Shown here: positions 1 through 64,000 of the stretch, piece by piece | How the letters are laid out: every line of letters starts with the position of its first letter | Position numbering within the stretch: the first letter of the stretch is position 1 | DNA from: Octopus bimaculoides | Lineage: Eukaryota | DNA: 64,000 nucleotides | Reading direction: 5' to 3' | Assembly (NCBI RefSeq): GCF_001194135.2 | Contig: NC_068990.1 | Location: 70,639,582-70,703,581 of the forward strand | The notes under the pieces: generated by a model | Database searches by the model: none | What the model was told of the DNA's origin: nothing | The model's input: the letters and a program-made list of their open reading frames with translations, nothing else | Position numbers and translations under genes: made by a program

Positions 1-1125
1 TTAAAAGAGCAATGAATTCTGGGTGATTAGAATATAACGTAGCATGAATTTAGGAAGCTTAGAAAATGAATAAGCATGAATTTAAGACAACAACTGAATT
101 CAATTGAATTTCATGGAGAGAAACAAGATAAATAATAGGGGGCAAAACTAAAGCGCAAGGTATTATGAGATGTTTGAGGCCGTAAATAAATAAAAAATCT
201 CTATCTTATCTGCATCTTGGGTATTTCGTCGTAGTATGTCAGCGAGCAACAATTAAAGTTGGTTGATGTTTTCTGAGAAAACAATCAGTTGATAGTTTCT
301 ATCTCAAAATTGTACTGCATCTCAGGAAACATCTCTTGATGGCTTTCTCTGCCAATCCATTAATAGTTGTTTGTTTTTAATGCTTTGGTTAAAAGACAGA
401 GTTATGTAGCCATGGCCCTCACAGAGTCCTGAATGAGTGAAATGACATGGTTTATGTTATTCTTGCATGGCTAAAAACTGAGAACTGCAGGAAAAGAAAA
501 CAAAAAACTATGGGAAAGAATTTTGGAATATTGTTATTCTGGAGAGGAAAAATAAATGAGATTGGTGACTATAATATGTGTAATGGAATGTGGAGGAACA
601 AGAGTATAGGGGTGGGCCTCACTGGATATGACAAAGGTCACAGAAGTAGTAATAGTAGTAGAGTTAAACTGAAGAGATATCACAGGGGTTGGAGTGTGTG
701 TCTTAATAGTGGAAGGTCAACACATTTTTGAGGCTTCTCTTCCTGTTTTGTTACCTAGTGTTACTGGACTAATGTCCTTCCAGGGACAACAGGGGAGGAG
801 ATGGATACCGTCATTATTATCATTTACAGACAAACTGACCTTCATTCCACCCAAAGCAATAGTTTTTATCATTTGCTCTTCTGAGAAACTGATGAAATAA
901 TAGAGAGAGTGAAACATTAAAGCCATTAGAGTAGTTAATGTTGGTACTTGACAGGTGAAGTTCAAATTCTATCTCAGTTAGTTTTACATTTCATCCTTCT
1001 GGGATCAATAGAATAAATACAAACAATAAATGACAATAAGTTCAACAAAGGAGCCTCTATGGAACCAAATGACTCATTAGAGATAACAACCAAAGTACAC
1101 ATATTTACCATCCTGTTCTCTTTAA

Positions 1126-1322
1126 TCCTTTAACATTTAAGCTGGCCATATCTAGCTCAAATATTTCTACCTGTTTTTTGTTCAAACTGGCTACCCTACA
1201 ATGTCATTCTAAAAATATACAATCATATCATTGAAACCTCAAAGCTATGAGATAATACAGGATTAATTCCAAGCAATGTGAATAAATATTACATTTGACA
1301 GAACAATCTGAATGCTAAAGGG
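1126..1322. mobile_element. piggyBac-type MITE (~197 bp)
   Basis: TTAA on both sides (1122-1125, 1323-1326). Termini (t)cctttaacatt ... aatgctaaaggg are an inverted pair. No ORF. Confidence 0.65.
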
Positions 1323-2399
1323 TTAAAAAAGGATATAGTACACAGTAAAATTTTGAATATAATTAAGATGGTGTGGTCATATCTGGAATGACTTTGATCA
1401 TAGGTTTAGTAAATCATATCTGAGTTAGTGCAAAACAACAGCAATAAACAGACTATTTCTTGTTACAGATCTTAACCTTTTACACTGATCGAAGAAACAG
1501 TTGTTAGTTTTAGCTATTGTCAACTTAAACTTTTACTTTACCAATAAAAGAAGACTGAAAATAATTGAGTATAAAATTCCACTGTAAAATTTCTGTTGTG
1601 TCTATAGTTTAAGATATTTAATTCTTCCAGGCTAACATCCAGAACCCATTCATATAATTATTTCAATGATGAAATCATTTACAATTTTAAAACTCCAATG
1701 ATATGCCATGATGTATTTGAAATATATTATTAAAACAAAGCAGAAGCATCAAGGATACTATATTAAGTTTGATGTTTTTATATTTTTGAGTTCAAATTTT
1801 ATGTAGCGTAGATTTTTGTTTAATTTTATAAAACTACTACTTGTTCTATGCTTGATGAAATCAGTCAAGTACATCTTCCAGTGTTTATAATGTATCAACA
1901 CATGTAGGTACAGGCTGGGCAAGATTTTTTTTTAGGAAGACTAGATGTTGTCATTGCATGGAAGTCTCTCCTGTCCATGACACCAACGTTTGGAAAATGC
2001 AGCCAAATTGAGTCAATACAACTTGGAATTGATGTCATTGTAGTTGTTAGTTTGGTGGGTCAGTACATCTCTATCAACCCTGAAAGGATAAAAGGTAAAG
2101 TTGATCATGGCAGAATTTGAACTCAGAGCAAAGAGAGTTGGACCAAATACTGCAAAACATTCTTTCCATCATTCTAACACCTCTGTTTCAACTAACAAAA
2201 ACGTTGACAGGGTTTAATTATTTCTTTCTGCTTTAGTCAACTGCAGGTTTATAATATTCACTTAATATTTATATATATATATATATATATATATCATGTT
2301 GAACTGTTAATCTCTACACATTTTTTCTCCCTCAATCCTTTCTGTTGATGAGCATAGGCTTGAAACATCAAAGACTTTTCCATTATGCTCAATTTTTCT

Positions 2400-4270
2400 C
2401 TCAATACATTTGCACTTTGTCATACATGCACACTGATGTTGCACATCCAACAGAACCTACTGCCTTCATTTCTCTCTAGTCTATGCATATCTTCTGCATT
2501 CAGAGCCCATGTCTCACTACCATGGAGTGTAGCTGTTTGCACATAAGCATCATATAGTCTACCTTTCACTCTGAGAGAGAGTCCTTTTGTTGCTAACTGA
2601 AGTAATAGCTCTCTGAACTTCCTCCACCCTATTCTTATTTTAGAAACATTACTTCACCTAGAAGTATTTTAGAAATAATACTTCACTAACAGAAACTATC
2701 TACAACCTCTTGGGCATTTGAGAGAATCTAAGTCCCATATGCTTTTAGTGTTTATTGTTCCTGAACATCTGCTACATACAAAGACGACTTTATCTGTTAA
2801 TCTATCTGTGATTCCACTGTACCTCTTATGTGTCCAGTGTAAACTGGGTGCAGTGAATGGAATTCCTTTCAATTCCTTTCCTATATACTGAGCAGGGCCA
2901 TTTACCTGATGGAAAGAGAGTTTTATCTTCTTTCTTACTAACAACTTTGGTTTTTGCTAAGTTAACTTTAAGGCCCTTGGATTCCAGGTTTTGTTTCCAT
3001 ACCTGGAATTTCTTCTCCAATTCTGCTAAAGATTCTACACTAAGAGCAAGGACATCAGCATATAGCAGTTCCCACAGGCATCCAGTTTTGAATTCCTCTG
3101 TTATGGCCTGGAGGACTATACTGAATAAGAGTAGGCTAAACACTGAGCCTTGGTGAACCCCTACTTGTATGCTAAATTCATCACTATATTTGTGGCCAAC
3201 TCTCACCTTACTGACAGCACCACTGTACATGGCTTGTACAGCTCTAACAAGCCACTCCTCTACTCCTAACTTCCTTAGAGACCACCAGATAACAGAGTGG
3301 GGAACTCTGTCGAAAGCTTTCTTCAGGTCGATGAAGGCTAAGTACAATGGCATAGTACTTTTCCTGCAGCTGCTTGTAGTTGTTTTTATCTAAGGCATCA
3401 CCTTTACCCTTGTAGCAGCTAACTATAATACTACTACACCAGTCATTGGGGATGGCTCCTTTGTGAATAATCTGATTGATTATACAGGTGACTAAGCTGT
3501 ATCCTACACCGCTGGAAATTTTAATCATCTTGGCAGTGATTCCTGATGGCCCAGGGGTTTTCCTTGACCTCATATCCTTAATTGCCTTATGTATTATGCT
3601 GCTATTAACTCTGATGGCCAGTCCCTCAATTGGTTCAATATTTAGTAGACTCTCCTTCACCCATTCATTTTCCACATTTAGTAACCTTTCATAGTGATAT
3701 TTCCATGCACCTTTCTTCTCTGAGTCACTAAATGCAAGCATATCATTATCCATTCGCACACATTTCTCACCCACCACATCTCTATTCTCCCTGATACACT
3801 GCTTTGCAATCATGAACACCTCATGATTCTGATCCTCATGCTGTAAAACATTTGAAAATCTCTTACCTTCTGCTATTCATTTTGCTATGTAAACCTGTCT
3901 CCTAGCTGCCCTTCTGGCTACCTGATATAATTCTCTGCTTCTATCATTTCTCCAGTCTTTCTAGGTCTGTCTCTTTGCCTTTATAGCACTGTCTAACTCC
4001 TTGTTCCACCACCATGTAACTTTTGGTCTAGTTGGGACTCTGCACCAACCACAGATTTCATCTGTAGCCCTCAGTAGATTGTCCTGCAGGAACTTACAAT
4101 TGTCCTCTAAGCTATATGTTCTCAACTCTTGCTCTCTTTCGTCAGAAGCTTTCATTAGGAAATCTCTAAATTTTTGTTTGTTTGCTGAGTCTTTGAGCTT
4201 CCATAGTCTTATTTTCTGGATTGGTTTATTTCTCTGAGTCTTTCTAGCTCTAATTCTGAATGAGTGTGAT
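2400..4270 (-). mobile_element. RTE-clade LINE, degraded ORF2 fragment (RT plus downstream zinc finger)
   Basis: Frameshifted ORFs carry RT motifs YLAFIDLKKAFDRVP, GVHQGSVFSLLLF and LLYADVLAL, plus upstream KTPGPSGIT and TWWWNKELDSAI. Boundaries approximate. Confidence 0.9.
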
Positions 4271-4328
4271 TTAGCTGTTATTTATAGCAGGTTAACAACT
4301 GCATAACAGTTGTATTTTTGGTTTAGAG

Positions 4329-5014
4329 CAGGGGTGGGGAAACTTTTTAGTGCGACGGGTAAAAATTTCGAAAGGAAAAGGTTCACAGGCAGATCACAAG
4401 TTCTAACTCCTTGTAAATCTGTGTAAATCTTGTATATCATCATCATCATCATCATCATCGTTTAACGTCTGCTTTCCATGCTAGCATGGCTTGGACGATT
4501 TGACTGAGGACTGGTGAAACCGGATGGCAACACCAGGCTCCAATCTAATTTGGCAGAGTTTCTACAGCTGGATGCCCTTCCTAACGCCAACCACTCAGAG
4601 AGTGTAGTGGGTGCTTTTACGTGTCACCCGCACGAAGGCCAGTCAGGCAGTACTGGCAACGGCCACGCTCAAAATGGTGTCTTTTATGTGCCACCTGCAC
4701 AAGAGCCAGTCCAGGGGCACTGGCAACGATCTCGCTCGAAAATCTTACGAAGGTCAGTCAGGCAGTACTGGCAACGGCCAAGCTCAAAATGGTGCATCTT
4801 ACGTGCCACCCGCACAAGAGCCAGTCCAGGGGCACTGGCAACGATCTCGCTCGAAAGTCCTTATACATGTCGCAGGCACAAGTGCCAGAAAGGCGACGCT
4901 GGGCACAGGTATTGTATAAATTTTATAATTGAAAAATTTACTATATTTTGTACATACAAATATACCAGCCCACGGGTGCAACTGCACCCGCAGACGGGGG
5001 TTTCCCCCCCTCTG
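4329..5014. mobile_element. hAT (Charlie-like) non-autonomous element hosting a nested retro-insertion
   Basis: TIRs CAGGGGTGGGGAAAC / GTTTCCCCCCCTCTG. Perfect 8-bp TSD GTTTAGAG at 4321-4328 and 5015-5022. Confidence 0.85.
4437..4911 (-). mobile_element. 5'-truncated RTE 3'-end / RTE-tailed SINE-like insertion with (GAT)n tail
   Basis: (CAT)n on + followed by gtttaacgtctgctttccatgctagcatgg...ggatgcccttcctaacgccaacc. 7-bp TSD TTGTATA (4430-4436, 4912-4918). Internal 115-bp tandem duplication. The same family recurs at 12205, 27561, 35727 and 47583. Confidence 0.8.
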
Positions 5015-5332
5015 GTTTAGAGTGACATTTGTTGACCATTTGAATGAGCCAATTGTCTGTTATGTGTAAGAGTGGAAAGATAAAACATATACATTAAAAT
5101 AGGTCCATGTCTCTAATAAAAAGATACTTCCTGAAATGTTTGACTTCTGTATTTCTTCACAACATAAAATATATTCAACTAGTTAAATCATTTCTGTTGG
5201 TGTTTTCCAACACATCATCAATATCGTCTCCTTCTATTGTTTTACTTAATAATTTTCAGGGTTAACACTCCATATTTCTTTCAATCTTCCACTATGGTTT
5301 GAAACTTCCTTTTATGATCTTCTCTGTTTCAG

Positions 5333-5446
5333 AATCTACGAGCAACCATGTACAACATAGAGAATGCTGACCGTTTGAAGGTGAAACGTATCGCAGGTCG
5401 TATAGTTCCTGCCATTGCTACAACTACAGCAACTGTATCGGGACTG
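5333..5446 (+). CDS. UBA6: Ubiquitin-like modifier-activating enzyme 6, internal exon ([10 protein letters not shown]...[13 protein letters not shown])
   Basis: tttcag acceptor, phase 0. E1 motif [14 protein letters not shown] matches recalled UBA6 [19 protein letters not shown]. Donor GTCTGT is weak. Upstream exons were not found in the window. Confidence 0.93.
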
Positions 5447-5549
5447 GTCTGTACACAAACTTTCTTGAAATCATTTAAATCACTAATTTCTTTTATTTCA
5501 ATCCTTTACCTAATAAGGAATTCTCTCTTCACTTTTTTTTTTCCATAGA

Positions 5550-6140
5550 TCATCCTGTGATGTACTTCGACACATTGCCAGTGATGTTTCCTGGGGAGGT
5601 GGGGGGTCATTAATGATTTTGGGTCTTTCGACATCAGATACCCTCACCCAAACAATCCAGTTGGGGCTGATCAAACCTAGTTAGCACTACCCCTTCCAGG
5701 ATTTGCACCCCTGATCCACAGCCACTTTGAGGCAATCTTTGCTGTCTCCACAGTCAACCTGATGGCCTTCTGCCTACTGGAGTCTGTGTAACATGTCCAT
5801 TATATCATGTCCAGAGGATCTGGCCTGTAAACCCTCTACATCCCACCTTGATGACATCACAACTTGTTAGCTACCCATTGCTTTGGCATAACTCCACCAG
5901 TTCAGCATATTTCCTCCTCCTACTCTTATTTGCCTCCTTGTTGTGATTGTCTCAGGGAACAAAGAGTTCTAAATGCCCCCTGCTTGGATAGTTCCAAGAT
6001 CAGTACCATATTCAGCCTTAGTGATGTAGAGGCAACAGTTTCTGGGAGCTTCAAATATATCATTATTTCACAGGATAAGGAAATTAGAGACAGTTGACTA
6101 TTAAGCCAGCTACTGCCATACAGTATTTCTATCATTTCTG
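5550..6140 (-). mobile_element. HERO-like (R2-group, REL endonuclease) non-LTR retrotransposon 3' fragment
   Basis: Frameshifted translation TVASTSLRLNMVL / ELFVP*DNHNKEAN..RKYAELVELCQSNG / IKVGCRGFTGQ / KAIRLTVETAKIASKWLWIR resembles the recalled HERO C-terminus. A 3'UTR follows. Confidence 0.7.
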
Positions 6141-6186
6141 TTGGAATGTCATTTTAAATCTTATGATCAACTCTTTTTTCGCTACC

Positions 6187-6189
<3 letters not shown>

Positions 6190-6230
<41 letters not shown>
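6190..6230. repeat. (CA)n microsatellite
   Basis: Direct reading. Confidence 0.95.
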
Positions 6231-6232
<2 letters not shown>

Positions 6233-6429
6233 CATAATGGCTTCCCTCATATAAAACAGGTCTAATGTTTAGTCAAAGATATTATTATGTATTTGTTTAT
6301 GGTAACTTCCTTCCTATCTAGCTAACAAGAATAACTTCCATTTGGGAGAAAAGAAAAGAAAATTGAATTCCCATTCCTCTTGTTTCTTAAATTTTCTTCA
6401 CCATTCCCCAACAAATTTAGATTTCTTCA

Positions 6430-6434
<5 letters not shown>

Positions 6435-6482
<48 letters not shown>
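6435..6482. repeat. (TA)n microsatellite
   Basis: Direct reading. Confidence 0.95.
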
Positions 6483-6490
<8 letters not shown>

Positions 6491-6892
6491 GATACCTGGT
6501 CTCGGAAAGAGCAAATGAAATATAATGGTACAAGAGTGAATCAAAACCCATATTTCAAACTCTTTGAGACCTTTAACTAGAATTCATTAATTTCAGCGAA
6601 TTTATATTTTCCAATTTATATCTCAGACCTTTCATTTCCCCCCACATCTCTCTCTCACACACGCACACACACTTTCTTTTCACTCTTATCTCAAATCAAC
6701 TCAGCTTTGTAACTTTTTTGCGATTTTGAATTTTAAGATATTTCTACCCCCCATTATATTTCACTTCAACAATTTTTTGTGAAGTCTTCCATTGAAGAAT
6801 TCTCACACACACACATTTATTAATTTTCTCCTCAGCTGTAACATAACAGACCAATTTTAACATCCTGCAATGGTACTTCTGTCTCATTCCAG

Positions 6893-7020
6893 GCAGCAGT
6901 GGAACTTCTTAAAGTAATTAATAAGCATCCTCTGGAGAAATACCGCAACTGTTTCCTCAACCTTGCTCTTCCAATGATGCTTCTGTCAGAACCAGGAGCA
7001 GCAGAAACTCTGAAGATCAA
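6893..7020 (+). CDS. UBA6: UBA6 exon (AAVELLKVINKHPLEKYRNCFLNLALPMMLLSEPGAAETLKI)
   Basis: ttccag acceptor and GTGAGT donor. 128 nt, phase 0 to 2. YRNCFLNLALP matches UBA6 YKNCFLNLAIP. Confidence 0.93.
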
Positions 7021-8512
7021 GTGAGTAGTTGCCAGTCAAAGATGTAATGCCATTTGTTGGAGAATTGAACCCAAATCATTTACATACATCATTCTTTCAC
7101 ACACACTTCTACACATCCTATTTAGAAAATATATTTACTATTAAAAGTTCCTTCCATTATCAAATAAGTTTAGTTAAATATAAAACTACTTAAATATTTT
7201 TAGACACGAAATTTTTTCACAAACAGTAATTTGCCAAAACTATACAAATATTCATTTCCTCCAATCACAAACATACATCATCATTTTAGCAACCATGTTT
7301 CCATGCTTGCATAGGTCAAACAGAATTCATTGAGGCAAATTTTCTATGGTAGGATGCTCTTTCTGTTTCCAAGCAAAGTAATATTTCTGCATGACCAAAC
7401 ATGTTGACATCATTTGTATGACAGTGCTTCTTGTTTACAACCATCATGTGATTTCAAGACAAGGATACACACAAACTCAGTCATTGCTATGAAAGCAGCA
7501 TTGAATTAACCATCTAAGTATATTTAATGTAAATACACAATTGACAAAATGCAGTTTTTGCCTGTGATAAAATCTCTTTTAGATATGCTGTGTAAAAGAA
7601 TAACATATATGGGATAATGCTAAATGTGTTTCAGCCATTATGGATTTTGTCAGTGATGTGTTCACACAGCCACATGTCAAGACAAAATGTGTCACCTACA
7701 ATAGATAAGAAATAGTGATGTTGCAAATAGCTTCCTGACTGAATAAAAATTTGGTGTATACAATTAGAGCAGCATGTGGCTGTCAGTATATGTCATTGAC
7801 AGGGCACAAGAAGGCTGAAATGCCTCTACTGTTCTCATTTGCTGTTGTTGGGATGATTTTCGTCTTCCTCTGATATATATTGTTTTTAACACAGCATACC
7901 TCTAAGATGTTTTCATCTCAGATGCAGCTACAGTTTCTTTCCTGTCAGCAGTGTATATATGTTAAGTATGACACATAAATGGCTATTTTAATATAATGAT
8001 GTTTCAACTGCATATGCTGGGTTTTTGTCCAACCTTGCAGCTACTTGCAATATCAGAGCATGTATTATTCACTGTTTTCTGTATATTGGATGTAAAAAGT
8101 TTCATCTTAGCATGCAGCTGCAAGTACATATCATTAACAAGGCCTAAAGAGGCTGAAATAAAACACTTTAGTAATAAGATATTTATAGAGTATTAAGAGT
8201 TTACAAAGCAGTTTTCAAACTGATATTTTTGTTATCCACTGTATAGATAAGGCTGTTGAACTATGAACATAATACACACATATACAGATACACAAACATA
8301 CATACACATATATCCATGCACATATACTCATATATACATATACATGTGTGTGTATATAAAAAATGGGGAAAGGAGAATTAAATAGATCAAGATAAAAAAA
8401 ATTAAATGTTATGCTGGTCAATTTTGGGTCAAAATGCTGCCATAAATTTCTATTGAATACAAACACACCTACCGTCGTGTCCACATACTGATATAGTCAC
8501 ACATATATACAC

Positions 8513-8515
<3 letters not shown>

Positions 8516-8577
<62 letters not shown>
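8516..8577. repeat. (TA)n microsatellite
   Basis: Direct reading. Confidence 0.95.
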
Positions 8578-8581
<4 letters not shown>

Positions 8582-8619
8582 TATCTATACACATGTACAT
8601 GCATACACTCATACACATG

Positions 8620-9793
8620 CAGGGGTTGGACAAAATAATGGAAACACCTTGCATCATAATTTTTAAATATCTATAAAACCATCGAAAGCTTGCTTATTTT
8701 TGTTTTTTGATTTATTATTAGTGTTGCTTAATATGTTTTGCTAAAACTGCTGTTTCTTTTCGGATATCATCAGAATAAGGTAATCAAAATTCATTAAAAT
8801 AACAAATCTATCGGACTTTCAAAGAGGTCAAATTGTTGGTGCTCGTATGGCAGGCGCTAGCATAATGAAAACAGCCGAAATATTTGGTGAATCAAGAAGT
8901 ACTCTCTTGAAAGTAATGACAGCCTTTGAGAACAAGGGAAAAACCTCCTCGTCAAAACAAAATTCTGGAAGAAAACCAAAACTTTCAGATAGGAACCGTC
9001 GGACTCTTATGCGAACTGTTAGAAAGGATCGCAAAAGTACAGGTCCCAAAATTACTGCAAAGCTTAATGACCACCTCAAGAACCCAATCTCCACAAAAAC
9101 TGTTCACCAGGAGCTGCACAAAGCCTGATTTCAGAAAACCACTACTTTCAAAAACAAACATTGCGAAACGTTTAGAGTGGAGTAAAAACCTACAGAATTG
9201 GTCCCTAGAGCAGTGGAAGAATGTTATTTTCTCAGACGAGTCATCCTTTACCTTATTTCCAACCACCAGCCAAGTATACGTGTGGAGACAGCCAAAAGAA
9301 GCATCTGACCCAGACTACCTTCTTCCAACTGTTAAACATGAAGGAGGATCTGTGATAATTTGGGGAGCTATATCTTGGAAATCCGCCAGCCCAATGGTTC
9401 CCCTTCATTGCAGAATTAATAATCAAGACTATTTAAGCATTTTATCTGATCAAATTCATCCTATAGTTGTGGAACTGTTTCCTGAGGGAAACACAATCTT
9501 TCAGGATGATAATGCACCAATTCATACAGCTAAAGTTGTTACTGAATGGCACGAGGAACATTCTAGTGAAATGGAACATCTTATCTGGCCACCACAGTCG
9601 CCAGATCTCAATACTATTGAACATTTATGATGCATTTTAGAAAAACAAGTAAGGATTCAATATCCTCCACCATCATCACTACAAGAACTGGAGACTTTTT
9701 TAGCTGAAGAATGAACAAAATTCCTTTGGAAACAATTCAAACTTTGTATGAGTCCATACCTCGTAGAATTCAAGCTGTAATTACTGCCAAAGG
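8620..9793 (+). mobile_element. Tc1-family DNA transposon relic with DD36E catalytic spacing; right end missing
   Basis: Left TIR CAGGGGTTGGACAAAATAATGGAAACACCT. Transposase GRKPKLSDR, IFSDESSF, GGSVIIWGAIS, FQDDNAPIH, WPPQSPDLNTIEH, interrupted by a stop (9126-9128) and a frameshift. Confidence 0.92.
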
Positions 9794-10090
9794 TCTTCAT
9801 TTACTCTTATTGTAAGAAATTTCTTTGAGAGCCATAAAGCAGATAACTACTCTAAACTAATGGAGAAGAAGCATTACCGTCACAGCCACCTAATCATTTC
9901 CCAGACAACCTTGGTGACATAAATAATGAACAGGGTGAACAATTCCACCTAAATTCCAGAAATATGAAAGGAAAATACCAAGAATATTGGGATACCCATA
10001 TGATGGTAGATTAATGCTGGACCATTCAATGTGATTGTCTTAGAGTAGCTCACACAAGAGGTCTCTGAAATGCCACTTTTGTGAAATATC
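9794..10090 (+). mobile_element. Chapaev3-like (Transib/RAG1-related) transposase C-terminal fragment
   Basis: Degraded HSH..HFPDNLGDINNEQGEQFH...KYQEYWDTHMMVD*CW motif. Family assignment is from recalled motifs only. Confidence 0.6.
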
Positions 10091-10484
10091 CAAGTAAATG
10101 AGCATTGTATCACTGATCGCTCTTTACACTTATTTCACTATTATCTGATTCTACAGATGTAATTTAATCTTAACAAACTTATTCTTCTTATATGAAACTA
10201 TTTTTTTTTCTATCTAAGAGGTAACAATGATGATTTGTGGTCATCAATCCTTGTACACAATTGGTTGTAAGCATAACAATTAGGGGTATAACATATCTTG
10301 ATAACCAGATCTGTTGGAGAAAAAATAGGTCTAATATCTCAGACACCAAATTCTATGTTCAAAGGAACTTGAGGTTCCTTTTTGGTTGATAAGTCTTCTC
10401 AATTTCAAAATTAGATATGACAAATAAATTTATTAATTAATAAAGTAATTAAGCACCTTTTAAAGTTGTTAAAATCTTTTTCAG

Positions 10485-10572
10485 CGATGAATTATCACTG
10501 ACTGTTTGGGATCGATGGGAAATTGAAGGCAACAAGGATTTCACCTTGGAAATGTTTCTAAATCATTTTAAA
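10485..10572 (+). CDS. UBA6: UBA6 exon (DELSLTVWDRWEIEGNKDFTLEMFLNHFK)
   Basis: ttttcag acceptor and GTAAGA donor. Phase 2 to 0. Matches UBA6 FTIWDRWTVHGKEDFTL at the start of the ubiquitin-fold domain. Confidence 0.93.
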
Positions 10573-11229
10573 GTAAGATTTTTTTACCATTATTGTAATA
10601 TTATTTGATTGTCAGCAGGATGTTGGGTTGGCAGAATTGGTAGTGTTGCACAAAATCCACAACAGTATTGGTTCCAGCTTTTTATGTTATGGGTTAAAAT
10701 CCTTGTTAGAGTTAATGCTGCCTTTCATTCTTCCAGAAGTAGATGAAATAATAATACTAGCTTTGTTGACCCAAAATCAGAAACATCTCAATGTGTTATT
10801 CCGTGATAGCAGTGGTTACGATATTCTATCAACATTTAGCAAGGGTAGTTAACAAATTTCAAAGTTCTGTGGTTCAAATCTAATTCCCCTTGGTCCTCTG
10901 TTCTTTTAGAACTGATAAACACTAAAGGCTGAGTAAATATAAGACAAGCAATGTAAAAGTGAGAGGTTATTTGAAAAATGAGAAGGTTGACTCAGCTCAT
11001 GGCTAATAGATTGTTGATAGACTAGTAGCCAATCCAGAAGAAACTAACTCATTTCAGTTACAGCTTTATTGTAACAGTCTACCTTTATAAAGGCAGTATC
11101 GATGAAACCTCATGATGATCAATATTGATCTATCTTTACTTAATCAATTTTAAACATAAATGATGTACAACTATCCATATCAACCAGACTATCAGATGTT
11201 ATATACCACTGGTCACAATGCACTTCCTC

Positions 11230-11420
11230 ATGTTATAGCATTTTAATGATACCACCCAACTAGCTTGATGAGCAGGCCCCATTCCTTCTAAATGGAATAC
11301 CAGTCTGTGCAGAGTAACCAATTTACAGCTGAGTGGATTGGAGCAATGTCAAATTAAGTGTTTTCCTCAAGAACATAATGCACCATCTGGTCTGGGAATT
11401 GAAACCATGATCTTTGTTTG
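11230..11420 (-). mobile_element. Degraded SINE fragment
   Basis: tttacagctgagtggattggagcaatg..aagtgttttcctcaagaacataatgca..gggaattgaaaccatg reads as a reverse tRNA-like head plus core. Ends in a 19-bp tandem duplication. Confidence 0.45.
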
Positions 11421-11466
11421 AAACCATGATCTTTGTTTGGAATCATGACTTTACCTCTTTTTCCAG

Positions 11467-11561
11467 GAAAAGACAGGCTACAATGCCTCCATGATTGTAC
11501 ATGGGGCTAAAATGATTTATGTTCCTATCCTGCCTGGCCATAAGAAAAGATTAACCCAAAG
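11467..11561 (+). CDS. UBA6: UBA6 exon (EKTGYNASMIVHGAKMIYVPILPGHKKRLTQ)
   Basis: ttccag acceptor and GTAATG donor. Phase 0 to 2. KMIYVPILPGHKKRL is UBA6-type, not UBA1-type. Confidence 0.93.
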
Positions 11562-12204
11562 GTAATGTCAAACTGTTTCCATCAACTTTTATGCACACAC
11601 ACACACATACACACTCTCCCCTTCTCTTCCATACACTTTCCATCATTCACTCTCTTATTCATATGTATGTGTGTCCCCTATTTCCAATGGTTTTGTGTTA
11701 AACAACATTTTTTCAAGTATAAATGAAATGAAAGCAAATTAAAATAATCCCAGATCAAATTAAATTAAATATATTTCGATAACATTATAGTAGACTCTTT
11801 GTTTTGAATTGTCTGAACTTACATTGATCGATGTTAAATGTGAATTTACTTCATCATTGTGTTTATTTAGTCATTCTTGGAGTAGTGATACCAGGTCACA
11901 ATCATGAAGTGTTAACCAAGGAATTAAGTGAGGGTTCTGTACCAAAAATTACAAGGCAAATTTGAATGGCTGGAACAGACTATTTATGGACCTAGTAAGA
12001 AGTGGTTCTTTCAAAATTAAAGTGGGTTGTGATTTTTTTTTTCTAAAGATGGGATCCAGCTGATTGTCACAGACCTCACTTCAAACGATTCCCATTAACT
12101 CAAAGATGTTTTGATACTTTTTCAACAAATGTTTGTTAGTCAAAATGAAACAAATTTATTACTCATTAGATAAAGACATCAGAAATACTTTTGACAGCGT
12201 TACT

Positions 12205-15200
12205 TCATCATCATCATCATCATCGTTTAACGTCCGCTTTCCATGCTAGCATGGGTTGGACGATTTGACTGAGGACTGGTGAAACCGGATGGCAACACCA
12301 GACTCCAATCTAATTTGGCAGAGTTTCTACAGCTGGATGCCCTTCCTAACGCCAACCACTCAGAGTGTAGTGGGTGCTTTTACGTGTCACCCGCACGAAA
12401 ACGGCCACGCTCGAAATGGTGTCTTTTATGTGCCNNNNNNNNNNNNNNNNNNNNNNNNNNNNNNNNNNNNNNNNNNNNNNNNNNNNNNNNNNNNNNNNNN
12501 NNNNNNNNNNNNNNNNNNNNNNNNNNNNNNNNNNNNNNNNNNNNNNNNNNNNNNNNNNNNNNNNNNNNNNNNNNNNNNNNNNNNNNNNNNNNNNNNNNNN
12601 NNNNNNNNNNNNNNNNNNNNNNNNNNNNNNNNNNNNNNNNNNNNNNNNNNNNNNNNNNNNNNNNNNNNNNNNNNNNNNNNNNNNNNNNNNNNNNNNNNNN
12701 NNNNNNNNNNNNNNNNNNNNNNNNNNNNNNNNNNNNNNNNNNNNNNNNNNNNNNNNNNNNNNNNNNNNNNNNNNNNNNNNNNNNNNNNNNNNNNNNNNNN
12801 NNNNNNNNNNNNNNNNNNNNNNNNNNNNNNNNNNNNNNNNNNNNNNNNNNNNNNNNNNNNNNNNNNNNNNNNNNNNNNNNNNNNNNNNNNNNNNNNNNNN
12901 NNNNNNNNNNNNNNNNNNNNNNNNNNNNNNNNNNNNNNNNNNNNNNNNNNNNNNNNNNNNNNNNNNNNNNNNNNNNNNNNNNNNNNNNNNNNNNNNNNNN
13001 NNNNNNNNNNNNNNNNNNNNNNNNNNNNNNNNNNNNNNNNNNNNNNNNNNNNNNNNNNNNNNNNNNNNNNNNNNNNNNNNNNNNNNNNNNNNNNNNNNNN
13101 NNNNNNNNNNNNNNNNNNNNNNNNNNNNNNNNNNNNNNNNNNNNNNNNNNNNNNNNNNNNNNNNNNNNNNNNNNNNNNNNNNNNNNNNNNNNNNNNNNNN
13201 NNNNNNNNNNNNNNNNNNNNNNNNNNNNNNNNNNNNNNNNNNNNNNNNNNNNNNNNNNNNNNNNNNNNNNNNNNNNNNNNNNNNNNNNNNNNNNNNNNNN
13301 NNNNNNNNNNNNNNNNNNNNNNNNNNNNNNNNNNNNNNNNNNNNNNNNNNNNNNNNNNNNNNNNNNNNNNNNNNNNNNNNNNNNNNNNNNNNNNNNNNNN
13401 NNNNNNNNNNNNNNNNNNNNNNNNNNCTCACTAGAAATAAGGCATCAGTAGTGCTTTTACCTGGCACGAACTCAAACTGCATCTCATTTAAATTGATTCG
13501 CTCCCTAATTAGTTGGGCTATGACCCTCTCTGTAACTTTCATAACCTGATCTAACAGCTTGATGCCTCTGTAATTATTTGTATCTAAAGCGTCACCTTTA
13601 CCTTTGTAGCGTCACCTTTACCTTTGTAGTCATTGGGTACGACTCCTTCGTGTATCACCTGGTTCGTAATACGGGTGACTAGGCTATAGCCAACACTGCC
13701 AGATATTTTGAGCATCTCTGCAGTGATACCTGATGGGCCGGGGGCTTTCCCAGTCTTCATACTCTTAATTGCTTTATCTACCCTGGTACTATCAACGCGG
13801 ATAGCTGGTCCCTCTATTGGGTCGACATACGGCAGGCTCTCTTCCTCCCATTCATTCTCTTTATTAAGCAATCTATCGTAGTGGCATCTCCAGACCTCTT
13901 TCTTTACATCATTTAGTGCAAGCGTACCATCATCCATGCGAACACATTTCTCTCCTANNNNNNNNNNNNNNNNNNNNNNNNNNNNNNNNNNNNNNNNNNN
14001 NNNNNNNNNNNNNNNNNNNNNNNNNNNNNNNNNNNNNNNNNNNNNNNNNNNNNNNNNNNNNNNNNNNNNNNNNNNNNNNNNNNNNNNNNNNNNNNNNNNN
14101 NNNNNNNNNNNNNNNNNNNNNNNNNNNNNNNNNNNNNNNNNNNNNNNNNNNNNNNNNNNNNNNNNNNNNNNNNNNNNNNNNNNNNNNNNNNNNNNNNNNN
14201 NNNNNNNNNNNNNNNNNNNNNNNNNNNNNNNNNNNNNNNNNNNNNNNNNNNNNNNNNNNNNNNNNNNNNNNNNNNNNNNNNNNNNNNNNNNNNNNNNNNN
14301 NNNNNNNNNNNNNNNNNNNNNNNNNNNNNNNNNNNNNNNNNNNNNNNNNNNNNNNNNNNNNNNNNNNNNNNNNNNNNNNNNNNNNNNNNNNNNNNNNNNN
14401 NNNNNNNNNNNNNNNNNNNNNNNNNNNNNNNNNNNNNNNNNNNNNNNNNNNNNNNNNNNNNNNNNNNNNNNNNNNNNNNNNNNNNNNNNNNNNNNNNNNN
14501 NNNNNNNNNNNNNNNNNNNNNNNNNNNNNNNNNNNNNNNNNNNNNNNNNNNNNNNNNNNNNNNNNNNNNNNNNNNNNNNNNNNNNNNNNNNNNNNNNNNN
14601 NNNNNNNNNNNNNNNNNNNNNNNNNNNNNNNNNNNNNNNNNNNNNNNNNNNNNNNNNNNNNNNNNNNNNNNNNNNNNNNNNNNNNNNNNNNNNNNNNNNN
14701 NNNNNNNNNNNNNNNNNNNNNNNNNNNNNNNNNNNNNNNNNNNNNNNNNNNNNNNNNNNNNNNNNNNNNNNNNNNNNNNNNNNNNNNNNNNNNNNNNNNN
14801 NNNNNNNNNNNNNNNNNNNNNNNNNNNNNNNNNNNNNNNNNNNNNNNNNNNNNNNNNNNNNNNNNNNNNNNNNNNNNNNNNNNNNNNNNNNNNNNNNGCC
14901 ATAGCCTCTATGTATGCCATGGAAGCCTCCAGCCACAAAGAGAAGGTCCCTGTCACTCGTTGACGAGGTAGTTTGCAAGAGGGTGTCATAGAATTGGTCT
15001 TTCAGAACATCTGGTAGCCCCGGTTGAGGTGCATAGGCTGAGATGACAGTAGCTAATCTATGATGAAGCACTAGTTTAATCTTAAGTACTCTGTCACTTA
15101 CTCTAACGACCTCGATTACCTTATCCACCCATTTCTCCGCTAGAAGTATTCCTACGCCCCCCGACCCCGTCAGTGTTCCCTGCCCAGAAAATCTTGTACC

Positions 15201-15244
15201 TGTGTTCTTTGCCTGTGAGGAACCTCGCAGAACCTCCTCTCCAG
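12205..15244 (-). mobile_element. RTE LINE, ~3 kb with internal deletions and two assembly gaps, antisense in the last UBA6 intron
   Basis: APE endonuclease motifs WRGGSARFLTGKEHRYKIFWAG and VISAYAPQPG, RT-proximal KAPGPSGITAEMLK and MQFEFVPGKSTTDA, and a (GAT)n-tailed 3'UTR at 12205-12434. Confidence 0.85.
12435..13426. other. Assembly gap (N-run); further gaps at 13958-14897, 27492-27552, 38126-39047, 49285-49294, 56909-57723
   Basis: Runs of n in the sequence. Confidence 1.
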
Positions 15245-15368
15245 CTGACTATTTTAATTTGCTTTGAGATTATTCTAACTTGTACTTGAAAAGGAAGAGC
15301 AGTACTTTTATCAAAACTATTTTCAATACCAAGTTTAGCTAAAGGTTTTCTCATCTCTTTAATTTCAG

Positions 15369-15489
15369 CATGATAAAACTAATCAAACCATTAGCACAGC
15401 AAACGTATGTCGACCTAATTGTGTCTCTGGAATCAGAGGAAGATGAAGACATTCCTGGACCACCTCTACGCTACTATTTTGGATTATGA
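15369..15489 (+). CDS. UBA6: UBA6 terminal coding exon (MIKLIKPLAQQTYVDLIVSLESEEDEDIPGPPLRYYFGL*)
   Basis: tttcag acceptor, phase 2. Matches the UBA6 C-terminus YVDLTVSF...DEDLPGPPVRYYF. TGA at 15487-15489. Confidence 0.95.
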
Positions 15490-15550
15490 TAATTAACCTA
15501 AATTTTAAAGAATTCAAAGTTATAATTGTTGACAAATTCTGTAGATGTCA

Positions 15551-15556
15551 AATAAA
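15551..15556 (+). promoter_or_regulatory. Candidate UBA6 polyadenylation signal AATAAA (another at 15624-15629)
   Basis: Hexamer 62 nt after the stop codon. Usage unverified. Confidence 0.45.
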
Positions 15557-15786
15557 TACTGAATCAAAGCTGGTGTGTTATGTAAATCTTTTGTGAGTTA
15601 TTTTCCATCAACAAAGAAACATCAATAAAAGTGATGTTTCATTTTAAGAAATGTTATTAAAGTAAGAACTCATCAGTTATTACTGAATTAGTATTTATCT
15701 GTTTTAATATAGTTAACCCATTGTTTTAAATTATTGTTTGACAGAGAAAAAGAAATACACTTGAATTCCAGGAAGTTCTAGAATAA

Positions 15787-15792
15787 TTTATT
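15787..15792 (-). promoter_or_regulatory. Candidate IFT46 polyadenylation signal AATAAA
   Basis: tttatt on +, about 530 nt past the IFT46 stop. Usage unverified. Confidence 0.35.
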
Positions 15793-16317
15793 TCATAAAT
15801 ATCAGTGAGGTTGGATCAGATGGAAAGTCAACTGAAATAATAATGTTAAAACAAATGGATGGATTCATTTCTATAAATGTAGTGAAATGGGAACTTATGT
15901 AAGGTAGGTGGTTGAGATGAAAGTGTGGTTTAGAAAGGCCTCTAATTAGGAAATAAGTTGAGAAGAAAGGAAAGTGTTTCATTCTTGTTTGCAGAACGGA
16001 TGTAAATTATTGAGAGAGAAATGGAAGGAAGTAAAAATAAAACAGTTTTATGTAAATGGCAGGAAGGTGGTTGATGAGAGCAAACTGTTGCTTACGAGGA
16101 TACCATGTAAAGAAACTAGTGATGATCTACATCAATAAACTTGTAGCAGTTTGTGGTCAACTTCAGTAGCCAGTCATCATTAAACTTTATCGAACTCTCC
16201 TCCAGCTTCTTATCTTTGGTAGTAAGGCCCCTGTAATGTTAATAAAAACCTGGTTTACTATTTAACATCTTTGAATATTGCAAAATAATAAATCTATTAT
16301 ATGTCTTTCTTTGGTGA

Positions 16318-16419
16318 TTAATTGCCATTTGGAGCTTCATTATCTCCCTCCAAGACTAATTGTTCATTGGGATTGGCTTCTTTCTTCATTTTGTATTCCT
16401 GGGCCAATGTCTGAAAATG
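16318..16419 (-). CDS. IFT46: IFT46 terminal coding exon (HFQTLAQEYKMKKEANPNEQLVLEGDNEAPNGN*)
   Basis: Strong pyrimidine tract plus CAG acceptor, phase 0. HFQTLA continues the conserved NSQ|HFKALA. TAA at 16318-16320. Confidence 0.88.
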   Translation of the reverse strand, partial: HFQTLAQEYKMKKEANPNEQLVLEGDNEAPNGN

Positions 16420-16573
16420 CTGTCAGAATAAAAGAAAAGATATTTTTTTCAGATTTCTTATGCAAAAGATGACAAAACTAGTTGATAATTAAAATTAATG
16501 AACCTATGTAAGGATATTTGAGAAGGATATTGATATTTAATAGAAAATAAAATAATTTGAGATGTACTTATAG

Positions 16574-16838
16574 TGGAAGATGTTTATAAGTCATTTAAGA
16601 ACACAGAAAAATCCATTAGATTCACTTCAACATCTAAATTTAATTTGTGTCAAAATATTTTCATCGTTTTGAAACCACGACCTGTTCACTGACAAAACTT
16701 CAGGCTGCACGGAATTTTGTCAGTGAACAGGTCGTGGTTTCAAAACGATGAAAATATTTCGACACAAATTAAATTTAAATGTTGAAGTGAACCTAACGGT
16801 TTTTTGCATGTTCTTAGATGGCTTATAAACATCTTCCA
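16574..16838. repeat. Long inverted repeat / fold-back (~125-bp arms, 17-nt loop)
   Basis: 16653-16697 is the exact reverse complement of 16715-16759. Outer arms still align, with scattered mismatches. Confidence 0.95.
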
Positions 16839-16909
16839 TGCTGCAGTTGTTAAAATAATCTGAATATCTAATATAGGTACAATGCTTCCAATGTGGGTGG
16901 ATGAGAGTA

Positions 16910-17045
16910 GGATATCTCGCCAATGCAATGTACAGATGTAAACATCAGTAAGAAAACTAACAAAAATGGTACTAGTCAAAAGAAGTCCTTTATATTTGTA
17001 GTGCACTAAGTAACAGATACTCCCTTATCACTCAGGAACAGTTAA
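16910..17045. repeat. Left copy of a 136-bp inverted repeat (partner 19435-19570)
   Basis: 134/136 identical to the reverse complement of 19435-19570. The ORF track shows the same peptide start (MHYKYKGLLLTSTIF...) on opposite strands. Confidence 0.95.
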
Positions 17046-17444
17046 CCAGTAAGTGACCCAGTGCTCACAAATTGTATCAAAAGAAATTTATAAAAAACAG
17101 TTCACTGAATAAATTTCTAGAAGGATAACAGGGAAAGTTGACCTTGGTACAATTAAAACTTGAAACATAGATAAGTGTGGAGCAGAAGAATATATATAGG
17201 GGAGGGTGAGATAAATAATAAATATGAAAGTTGTTAAAGCTGACAAAAGTGAAGTTAGAGATGTTAAAGTCTAATTATTGCTAAGATAAATGTAAATTAA
17301 TGAGGAAGAAGAGGAGGCAGAGGCTTTTCTCTGAATATTTAATTTGATAAAAGAAAATGTGACAAGTGTTTTTTATTAGAACAGACAGCAGTTCACAATT
17401 ATTACATTAATGAATTACAAAGATGACACTGATTAAAAAGAGAA

Positions 17445-18125
17445 AGTGTATTATCCTCATTGCCAATGACACCCTACTGCAATGTAGAAAGATGTACGCT
17501 AATGAAACCCTGTTAGATCTATCACAAACAAAACAACCACACAGTGCCATATTTGATAGAGTTTAAAGGTTTTAGGTCTTGAGTTGTTATTAATGATGCC
17601 AACTATTTAAAGCATCATGGCAATATAAATTAGATTTATTTTTCATAGTGTGTCACAAACTCTGAACTTTACTTATAGTTTAGGTGTGTTACAAGGTTAC
17701 AGCATTACAAAGCAGCAAATAGAAGCTATTAAAATGTTGGATAGAATGCTTCATGATGTCCTGAATCTCTGTACTTGAGGTCAGACAACAAAAAATAAAG
17801 CAACCAATCCAAGGGGTGTAACTGTTGGAATGTTGAATATGGTACATTGTTGTGTCTGCTTTATCCCTTCACTTTCTGATAACAAATGCTTGCAGTGAAA
17901 CAGGTACCAAAATGCATTCCTGAGCCACTGTCAGTCCTCCACAAAAACACCTTGCCCAGGCATGAACATACAGATGCAGAGAATTTGGTCAATAGTGACT
18001 GACAGACGTCTCTAGTGTATTATTTATCACTGCCAATGACAGCCTATTGCAATGTAGAAAAATAAAATCTATCTTGTACAATGTTAGATTTAATCACTAA
18101 TATAAAACAACCACACAGTACCATA
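17445..18125. repeat. Diverged ~110-bp direct duplication (17445-17551 and 18014-18125)
   Basis: Shared agtgtatta..tgccaatgaca.ccta.tgcaatgtagaaa..tgttagat..aaaacaaccacacagt.ccata, with 569-bp spacing. Confidence 0.8.
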
Positions 18126-18349
18126 ACATAATGCCAAAATATAAAGATAATGATGGAGTCACCAGAGACTTGGTTAACTTGCTAAAAATAGCAGCCTAAT
18201 TTCCCTCAAATCACAATGCTTGAAAAGTTAAGGACACTAGTAAAATGATGATTGGAATGACTATTCAAAAGTCCCTTCAATCAGGGATGTCCTGGAACTA
18301 AACAACAAGGATCATCAGAGACTAAAGATTGATAGAAACAATGACTCAC

Positions 18350-18511
18350 TTGAGAATTCTGGAATTCATTGTACAAAGTAAAGAGAACATGGAGAGCTTG
18401 GATCATATCATTGTTGTGGCTGGTCTGATACACTGGTATGTCTAATATACAACAAATAGCTCGAATATAGTCAGCCAAGCTGGTATCCATACTGGCACTC
18501 GGCAATGACAC
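18350..18511 (-). CDS. IFT46: IFT46 exon (VSLPSASMDTSLADYIRAICCILDIPVY...LHVLFTLYNEFQNSQ)
   Basis: TAG acceptor and GTGAGT donor. 162 nt, phase 0-0. Matches IFT46 ICAILDIPVY...LHLLFSLYSEFKNSQ. Confidence 0.95.
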
Positions 18512-18899
18512 CTACAATACAATGGAAACAGGAGACAACAGGAATTGTTTTAGATATAAAAGAAAATAAATTAAACTTTCTGTTCACATTAATTACTTTT
18601 CTAGATTTAGTCTTAAATTTAAGTCTTTATGGAAGAAAATGTAGTAAATATCTTTACATATTGGACATTAATCATATTGTAGAATTTATGAATGAACAAA
18701 ACTGGTTCTTTGAGGTAATATCACTACTATCTTTGGACAGAAATATCATCAGGTTCATTAGAATCTAATTACTATTTTAGAAAAAATAGGCTAGTAAGCA
18801 GGGAAGCAGACAAATTACTAATCTCTTCAGTGTAGCCAGTGCAAGGTATGGACACATAAGAGATGTAGTGGAATTGCAGGAAGATTAAGAAGAGAAAGT

Positions 18900-19290
18900 A
18901 GCACTTGTATGTGGCAGAGGTGCAAGGAAAAATGAGCATTAAGAATGTACAGGAAATAGATTCCTTCAGATACCCAGAAGGATCCTTAGAGGTAATAGAT
19001 AATTTTTGTTACCTAGAAGACCAAATCAATGGTGGAGGAGGATGCTCCGAAAGTATTGTTATTAGAATAAGTACTGACTAGCCAAAGTTCAGAGAGCTAT
19101 TACCTTTGTTGGTAACAAATGGCCTATCCCTCAGAGTGAAAGACAGATTATATGATGCCTCCATAGAAACAGCTATGCTACATGGTAGTGAAACCTAGTC
19201 TGAAAATGCAGAAGATATGTGAAGGCTTGAAAGAAATGAAGCCAGTGTGTTCCACTGGAAATGCAATGTCTGATGTCAGGCTGCACCAAA
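18900..19290 (+). mobile_element. RTE LINE C-terminal fragment
   Basis: Degraded LEVIDNFCYLEDQI..GGGCSES..KFRELLPLL..LSLRVKDRLYDA..MLHGSET. Confidence 0.75.
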
Positions 19291-19434
19291 ACATCACATA
19301 GTTTTAGGAAAAATCCAGGATCAATGCACTGCTCATGAAGACTAAGGCCTTGACACAAGAAACACATAAAATTAGAACATTAATATTGCCATTTACCACA
19401 TGTATTTTAACCATGTCTTAGTCACATAGATATC

Positions 19435-19570
19435 TTAACTGTTCCTGGGTGATAAGGGAGTATCTGTTACTTAGTGCACTACAAATATAAAGGACTTCTT
19501 TTGACTAGTACCATTTTTGTTAGTTTTCTTACTGATGTTTACATCTGTACATTGCATTGGCAAGATATCC
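19435..19570. repeat. Right copy of the 136-bp inverted repeat; homology resumes at 19754-19802 after a SINE insertion (~19600-19742)
   Basis: Reverse complement of 16910-17045. 19754-19802 matches the reverse complement of 16813-16868 with a short deletion. Confidence 0.9.
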
Positions 19571-20084
19571 ATGTGCACATGTTGCAGGCTTCACACATAC
19601 TCCATCCACCAAATTCCGTTCACAAAGTATCAGTCAACCAACAATATGGTAGAAGACATTTGCCCCAGAAACCGTACAGTGGGATAGAACCTGAAACCAC
19701 TTGGTTGTAAAACAAACTGCTTAACCATTCAGCCACACCTATGAGGTTATTTAATATTCAGATTATTTTAACAATTACAGCATGGAAGATAAGCCATCTA
19801 AGGTTTAAGATAATCTCATAAGATAAAGCTAACTGCAGAAAGTACCAGTGTAAAGTGGTAAATTTATTTTGTTTTTCTACTTCATTGTTTAACTAAAATA
19901 ATCTTCCATTGTCCTCAGATCCTTAAGTTTTAAACATACAGCTTTATATTCACAAAAACAGGGCACCTGAAGATTGAGCTTACACAATGAAAACACTGCC
20001 TACACAAACAACATTGAATTACGGTTTCATTTCTCAAAACTATAAAAACATCATAAACTAAATTCTAAGAGTTCAAAGATTTAA

Positions 20085-20264
20085 CCAGTTTATTACAATA
20101 TTTCCATTAAAATACACTGTTAATTAATTTCGAAAATAATGAAGAATTTAGTAAAATAATTTTGTCACCATTAAGCAAGTGAAATTTTTCATGGAAGATT
20201 TTAATTCAAATCACTTTAAAACAGGAAGTTTGAATCATAGAACCAGGGATTGGTATCAAAAGGG
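20085..20264. mobile_element. piggyBac-type MITE (same family as 40967-41188)
   Basis: TTAA flanks, right end ggtatcaaaagggTTAA, shared internal aagaatttagtaaaataa and gaagattttaattca. Confidence 0.6.
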
Positions 20265-20381
20265 TTAAAGTAAAATATATGAAGTTTTCTTCAAAACACA
20301 TGACAGAAATAACTGCAAGTATGTCCACAGTTTGACATTTCTTAGAATATAAATGGTAGGGATGACCAAAAGATAACCTAC

Positions 20382-20448
20382 TTCTTTAAGTAATTCTTCC
20401 AACTCGGATGGCCATTCCTGCATCAGGCTGTCTATTGGAGGCATATTC
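20382..20448 (-). CDS. IFT46: IFT46 exon (NMPPIDSLMQEWPSELEELLKE)
   Basis: ttccag acceptor and GTAGGT donor. Phase 2 to 0. Matches PMPDIDTLMQEWSPEFEELL. Confidence 0.95.
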
Positions 20449-20644
20449 CTGGAATATATAAAAAAAAAACAATACAAATTAACAAATAATTTAAGGAGGT
20501 TCTGTTGAATTTGTCCATAGCCTTTTATTTTACAGGGTACAACATTCTATGGTTGGTATAAATAACTGCAACTTAAATATGTAACCTTGTGCAATAATAA
20601 TAATAATAATAACAACAACAACAACAATAGTTATTATAATTATT

Positions 20645-21682
20645 ATTATTACCTCTGCCTTAGCAAAGGCAGGAGTATTGTTTGCAGTTGTGTTTGTTTG
20701 TTTGTTTGTCTGTGGACAAGATATCTCAAGAACCGCTGGATGGATTCAGATAAAACTTTCAGAGATGTTTGGCCTTGTGACTGGCACGAACTGATTAGAT
20801 TTTGAGATTGATCCAGTACCAGACAAGGATTCTGGATTATTTGTTATACTCACTTTACTTTACATGAAGTATTATGATCTTACATTGACTTTCAAGTCTT
20901 TCTTTGATTATCTCCATTGAAAACACACTCATGGTTTCCATGTAAGTTATGGCAGCGTTGCTGTATCCAAAATTTTATTTTCGTTTATTATTAATTTTAT
21001 TCATATCTCTATTTTAGTAGAAACTGATGGATAAAGAAATCAAAGTACATAAACAAATGGCAGCAAAACCATTCAGAAATTAAATAACACTAACATATCC
21101 AGTAACAATAATAAATTTAATTTGTCCTTGACAATTTTTAGTTCTACCAATTTTGAATATATCGCTCCTGTTTAAAATCTCTTACCTCAATTGCATTTCT
21201 AGCTCTGCCTTAGCTTTACTTCCTGAACTCAGGTTTTTGTGTGCAACAATGTTGTTAAACCTCCAATAACAGCACTGTATGCAGGTCCTTTCATGCATAG
21301 ATAAATTTTTTACTATAGACCTTAATGGTTGTAAAGACACTATATCAGTGAATAGACTAAAAAAGGCCTTCATAGAGAAAACTGTGCCTGTTCCCACTGC
21401 AAATGACACACACACACAGCATTATAAACAAACCCCGCATACCCACATTTACATTTCATGACTACCATTGGGATCAATCAGGTACCGGAGAAAGAATTCT
21501 GGATTATTTTTCAGGATTTTTTACTTAATTTTTGAGAGCAGTCAGGTTCATTTTCAGTATTCTCGTTTGTAATAGCAATCAAGTTTATTTCAGATATTCT
21601 CATTTTAAAAATCATCTCCAGCTAATCGTTGAAAGGAGATTGGCGTTGCCTTGGCAGAGGTTTGTGCTCTCTGAGTGCTCTT
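20645..21682 (+). mobile_element. Non-autonomous Helentron (HINE/DINE-1-like) element
   Basis: Subterminal inverted repeats ACCTCTGCC (20651-20659) and GGCAGAGGT (21653-21661). (GTTT)n microsatellite after the 5' subTIR, 3' short hairpin gtgctctctgagtgc, T-rich flanks, repeated core gattctggattattt. Confidence 0.65.
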
Positions 21683-21889
21683 ATTATTATTATAAATCAA
21701 TTAATTAAATTGACATAACTCTTCATGAAGGTAAATACACAATAAAAAGATTGCACTTCTTATTGTGTAATTATTATTGTCATGATATTGTTATTATTAT
21801 TATTATTATTATTACCATATGCTCTGCAGTATTTAGTTACATTCATTAAAATCCCTCCGAAGTCAATAAAGTACTGAGGTGTCACAAAC

Positions 21890-24075
21890 CATCACAAGGC
21901 TTTCTGTGATGGAGAGAGTCTATTTTTATATGCCAAACTTGGCAGCTATCTAACACAAACTGGCAGGCAGAATGGGAGAATTTCCATTTCTGTGAGTTGA
22001 GGAGCTTCAGTATTGCTGAGAAAGGACCTAAACAAGGGGAGATTGCTTGATAATTTTCAGCCCATAATTCTGCTTAACACAGATTTTAAATTTTTTAGCC
22101 AGGAGTTAGCCAAGAGGTTGGTGCTTGTTGTCAATGATCTGGTTAATTAAGTACAAACATAACATGTGCTATCCCATGACAGAGAGGGTAGGTAAGGAAC
22201 TTGGCAAATGGGTTGGGTCCTGCTCAATTTAGATCAATCAAAAGCTTTTGATGGGTGAACCACCAATACTTGGCAGTTGTTCTCATGACAGCTGGTTTCA
22301 ATACTGGCTTTTACTGTTAGATATCTGTAATGAATAGCAACATCTGCTTGGTGATTAAGGTACATTGCCATTTATTGAAACACTTCAGTATGATGCACTC
22401 GGTCTGTCAAAGTTGTTCCCTTTGATCTCTTCTAAATGTGCTGACACTTGAGCCACTACTGCTGACACTAGAGATATTGAGGAGCAGCCCATGTGAACTG
22501 GGATGCAGAAGATTTATGATGGCAAATGCAGATGATGTAACCACTATTGTGTCAGGTACTAGGTATATTGAAGTGATTGGGACTGCTCTAATGAGCCATG
22601 AGACAGTGACAGGAGCAAAAATCAACCAAAGAAAGTCAGTGGACCTGAAACTCATCTCCTGGAGAAGCAGGTCCATATTGTCCAAAAGTATCATGGGATA
22701 CTAGACTAGTTAACTGCTGAATGTCTGGTTTGGTCTAGATCTCCAAGTGGGGAAATGGGATGAGGTGATGAGCAAGGAGACCAATCTCACCTAGAAATGG
22801 GCCCAGAGAAAGCTATCCCTGAGAGGTTGGGCAGAAATGGTAAATGCTTACATCACCTCCATTACATTCTACTGCCTGAGCATTGATCCTTGCCTTAGTT
22901 CACATTTAACTAGACCAGAATGTTCGTTTTTTTCATTTTTTTTAATATGTAAGGGACATGTTCCACTAGTCAGGTGCTTTATTTGCTGACAATACCCTCT
23001 GAGTGGAGGACTGGGTATGCTGTGGCTGAAGATGTGCAGACATGCACTGGGGCTGCAACATCTTTAGCAATTCTTTGCTGGTGAATAGGTATGGTTGCCA
23101 TATGTCAGACTGGTTTTTCAACAGCTCATATCTTTGACAGTCCTGGGTTAAGCAAAGATCAAGCTGGTGCTTAGCATCTGGAATGTCATCAAGCACTCCG
23201 CCCTCCACCAGTTAGGTAATGTAGATAGTATAAGTTCCACTTTGGCATTCTATAGAGAGTTAGTAGTGGGCAAGAGCAACAAGGTTCTTAGGGGAGGCTG
23301 ATTGTTGACAAAAGTCAATTGGCTGATCTGTTTCAGATCATATTTGGACCATGGACATGGATAATTTCCTGAAATCTTTGGCCTGGCAGTGCTATGGGGT
23401 GGTGGTTAAGGTACAGCCCAGAAATGCTGTCAGCCAAGTTTGCCCAAGATGCACCCATGGTAGCACAAGCACTCATCCAATGCCCAAGCATTGTGGAGTT
23501 CTGTCAAATGGCTGCTATCAAGTGTAGGTAGGTTGGGTTATCAGCTGAATCTATTGTGAAAATTGTCCAACTGCCTTCTTTTGGCCACGAAGGACAGGCA
23601 ATGTTTATTTGGTGGCCTTGATGAAAAAGCTTGTATGGTGATGACACAGAAAGGGCTGAAGACAGATACCCCTCCAAACTTTCTCTTTGGTCAAGCCTCA
23701 CCTCACTACATTCCAAAAGGAAAATGAGGGTAAAAAAGAAAGTGCTGCCACCCAGCATATTTGTTGAAATATGGGCAAGAGTGGCAAGCATGGTTTGAAT
23801 GAATAGGTCTACCCTGAGCATGCCTCTGTAGAGAGGAGGATAACAGGGAGAAGGCACTTGCCATAGTGGTCATGGTAATTGTGGTTGTGGTTTTGTGTGG
23901 TTTCCAGGAGCAGCCCTCAGAGGTCTCCTGCTTTTGGGGTATTATTGCTTGGAATTTATTGTTTCTTTGTTACTGTTATCCTTCTTTTTACATGTTCTTT
24001 TAAGTAACTACACATTGTATTGTCCTATACCATCCCCAGTGTTTTCTGAAACATAACTGGTTAACAAAGAAAATA
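21890..24075 (+). mobile_element. Tx1-like (L1-clade) LINE, 5'-truncated and degraded
   Basis: Degraded RT (PIILLNTDFK, NLDQSKAFDG, ANADDVTTIV, GAKINQRKS, QRKLSLRGWAE), a C-terminal Cys motif (VCPRC) and a 3' end before (ATT)n. Boundaries approximate. Confidence 0.7.
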
Positions 24076-24927
24076 TCACTATTATTATTATTTAGGCAAA
24101 GTTAACCTCAAACCCTGCCAAGGTTAACTTCACCTTTCATTCCTCCAAGGTTTATAAATTAAAGTACCAGTCAAGTACAAGGACTGACAGTATCAACTAG
24201 TCTGCTCTTCACAAAATTGTTGACTTTGTACCTAAATCAGAGACCATTATTATTCTTATTATTACAGATTACAAAAAGTGTTTCAGATAATTGGATAAGG
24301 TATTGGGTTCCCAGAACATTATGCCTCAGTTGAGCAAGTTGTTGGAAAATAGTGATCAAATTTTGAGGATGTGTTAAAAGAGAAAAACTAGCATTCTATC
24401 ATTAGGGAGATTTATCTCTCATATTTGATACAAGTACTGCTGAATACTGGCTTTGCAGAGAAATTTATCATTTATATAGGTGTGTGTGTGTATGTGTGTG
24501 CACGCTCACACAGTAGGAGTTTGTGGTATTCTGTCATCTTTTCCTCCACCCCAGCAATGTATTGACAAGACCACAAAATCAATGAATTCATTCTAAAAAG
24601 AGTCAACACAAGGCCACTTAGCAGAAACATCACGGAATGAAGATAAAAACTGACCAAGTCCAGCTACCAGAACAACATTATTCTAAAACAGCTTTCAAAT
24701 GAACACCACCAGAGAGAAAAAGAAATAGAGGAAGACTGAAAAGTACATGGCACAAAACCATTGAGAACCAACCTAAGATAGACCAATATCAATGGCTGGA
24801 TGTAGAGAAAATTGCCCACCAACAGAAATCGGTGGTGTCAACTTGTCACCTAATGTGCTTGAGAATATGGGAGAAACTAATACTGAGAGTTAATTCCAGA
24901 AGATTCTAAAATAAATCAACAACTTAC

Positions 24928-25040
24928 TTGGTGTAATGTACATTGGGTGGTGGCTTTGATCGATGTAATTTATCAATATTCTGGATCCAGTTATCAATCT
25001 GCTTTGGGTCTTTTTCAGCTTGTTCTAGACTTTTCACAAC
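24928..25040 (-). CDS. IFT46: IFT46 exon (VVKSLEQAEKDPKQIDNWIQNIDKLHRSKPPPNVHYT)
   Basis: ttacag acceptor and GTAAGT donor. Phase 0 to 2. Matches VKSLEDAEKNPKAIDTWIESISELHRSKPPATVHY. Confidence 0.96.
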
Positions 25041-25959
25041 CTGTAACAAAGAAAACATACAATTCTGCAAACAACATTTTGGAATTAAGTGATAAAAAGT
25101 CTCAGGGTATTTTGTGGACATTTACTAAATACTTATATTAGTATCAACTACTGTATTGGTAGGATGTGACCCAAGTGCTTGGCCCTCCACTGTGCTGAGA
25201 ATGGAGGGCCAAGGAAAACAAGGGAAGTAATGGTAAGATTAGATCTCAGAAAGTTAATTCTCAAAGATTAGATAACACAAGAGTATCAGAAGTGGTGCTA
25301 GGCTGTTTAACTGATGCTAGCATGAACACAGATGCAATGATTAAAGGCTGAGAAGAAATATGGTATTTCTCATAATCTTCTATATATTCAGGATCATTAA
25401 TTCTGGCAGAGCTAATCAGGTTTGACAAGAATCAATAGAGAAATCAGATGCAAACAAAATCTAATCCTGCATATTGTAGATAGCATGTCAAGGTTAGCAT
25501 GGTTTGGGTCGAGCAAACACATATTGTAAAATATTTCTATGTTAGAGAAGTTTTGGGAATGAATAACAAAAATTGGAGAAAAGATATTTCCAATTTTTTC
25601 ATGACTATTGTTTGTCACAGACACAAAGGAAGCAAATAGCAAATTGGAAGAATTATAAGACAAAATGTCTTTTAGCATTTAATTCCAAACCTTAATATTC
25701 TCATTTCAAATCCCACCAAAGCCCAACTTGCTTTTCAACATTCTAAAGTTGGAAATAGAATACTAACCAAATATGGTGGAGATGATGAGTGATTTAATGA
25801 GATGATGAGTGATTTAATGAGCTGATGAGGTGTCTCAAAGACTTCTTTAAATAATGAAGCAATATAAATCTGCAACTAACTTTTTAATTACTACTTGAGT
25901 TCTAGTGTAAACTCTCAACAGCCACAATACTTCTGTGAATGGCTGTGCCCTTCCCCATC

Positions 25960-26250
25960 CCTGTCTGTTTTGGAATGGTTTCTACAGATGGATGCCAACC
26001 ACTTTACAGAGTGTACTGGATGCTTTTTATGTGGCATCAACACTAGTGCTATTAACATGGCACCAACACCTGTGGGATCATCAAGAAACTTGTGAAATGA
26101 AGACTTCTCAGCTAGGAAAGGGAGTGCAACCAGGGGAAGTGGATATGAACTAGGTGTGATGTTAGAGTATAATACAGGGATAGAGATAGGTGTCTTACAA
26201 TAGAGGAGATACTTGGTTACCCTAATAGGAGAAGGAAGATGGGAGAACGT

Positions 26251-26287
<37 letters not shown>

Positions 26288-26700
26288 AAGAGTATTAGAT
26301 AGTAGGATAGTGGTGGGTAGAGTATAAGTGGTACAGATGGGATAGAGGGGATATTCCATAAGAATGTGAGGGGAGATGTTTAAAGGCGGGGAAGAGGTGA
26401 CTGTAGTAAGTGATGGAAGGAGAAACTGGAGTGACTAGAAAGGGCTGCAAGATAGATATGTGAGGGCATGGAGAATGTGCAGAGAGGGACATGAGGGAAA
26501 GGGAGGGGCCTGCAGTGGGTAGTGGGAGGGGGGATAATAGGAAGATGGGTCATGGGGGAGTTTTGACAGAGGACAGATTATGTATGCGAGTGGGACATGG
26601 CTATAAAAGACATGCCTGTATATATGGATGGCCATGATTTTACTTAGTTTAATGTCTTGTCAAGCACAGAAAATCACAAAAGTCTTGGTCCCTTGTCAGA
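25960..26700 (-). mobile_element. Degraded RTE LINE 3'UTR
   Basis: ggtttctacagatggatgcc..ccactttacagagtgtactggatgc, then a purine-rich tract and the RTE ORF-end signature (aagtcttggtcccttgtc). Confidence 0.55.
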
Positions 26701-26949
26701 TGACAAGGAACTAATATAAGGTTACTGCAAGATTAAAGTTTCTAAAATTTATTAATTAATGTTTTAATAAACAATCACTAACGGATTCCCATTAAAACTT
26801 ATATGTTAATCATACTGATTAATTTGTAAATGCTGCAAAGTCAAACATTCATGACACCAATAACCAAAGTAGAGTTCAAGCAGCAACAACAGAGGTAGTT
26901 ACAATTCCAAGACAACTCTATCAAAGTATCAAAGTCTAAGAATACTTAC

Positions 26950-27084
26950 CATCTGCTTAGCAGTTGTCTGTTTTGAAATGGTCCTCAATTGTAGATCAAG
27001 CACTGTTGGGTCGGACTGTGCAGCACAAGGCTCGTCTAAAACAGTCAGACCAACCATGTCAGGTTTCATGTCGGGTCTTGGTAT
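26950..27084 (-). CDS. IFT46: IFT46 exon (IPRPDMKPDMVGLTVLDEPCAAQSDPTVLDLQLRTISKQTTAKQM)
   Basis: tttctag acceptor and GTAAGT donor. 135 nt, phase 0-0. Matches VPRPDGKPDNLGLLVLDEPSTKQSDPTVL. Confidence 0.96.
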
Positions 27085-27452
27085 CTAGAAATAAACAATG
27101 AATTGAGATAACTTTCAAGTTGAATTAAATAAACATTATGAGGTTTATAGAAGCAATATAAGTTAAGGTGAGAGAGAATTAATATAAATTAAGGCAGCCT
27201 GCATTTGTACATAAGGTGGAACCTTTTTGATATTGCTTATTTGGCTGTAACCAAATGTGAGATCACATACAGAACAGCTCACTGAAACCACAAGCCAGCT
27301 AAATTCGTTTTATTGTAAAAAATGTGATTTCTGCATCAGTGGCTTTACATTTTCTTCTTTCCCATTGTCATCTCAGAGATAAGTCCCATGTGAAGTTAAA
27401 GTCTTTTCCTATTGCTTCAAATGATAAAACAGTATTATCTAGGTTAACCGCG

Positions 27453-27491
<39 letters not shown>

Positions 27492-27560
27492 NNNNNNNNN
27501 NNNNNNNNNNNNNNNNNNNNNNNNNNNNNNNNNNNNNNNNNNNNNNNNNNNNTATATATA

Positions 27561-29555
27561 TCATCATCATCGTTTAACGTCCACGATCAGTTGTTGCTTT
27601 TTTTATGTGCCACTAGCACAGGAGCCAGTCAGGCGGACCTGGCATCAATCATGTTCGGATAGTGCTTTTTATGTGCCACTGGCACAGGAGCCAGGCAGGT
27701 GAACCTGGCATCAACCACATCTGGATGGTGCTTTTTACATGCCACCGGCACGGGAGCCAGTCAGGGGGGCACTGGCCACTGCTATGATATTGGTTTTACT
27801 TGATGCAACAAGTCTTCTCAAACATATATCATCCAACGTATCAGGGGTATACTTAACAGGGCCAGACGTGCATGGCTGTGATCTCACTTTAGTTGCCGGG
27901 TCTTCTCAATCACAGCATATCTCCAAAGGTCCCAGTCTCCTGCCATTGCCCCTGTGAGGCCCAATGTTCGAAAGTCATATTTCACCACCTCATGCCATGT
28001 CTTCCTGGGTCTACCTCTTCCACAGGTTCCTTCTTCAGTTAGGGAGTGAGACTTTCTCACACAGCTGTCTCCATTCATACCTAACACATGACCATACCAG
28101 TGCAGTTGCCTCTCTTGCACACCCTATTTGATGCTTCTCATGTCCAACTTTTCTCTGAGGGCATGTGTCATGTGTGCACACTGACATTACACATCCAACA
28201 GATCATATTAGCTCCATTTCTTTCAAGCCTATGCATGTCCTCAGCAGTCATGGCCCATGATTCACTGCCATGTAGCATGGCAGTTCACACACATGCATCA
28301 TAAAGTCTACCTTTCACCCTGAGCGAGAGGCCCTTAGTTGCCAGCAGAGATAGGAGCTCCCTGAACTTTGCCCAGGTTATTCATACTCTAGTCGCTACAC
28401 TCTCAGAGGAACTACCCCCACTACAGACTTGGTCACCTATGTAGCGAAAGCTATCAACTACTTCTAGTTTCTTCCTCTGACATGTGATGGAATCTGTTTT
28501 CTGTACATCTTCAGTGTTTATTGCCCCTGTGCATCTGCCACACACAAAAACTATTTTCCAAGTTAACTTTCCTTTGCTTTTGCTGCACCTTTTATCTGTC
28601 CATAGCTTACACTGGGTACATTGTATGGAGTTTCTATGCAAACCTTTTCTACAGATCGAGCAGGGCCATCTACCTGAAGTGGGTTGTGATTTGACAGCCT
28701 TCCTACTTACTAAGACTTTGGTTTTTGCTAGGTTAACCCTAAGGCCCTTTGACCTTGCTTCCACATCCTAAACTTCTGTTCTGGCAGTGACTCAGCTACT
28801 AGAGCAAAGTCATCAGCATATAGGAGCAACCTGTCTTGAATTCCTCTGTTATTACCTGGAGGACTATAATGAATAAGAGGGGGCTGAGGACTGATCCTTG
28901 GTGAACCCCTACTTCTACCAACCCTCACCTTACTGACAGCATCCCTGTATAGAGCTTGTACAGCTCTTACCGGCCACTTGTCTATCCCTAGTTTCCACAT
29001 TGACCACCCAATACAGGATCGGGGGAACCCTGTCAAAAGCTTTCTCCAAATCAACAAAAGCCAAGTACAGAGGTTTATGTTGGTTAGGTACTTCTCCTGC
29101 AGTTGCCTTACCAGAAATATAGCATCAGTGGTGCTTCTGCCTGGCACAAAACCAAACTGCATCTCATCTAGGCTAACTCTCTCCTTAATTAGTTAGGCTA
29201 TGATCCTCTCTGTAACTTTCATCACCTGATCCAATAATTTGATACTCCTGTAGTTATTTCTATTTAAAGCATCACATTTCCTCATGTAGCAGTTGATTGC
29301 TGCTACACCAGTCATTGGGTATGACTCCTTCATGAACTACCTGATTTACAATGCAGGTGACAAGACCATAACCCACACTGCCCGATATTTTAAGCATCCA
29401 AGCGGTGATTCCTGATGGGCCAGGCGCTTTCTCTGACTTCATATCTTTAATTGCTTTATCTACCTGGGTACTGTCGATTCAGATAGCTGGTCCCTCAATT
29501 GGGTTAACTTTTGGCAGACTCTCCTCTTCTCATTCATTCTCCACATTCAGAAACA
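27561..29555 (-). mobile_element. RTE LINE 3' half (RT, PHD-like finger, C-terminus, 3'UTR with three ~66-bp tandem units, (GAT)n tail)
   Basis: ORFs MQFGFVPGRSTTDAIFLVRQLQEKY, LLYADDFALVAES, WPCSICRKG..CTQCKLW..C..CGRC and LHWYGHVL..RGRPRKTW..EKTRQLK*, leading into the tailed UTR. Confidence 0.9.
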
Positions 29556-29564
29556 TTCTGAACA

Positions 29565-30655
29565 TAAAGTTCAGAGAGCTATTACACTCTGTTGGTAATA
29601 AAAAGCTTCTTTCTCAGAGTGAAAGGCAGACTGTATGATGCTTGTATATGTAGCTATGCTACACAGTTGTGAGATGTAGACCCTGAATGCAGAAAACATG
29701 CAAAGACTAGAGAGGAATGAAACTATATGCTTTGATACATGTACAATATTAGTGTGCATGTACAACAAAGTGCAAATGAGTTGAGAGAAAAGTTAGGCAT
29801 AAGAGAAATTAGATGTAGCATGTGAGGGAGAAAACCATGATGGTTTGGTCATGTGATACTTATGAATGAGGACAAGTATATAAAGAAGTGCCATTGGTGA
29901 AAGTGGATAGAAGCTGAGGAAGTGAGAGACCTAGGAAGACATGGGATGATCTCAAAATGTTGAGCTTCACAGAAGAGACAACGATGAACTGAGATGTCTG
30001 GTGATATGAGGTTCTTGAGAAGACCTGCCCACCTCAAGAAAACTGAGTTCTGTAAGTGCTGTGTATTATATGTTCTCTATCCACATGCTACATCAATTCA
30101 CTCTTCCCCAGTGAACCAAACTACATCTCTTCATGCATTATGCTAATTACTCCCCCACCTGCAGCCCAATGACACTGTGTCATCTCTCACTCCTGTTCCC
30201 CCACTGTCGATTGTATCAGTGCTATCCTGTCACTCCCTTATAAACCCGTATTCACCACTCACTGTATCCCCCTTCTCCTCTCCTCTTTCCTTTTACACTC
30301 TCATGAACTCACCCTGTCCAATCCCTTCTTTTTCTTTTTCTCTGATTGGAGTATCCACATAACTCTTCTCCAGCAAGACACCTGTTTTTGTCCCTCTTTC
30401 ATAGTTCAAGCTCTCATCACCAGGCATAAAGCCACATCCCTCAATACTACATCCCCTCAGTTGAAGGGTTTTGAAAATTACTTTGTGGCCTCACTGGAGT
30501 TGGTACCACATTAAAAGCACTGGTGTTAGGAAGGACAACCAGCCATAGAAACCATGCCAAAGCTGACAGTAATGCTTAGTGCAGTCCTCTGGCTTACCAG
30601 CATCTGTCAAACCGTCTAACCCATGCCACCATGGAAAATGGATGTTAAATGATGA
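29565..30655 (+). mobile_element. Second RTE LINE 3' fragment (different subfamily), head-to-head with the previous copy
   Basis: KFRELL..SLRVKGRLYDAC.., pyrimidine-rich UTR, and 3' end ..ccatgccaccatggaaaatggatgttaaatgatgac. Confidence 0.75.
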
Positions 30656-30753
30656 CAGCAACAAGATTGATTGTCTCAGAAATTAGTTCAACATTAAAAA
30701 TACATTTATTATCTAATCACTCAGGTAGCTCCTCTCTCAGCAGTTTCACTCAC

Positions 30754-30847
30754 CTTAATGAATGCATCAGTGTCCCCTACTGATGGAATGAAGTCAGGAA
30801 TAAAAGGTTTCAGTTTGTGTTCCAATTCAATCACTTGATAAGAATAT
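30754..30847 (-). CDS. IFT46: IFT46 exon (YSYQVIELEHKLKPFIPDFIPSVGDTDAFIK)
   Basis: tcgtag acceptor and GTGAGT donor. Phase 2 to 0. Matches HKLKPFIPDFIPAVGDIDAFLK. Confidence 0.96.
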
Positions 30848-31863
30848 CTACGACAAGAAAAATTATATTTGCTCATCTTTGATCACTACAGACACACAAA
30901 AGGATCATTAATTAAATGAAAGTAATCAAATGACTGATTAACTAATTATAGAAAACAGTGAATGCCCGTGTCTTGTTATATTTTTTTACATGATAAACAG
31001 GTGTACAAAGACTAATCATATAATTTATCAGTAAGATAAAACTTCTCTCAAAAGAAGGCTTATTCTATATTGACCAGACAGTTTTTGATGTAGCAGCACA
31101 TGTCCACCAAAGTCATTCTAGGCAAGATTCACACACAGTCACATCATCATTGTTGTTTTAATATCCACACTTACATGTCTGCATGGGTCAGACAAAATTC
31201 TTGTGGCAGATTTTTCTGACCTGAAATCCTTCATGTTGCAAAGATACTTCCCCATGGCCAAATGTGTTTCTACAAAAACTAGATATGAAGAATCCCCATT
31301 TGCATGACAATGTCACTCATTTTACAACTATCCTGAGATGTTAAGACAAGGAAACACACACACACACACACACATATATAAATATATACAGGCTTCTTTG
31401 TGTTTCCATCTACTAAATCCTCTCACAAGGCATTGGTTAGCTTGATCAGGCTATTGAAGAAGACATTTGTCCAAGGTGCTGTGCAATGGGACTGAACCCA
31501 AAACCACATGGTCAAGAAACAAACTTCTTAACCACACAACCATACCTAAAACAAATCGCTATCAATTGATTAATACGATTATTGATCAGTAGAACTTTCT
31601 TTAGTACATATAGCCAGACATTTCAATGAAGTGTACAGTAGATTACACCAACTTCAGTATAGGACTGGTGTTTTCTTTTATCAACCCCAGAATGATAAAA
31701 GTCAATGTCAGCCCAATGGAACTCAGAACATAAAAGACCACAACAAAAAGATCACAAGGTAGCAAACTCCAAAGCCACTTCTATATTAACAAGATTTCTT
31801 TCTGCATTCTTTAGAAAAGAAATAAAAACATAGCAAAAATAATGCATAATTCTTGATTCTTAC

Positions 31864-31938
31864 CTTGAGATATATTCAAATAAATCTTTAATATCCGAGC
31901 TCACCTGGAGATTATCATAATCAGCTGGATCATATGCT
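31864..31938 (-). CDS. IFT46: IFT46 exon (AYDPADYDNLQVSSDIKDLFEYIS)
   Basis: caacag acceptor and GTAAGA donor. Phase 2-2. Matches GAYDPADYEHLPVSAEIKELFQYISR. Confidence 0.96.
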
Positions 31939-33140
31939 CTGTTGAAGAAACAATACATTGGATTTTATAAAAGGAAGTCAATAACCAGTCCTTAACAAAA
32001 TATGAGAGATGGCTTAGATAAAGTTGGTTAACAGCTACAGCAATAAGTTATAGCTACCAAAATATTGCCATAAGTTACAGCAATGAAACTAATATGGCCA
32101 AGTTTCTGTTATTAGAATTGAAACTAACTGAACTGAGAGAATGATGGTGAAATCAATAACCACTAATAGCATGAATGTTGTTGTAATTGTTATTCTCTTT
32201 TAGCATAAGACCTGCCCTAATCAAGTAGGCTTATGATTAAAGACATTCCATCTTTGACCATGCAGACATTTTTTAAGACATATTCTATTTACCATGGGAC
32301 CATATTGTTCAATGTGTTGTTCGTTAATAACATAGGGTGTGATTTAAGGAGATTTTTCTGCTATTTTTAGCAAGTAAAATGGACACAGAGAAGTCTCTGC
32401 TGATGGCTGATCCCTATGTGATGTAACCAATATGAGTGTTGACTATATTGTTATGAAGAGGTCATGGAGAAAGGATTGTAAAATATTGGAGTGAATCAGC
32501 AGGAAGGTGGGGTGGGTGGGGTAGTGGTGAATCAAGTGAACCATAACTGAAGACTCACCTAAAAACAGGTCACTATTATTTGAAGTAATGAACAATGCAA
32601 TTATTGGTCATTGAATAAATTCTTTCTTCAGTCTTTGATTGATATTAAGGCAACATTAACTTAAAATATTTTCAGACCACAATATGTGGCAGAATTTTAA
32701 CACACAAACCTTCAGATGATTGGCCAATGCTGGTTCTTTTTTAGTCAATTACCTGATAGCTAAATCTACTTAAAAGTATAGGATCCAGCCAACAGCCAAA
32801 GGATTTCTGTTGAGAATCTAACAGCTTCAGAATACATGAATCTACTTACCCTTTTGGTGTAATAGATGATAATGTTGTACAGACCTAATGACACTAACTC
32901 CTGTCAGAGGGGAACTTTTACAATGTTGCTTGTAAATTTTTACAGGGGTTCTGCTTTTAGATTATTGATAAATTTATATAATTTTGCCTTAAACTCTTCA
33001 AGTATGCTGCTGTTGAATGGCAAGAAGCTAGAAATACTTGGTCCTGGCACAAATTTTGCATCCTATTACTCAGAATTCGTCTGGTTGAATTGTTGTGTCC
33101 TGAGGAAACTAAGTGACATCAAACACTAAGAAAGACTTAC

Positions 33141-33228
33141 CCTTCAATATGTACTTCTTCATCGTCATCGTCATCATCACTCAGATCAGAACCATCATCA
33201 TCATCATCAGATAAATTACTGCTTCTGC
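33141..33228 (-). CDS. IFT46: IFT46 acidic-region exon (RSSNLSDDDDDGSDLSDDDDDDEEVHIE)
   Basis: ctttag acceptor and GTAAGT donor. Phase 1 to 2. Poly-Asp tract as in the IFT46 N-terminus; splices into EG|AYDP. Confidence 0.9.
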
Positions 33229-34283
33229 CTAAAGATTTACCAAGAAGCTTCTGTTCAACAAATCCGAGATAAATAAATGAATGAATAATTAAATAGATAA
33301 TTGATTAATGGATTGAATAAATAACTGAACCGCTCAATATCAATTGTTGCTCCACTAAAAACATCAGCAAGTTTGAAATGGAAGTAATAAAAAAAAAAAA
33401 ACACTGACCTTGGCATCATCAGTCGAGGTGGCCAGTAAGTGGGGACTCCCAGACTGGTCAATGCCAGGGTTTGGAATCCGACCTGAAAGATAGGGAACAG
33501 GAAACATCTGGAACTTCAAGAAAAATAATTAAGTTGCCACATTCAATGTTTTCAAATATTGATTTATAACTTTGACACAACACCACAAATATATAGAGGG
33601 AGTGTATCAATAAATTGGACTTGACCCTAGTACAACATGGGTACTTATTTTATCAACCTCAACAAGGTGAAAGTTAAAGTGAACCTCAATGTGATTTGAA
33701 CTCAGAACCTAAACCAAGTATAGGCAACCTTTTTTGAAAAGTGGACCACATGAGACATGACTCATCATCAGGTAGGCCACACTACTACAAAAAAAAAAAT
33801 CAAGGTAATTTTTCAGTGAAGATGCCATTCAGAAAGTCCTGCAGGCCACAGGTTGTCCATGACTGACCTAAAGAGATGTAACTAAATACTGGAAGATTTT
33901 TGTCTCTGCCAATTCACAATAACTGAAATATGGTAAATTAAGGCTCCTGCCTCACCTTCCCCCAAATATTGAACAAGGCAATACCTGCATGGAGTTGAAT
34001 CCAAGACTTATGAGATAGTAGTCCAATACTTTATGCAGTCACCCATGTACAGTGTGTGTGTGTGTGTGTGTGTGGTGTATGACCCATCATTATCATTTAC
34101 ATATATTCAGTTTGAGTGTAAATGATAATGATGGAAAACACATCACCAACACACTCACACAAACCAAAACACATACACACACACACACACCCATAAATCA
34201 ACAAGCTAGTCAAATTAAAGTTAAGTGTCATTGCATCATAACAGGTATGTCATATCTTTAAAAAGCATAAACAGCTGACTTAC

Positions 34284-34389
34284 CAAGAGGATTATGTGAT
34301 CTTGGTGTTGGAGTATAGGTACTAGGAACATCATCAGCATCAGGAACCTCCAGAGATTCATCATACGGCTGGTTCTGATGAAGCTGGGC
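34284..34389 (-). CDS. IFT46: IFT46 exon (AQLHQNQPYDESLEVPDADDVPSTYTPTPRSHNPL)
   Basis: cttttcag acceptor and GTAAGT donor. Phase 0 to 1. NQPYDES resembles the NQPHDEE motif recalled from algal IFT46. Confidence 0.88.
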
Positions 34390-34546
34390 CTGAAAAGCAT
34401 GGGAAAAGTGCTCTTAATGTAATATTTAGTATATTTCTTCTAGCACTTTCTCTATCTCATCTTTATTTATTTATTGGTGTGAAGAAAGGGAAAATGCATA
34501 GACCTTCTGTGACTGATGACAGATTGAGTAGTTAAGACTATAGCTG

Positions 34547-34592
<46 letters not shown>

Positions 34593-34914
34593 TCACACTA
34601 GCATGTCATTGCAGGGCAATTATCACAATAGAATTCCTTTATTTCAGTTATTTCTATTCCTTGTCAAACCATGTTTTCCCCAATGGAAAATCCTGTTGAT
34701 CAGGACAAATTTCTGCATTATTTGGTATTTATAAGGTTTCAATAAACGAAGTTTTTTTGCTTTTCCATTTGGTGCATAGATGTAAAGATCTTTCTTACTT
34801 CCTACTATGTAAAGTTGAGCATGGGTGAAGCAGGGCTCTTCAAGGTATTAACCAGAAACCAAAAATGTTTTGCCCTTGCGATTTGTTGACAGCTGAGACA
34901 AAACTAAGACTCAC

Positions 34915-34994
34915 TGGAAATTGAAGTTGTTTGAACTGAAATGGGCCATCACTTCCTGAATCTGTGCGATGCAAGATGCTTTTGTGCTTATCAT
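34915..34994 (-). CDS. IFT46: Tentative IFT46 exon (DKHKSILHRTDSGSDGPFQFKQLQFP)
   Basis: Weak tgattag acceptor, strong GTGAGT donor. Phase 1 to 0 fits the 34389 acceptor. No recognised homology. Confidence 0.45.
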
Positions 34995-35104
34995 CTAATC
35001 AATGGATCCAATGTTCACGTATCTCCTGAGACCATACAACAGAAGCCTATGTTTGCATAATATCAAGTCTATTCCTTCTCTATTCAAGTGTCTCCTAAGC
35101 TCAC

Positions 35105-35141
35105 TGCTGATGCTTTGTGAGAGTCTTTCAACTCTGTCACC
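35105..35141 (-). CDS. IFT46: Tentative IFT46 exon (GDRVERLSQSIS)
   Basis: tttcattag acceptor and GTGAGC donor. Phase 0 to 1. Together with 34915-34994 it adds 117 nt in frame. Confidence 0.4.
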
Positions 35142-35392
35142 CTAATGAAATTCATATGCACATGCATACAGACACACTGACATACATACATATACAAACA
35201 TACACACACTCAGTGTGAGAGATATACATATACAGAGAAAGAGTGAGAGAGAGTGTGGTAAATATAGAGAGAGGTGGAAGTTTACAATGACAAAAATGTA
35301 AAAGATAGAGGGAGAGACAAGTACGGAGATAGACAGAAGTATATAGACAGACACACTCATCTCCTGTGACTAATTTGCATTTCATGTCATAT

Positions 35393-35394
<2 letters not shown>

Positions 35395-35439
<45 letters not shown>
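35395..35439. repeat. (GA)n microsatellite
   Basis: Direct reading. Confidence 0.95.
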
Positions 35440-35444
<5 letters not shown>

Positions 35445-35566
35445 AAAGCATGCATGAGACATACATATACAGAGAGAGAGTGTGGTAAATATATATAAAG
35501 AAAGGAAAAATGTAAAAGACAGAGAGAGACCAATAGAGAGAGGTAGATAGATAGTTATAAGATGCA

Positions 35567-35597
<31 letters not shown>

Positions 35598-35726
35598 CAA
35601 ATGTACACATACTCAGATAAGTATGAGTTTAAGATGGCAGCTTCTAAAAAATTCAATGTTGACAATATGGTTGTTGAGTTATTTCTCATAGCAAATTATA
35701 TTTTTTGATTATTAGTAACCAAAAAC

Positions 35727-35965
35727 TTTCCATGCTAGCATGGGTTGGACGATTTGACTGAGGACTAGTGAAACCAGATGGCTACACCAGGCTCAAATCT
35801 GATTTGGCAGAGTTTCTATGGCTGGATGCCCTTCCTAACGCCAACCACTCCAAGAGTGTAGTGGGTGCTTTTACGTGTCACCCGCACGAAGGCCAGTCAG
35901 GCGGTACTGGCAACGGCCACGCTCAAAATGGTGTATTTTATGTATCACCTGCACAGGAGCCAGTC
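35727..35965 (-). mobile_element. Fragment of the RTE 3'-end family seen at 4437
   Basis: Closely similar to 4470-4710 (tttccatgctagcatggg...gctcaaaatggtg..cacctgcacaggagccagtc). Confidence 0.85.
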
Positions 35966-37329
35966 TCGAAAGAGACACAGTAAGCAGAGGGAGGGGGGGT
36001 TAGGCCGATGCACGAGGAAGAATAGTTTGAGATATTTTGGGGAATTTCTGTCGCGTAGACACAGTAAATATTGAATGGTAGAAATAGAAATAGAATTTGG
36101 AAATCAGGGGTTTTCGGCCAGCTAAGTCCAAGACAGAATTATAGAAATAGGTGACTATGTAGGAAATAAAAACTGAAAAACTTGAATAAATGATTGGGTT
36201 TGACGGCATCGTTAAGGACAACTGAAAATGAATTTGAGCACTAAATGAGATATTACGAATCGGGGCAAAATACATAGGAAAGTACATGCTTAGGCAAGGA
36301 ACTCAGGACTTATCTCGACATAGTTCTGTGGTCGTATTGATTCGTCAAAGTTTCTATGAATAAAATCAAATCTGTTTTTCTCTAGGATGCACCAGGGAAT
36401 TTTTGGTGACATACACACAAACACTTTTCATTTATATAGTACCTATACATAGTAACTGTAAAGGATATAGCTATTATATAGTTTCTAAATAAAGCACTAT
36501 TTGACAGATTTTGGTGTGATTTGCTAGAATCTTTCAGTTTCTGTAATATATAGAGTATGTCTTAAAAGAGGTTGGATCATCACAGGTGGAACAACTTTGA
36601 TCCTATGTTTACTTGATCAGAGCAGGCCTTAGGTTAAACAACAACAGCACCATTATCATTAATGTTCTCAGAAGTTATTGATTTCACTACCATTCTCTCG
36701 GTTCAGTAAGCCTCAGTACCATCAACATAAACTTAGCCTTTTCAGTTTCATTGTTGCAGCTGACAACAATATTTTGGCAGCTATAAGTTGATATTACTCT
36801 TGCTGAAAAGCAATATTTTGGTAGATGTAAGTTACCTTCTTTCTCCCACCCCAACCACTTCCATTTCTTTCTCCCGCCCCAACCACTTATCTTCCCTTGC
36901 ATGCTGCCTCTACCAATAACCTCTTGCCTGTGCTTTCTTTCCTCTGTGCTATTCTCCACCATCAGCACCTCACTTATTGCCTTCACGTCATAATCTATTG
37001 CAACCCATGCCCCTGAGTCACTCTTATATATCTCTTCATCACTTGCATCTGTTAGTTCTATCCACCTGCCCACTCATCCAGTCCAAACCTCTATATCACC
37101 TCATCTATTCTCATCATCCCCACTGTCCCTTGACAGCATGTCCCAGCACATCACTACCACCATCTCTTCTGCACTTTCAATCTTACTCTGACTCACCCAC
37201 TCTCTTCGTCTTACTCCCTAACTCATTCTCCTTTCCTTTCTTTTCCAACTGCTGTCTCCATGTATTTCCTCTACAGCTTGACACCTATCTCTATTCCTCA
37301 ATACTTTTAATCTCTTATCAACTACGTGT

Positions 37330-37730
37330 AGACCCAGAATGGTGCTCCCAGCCATACTGCCAAGAAGGTACAGAATTTCTACAAATCCAACTTTGCTACT
37401 TTCTGGCCCACTTCCAGCCCAGATCTCAATCCTCTGGACTATGCCGTGTGGGGCATTTTGGACATGCCATCTACAAAACCTCCCACCCCAACATCAATTC
37501 TCTGAAGGCTGCAATGCCTATGAGGATGCTCAATGACTACATGGTGAAGAGTTGACCAGGGTTCCGGGACTGTGTGGAGGCTGTCATTGCAAACAATGGA
37601 AGCCACATAGAATAAAGTATTCGCTTTGTATTTATATGTGAATGTTATTAACCTATTTTTGAATTACTAGACTTGTTGATGTGCAATGAGAAAGTTTCGA
37701 ATGTTACAAAAGTTTTGCTTCCCCACCCTG
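37330..37730 (+). mobile_element. Tc1/mariner (maT/DD37D-like) 3' fragment with right TIR
   Basis: QNGAPSHTAKKVQ..FWPTSSPDLNPLDYAVWGIL. Ends ttttgcttccccaccctg followed by TA. Confidence 0.7.
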
Positions 37731-37762
37731 TATGTCCTAATGTATACTGGTTTCAAATTTTG

Positions 37763-37958
37763 GTGCAAGGCCAGCAATTTCGGGGTGGGTGTAAGTCGAT
37801 TACATCGACTACAGTGATCAACTGGTACTTGTTTTATCGATTCCGAAAGAATGAAAAGCAAAGTAGGCCTCTGCGGAATTTCATCTTAGAACGTAAAGAT
37901 GGACGAAATGCCGCTAGGTATTATGTCTGGAGTGTTAATGATTCTGCCAGCTCGCCGC
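37763..37958 (-). mobile_element. tRNA-derived SINE, near full length
   Basis: Reverse copy of the family at 43804, 57984 and 59586 (gcggcgagctggcagaatc head; gcttttcattctttcggaatcgataaaacaagtaccagt core). Confidence 0.75.
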
Positions 37959-39361
37959 ATTGTCCTGGTGTATATTAGGGGGGTAACGCATAATACAAAA
38001 GTTACAATACAAGGCATAACTACAGAGTTGTACCCCCCCCCCCCGACTTTGGAAGCTCATAACTTTCAGAAAAATCAATATTTTTTAATGAAATTTTCTA
38101 TGCATATATTATTTATTATGTAGATNNNNNNNNNNNNNNNNNNNNNNNNNNNNNNNNNNNNNNNNNNNNNNNNNNNNNNNNNNNNNNNNNNNNNNNNNNN
38201 NNNNNNNNNNNNNNNNNNNNNNNNNNNNNNNNNNNNNNNNNNNNNNNNNNNNNNNNNNNNNNNNNNNNNNNNNNNNNNNNNNNNNNNNNNNNNNNNNNNN
38301 NNNNNNNNNNNNNNNNNNNNNNNNNNNNNNNNNNNNNNNNNNNNNNNNNNNNNNNNNNNNNNNNNNNNNNNNNNNNNNNNNNNNNNNNNNNNNNNNNNNN
38401 NNNNNNNNNNNNNNNNNNNNNNNNNNNNNNNNNNNNNNNNNNNNNNNNNNNNNNNNNNNNNNNNNNNNNNNNNNNNNNNNNNNNNNNNNNNNNNNNNNNN
38501 NNNNNNNNNNNNNNNNNNNNNNNNNNNNNNNNNNNNNNNNNNNNNNNNNNNNNNNNNNNNNNNNNNNNNNNNNNNNNNNNNNNNNNNNNNNNNNNNNNNN
38601 NNNNNNNNNNNNNNNNNNNNNNNNNNNNNNNNNNNNNNNNNNNNNNNNNNNNNNNNNNNNNNNNNNNNNNNNNNNNNNNNNNNNNNNNNNNNNNNNNNNN
38701 NNNNNNNNNNNNNNNNNNNNNNNNNNNNNNNNNNNNNNNNNNNNNNNNNNNNNNNNNNNNNNNNNNNNNNNNNNNNNNNNNNNNNNNNNNNNNNNNNNNN
38801 NNNNNNNNNNNNNNNNNNNNNNNNNNNNNNNNNNNNNNNNNNNNNNNNNNNNNNNNNNNNNNNNNNNNNNNNNNNNNNNNNNNNNNNNNNNNNNNNNNNN
38901 NNNNNNNNNNNNNNNNNNNNNNNNNNNNNNNNNNNNNNNNNNNNNNNNNNNNNNNNNNNNNNNNNNNNNNNNNNNNNNNNNNNNNNNNNNNNNNNNNNNN
39001 NNNNNNNNNNNNNNNNNNNNNNNNNNNNNNNNNNNNNNNNNNNNNNNCAAAAGGAAGTCTTGCCAATTATACAAAATGTATAAGTCAAAACATGTGTCGT
39101 ACTAAATAAAATCTTTTATTCCATTTATTTTATTAATACTATGTATGTATAACGTAGATTTAATATTGCCCTATATTTTCTGAAGATAGCAACAACTTTG
39201 TTGACATTAGATACATATGCTTCGGAGTTAACTACAAGAAAAGTTAAGTATAAAATAAAACAGGATAATTTCGAGTTGAAATAAATAACGAAGGTATTGT
39301 ACGATGTAGAGAAGTTGCAATTGTTTGTAAATTATAATAATATATTATAAGGACTATTTAC

Positions 39362-39403
39362 CTTAGTAGCAGCCGAAGTATCAAGTTTGGGAGGAAGCGC
39401 CAT
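39362..39403 (-). CDS. IFT46: Probable first coding exon of IFT46 (MALPPKLDTSAATK)
   Basis: aatATGGCG start context in a CpG-retaining stretch. AAG|GTAAAT phase-0 donor fits the phase-0 acceptors at 35141 or 34389. The peptide itself is not recognised. Confidence 0.65.
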
Positions 39404-39700
39404 ATTGGTTATGTCTTATAAGGGAGTTAACTCTAATTAACTTTCTGTATCTTTTCTCCCTCTCTTTCTCTCTTACTCTTATCCAATAGATATGTATATG
39501 TATTAACTCCTACCATTGGTTAATTAATGAGTTCAAACGTGCACACTATCCTCCTATAAGTACAGTTTAACGACGGTTCATTGCTTATATTATACTGTGC
39601 TTTTCCGTCTGACGCTGACGCTCAGAAATTCTTCACCCTGCATGTTTTCCTGCTACCATCAACTTATACATTCACTTACATCACTCATCAATGGGTCTCG
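39404..39700 (-). promoter_or_regulatory. Probable IFT46 5'UTR/promoter region
   Basis: Local CpG retention and tandem TGACGC-TGACGC near 39610, immediately upstream of the ATG. Confidence 0.35.
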
Positions 39701-40966
39701 TCCTCAACAAATTTGGTGATTGTCGGATTTGCTAATTTCAAAAGCAACAACAAGGCGATGTTTAACAAGCAAATCTGGAAACACTGCCCGCCCATCGTTT
39801 ACTTTTGTCTCTTGATTCTTGAACTGATGACTTCTTGTCAGACAAGACTTTTGCAAGATGTGCAATTGGAACCCTTTCTGACCCATGTGAAACTGGGGAT
39901 TACCACAAGATTTGGTTTTGTTCCCTACACTTTTTCTTCTAAGCAAGCACCTCCCTAACCTTCTCTACCACTCCTATGAACAAAGACTGACAGTCCAATC
40001 ATGCCCATCACTAGATTTTTGGTGTCTGGGGCTGCCTCAGAATATTCTGGGTGGGCACTAATTTGTATTGCAGGAAGATTTTTGTAAACCGAGGGTGCAC
40101 CATTGAATAGTGAGTAAGTAGTGCCATCAAGTGTGTTCCCATTAGTAACAGGCATGAATCCAATGGAGTTAATGTTATCTCCTTCAACAGCAAAAAAAAA
40201 CCCCAAAAAACTATCACTATACATAACAAGAAAATATTGCCCCTCCCTTCTAAACGGCATGTAACTGATGGTGGTCTGCAATCAATGAGACTTATTTAAA
40301 ACAAACAACAGAAAAAGTACTTCAAAATTGCAGTGGCAAGTGGAGTATTCCATGTTTCCAACAGAATCATTCTTATGTTGATAAAAACAACAGGAGTGAA
40401 ATAAAAGGAAGACAGGAGGAATACTTGCGATGGGAAAATTAGTTGCGAAATAGGAAACTGATGGAGTAAATCAGGATGAGACATTGTTTTGGAAGTTGTA
40501 GATCTACATTTTGTTTTTAAAGAAATAGATGCTTAGTAGGGATTTGGTTTAACATTCAGTAATTTTTTAAGGGATTAGCTGAAATCTTTTGATAACATGG
40601 GTTTGCAAAAATGGGACTTTTTGAGAAAATTGTTTTGATAATTGAATGTTACTTTATATATTTTTGTGGTGCTGACTGGAAATATCAAAAATGCTCTTTG
40701 GTTTTACCTAAGGTTTTCTATCAATTTAATGATAAAATATATCATAATTTGTAGGTAAATCCACATTGATAGGACAAAATGAAAGTAATAAAGATGAATT
40801 TGATACCTTATTTAGCAAAATATAAAGGCACAAATGCAATTGAAAGGTGAGAAAATAGATTTTTACAATGGTTTGTTCATTTTTTAGATTCAGCACCTCA
40901 AAATCCTTACATCTCCAAGATTTTCCAGAAAGAAATCCAAATGGGCATGTAGGAAATGAACTTTAA

Positions 40967-41188
40967 CCCTTTTGTTACCATATTTCTGTTGAGATGCCTT
41001 GTGTTTCTTTCAATCAATTTTAAATATAACAAAGAATTTAGTAAAATAACTTAGTTATCATTAAGCTAATGTTAGGAACATATATTGTGATTAAGGTTTA
41101 GAGGAAGATTTTAATTCAGAACTTTTGAAAACAACACATTTGTATTATAGAGCCAGAGGTGGTTTCAGGCGGGTTGGTATCAAAGAGG
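40967..41188. mobile_element. piggyBac-type MITE
   Basis: TTAA flanks (40963-40966, 41189-41192). Termini cccttttgttacc / ggtatcaaagagg. Confidence 0.7.
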
Positions 41189-41199
41189 TTAATACTTAT

Positions 41200-43253
41200 T
41201 TTACATCCTAAGGCTTTGAACTTTTCCCAGCATTCTTCCTACTATGTCTTTGTAGTTTGGATCCTTGTGATTACCTAAGAAGTTCTTCACATCTTTAAAA
41301 CTAATCCTTGCATCTTTTTCAGAATCACTAAGAGAGTTTTCAAAATGGTCATCTTTGATGAGATTCTTTATATTTGGTCCTACAAATATATCCTCTTCAA
41401 CCATAGCACCTGGTAAAGCAGGAAAGTTGCTAAGTACTTGAAGTCCTCTCCATCTTGAGGCAAATATTTTATGAATTGCTTCATGAGACCCAGTTTTATA
41501 TGTAGAGGAGGCAAAATAACCCTTTTTGGATCAACCATACTTTCTTGAAGGATATTCTTTGTTCCTGGCATAAGCATATACCTACTTGGCTATTCTTTTT
41601 TCAACCAATGGGGGTACCTGGCTCTACTACCCCATTCACACAAGAAACAAGGAAATTTTGTGTAGCCTAGCTGTTGTCCATGCAACACACAAATTATTTT
41701 CAAGTCATTGCAAATCATCCAGTTGTGATCCTTATATTTAATCTTGATTCAGGGAGACACTAAATTTTCATGTTTCCTTCATGATCACCAAGTGCTTAAC
41801 AGGAACAGAGGCATATTTATTATCATTATGTAGTAGAACAGCTTTAAAACACTTCTTTGAAGAGTCAATAAAGAGTTTCCATTCATCAGAGCTGTAACTT
41901 GTCAAACTTTCCTATTAGTCCTGATGGATCTGTGTGCTAAGAAGCTTGCTTCCTAGCCACATGGTTCTAGGTTCGCTCCCACTACATGGCACCTTGAGCA
42001 AGTGTCTTCTACTATAGCTTTGGAGCAACCAAAATCTTGTGAGTGGATTTGGTAGATGGAAGCTGAAAGAAGCCCATCATGTGTGTGTGTCTCACCACCA
42101 CCACTTGACAACCAGTGTTGGTTTGTTTACGTCCCTGTAACTTAGTGGTTTGGCAAAAGAGACCAATAGAATAAGTAAGGCTTAAAAAAAATTAAGTACT
42201 GGGGGTCGATTCATCGAACTAAAAATTCTTCAAGGTGATGCCCCAGCATGGTTCCAGTCTAATGACTGAAACAAGTAGAAAATAAGGATAATAAACCAAA
42301 TTATTTTCTTGCGCAAGTAAGGAACAAATTCTTTTTTTCATGGTTATGATGCCAATAGAATGATGCATGAGGAGCTAAAAGATTCTTGGATTTAAGACTG
42401 GAGCCTTTGAATTGTGTCCCTTCACTTTACATTAGCAAAAGTAACAGTCATCACATTACTGTGATTTTCTAGGCTCTCTCCACATCATTAGAACCCCAAA
42501 ACAAAAAAAAACTTCTTTGTACATTTTGTTCATTGTCTTAGGTCTTCAGCACAAATTTAGCAGGCCTTGTGAGGAGCTCACTTATCTTTGTCTCCTGTTT
42601 CACACAGAAGTAGCCCTGGAAGATTTTTTTGACAAATTCCATGTTTCATTGATGTTTTTTTGTCATAGACTTTCCACAAATATAACAAAAGTTATCTGGG
42701 CTTGCTGCACATCTTCTAAAAGGCATCCTTGCTTAAATGATGTGGAAGCCTCTAAGGAAAAGAGAGGAGGACATTTTTAACAGCAGATATTTGATTTACC
42801 ATCTCAATGCATAACATAATATCATTAAAGCATTGTATTGTAACATATAATACAATAAGATCATGGTTGTAGCAAATACATATTGAACAAAGGTATGAGG
42901 AAATAACTGAAATAAAAAATGTGTTTTAACCTAAGGAATGTGATCTTGTAAAGCATAGCCTTCTCTCCTCAGTTTGCAGTTGACTGAAGCTACAGTGATT
43001 CACACAGTTCTCTATGTAGCTGAAGCAGTCTAAACATTGCCAGTTGCTTATTTTTTAAAAATTATGTCTATTAGTTATACTATTATAGTTTATTTAAATC
43101 TGACAATTAATAGTAATAATAAAAGACAATAGTTAAATTCGGGCATAGTGGTAAAATGCAATGATCGATCTTGTGAAGAAATCGTGCATGATAGGAGGAT
43201 GTCTTTGTAATTTTTGAAATCATAAAGTACAAATTGATCATTTTCACCCAATG
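41200..43253 (-). mobile_element. Chapaev3-like DNA transposon relic (N-terminal Cys region plus catalytic core), interrupted by a SINE
   Basis: Degraded MPFRRCAASPDNFCYICGK, CDDCYFC, EWKLFIDSSKKCFKAVLLHNDNKYASVP, LPPLHIKLGLMKQF, DIFVGPNIK, KNFLGNHKDPNYK. Possible 5' terminus CATTGGGTGAAAA at 43241-43253. Confidence 0.7.
41925..42290 (+). mobile_element. tRNA-derived SINE, second subtype (degraded reverse copies near 19600, 31390, 44565, 53285, 61810; + copy at 63641-63800)
   Basis: B-box-like ggttc..cccact head, gcaagtgtcttctactatagc, gtggatttggtagatggaa and aagtactgggggtcgattc segments. Confidence 0.65.
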
Positions 43254-43803
43254 AATGTGAAATAATTTTTTGATTGCAGACCTGTGTAAGTAGGGAGGGA
43301 AAGATTTACAAATATTCAATAAAAATTAGGTTAATTCATTCTGGTGATATTCTCATTGAAAACAAGCAATGATTGTTCAGGGTTGTGGTTGTATTGAAAG
43401 GCTGTAAATTAGGTGTGAAAAGAATGATGTAATACTTTTATGTGAAGAATGGGTCTCAGGTGTCTTTGAGGGAAAAAAAAAAAAAAAAGAATTGTGTGAG
43501 ATGTTGTTTCAATGAATTTCCAGAAACTTTAAAATCCTAATTCTTTGGTTACAGTTAGTGGTGGTGCTAGATAATTAGATAACTTTGCCAAAACTAACAA
43601 TGATAGAAAGTTTTCCAATGAATTTATCCACCCAATAAAGTTGGAAGAGATGAAGAAAATCATGGGTGGTTTTGAGTATAACCAATATTTAGTCCTTATT
43701 CAATTTATGACAACAAATAAATCTTTTTTTTTTCTTGTTAAGATTTTCAACATCTTAGATGCTAACAGAACTGCAGCTGTTGCCACATATATTTTTGAAA
43801 AAA

Positions 43804-44020
43804 GGTAGTGAGCTGGTAGAAACATTAGCATACTGGGCAAAATGCATAGCAGTATTTCGTCTGCCTTTATGTTCTGAATTCAAATTCCGCCGAGGTCAAC
43901 TTTGCCTTTCATCCTTTCAGGGTCAATAAATTAAGTACCAGTTGCATACTGGGGTTGATTTAATTGACTGGCCCCCTCCCCCAAAATTCCAGGTTTTGTG
44001 CCTAGAGTAGAAAAGATTAT
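43804..44020 (+). mobile_element. tRNA-derived SINE, full length (core resembles Meta-type SINE domains)
   Basis: ggtagtgagctggtagaaac head, gttcaaattccgccgaggtcaactttgcctttcatcctttcagggtcaataaattaagtaccagt core, gattat tail. Partial copies near 2040, 24098, 31640, 33575 and 50821. Confidence 0.8.
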
Positions 44021-45332
44021 ATTTTTGAAAAATCTGTCACCATTGAATATAAGTGGAAAATAGAAACCAAGTTCTTGTTATAAACAAGATTTCAATGGCT
44101 CTAGGTTAATAGTTTTGAAAGAAAAAGAATTCAGAAAGTAAGATGTCATCGTTTTAAATTTTAAATATAACATCAACAGAAAGATAACAGGTAAAAAAAC
44201 TGTTTTTATTTTTTTAAATTTCATCTAACAAAACAATTTTGCAATTATAAATTTCCTGAAAACAAAATGTTTGTTTAATTTTATAAATACACTTATTGCA
44301 GTTTTCTGTATTGTTCTATATGTAACAGATGCAGACATCATTGGTCTCTCGTGATGGTGTTTGACATCAGGGTGGAGGTGGATCTCCTTCAACGAAGAGT
44401 CACTCGTTTAATTAACTGAATTATCTGCTCCTGAATTAAAGTGTAAGTTGCTAAGAGTATTGTACAGACTAATGTACCCTTAAGGTAAATCTCACACAGA
44501 ATCAGAGCTGCACATGTGACAAGGCTGTACATTTGAATTACAAGTACAATCAATCTGAAAGGCTTTTATACAGTTTCTGTCTGTTCGGTTTTACTCATAA
44601 GGTAGAGGTCAATCCATAGAAAAGGACGTTTATCCAAGATGCCATACAGTAGTATTGAACCTGGAACTTCCTGGTTATGAGACAAATTTCTTAACCATTC
44701 AACTATACTCTGCATACATTTGATGTACAATAGTGTGGAACTGAGATTTTGTGACTGGATGACCTCCCAAACATGTTTCTATGTTAAAATGAACACCAAG
44801 GATAACAGTTCTTACTAAACTAAGACACACTCACCTTGTCTAACCTTCTACAGTGAATATTTCTGCGCTTATCTGAGGAGAAAATATTTCAATCTCCTTT
44901 GCTTAGGAGATTGTTTATAAGATCCATAAATGTGTAGAGGTAGTTGTTGCCATCCAACACACCCATACATTACATTCTAAGACCATGACTAATAATGTGA
45001 GATGTTTGGGGATTTAAAGGTTGTTGGATCAGAGAAATATAGTCCAAGTTGTTTAAAGAGAAAACATTAATATATGAATTTAGAGGTAGACAATGTTGTT
45101 GGTGATGGTTAGTTCCAATTTAACTCTGATTGAATAGAATTCCTGTGATCAAAGATGTTCCACTGTGACCATCCAGTAATTGTTTTGTTTTTTTTTTGTT
45201 CACATAATACTGTACTCCAGCCTAAGTTGTGCAATGTCCATTTTTAAGATGGTAAGGGGTGATCTGAGGGAAACGTAGCTCTTATTTCTTGCAGGTCAAG
45301 TGACTAAATAATGAGATATTTAATCATATGTA

Positions 45333-46592
45333 TTAGGAGGGAAAGAAAATCCTCTTACACTTTTGACAAAAATCACTTTGAGATACTTTTCCAATTCAAT
45401 ATTTACAGTAAAATACATATTATTTTTATACATTCTAATGTTTTTCTTTCTTTGCGGATTACCATAGTAGTTAGATTCATATCAATTTTACTCTTTTAAA
45501 ATGAGTTTAGACCAGATCCATATCAGACACAGCAAGCTGTGTAAATTCAAAAGGAACTCTTCAGCAATGGAAGAAGCAAAAAATATTTGTTCTATTTTTT
45601 TTATATGAAGCTTAAAATGTCTGGATATGTCAACAATGGTTTGACCAGTTTTGCTTGGGGAATTTTCTTCTCACAGAATCTTCCTTATCTTGACAAATAA
45701 GTTCAATCAATATTCAGCTTCTGAAAATTGTAGTTGAGGAAAATCCAAAGCAAACTGTACAACAATTTGTAAAACAGTTCAATTCAAGTCACACTTCAGT
45801 CATAGAAACACCTTCATGAACAAGGAAAAATGTTTAAACTTATTTAGTGGGTCTAATAAGCTGAATGCTTCTCAGCTTAATCAAAGAGTAGCCTTCAGAT
45901 TGTCATTGATCAGTAGACTTGCTACTAAACCTTTCCTGGGCAAATTCATCACAAAAGATGAAAAGTAAGGTCTTTATAATCATATTCAACAAAAACAACA
46001 ATGGTTAGCACCTAATGAAAAATAAGAATCCATCTCAAAACCAGGACTACACGGGAAGAAAGTTATGCTCAGTGTTTGTGGGATGTGAAGGGTGTCATTT
46101 ATCTTGAAGTGTTAAACCAAAGCAAAATACTTAATGCGAAGTATTGTTGTCAATTGGAAGCATTGTACAAACATTTGCAGAATATACACACATTACTGGT
46201 CAATCGTAAAGGAACGTTGCTCTTATAGGATAAATGCAAGACAATATATTACCCAAGTCAACCAGGAAAAGATTATGACTATAAATATGGAAATTTTGCC
46301 TCACCTTCCTTGCACTCCTGATCTTGCTCCAACTGACTATCTTCTTTTCAGATCATTGCAACATTATTTAGAGGGGAAAATGTTTATTAACTGTAAAGAG
46401 TTTAAAAATGGTATTGAGTGTTTCTTTGCTTCGAAACTTGAAGAATTTTATGCCCAGTGTTTAAAAATTTGCCAAATAGATGGGATTATGTTATCAATAA
46501 CGAGAAATGTTATCTTGATTAAATATATCAACTAATACCAAAGAAGCATGTTTTTCTTTCCTATTATGCAACAGATTTTTCTTCCAATCTTA
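45333..46592 (+). mobile_element. Full-length mariner (DD34D-type) relic, 1260 bp
   Basis: TA flanks and degenerate TIRs ttaggagggaaagaaaatcc / gatttttcttccaatctta. Transposase remnants IHIRH..AKNICS, FITKDEK, KPGLHGKKVMLSV, PCTPDLAPTDYLLFRSLQH. Confidence 0.85.
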
Positions 46593-47582
46593 TAGCTTTC
46601 AAAAGAAATTGTAGTTTGATGTAAAACCTCCCTAAGGTGGCATAGAAGAAGTAAAGTATTTGATCCAACAATAAAATTCATAATGGTAAGCAGGGTGGCA
46701 CTATAATAAAGTTACAGTGTATAATCCAGCCACATGATGGTGAGAATCATTACTGTAAGCTGTTATTCCAAAAGCAATAATTACTTATCATAGAAGACAA
46801 AGCAATAACCATTCAATATTTAAATCAACAAAAAAAAAAGTCAATAAAGCAAATTGTTTCTTGCAAATTATTTATTTCCAATAGGTTTACCTAATTTTGG
46901 CAATAATGTTTTAGCCTGTTGAGGCTATCCCAAACTTCTAAACTATTGTTTCATGTCTTTCTGTTGTATTTTTTTTTTTTTTTGTTTCAATCAAGCTGCC
47001 ATCGTTTAAGTAGTGGAACAACATTCTTACACTGGGATTGGATGACCAACATGGTTTATGATCTCAAAGTATTACAGCAATTAAACCAAATCATGGTTCA
47101 ATTGATTCATTTTATAAAGTATCATTGTTTTTTAGTAGTAAAGAAATATTCTTTTTCCAGTCTGAGAGAAAAAGAAATAAATATAATAATAAAAATAAAA
47201 AAAAGCTGGAGTCCTGGCATAGATTCATTATTTTCTTTGTTTATGACACTTCCATTGAAAGAAATCTGCAGCTACTCAGTAAATACTGGAAATTAAAACT
47301 CTAGCTTTTGGAACTATTGTATATCTTACTAAATATTGTGGCACAATTTTATTATTGGGAAAAATATCTAAAAGATAAAAAGCATTTCATCAAAGATAAT
47401 ATATTTCATTAAAATAATAAAAGAAAAATATAATAAAAAAGTTGGTCTGTTAAGATGAAATATTGATAGGATATTGGATGTCATCAGAACTAGAATAAAG
47501 AAATTAATTGTTTATTAGGATTGAATGCTTCTACTCATTTCTCAGTGCTATTGAAGACCTCTAAGTGACACATACATACTCT

Positions 47583-48420
47583 CATCATCATCATCATTTA
47601 GCATCCATCTTTATTGCTAGCTATTCGGCAGGATTTGATGAGGTAGAGGACAGCATCAAGTTCTAATGTCTGCTTTCGCATGGCTTCTAAGGTTGAATGC
47701 CATTCCTAATGCCAACCATTTCACAGAGTGCACAGGATGCTTATTTTGTGACACCAGGACTAGTGAGGTCGTCATGTAGCTTGCAAGGCTAAAAGACCTT
47801 CTTGGTTAAATGGGAGTGTAGTAGAGAGGGGGTGACTTTATGCTGGGTGTTGAGAGATTAAATTATGGTAGAGGGACAGGAAGATATTTGCTGCTGAAGG
47901 TGAAATATATATGGCTACCCTGTATTTTATAAGGATGGGAATAATTGGGATAGAACCAGAAAGAGAGATAAAGATAGTAGTGATAAAGTGTCAAAGTATA
48001 CCCTCAAGGTGCAAAGTAGTGAATAGAAGACAGAATGGGGACAGAAGAACAGTAGGGACATTCACCTGAACCTCATTTCTAATCATCTCTCACTCTCCTC
48101 CTCCCTCACTCCTGTGGGTGAGGGAGGAGAGTGAGAAATGGTTACAGATTGAGATAGGATTGAATGTAATGGGTGGTGAACAAAAGGGGAGTGGTCAATG
48201 GTGAATATGAGTTGGGAGGGGAAGAGGCATATAGTGACAAGGGTAGAGAAGGTCAGAGGTTATATAGGGGTGAACAAAGGTGGGGAACTTTGATGGGAGA
48301 AGAGATAGTGGTAGAACAAAAAGGTTCTGATCTTATTTACAGTTTCAGAATAATGCAGTAGTTAGAAGAGTAATGGAGGGATGAGTAATAAGGAGTTAAG
48401 AAGATAGGGAAGGCTTAATA
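47583..48420 (-). mobile_element. Degraded RTE LINE 3'UTR with (GAT)n tail
   Basis: catcatcatcatttagcatcc..gaatgccattcctaatgccaaccatttcacagagtg, followed by the purine-rich UTR tract. Confidence 0.6.
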
Positions 48421-48479
48421 GGGGCATATTTTGTGTGGGTCCAAAGTGTATGTATTTACATAATGCTTTTAGAACTTGC

Positions 48480-48512
<33 letters not shown>

Positions 48513-51500
48513 TTCATATATAAATATATATATATATACATACTTATTTCAGGGATCTTTTGAAAATCTACAACTCAGTTCTAGGTTGCAGTTTTGGTAT
48601 TTCAGTTGTGGGGAAATATTTCACAAAACTGATAATGGAAACAAAGGCTTTATAAACTAAGGACAGTCCATAAAGTAATGGTGGCCAGAGGCCAAAACTA
48701 ATATAAATACGTAAAAGATAAAATCAATATTCGAAAACTTGTTTCTGAAACTATTTTCAATATTAGAACCTAGAAAAACAAAAAAGTAATCCCCCACACA
48801 TGCCACTAAAATAAAAAGGAAAAAAAGGGATCACTAGATTATAATGTTTTCAATTCGAAACCCAGAAACAATTTCTTATTAATTTAGAATCTATGTTTGC
48901 ACAGTTTCCTTTAACTACCATAAACTATGTCCATCAATTCTAACATTTAATTATATTTGTCAATAGTTAAACATTCCCCACTGTCTTCCCCAATAGTATG
49001 CTACAAATAAATAGAAAGGCAATCTGGCATGAAATATTTATGTTTTTACTTTCTCTTGGATACAAAATATAAAACATTCTAAAATATGAGCAACTCTGAA
49101 CAATTTTTACCATTACTATATACAGTCAGTAACCAATTTAAAAAAAACAAAACAAAAAACACATAAAGCTAAAGTGCTAAACTAGACAATATGTTGAAAG
49201 TGACTTAGTATTTCTGATTATTAGCTGAAATGAGTGAGTGTGTGTGAATGCATGTGTATGTATGTGTATGTATGTGTGTGTGTGNNNNNNNNNNATACAC
49301 ATATGTATATGTAAGTCTGCATGTATGTATATATTGTTAATGTACATACAACAAAAGCCAATAATCCAGCATATTAGCAATAAACATTAGAAAAAACAAA
49401 TCAGTGTTCTATTCCATTGTTTTTCGTTCATTTTTCCCCGTTGACATCTGTGGAAGGAACTAAATTACAAAAGATGTGGGGCCATGATTAAAATACAAAA
49501 CAGACCAGAGGTCATTAATAAATAATATAATCAATAGTTAAGTTTGATCCTGTAATCTAGGAAATAATTTCATGACTGGAGCTATTATTACTATCATTAT
49601 AATAAAACAACATGAGGATTTTGAATAGTTTTGATAAAGAATGGCTGAATCAGAACATTTAACAGAAAAATGTAGGATTAATATTTGGCAAGGCAAGAAT
49701 TATGCTATATTCTCATTAGAATACCGATGAAAAAAAAAAGACTATAATTTGGAATAATAGAGGAGTTACATTCAGTTAAGGCATTATAAGAAAATGATAA
49801 AAATTGTACACTGAAATATTTAAGTTAAATTATTCAATATCAATTGTGTTTATCAATTTGAAAAAAAAGGACCAAAATATGAATATAAATTAAAAACAGT
49901 CTGATTATAAAAAAAAAACAAAAAAACTTTTGAGTCTGACTATACCAAAGGTCAGGGTATTATGATTAATAGTTGTATAACAATCTGCTAATGAAATATG
50001 TAATTCTTATTTGGACAATTGCATTTAATTTCAATATTGTAATATGGAGTGAAGTATTACCTGTTTTTGTTAAGATATTTTGTAAAAATAAAACAAACAA
50101 ACAAAAAAAAGAACTAGAAAATAAAGGCTTCCATGCAAAAAGATTTAAACAAAAGGTATTTGTAAAAATGGGTATACAATTCTAAATGCAGGTTTATGAA
50201 AAACAAAGTAAATAGAGAGAAAGAAGTGAATAGATGTGTATAGATATCAGATATTTGATAAATTCTTACACAAAAGAAATTGAATTTTTCAAATACTTTC
50301 TTTCCTTGTTTAAAAACATAAAGATACTGATGATTTTTTTTTCTACTTCAGTACAGAGCCACACATTTTTAGGTGAAGAATGTAATCAGTTACTTGACCC
50401 TAGTATGAAAAGTTAAGTCTACCTTTGTAGTAAAATATTTGTTACTACTCGAGGTTTACTTATTTCATCAAAAAGTTATTTCTAAATTAGTCTAATGAAA
50501 TTCCAAACCTGAAGAGTTAAATGAAATGGCATAAAGAAGTAGGATTAATTATTTTTTTTTTTTATAAAATAACATTTCTACAATATTTATTTTTATTGCT
50601 AAGTAATTAATTAACATTGTTTAGTAAACTGATTGCTCACACATTTCAAAACTGCTTCACAAAAATGAAGAACAGATATAATTTTGGAAAATCATTTACA
50701 GAAAGACAGATACAGTCTTCAGCACTGAGACATAAAGTGAAAAGTTTCAGAGAATTATTATATATTATCAAGAGCTACTATTACCATCATCACTATCAAA
50801 TAATAATTGTAATAATAATTTTTTCTACTAAAGGCACAAGGCCTGAAATTTTTTTGGGGGTGGAGGGTGCTAGTCAATTTCATTGACCCCAGTGTTCAAC
50901 TGGTACTTATTTCATCAACCCTGAAAGGATGAATGGCAAAGTTGACCTCGGCAGAATATGAACTAATAATAATAATATGACTAATCTACAGAAATAATGG
51001 CAATAACATAGTAGCTGTGCAACCTTCCATCTTTTGATATGTTAGAAGTTTCAGTAGAATAAACTTGTTGATCCAGATCTCCCCCACCCACCCAAATAAT
51101 TGTTCCATATCACTTATATCATAGCATTTAAATCACTCAGCAGTTAGTAGTTGTAGATATATCTCATTAAACAGTTATTATACTTAATGACAACAACAAA
51201 ATTATAAGGCAACTTAACAACTATGTTATATTATCAATTCCAATATCATTGTAAGAAACCAAAAAATAAGCTATTTACAGTAGGTTTCAGAGACTGAAAC
51301 TTGGAAACGAGTCTATAACAGAGAAAATGAAAAGAAAAACAGTAATAAAATGATAGAGAATGGGACGGTAACATCATTTGATTAAGATATATCTCTGTAT
51401 AGGCAAGTGTTCTCAAGACAGCTAAAACACAGTCAATCACTGCTTGGTTTCAGATTTGATAATTTACATAGTTTGAATGTCTATAGCAAAAGTATTGAGG

Positions 51501-52685
51501 GACTTAAAGAGTTTTGGTTGAATTTAGTAAAATGTTAAAAATAAATGACTTGAGCTAAAAATACCAAAATAAAGAAATGTGACAGTTTCACTAATTTAAT
51601 ATTTCAACAAATTTAATATAAGTCCCAAAATGTGCAATGTATCTAAAAGTGAAAGCAAATAGCTACTTTATTATAAGTTATATCATGTACCATTGGCTGC
51701 TATATCGATATTGACTGCAACAAAACTATTAGATTAGGGAGAAAAAAAAAAAAAAAGACACCAGTTGGAGATGCATCTTATCAAATAATATTGGTATTGT
51801 TACTAAATCTACTTCATGAATAGTTTTGAAGAAAACAACAAAAGGTTGACACTGAGCTAGTCGACAAATGTCATTAATAGAGGAGGCTACAAAATTAATA
51901 TCTTAGATTTAGACCTATTAGTAACAAGGGCATCTAAAAAATGTACCTGAAAGCAAAACTTAGTTGACAATTTATAATGTATTCACCCTATGTCTGTACA
52001 GATTTCATATCCAGAATAAAGTTTTAAAAAAAGCTGGTCGCTATTTCACATGATTTAACCAACCAGAGCAGAGCAAGAAGGTCTGGTAGCTAAATACTAA
52101 GTCTCCAAACATTTTCATAAGTGTTTGGTTTTTTTTTTTGTCTCTTAACTTCATTTGTCATGATTTTTCTTTTCTTGTTTTTTTTTTTTTTCCTTTTCTT
52201 TAATTTCAAAATGGTCTTGCAGTAAAGCCCAAACAAGAATAAATCTGGGATTTTAAAATGGCAGATTATCTGCCATTGCTCTTTAAGCTAACTGGAATCA
52301 GCAGTTGGCCAAGAGCTCTGCCAAAATTCTTAGAGTGCATGCAAGGCAGTCATTTGTAAACTTTCCAGCAAGGCAATAATATTTCTACAACGTTTATGGA
52401 TTGCCATTCTTGGTAACCAAAGAAACATCTTTTGAAGAAAGTCCTCCTGTGGTATAATTGACAGTGACGGTCTCTCAACTAACAGCCCCACTGGACTTAA
52501 CCTGCAGTATTATGAAACTAATATTGGATTCTTCAAGAAATGAGCAAACCACAACAGTCATCATCTGTTCTATCACATGGTTATAAAGAAAGAAAATCTT
52601 TTGGTTCAACTTGTTGGTTGATTAATAGAAATTCAGTCAATCAGCTCACAGCCATAATCAATAAATCCCTGCTGAGTTCATTCCA

Positions 52686-52791
52686 TCACCATAACTTGGG
52701 AAGGGACATTCTGGAAAAACCAGGTTCTTTCCTTTTTTCCCAATATTCTCTGGTGAATTCATAAAATTCTTTTCCATTTACTTCAAGTTTT
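52686..52791 (-). CDS. OSBPL6: ORP3/6/7-type oxysterol-binding protein, terminal exon (KLEVNGKEFYEFTREYWEKRKEPGFSRMSLPKLW*)
   Basis: ttccttacag acceptor, phase 2. Matches the OSBPL6-type C-terminus YWELRKDPGFSKVDSPVLW. The symbol is the best recalled match; the gene is probably co-orthologous to OSBPL3/6/7. Confidence 0.9.
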
Positions 52792-53216
52792 CTGTAAGGA
52801 AATAATGCAGAAAAATATACACCATGTTACACAAAAAATGTAATGTTTATTTATTTTATTAAATAACAACTATTAAAAGGATCTTTTTTTGTTGCATATA
52901 AGTTTACAATTACCTGTCTGAAATTAGGTGTAAATTCAGCTACTTTCCAAAGACAAATATTAAATATAAGCCAAATATTTTTTCACATTGGGATTTAATT
53001 TTTATTAGTCATATTTATTTACTGTTTTTAGTCAGTATGGCTATGTGCTTAAACGTTTGCTTGTGATTTAAGGTTCAATACATAGTAATTTGTGCAAATG
53101 TTTTATAAAATAAGCTCATAAGTCTCACAATAACTGTAAATGGAATTTGGTAAATAACTGCAACAATTTAATGTACATATGATAGCTTGACCTTCAACTA
53201 AAAGCTCTGTGTGTGG

Positions 53217-53248
<32 letters not shown>

Positions 53249-54404
53249 TAAATAGATAGATAGATAGAGAGAGAGAGAGAGTAAGAGGCTACTTTCAGTT
53301 TCTGCCAACCAAATCTACTCACAAAGCTTTGATTGGTCTGAGATGCAGTAGAAGACTATTAACCAACGTTCCATACAATGGTAATGAACCTGGAACCATG
53401 TAGCTGGAAAGCAAACTTCCTAACTACACAGCTATACCTATGCCTATGACTTAAAACAGCATAAAACAAACAATAAAAATTTATATCTACATATATCTAA
53501 TATATTATACATACATGGAACACTCACATATAGTACTCAGAGTTTCCTGGCAAGCCACAGGTATGAAGTTATCTGATTTCCAACCAGTATCTCAAAACAT
53601 GTACCCCTATTCAACAGTTGATAAATAATGTCATGTATGTTGATTATTAATCGGAAATTGGGTAAGTTCTCTTGCAGAGAAACTCAAAGTACTATATGTA
53701 AGTGTTTCATTTTTGTATGATGTATTAAATATACTCTTCTATTTCAATGATATTGAGGCCTACATCTTTTGCTGTTACACATATATATCCATTAGTGGTA
53801 AATGTAAACATCAGAAAGAAAAATGAAGAACAGGCACTTTCAAATGGAGATAATGCGTGGTGTTTGTTGCATGCTGAGTGATACAGAAAATCCCTCATCA
53901 TTCACACATCATTGAACCAATGATTGGTTCATTAGATTCCTATAACTATCAATGTTAGTTGTTCACTTATTCATTGATGTATGTGTGGTAGCTTTTTTAT
54001 AAATAAGGTATATGCAGGTCAGTGTCTAAACCTCAGCCATTAAACAAAATTGCTTATAAAAGAGATAATTAAAAGAAAATGTCAGTTTTTAATGTCATAT
54101 TTGCTGTAGCTGACTTTTATACTTAAAAATTTGTGTGTGTGTGTGAGAGAGAGACAAAGAGAGGAAAGTGTATTTGCAATCTACATTAGTGATTAGAATA
54201 CCATTTAGTTATTAATTTGTAACAATATTAAAGAATAAATATTAATTAGTGATAACATAGAGAAAGTGTTTTCTTTATTAAACAGTAGATATTTTATTAT
54301 GAGAATGTCTATAATTAAAATGTAGGTAATTAAAATGTCAGAGCAGTAACTAAGATATTATTTCTATTGAAACATGAAATAATTATTTCTAAACAAATTT
54401 TTAC

Positions 54405-54527
54405 CTGAACCATTGAGGCATATATACTATTTTCATATCATCTCTTTGCCGCCTTTTATCTCGCTGTAACTGTTCTATTCGGATTTTTTCTAACTCTGAT
54501 TCAGACAATTTTCCTTCTTCTAAAAGT
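54405..54527 (-). CDS. OSBPL6: ORP exon (LLEEGKLSESELEKIRIEQLQRDKRRQRDDMKIVYMPQWF)
   Basis: ctctacag acceptor and GTAAAA donor. Phase 2-2. Matches the ORD motif FLEEG..EKQRVEELQR. Confidence 0.92.
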
Positions 54528-54619
54528 CTGTAGAGAAAATACAAAGAAAATATATGATAAAATAAAATAAATATTAATATCCATATTTTATTATGTTTAG
54601 TATAATGGACAAAAATTAT

Positions 54620-55292
54620 TGAATTTCTACATCACTGGTGAGCCAGGATGTTTCCACTCATTACTCTGTCTTTTGGATTCTGCCTCATAATGATGGACCC
54701 ACATTTCATCTGTGACTATCCTGCTCAAAAATTGCCTTCATTGTTGTAGTGATCAAATAAATATTGGCAAGCTCTCTTAGCAGCCATCTTACACAGACTT
54801 TATGGAAGCCAAGCTCATTTTAGATGATTTAATAGGTAGAGAATGAGCTACCTCATCAATGATAACTCACCGGTTCACAATTACCACCTCTCGAATTTAC
54901 TGAATCTTCTCATCAGTGGCGGGGGCATCCTGTTCTCTCTTAGTGGGTCATGCTTGCCGGGCCACTTTTAAACTTCTTGATCCACTCATATGCACTTCTG
55001 CACAGTAGTGCACTGTCCCCAGATCGTGCTAAAAGCCTCCATTGAATTTCAGCAACCAACACACCTTCCAACCAGAGAAATCAGATCACTGCTCTTTCTT
55101 CTTCTTTGGTGCACATTGCTAGTGGAGCAGACATGCTTACACTATAAAGCCAGAAAGAAAAATAGTGCGATCAAGCTCTTCAATCACATGACCACAATAG
55201 TACCAATTATAAGCACACATGTGCAGAAGGCAGGGTGACAATAATAAAGATATGTTATGGTGGAAGTGCAGATAATTTTTGACTTCCCCTCA
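54620..55292 (-). mobile_element. Mariner relic (5' half with left TIR)
   Basis: TA + tgaggggaagtcaaaaattatctgca. MCTKEERAVI*FLWLEG..SAYEWIKKFKSG and SKRQSNEWKHPGSP. Confidence 0.75.
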
Positions 55293-55487
55293 TATATATA
55301 TATGGATGGGTGGATGGATGGATGGATGGAGACTACATGTATGTGAGGTATCTGCCATGTATATCTCCAGGTTCTCTTGTATTATGTGGAGAAGAAATGT
55401 TATCATGGCCCTTGGCTCTGTCTTGAACAATTATTTAGTTATTAATTTACCATATATATAAATAATAAATAATGTGGAATGAAATAC

Positions 55488-55614
55488 CTTTGATCAGGCC
55501 GGAATCTACTGTCTGTGGGAGGAAGGAAACGCGCTTCCTCTTCATTCAGTTCATTGAGTTCAATAGCAAATCGTGAGAACCCGTAATAAAGAGCATGATC
55601 ATCTGTCATGGTAC
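55488..55614 (-). CDS. OSBPL6: ORP exon ([41 protein letters not shown])
   Basis: ttaccag acceptor and GTATTT donor. Phase 1 to 2. Conserved ORD motif [24 protein letters not shown]. Confidence 0.95.
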
Positions 55615-56117
55615 CTGGTAAAATATTGCAATTATTAATGTAGACATTTAAAACAGAATAATGTGGATACTTTTCTTTGAATAGAAAAGGAATTACTTTC
55701 TCCAAGTTTAGACATTAAAATATGTGTGGGAAAAGTAATAATAAAGGTAGTTTCTTTCAAAAAATATAATTTTCAATTTTAATATCCGTAATATTAAAAT
55801 TTATACTGTTTTAACCTATTGGATATGCAAATCATCACCAAGTGGGTGCATACAAGATAGGATTTAAAGTAGTATATATATATATATGTGTGTGTGTGTG
55901 TTAAATTCAAATTACGACAAACATAAATAAACAAACGAAGTTTGCTTTTAGAAGCGTTGAGATGTCTTTTAGAAAGTTAAAGAAGTGATTTTAAATTCTC
56001 AATCGCAGAATAATGCTAATAATATAGCCTGAACAGGATAAACTATCCCTCTTTTGCAGAGAAAAGTGTAGGTGGCTAGCTGTGGACTCGAACTCACATC
56101 CCCGTGATTACATGTGA

Positions 56118-56155
<38 letters not shown>

Positions 56156-56308
56156 AAAGCATTTAAGGAAACAGTCAAATCTATGCACACACACACACAC
56201 ACACATATATTCACCCCGGACATCTATAAACATATACACACAACAATTTCTAAAGATAGCAATGTCATACACATGTATAATATAATAAAAAAGTAAACAT
56301 GACTTTAC

Positions 56309-56456
56309 CAGGTCTCCAGATACAGCGAGCAGAGGGGGCAGAAGCACCACAGTAAATAGCTTCATTCCATTTACCAAATAAATTATGGACCACTTTGTTA
56401 TCTTGATTAAATATTTGACCGTAGATCTCATGTCGCTTCCCTGACCAATAACTTGC
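56309..56456 (-). CDS. OSBPL6: ORP exon (ASYWSGKRHEIYGQ...LFGKWNEAIYCGASAPSARCIWRP)
   Basis: gctcag acceptor and GTAAAG donor. Phase 0 to 1. Matches LFGKWHEGLYCGVAPSAKCIWRPG. Confidence 0.95.
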
Positions 56457-56723
56457 CTGAGCAACACAAAATTTAATTAGAGTCAAGAAAATTTAAAATA
56501 TTTAATACGTTCAACTTGTTCAATACACTATTTTGATACTCATTTACTGGCTCCCGTCAAATGTCTGCAACCAGCATCAGTTAATATCTAATGTCATTAA
56601 AACTAAATCCCTTACAATTTTGAAAGTTAGTGCTTATCTATCAAAGATGAATTTATTAACCAGTGTTCTAATTTTACCATCCAAAGTAGGAGTGAAGTAT
56701 TCAACTAGACAACATTTATATCA

Positions 56724-56773
56724 ATTATTATTATTATTATCATTACTATTATTATTATTATTATTATCATTAC

Positions 56774-56806
<33 letters not shown>

Positions 56807-56864
56807 CATTACTATTATTATTATTATTATTATTATTATTATCATTACTATTATTATTATTATT
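56724..56864. repeat. Interrupted (ATT)n microsatellite with four ATCATTACT interruptions
   Basis: Direct reading. Confidence 0.95.
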
Positions 56865-57884
56865 CAGTAGTTTTATTTTTATAACGTGCTTTCACTTCAC
56901 TACCGAGCNNNNNNNNNNNNNNNNNNNNNNNNNNNNNNNNNNNNNNNNNNNNNNNNNNNNNNNNNNNNNNNNNNNNNNNNNNNNNNNNNNNNNNNNNNNN
57001 NNNNNNNNNNNNNNNNNNNNNNNNNNNNNNNNNNNNNNNNNNNNNNNNNNNNNNNNNNNNNNNNNNNNNNNNNNNNNNNNNNNNNNNNNNNNNNNNNNNN
57101 NNNNNNNNNNNNNNNNNNNNNNNNNNNNNNNNNNNNNNNNNNNNNNNNNNNNNNNNNNNNNNNNNNNNNNNNNNNNNNNNNNNNNNNNNNNNNNNNNNNN
57201 NNNNNNNNNNNNNNNNNNNNNNNNNNNNNNNNNNNNNNNNNNNNNNNNNNNNNNNNNNNNNNNNNNNNNNNNNNNNNNNNNNNNNNNNNNNNNNNNNNNN
57301 NNNNNNNNNNNNNNNNNNNNNNNNNNNNNNNNNNNNNNNNNNNNNNNNNNNNNNNNNNNNNNNNNNNNNNNNNNNNNNNNNNNNNNNNNNNNNNNNNNNN
57401 NNNNNNNNNNNNNNNNNNNNNNNNNNNNNNNNNNNNNNNNNNNNNNNNNNNNNNNNNNNNNNNNNNNNNNNNNNNNNNNNNNNNNNNNNNNNNNNNNNNN
57501 NNNNNNNNNNNNNNNNNNNNNNNNNNNNNNNNNNNNNNNNNNNNNNNNNNNNNNNNNNNNNNNNNNNNNNNNNNNNNNNNNNNNNNNNNNNNNNNNNNNN
57601 NNNNNNNNNNNNNNNNNNNNNNNNNNNNNNNNNNNNNNNNNNNNNNNNNNNNNNNNNNNNNNNNNNNNNNNNNNNNNNNNNNNNNNNNNNNNNNNNNNNN
57701 NNNNNNNNNNNNNNNNNNNNNNNTTTAGGGAAACGTTGTCATCTGCTGGTATTGATACATCAATTAGAAAGCATTTTTTTCCTTCATGATCTTTGACAAC
57801 TATATCTGCTCTATTGGCCTTAACTTTTCTATCTGTGTGTATTGGCATATCCCAGAGTATGGTTGCTTTCTCGTTTTCTGTGAC

Positions 57885-57885
<1 letters not shown>
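56865..57885 (-). mobile_element. 5'-truncated Dong/R4 retrotransposon inside an (AAT)n tract (middle lost in an assembly gap)
   Basis: REL endonuclease motif LWDMPIHTDRKVKANRADIVVKD..CFLIDVSIP. The 3' end ..gcacgttataaaaataaaactactg abuts (AAT)n, and (AAT)n is also at the 5' side. The two visible ends are assumed to be one element. Confidence 0.75.
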
Positions 57886-57935
<50 letters not shown>

Positions 57936-57938
57936 TAC

Positions 57939-57982
<44 letters not shown>
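57886..57982. repeat. (ATT)n microsatellite
   Basis: Direct reading. Confidence 0.95.
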
Positions 57983-57983
<1 letters not shown>

Positions 57984-58199
57984 GGCAGTGAAGTGGCAGA
58001 AACATTATTGGGCTAGACAAAATTCTTAGTGGCATTTCTTCTGACTTTACATTCTGCATTCAAATTCTGCCAGGGTTGACTTTGCCTTTATCCTTTCAAG
58101 GTAAATAAAATAAGTACCAGTTGAATTCTGGGAATAAAAGGGGAAAGTCGATAAAATCAACTTACCCTCCTCCCCCAAACTTGCAGGCCTTGTGCTAAA

Positions 58200-58200
<1 letters not shown>
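57984..58200 (+). mobile_element. tRNA-derived SINE flanked by (ATT)n on both sides
   Basis: Same family as 43804-44020. Confidence 0.8.
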
Positions 58201-58259
<59 letters not shown>

Positions 58260-58559
58260 AGAAAAAGATGAAGAAGAGTATGATATACTTTGTAATAAAT
58301 AGAGATTGACTCAGTTTATTGAATTGAACAATATTTTGACAGCATGTCTGTCTTCCTTGAGTTTAAAGCGAAAAAAATGCAGAAATACAGAAATTCAAAA
58401 CTAGAAATGAAATATCTTGCATTCCTTTTCAGACACAGTTTTTGCTTTTACAGAACTGGTAACAAGGCAAAAGAAAAAAAAAAATGAAAGAAGAGAGAGT
58501 AGGAAAGACAAAACTCAGTCAAAAAGTTTTGTGTAAATGTGATGGAAAGGAACACAGGA

Positions 58560-59555
58560 TATTCCAGTTCAAATTTTGAATTTTTGTATTAATTATGAAT
58601 CGCATCATGTTCTTATTGGGTATTTATCGCCATAATTTTATCAACTACAACAATACCTGGTCTCTGAGCATCAATCACTGAATCACACTGGATTGCAAAA
58701 TCCCATACGATCTTAATCCTAAATATTAATATGCTAATTTTTATTTTTTTACGTACATACCTGTGGTGTGTGTCACACTTACTTCAAAGGAAGAGGTAAA
58801 AAAGAGAGAAATAAAACTTGCTAAGCAGAGGAAGTACAGTTGAAGTGAGAGGCAAAGTGGCAAAGAGGAAGGGCAGAGATGGAGTGAAAGAGAGGAGATT
58901 CGTAGTGCATATTGAATACCTTCCTTGTTCTTCAGTCTAGATTTGCTAATTCAGATTTTGTCCAATTTGCTGAGTATCTAAGTAATGATATTGTCCAAGT
59001 ATTTGCAGCCTTCACTAGATTCGGACCAATTTAGCTTTGACTTCATTAGCTTCCTCACCCTTCTAATGTACTCTTTCTCAATTTTCATTTTCATTTATAT
59101 AGTTAGTACTCTGTCAGATTCTAATACTCCTAGATACTTACAACTCTCTCCTCCTTTCAGTGACTTTAATGTCTGGCCATCTGGTAATTGGATACCTTCA
59201 CTGTTGACTACCTGTCCCCTTCTCATGACTAATATTGCACACTTATCTATGCCAAATTCCATGCCTATATCTTTGCTGAAGAGTCTTACAATTTGTATTA
59301 AGGAATCTATCTCTTTTTTATTCTTGCTAAATAGCTTCAGATCATTCATATAGAGCAAATGGTTAATTTTTCCCTTTACTATTTCTGAGCTGATACCCTG
59401 CCATTGCCTTCCTTAATACTAAACTGAGAGGGATTAAACATAAGAGAAATATTAAAGGGAATAATGAGTTGCCTTGGAAAATTCCTCTCTTGATGTTAAC
59501 TTTCCCTAAGACTGTGTTACCTGAGTAGAGATCTACTTTCCAATTCTTCAAACTT
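58560..59555 (-). mobile_element. Older Dong/R4 retrotransposon fragments (RT and REL endonuclease)
   Basis: RT: RGIFQGNSLFPLIF, LLYMNDLKLFSK, DIGMEFGIDKCA, KYLGVLE. REL near 58600-58720: KIVWDFAIQCDSVIDAQRPGIVVVDK. Confidence 0.8.
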
Positions 59556-59585
59556 ATGCTAATTAATTCTCATTATTATTATTAA

Positions 59586-59798
59586 GGCAGCATGCTGGTA
59601 GAATCATTAGCACATCAGGCAAAATGCTTGGTGATCTTTCCTGTTTTTACGTTCTGAGTTCAAATTCTGCCGAGGTTGACTTTGCCTTTCATCCTTTCTG
59701 GGTCGATAAATTAAGTACCAGTTGCATACTAGGGTCGATCTAATTGACTGACCCCCCCCCCAAAAAAAATTTCGGGCCTTGTGTCTAGAGTAGAAAAG

Positions 59799-59800
<2 letters not shown>
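59586..59800 (+). mobile_element. tRNA-derived SINE, full length, with (ATT)n tail to 59871 followed by (GT)n
   Basis: Same family as 43804-44020. Confidence 0.85.
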
Positions 59801-59849
<49 letters not shown>

Positions 59850-59868
59850 GTTATTATTATTATTATTA

Positions 59869-59907
<39 letters not shown>

Positions 59908-59935
59908 TGTATCTGAAATGAAAATGTATACATAC

Positions 59936-60071
59936 CTTTGTAAAAGTAATTTTGCAGGAAATATCTCCATTCCTCATGTGCATTTCTCCATATTGGTCAA
60001 CCCATCGTTGGCCACCAAGTAGGTTATGCACACATGTTGTAACCTTATTCCACTGATAATGGTCATTATAT
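59936..60071 (-). CDS. OSBPL6: ORP exon (YNDHYQWNKVTTCVHNLLGGQRWVDQYGEMHMRNGDISCKITFTK)
   Basis: ttgtag acceptor and GTATGT donor. Phase 2 to 0. Matches [25 protein letters not shown]. Upstream exons were not found in the window. Confidence 0.95.
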
Positions 60072-62321
60072 CTACAATTAACAAAGATAAAATATGTATA
60101 TTTAATATTTAATTATTCTTGACAGCCCAGCTGTCTCTGAGAACGGAAAGAGGTATTCTACAAGTAATATGAGAAATAGGAATTTATTGAAATAAGCATA
60201 TTATTAATTAAGGTAAATATTCACTGTGGAACATAGTAGCTTGTCCCCTATATATATTATAGTTTATACTTCTAGGGGCTAATAACATAAGATACAGGTG
60301 AGTACAAACAATAATTCAATGGATTATACACTTTTGCGATTTGGTGGATTTTGAGCCAATGTGATAATATTGTTTATTATCTTTAACTGAGCCATTTAAC
60401 AGGAGTTAAACAAATCTAAAAAATGTCAGAAGGTAAAAAAAATTAACTTTCTATCAAATTCTCTCCTTTCTAATTTGCTTAAATTTAAACAATCTAATGA
60501 GCTCATGTCTTTCTAGTATCACAAAACATTTTCACAAGGAACCAATTTCATTGTAATTCTATACATAGTAATCTCCCCTTGTATCTATTTGTAACCACTG
60601 ACACTAATATACTACAGACATTGAACCAAAGACTCTGAATAGTCATTTGACTCAGCCAGATGTCCTGCATTTCACACCCAGCTATCTTAAGAGGAAGATG
60701 TCTGAATTGTCACAGTGGGGATACCTTTGATTATGGGCCTGCTCACCAGGGCTGCTGACCTGGAGCTAAACAATAACTAATATACAGTTGTGCTATTACC
60801 ATACCACAAATCATGCTAGTTTACATCTGCCTGTGTAAAGAAATCATTATCTATGTTATTGTTTAACTCCAGGTCAGCCCTGATTCAGCAAACCTATCAC
60901 TAAAACATTCCAGCTTTGACAGTCTTATCTGTTGTACAGACATAATATTATTTTAAATTACATTATCCAATGCAGTCCTACATACAATAGTATTGTTGAT
61001 AATGGCTCTCATTCTCCAAATGTTTTCCACTAACATCACTTAAAATTTACACATTTCCTCAATTACTTTGGGTAGCAAAAGTCAGTAACTTTTGGGGAGT
61101 TTTCTAAACAATTCATATACCAAAATATCATTATCATTTAACATTCCCTTTCCATGTTGGCATGAGTGAGAATCAAAACTAAGTAGAGGAAAGTGAATAT
61201 TAATCAATAACTATCTTTGTTCTAATTAGTCTTGTAAGTATGGGAGACATTTTAATATTATCAGACTTCCTCAGCAAAGCATAGACTTCACAGTACTACA
61301 TGCTAAAATAGTCATGAGAGAATCATTATGTAAATGTACAATATCACACAAAGATGCCATCCATATGATATACAATAAATTAGTGCCAATCTATATAATA
61401 AATCCTTCATTCAATCAAATTTTCATTTTATGTCTGTTTTTTTTTTATGCTAGCATGGAAAATATGTTACTTTGACTGTGTTTAACAGCCAAATACTCTT
61501 TCTGTAACTAGTACTCATCTATTTTCCAAATAAGGGATCTCTTATTTCACACATTTTCAAAAGGGAAAAATGAGTGGATGACTTGTTGACAATAGAAGTG
61601 ACATTAACACCACTCATTATGATTTTTGAAGAAAGCAAATATAAACAAACCCACAGATACATACATACATACATATAATTTTTCATTTGTTTTTACATCC
61701 ATTTTTCCATGCCAGGATGGGTTAGGTGAATATGTGAGTGGAACATTTATTTTATAATTAGATGCCCTTTCTGATGCTAACCATTACCTGTTATTCAAGC
61801 AAAGTATCTCTATTTCAGCTACCAAATTCATCCCTAGGACATTGGTTGGCTTAGGGCTATGGTAGAAGACACTTGCCCAAGGTGTCACACAGCTATGCAG
61901 GAACATGCATGCTTGTATGCATGGATGGATTGATGGATGGATGGATGCTTGCATGCATGTGTCTATTTATTTATATGTGTATATCCTTTAATAATCAGCA
62001 ACCACTGTCAAATACTGTTATACATTTGAATGTCATTATTAATTGCACGGCTCATTTTTTTTGACACTGTGTTGATTATAAAAATATCAGTAACACTTCA
62101 GTTTTGACTACTTTTATTATTTTCATCCTTTAAGAATTAAATTTTTATTTCAGAGTTCAAACTTTCGCAGTATATTGATTTATATTTTTATTAAAACACA
62201 GAAAGTTAACATTTCCAAGTTAGAATGAACTCAGAAAATGAGTCTATCAAAAATAAGAATGAATGGAACATGACAACTCGAAGACATCAGTGTTAAACTT
62301 AACCTTAACTTTTTCATTAAA

Positions 62322-63597
62322 TGAGATGGTATCAAAAAGTCCCCAGACTAGTTATGTTTAATGAAAATTAACTTATTTACCTAAGGTTTAACATCATCTC
62401 CTTTGAAAAAGTCACCTTGTGCAACAATAAACTGGTCCCAGCGTTCTGTCAATTTTGGAATCTGGCCTGGAAGTCATTGTCTGTAACTGACTCAAGAACC
62501 TGCATTTCACTATTGATCTTGACAACAGCTTTAAAATAGCAACCTTTGAGCTGCATTTTCATCTTGGGTAAGAGATGGAAGTCTGCAGGTGCTAAATCTG
62601 GCAAATGGGATGGGTGTGGAAGCGATATCATGTTGTTTTTGGTGAGAAACTCACAAGAAGAGCTTGGTGACAGGGTGCTTTGTCGTGATGAAGGATCCAA
62701 TTCTTCACACTTCACAGATCTGGTCACTTTTGCCAAATGTCGTTCCTCAAATGCTTCAAAATGTAGCAGTAGAACTCTCGATTGACGGTCTGGCCCCGGG
62801 GGGCCAAATTCTCAATGTACAATACCACGTATGTTGAAAAGAATAATGAGCGTGCTCTTGATTGAGCTGCAGCTCTGTCATGCTTTCTTTGGTTGTGGAG
62901 ATGAAGGGCTCTTCCATTGTGATGACTGCTGCTTCATCTCAGCGTTTTTACCCATAGACCCAACTCTCATCACTGGCGATGATCCTCAACATGAAGGATG
63001 GGTCATCAGTGGCATGTTGATGGAGATCTTGACAGACTTCAATGCAATGTTCTTTCTGTTCAGTGGTCAGCAGGTAGGGGACACCTTGGCAGAGACACAC
63101 CGCATGTTCAATTCGGACCTTAGGATTGCCTGCACAGTCCCATACGACAGACCAACAACATCAGCAAAGTCATCGATTGCCCTCCAACAATCCTCATGCA
63201 CAAGCTGATGCATTTTCTCCACATTTCCAGGGTGACACTCATGGCAGGTCTTCCCGATTGCTCATCATCTTCCAGGGACTTTCTTCTGCATATGAAGTGC
63301 TTGCGCCATTCAAAACATTGCATATGACCCATTGCTTCACTGTTATAAGATTGCCAAAGAATGCTCAATGTCTCTGCAACAACTCAAAATTTCACATTGT
63401 CTTTTTATTCCTGTCCATACAAAATCACAGACTACAGCATACACATGATCACAAAAACACAAATTTCACAACTTGTGAAATCACTCAATACACTGCCTCA
63501 TGAAGGTCACTGTTAGCTCTCACTGTATATGCAACCATGTGCTGCCGTCTGCTGGCTTGCTGCAGAACTAGTCCAGAAACTTTTTGATACCACCTTG
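62322..63597 (-). mobile_element. Full-length mariner relic (1276 bp) with both TIRs
   Basis: TIRs tgagatggtatcaaaaagtccccagactagtt / aactagtccagaaactttttgataccaccttg + TA. Remnants QCFEW..SLEDDEQSGRP and PHPSHLPDLAPADFHLLPKMK. Confidence 0.85.
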
Positions 63598-64000
63598 TAT
63601 TTATTTGTCAATATTTTTAGCCAAGTCAAATAGTGCATATGTGGCCAATTGGTTAAAAAGTTCACAACACAACAATATGGTCTGGGGTTCAATCCCATTG
63701 CATGATACCTTAGGCAAGTCTTTTCCATTATAGCCCCAGGTTGACCAATGTCATCTGAATGAATTTCGTAGATGGAAACTGTGTGGAAGCTGGTTATATG
63801 TATATATGTGGATGTGCATATATGTGAGTATGTATCTTTACATTTTTACTTAACATGTAAATTTGCTAAATCACTGGGTATCTCTGCAATTTCAAAGACA
63901 AGTGCACAGTCAAAGCTTAGGAGCTGGAAGAGCATTTGACTGTAAAAACAACACATCAATAATATGTATCCATCCAACCATGCTCACATGGGAAAACAAA

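What the first reader, a model, noticed from the sequence alone, without database searches (positions are those of the whole stretch)
16910..19570. Near-identical 136-bp inverted repeats bracket a frame-symmetric IFT46 exon
Seen: 16910-17045 and 19435-19570 are 134/136 identical in opposite orientation, much closer than other repeat pairs compared here. They sit in the two introns around the 162-nt phase 0-0 exon 18350-18511. Established: flanking inverted repeats promote exon loop-out, back-splicing and ADAR editing, and the IFT46 C-terminal domain binds IFT52. Inference: pairing could give an in-frame IFT46 lacking most of its IFT52-binding region, and/or a 162-nt circRNA. This is the best candidate for an undescribed regulatory module in the window.
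Basis: partly seen in the sequence, partly recalled or inferred. Interest (0 to 1): 0.7.

Follow-up and report, generated by a model that had tools for sequence, protein, structure and literature searches.

The report
Intronic inverted repeat flanking IFT46 exon
Two nearly identical 136-base copies of a repeat-derived sequence lie in opposite orientation in the introns on either side of the second-to-last coding exon of the cilium gene IFT46; this is an ordinary by-product of repeat-rich introns, and no evidence available here shows that it regulates the gene.

Summary
Arms 16910-17045 and 19435-19570 match at 134/136 in inverted orientation and are the closest repeat pair in the window (98.5%; next 93.8%, median 74%). 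They lie in the two introns around a 162-nt phase 0-0 exon (18511-18350, minus strand). That exon encodes the last 48 of 211 positions of the IFT46_B_C domain.

The arms are not an isolated module. They are the best-preserved block of a longer collinear inverted duplication. An outer 61-nt block (16813-16873 / 19802-19748) matches at 51/55 aligned bases. A tRNA-type SINE 5' part lies between the blocks in the right copy, and only remnants of it remain in the left copy. A diverged third copy sits at 53755-53904. The introns also hold a LINE fragment and a 265-nt palindrome.

As RNA the arms are predicted to pair fully (-235.5 kcal/mol) and loop out the exon. The arm alone has no structure and matches no Rfam family.

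Most likely this is a young, passive, repeat-derived intronic duplex. It would probably be edited by ADAR and would give at most minor circular or exon-skipped by-products. The exon is short and its splice sites are strong. No RNA data, source genome or orthologous introns were reachable, so the regulatory reading is untested. Interest is low.

The parts
16910..17045 (.). Left arm of the inverted repeat. It lies in the last IFT46 intron and is the downstream arm in the minus-strand pre-mRNA.
   Evidence: 134/136 match to the reverse complement of 19435-19570. Only two close copies in the window.
19435..19570 (.). Right arm of the inverted repeat. It lies in the second-to-last IFT46 intron and is the upstream arm in the pre-mRNA. 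It is separated by only 5 nt from a SINE 5' part.
18350..18511 (-). 162-nt phase 0-0 second-to-last coding exon of IFT46 (54 aa, VSLPSAS...EFQNSQ), looped out by the arm pairing.
   Evidence: Splice sites. PF12317 positions 164-211, E 9.5e-16. Aligns to 4uzz_A residues 55-107 and 8bd7_D residues 266-311.
20382..20448 (-). Upstream IFT46 exon (..NMPPIDSLMQEWPSELEELLKE), ending in phase 0.
16318..16419 (-). Last coding exon of IFT46 (HFQTLAQEYK...NGN, stop TAA at 16320-16318).
16813..16873 (.). Outer block A, left copy. It is collinear with the arm, 36 nt away on the outer side.
   Evidence: Matches 19802-19748 at 51/55 aligned bases plus one 6-nt indel; blastn E 1e-12, nhmmer E 7e-6.
19748..19802 (.). 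Outer block A', right copy.
19576..19743 (-). 5' part of a tRNA-type SINE, in sense orientation in the pre-mRNA, lying between A' and the right arm. The sequence shows an A-box-like TGGCTGAATGG and a B-box-like GGTTCTATCCC.
   Evidence: Aligns to at least 6 other copies in the window (31548-31387, 41925-42329, 44714-44591, 53443-53286, 63638-63808, 61896-61812) at nhmmer E 1e-14 to 0.05. ARAGORN calls no tRNA.
16874..16909 (.). 36-nt spacer in the left copy, with apparent remnants of the SINE: TAGGT at its start, and AATGTGGGTGGATGAGAGTA directly abutting the arm.
   Evidence: Local alignment to the SINE body, p about 0.004-0.011 against shuffles. Global alignment.
16574..16838 (.). MITE-like palindrome: two 124-nt arms, 92% complementary, with a 17-nt loop. 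Its right end overlaps the start of block A.
   Evidence: It forms a 119-bp local hairpin in the predicted pre-mRNA fold.
18828..19270 (+). LINE 3' fragment in the upstream intron, antisense to IFT46.
   Evidence: About 69% identity to 2439-2836 and 28183-28623. The copy at 2439-2836 adjoins an RVT_1 reading frame at 2826-3353, E 4e-19.
53755..53904 (+). Diverged third relative of the arm sequence. No SINE head lies upstream of it.
   Evidence: nhmmer E 5e-4 with the arm as query and 1e-3 with the whole right unit.

Best explanation
The arms are the best-preserved block of an evolutionarily young, repeat-derived inverted duplication. This duplication placed two copies of one segment (block A, a tRNA-type SINE, then the 136-nt block) in opposite orientation in the last two IFT46 introns. 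The left copy later lost most of the SINE.

In the minus-strand pre-mRNA the two 136-nt blocks pair into a near-perfect duplex with one G-U pair and one A-C mismatch. The duplex encloses a 2389-nt loop that contains the 162-nt exon.

Shown here: the anatomy, the gene model and the predicted pairing.

Inferred: the usual fate of such a duplex in an animal is clustered A-to-I editing of the intronic arms by ADAR, followed by intron removal and normal exon inclusion. Back-splicing to a 162-nt circle and in-frame exon skipping would be at most minor by-products. Nothing indicates a selected regulatory device.
For: - Identity and uniqueness of the arms.
- Three collinear homologous blocks in both copies. 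Block A matches at 51/55 aligned bases. A SINE-body remnant abuts the left arm (p 0.004-0.011). The arm itself is the third block.
- The right arm lies 5 nt from a SINE 5' part that has at least 6 other copies in the window.
- A diverged third copy at 53755-53904 suggests the arm sequence belongs to an old dispersed repeat.
- The introns also hold a LINE fragment and a palindrome, and the window holds reverse-transcriptase and DDE-transposase remnants.
- Both arm differences are transitions, one in a CpG, as expected of real divergence.
- The arm alone folds no better than shuffled sequence (z 0.26 and 0.01) and matches no Rfam family.
- The arm-arm duplex is -235.5 kcal/mol, and 135 pairs form in the minimum-energy fold of both introns plus the exon.
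- Animal A-to-I editing mainly targets dsRNA from young repeats (PMC9989829).
- Not all repeats support circularisation, and very stable hairpins can inhibit it. ZKSCAN1 exon inserts of 400 nt or less circularised poorly or not at all (PMC4201285).
- The exon has a long polypyrimidine tract and a GTGAGT donor.
Against: - At 98.5%, the arm pair stands out from every other repeat pair in the window. The arm is somewhat better preserved than its flanks (Fisher p 0.058 for substitutions, 0.005-0.02 counting indels). That is also what selection for pairing, or gene conversion, would give.
- Homology stops exactly at the 3' end of the arm in both copies (p 0.37 beyond it). This fits an element terminus better than a random duplication breakpoint.
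- A 136-bp near-perfect repeat is well above the 30-40 nt that suffices for circularisation in minigenes (PMC4201285), so some back-splicing or skipping is quite possible.
- No expression, copy-number or comparative data could be obtained.
Confidence: 0.65

Rival explanations
1. Selected regulatory module. The pairing is maintained by selection or by gene conversion. It controls inclusion of the second-to-last exon or makes a functional 162-nt circular RNA. The skipped form would be an in-frame IFT46 lacking 54 residues of its C-terminal IFT52-binding domain.
For: - Full predicted pairing across the exon.
- The exon is frame-symmetric, so the skipped product stays in frame.
- The arm is better preserved than its flanks and than any other repeat pair in the window.
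- Complementary matches promote both back-splicing and skipping in vivo (PMC8330042). Repeats of 30-40 nt are sufficient in minigenes (PMC4201285).
- IFT52C helix 3 packs on IFT46C helices 4 and 5, and the C-terminal domain is needed for IFT-B core integrity (PMC4210449). The exon aligns to the C-terminal half of that fragment.
Against: - No RNA evidence.
- The arms are repeat-derived and about 0.9 and 1.3 kb from the splice sites.
- The 162-nt exon is far below the sizes that circularised well (PMC4201285).
- The splice sites are strong.
- One exon in three is frame-symmetric by chance.
- The heterogeneity in preservation is only marginal for substitutions (p 0.058).
- A literature search combining IFT46 with circRNA, exon-skipping and back-splicing terms listed no paper that mentions IFT46.
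Confidence: 0.08
2. Two independent insertions of a very young, high-copy mobile element that happened to land in adjacent introns in opposite orientation.
For: - Homology ends sharply at the same 3' terminus in both copies.
- In the right copy the arm starts GGATATCTT and is followed by GATATCT, which gives short terminal repeats. An ATGTG(C)AC motif lies on both sides and could be a target-site duplication (read by eye).
- A diverged third copy exists at 53755-53904.
Against: - Only two close copies in 64 kb, and both lie within 2.7 kb of each other.
- Both copies share the outer block A and SINE material in the same order and orientation. Independent insertions would not share these unless the whole composite is the element.
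- The left copy lacks the terminal GATATCT and has no clear target-site duplication.
- No further copy was found in metagenome or viral collections, but these hardly sample animal genomes.
Confidence: 0.15
3. Assembly artefact: one arm was placed wrongly in a draft short-read assembly.
For: The window is a draft scaffold with six runs of N. A 136-bp repeat is close to short-read length.
Against: - Both arms lie inside one gap-free 12.6-kb stretch.
- Their flanks are unique and differ from each other.
- They differ at two transition sites.
- A more diverged collinear block accompanies them. A mis-join would not create that.
Confidence: 0.04

Closest known systems
Intronic reverse-complementary matches (for example inverted Alu pairs) flanking circularised or skipped exons: human ZKSCAN1, HIPK3 and EPHB4 (PMC4201285), C. 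elegans zip-2 (PMC8330042)
   Same: Complementary sequences sit in the two introns flanking an exon with canonical splice sites. They are derived from repeats and are predicted to pair and bring the splice sites together.
   Different: No back-splice or skip junction has been observed here. The enclosed exon is 162 nt, shorter than the exons that circularised efficiently in the minigene work. The arms are 923 and 1304 nt from the splice sites. No conservation data are available.
Repeat-derived intronic dsRNA hyper-edited by ADAR (PMC9989829)
   Same: The two copies are young, have low divergence, lie in inverted orientation within one transcript and give a long near-perfect duplex. At 136 nt and 98.5% this is well above the 50 nt and 80% identity used there to call potential dsRNA.
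   Different: Editing was not measured. The arm centres are about 2.5 kb apart, slightly beyond the +/-2 kb window used in that study. The lineage of the window and its ADAR repertoire were not established.
Mouse Sry circular RNA, a single exon flanked by long inverted repeats (as discussed in PMC4201285)
   Same: A single exon is enclosed by near-perfect inverted genomic repeats.
   Different: The Sry repeats are far longer: 400 complementary nt were proposed to be needed there. The Sry exon is much larger than 162 nt (from my own knowledge, not checked here). The arms here are 136 nt.

Membership tests
Complementary-sequence pair flanking a circularisable or skippable exon | At least about 30-40 nt of complementarity between the two introns flanking the exon | tested here: met
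   136 nt, 134/136. Duplex -235.5 kcal/mol, formed in the global fold.
Complementary-sequence pair flanking a circularisable or skippable exon | The enclosed exon has canonical 3' and 5' splice sites usable for back-splicing | tested here: met
   ttgtag|GTGTCA and CAA|gtgagt.
Complementary-sequence pair flanking a circularisable or skippable exon | A back-splice junction or a skip junction is observed in RNA and depends on the arms | not testable with these tools
   No transcriptome data for the source organism could be reached.
Complementary-sequence pair flanking a circularisable or skippable exon | The pairing is conserved in orthologous introns | not testable with these tools
   The protein database holds no close IFT46 relative (best 58% identity). 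DNA scans found only chance matches.
ADAR hyper-editing substrate | A long intramolecular duplex from nearby inverted copies (at least 50 nt at 80% identity or more) | tested here: met
   Criterion as in PMC9989829.
ADAR hyper-editing substrate | Clustered A-to-G differences between RNA and DNA in the arms | not testable with these tools
   No RNA-seq available.
tRNA-type SINE family of this window | The arm sequence matches the region shared by the SINE copies | tested here: not met
   The shared SINE region ends at about 19576, and the arm starts at 19570. A full-length copy (41925-42329) used as query does not reach into the arm. The arm might be a subfamily-specific 3' part, but the third copy at 53755-53904 has no SINE head upstream.
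DNA transposon whose terminal inverted repeats are the two arms | A target-site duplication immediately outside the two arms, and an interior that is dispensable | tested here: not met
   The outer flanks GAGAGTA and CATGTGC are unrelated. The interior contains a conserved IFT46 exon.
Structured non-coding RNA gene (Rfam) | A match to a covariance model, or a fold better than shuffled sequence | tested here: not met
   No hit at gathering score in the window. No hit on the arms at E up to 1. Fold z-scores 0.26 and 0.01.
IFT46 (Pfam PF12317, IFT46_B_C), for the host gene | A significant match above the curated cut-off | tested here: met
   146.8 bits against a 22.2 cut-off, positions 103-211. 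Upstream exons found by tblastn at 31934-31863, 30849-30751, 27084-26932 and 25037-24912 (alignment ends).

The most novel reading that the evidence does not exclude
The 136-bp pairing is kept near-perfect by selection or recurrent gene conversion because it sets the inclusion level of the second-to-last IFT46 exon, or produces a small circular RNA. The skipped form would be an in-frame IFT46 lacking the helices that clasp IFT52, and it could tune or poison IFT-B core assembly in particular ciliated cell types.
Probability: 0.06. Interest if true: 0.55.

Novelty: new member of a known kind. Interest (0 to 1): 0.2.

Why it matters
If the arms did drive regulated skipping of this exon, it would be a repeat-born switch acting on a core intraflagellar-transport subunit. 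It would also be a natural test of how short an exon can be circularised.

As things stand it is one more example of a very common situation: inverted repeat copies in neighbouring introns of a repeat-rich animal gene. Their expected consequence is intronic dsRNA and ADAR editing with no effect on the mature mRNA. Its practical value is as a concrete, easily tested locus once RNA-seq from the source species is at hand.

Tried and rejected
1. Structured RNA gene in the arm: rejected. No Rfam hit, no tRNA, and folding no better than shuffles.
2. The arms as terminal inverted repeats of one 2.66-kb transposon: rejected. There is no target-site duplication, and a conserved exon lies inside.
3. The arm as part of the common SINE core: not supported. 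It merely abuts a SINE 5' part.
4. Gene conversion as a necessary explanation for 98.5% against lower identity in the flanks: not required. Substitution identity of block A is 51/55, and the difference from the arm is marginal (p 0.058).
5. Finding more copies or orthologues led nowhere. An exact 26-mer gave 0 metagenome hits. A degenerate 21-mer conserved between the arm and the third copy gave 23 metagenome hits, none with a significant match to the query beyond the seed (six weak nhmmer matches, E 0.44-6.7), and 0 viral hits. A protein search with the C-terminal IFT46 peptide found only fragments at 58% identity or less, none from the source species.
6. Homology beyond the 3' end of the arm: none (p 0.37).
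7. Lineage: the full-length SINE copy at 41925-42329 resembles, from my memory only, the abundant octopus SINE. No tool here could test this, so I do not rely on it.

Full report
**Observation**

16910-17045 and 19435-19570 are 136 nt long, 134/136 complementary, with 2389 nt between them.
- Both differences are transitions, and one falls in a CpG.
- A 60-nt piece of the arm occurs only at these two sites in the window, with none expected by chance.
- A self-comparison of the whole window ranks this pair first at 98.5%. The next pair is 93.75%, and the median for pairs of at least 100 nt is 74%.
- The window is a draft scaffold with six runs of N, but both arms lie in one gap-free stretch, 14898-27491.

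**Gene context**

The host gene is IFT46, on the minus strand.
- The exon 18511-18350 is bounded by a long polypyrimidine tract plus AG, and by CAA|GTGAGT.
- Its 54 residues match Pfam IFT46_B_C positions 164-211 (E 9.5e-16).
- They also match residues 55-107 of the 116-residue Tetrahymena IFT46 chain 4uzz_A and residues 266-311 of Chlamydomonas IFT46.
- The neighbouring exons are 20448-20382 (ends ...LKE before GTAGGT) and 16419-16318 (HFQTLAQ... to TAA).
- The joined peptide aligns without a break to PF12317 positions 103-211 (E 9.3e-43).
- Further upstream exons lie at about 25037-24927, 27084-26950, 30849-30751 and 31934-31863.

So the exon is the second-to-last coding exon, it is phase 0-0, and skipping it would delete 54 residues in frame. 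That is roughly the C-terminal half of the crystallised IFT46C fragment. IFT52C helix 3 packs against helices 4 and 5 of that fragment (PMC4210449). That the exon covers those two helices is my inference. In Pfam terms the exon is 48 of 211 domain positions, so 'most of the IFT52-binding region' is too strong.

**What the arms are**

The arms are not a free-standing 136-nt unit.
- On the outer side of each arm lies a second homologous block: 16813-16873 against 19802-19748. It matches at 51/55 aligned bases with one 6-nt indel, in the same order and relative orientation.
- Between the two blocks, the right copy carries the 5' part of a tRNA-type SINE (19743 down to 19576). A-box-like and B-box-like motifs are visible in the sequence. 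The family has at least six other copies in the window.
- The left copy has only a 36-nt spacer. The spacer begins with the first bases of the SINE (TAGGT). It ends, directly against the arm, with AATGTGGGTGGATGAGAGTA, which matches the SINE body (p 0.004-0.011 against shuffles).

The simplest history is one inverted duplication of a segment [block A, SINE, 136-nt block], followed by internal deletions in the left copy.

The arm is somewhat better preserved than its flanks. The difference is marginal for substitutions (p 0.058) and clearer if indels are counted (p 0.005-0.02). Gene conversion or selection on the arm is therefore possible but not required.

Homology stops at the 3' end of the arm in both copies. 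This looks like an element terminus and keeps alive the rival of two independent insertions of a composite element.

A diverged third relative of the arm lies at 53755-53904 (nhmmer E 5e-4 to 1e-3). It has no SINE head upstream. The arm sequence therefore probably belongs to an old dispersed repeat that I could not classify.

The same introns also contain:
- a LINE 3' fragment at 18828-19270, related to a copy next to an RVT_1 reading frame;
- a 265-nt palindrome at 16574-16838;
- a 78% direct repeat at 17445-17551 / 18014-18125.

**What the arms are not**
- The arm folds no better than shuffled sequence on either strand.
- Nothing in the window reaches an Rfam gathering score. A permissive scan of 16400-20400 puts no hit on the arms. 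No tRNA gene is called.
- The arms are not the terminal repeats of a transposon. The outer flanks show no target-site duplication, and the interior holds a conserved exon.

**How it most likely works**

The minus-strand pre-mRNA contains the right arm first, 923 nt upstream of the exon's acceptor. The complement in the left arm lies 1304 nt downstream of the donor.
- ViennaRNA predicts a duplex of -235.5 kcal/mol with one G-U pair and one A-C mismatch.
- In the minimum-energy fold of the 3962-nt stretch covering both introns and the exon, 135 arm-arm pairs form.
- In that fold, blocks A and A' add 32 pairs, and the palindrome folds on itself with 119 pairs.
- No competing partner for the arm exists within either intron.

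That the duplex can form is therefore well supported computationally. What follows from it is inference from published work.
- In animals, A-to-I editing primarily targets dsRNA made by young, low-divergence repeats (PMC9989829). Clustered editing of the arms is the most likely consequence, and it would leave the spliced mRNA unchanged.
- Complementary intronic sequences of 30-40 nt are enough to drive circularisation in minigenes. However, not all repeats work, and more stable hairpins can inhibit. ZKSCAN1 exon inserts of 400 nt or less circularised poorly or not at all, although a 360-nt circle from another gene did form (PMC4201285).

With a 162-nt exon and strong splice sites, I expect at most low levels of a circle or a skipped mRNA.

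**Comparison with known systems, and novelty**

The locus works like the known class of repeat-derived complementary intron pairs, such as Alu pairs in human genes or the matches in zip-2. It also resembles repeat-derived ADAR substrates. It meets the sequence-level criteria of both classes. The defining RNA-level criteria (junction reads, dependence on the arms, editing clusters, conservation) could not be tested.

A literature search combining IFT46 with circRNA, exon-skipping and back-splicing terms listed no paper that mentions IFT46. I file the locus as a new member of a known kind.

**Limits**

I could not reach the source genome, its transcriptome or any orthologous intron.
- The protein search found only IFT46 fragments at 58% identity or less.
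- An exact 26-mer from the arm gave no metagenome hit.
- A degenerate 21-mer gave 23 metagenome hits with no significant similarity to the query beyond the seed, and no viral hits.
- The lineage was not established. The full-length SINE copy resembles the abundant octopus SINE from memory only, and I do not rely on that.

**Verdict**

My best estimates:

| Reading | Probability |
|---|---|
| Passive, young, repeat-derived intronic duplex | about 0.65 |
| Two independent insertions of a young element | 0.15 |
| Selected regulatory module | 0.08 |
| Mis-assembly | 0.04 |

Interest is 0.2.

Noticed in passing
window 16574-16838: A MITE-like perfect-hairpin palindrome: two 124-nt arms, 92% complementary, with a 17-nt loop. 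It lies in the last IFT46 intron, about 155 nt upstream of the final acceptor, and its end overlaps block A of the inverted duplication. It is predicted to form a 119-bp local hairpin in the pre-mRNA, so it is another likely dsRNA and editing substrate.
   Followed up: partly
window 19576-19743, 31387-31548, 41925-42329, 44591-44714, 53286-53443, 61812-61896, 63638-63808: A family of tRNA-type SINEs with A-box-like and B-box-like motifs. The shared region is about 150 nt and is usually followed by TG, TA or TC microsatellite. Only 41925-42329 looks full length. Its 3' half has no other copy in the window.
   Followed up: partly
window 2418-3819, 13427-13875, 28166-29557, 18828-19270: Copies of a LINE-like retroelement at 69-80% identity. 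The reading frame 2826-3353 (minus strand) matches reverse transcriptase RVT_1 at E 4e-19.
   Followed up: partly
window 8926-9630 (+): A 234-aa reading frame matching DDE_3 (E 1.9e-11). A helix-turn-helix match to HTH_Tnp_Tc3_2 is weak and below the Pfam cut-off (E 0.0068). This looks like a Tc1/mariner-type transposase remnant.
   Followed up: no
window 12435-13426, 13958-14897, 27492-27552, 38126-39047, 49285-49294, 56909-57723: Six runs of N (scaffold gaps), which mark the window as a draft assembly. The gap at 27492-27552 lies inside an IFT46 intron. These gaps also explain the apparent low-GC windows in the composition profile.
   Followed up: yes
window 4472-4711 vs 35726-35965; 4614-4861; 27600-27765: The second-closest repeat pair in the window (94% over 240 nt). 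It contains 66-nt and 113-nt tandem units rich in CACC/GCCAGTC motifs, and related tandem units occur at 27600-27765. The element type is unknown.
   Followed up: no
window 17445-17551 and 18014-18125: A direct repeat of about 110 nt at 78% identity inside the intron between the 162-nt exon and the left arm.
   Followed up: no
window 56668-58290 and 59784-59871: Long, degenerate ATT/TAT trinucleotide microsatellite arrays on either side of a scaffold gap.
   Followed up: no
window 16318-31934 (minus strand): At least seven IFT46 coding exons spread over more than 15.6 kb, with repeat-rich introns. The N-terminal exons were not located and may lie further upstream, beyond 32 kb.
   Followed up: partly
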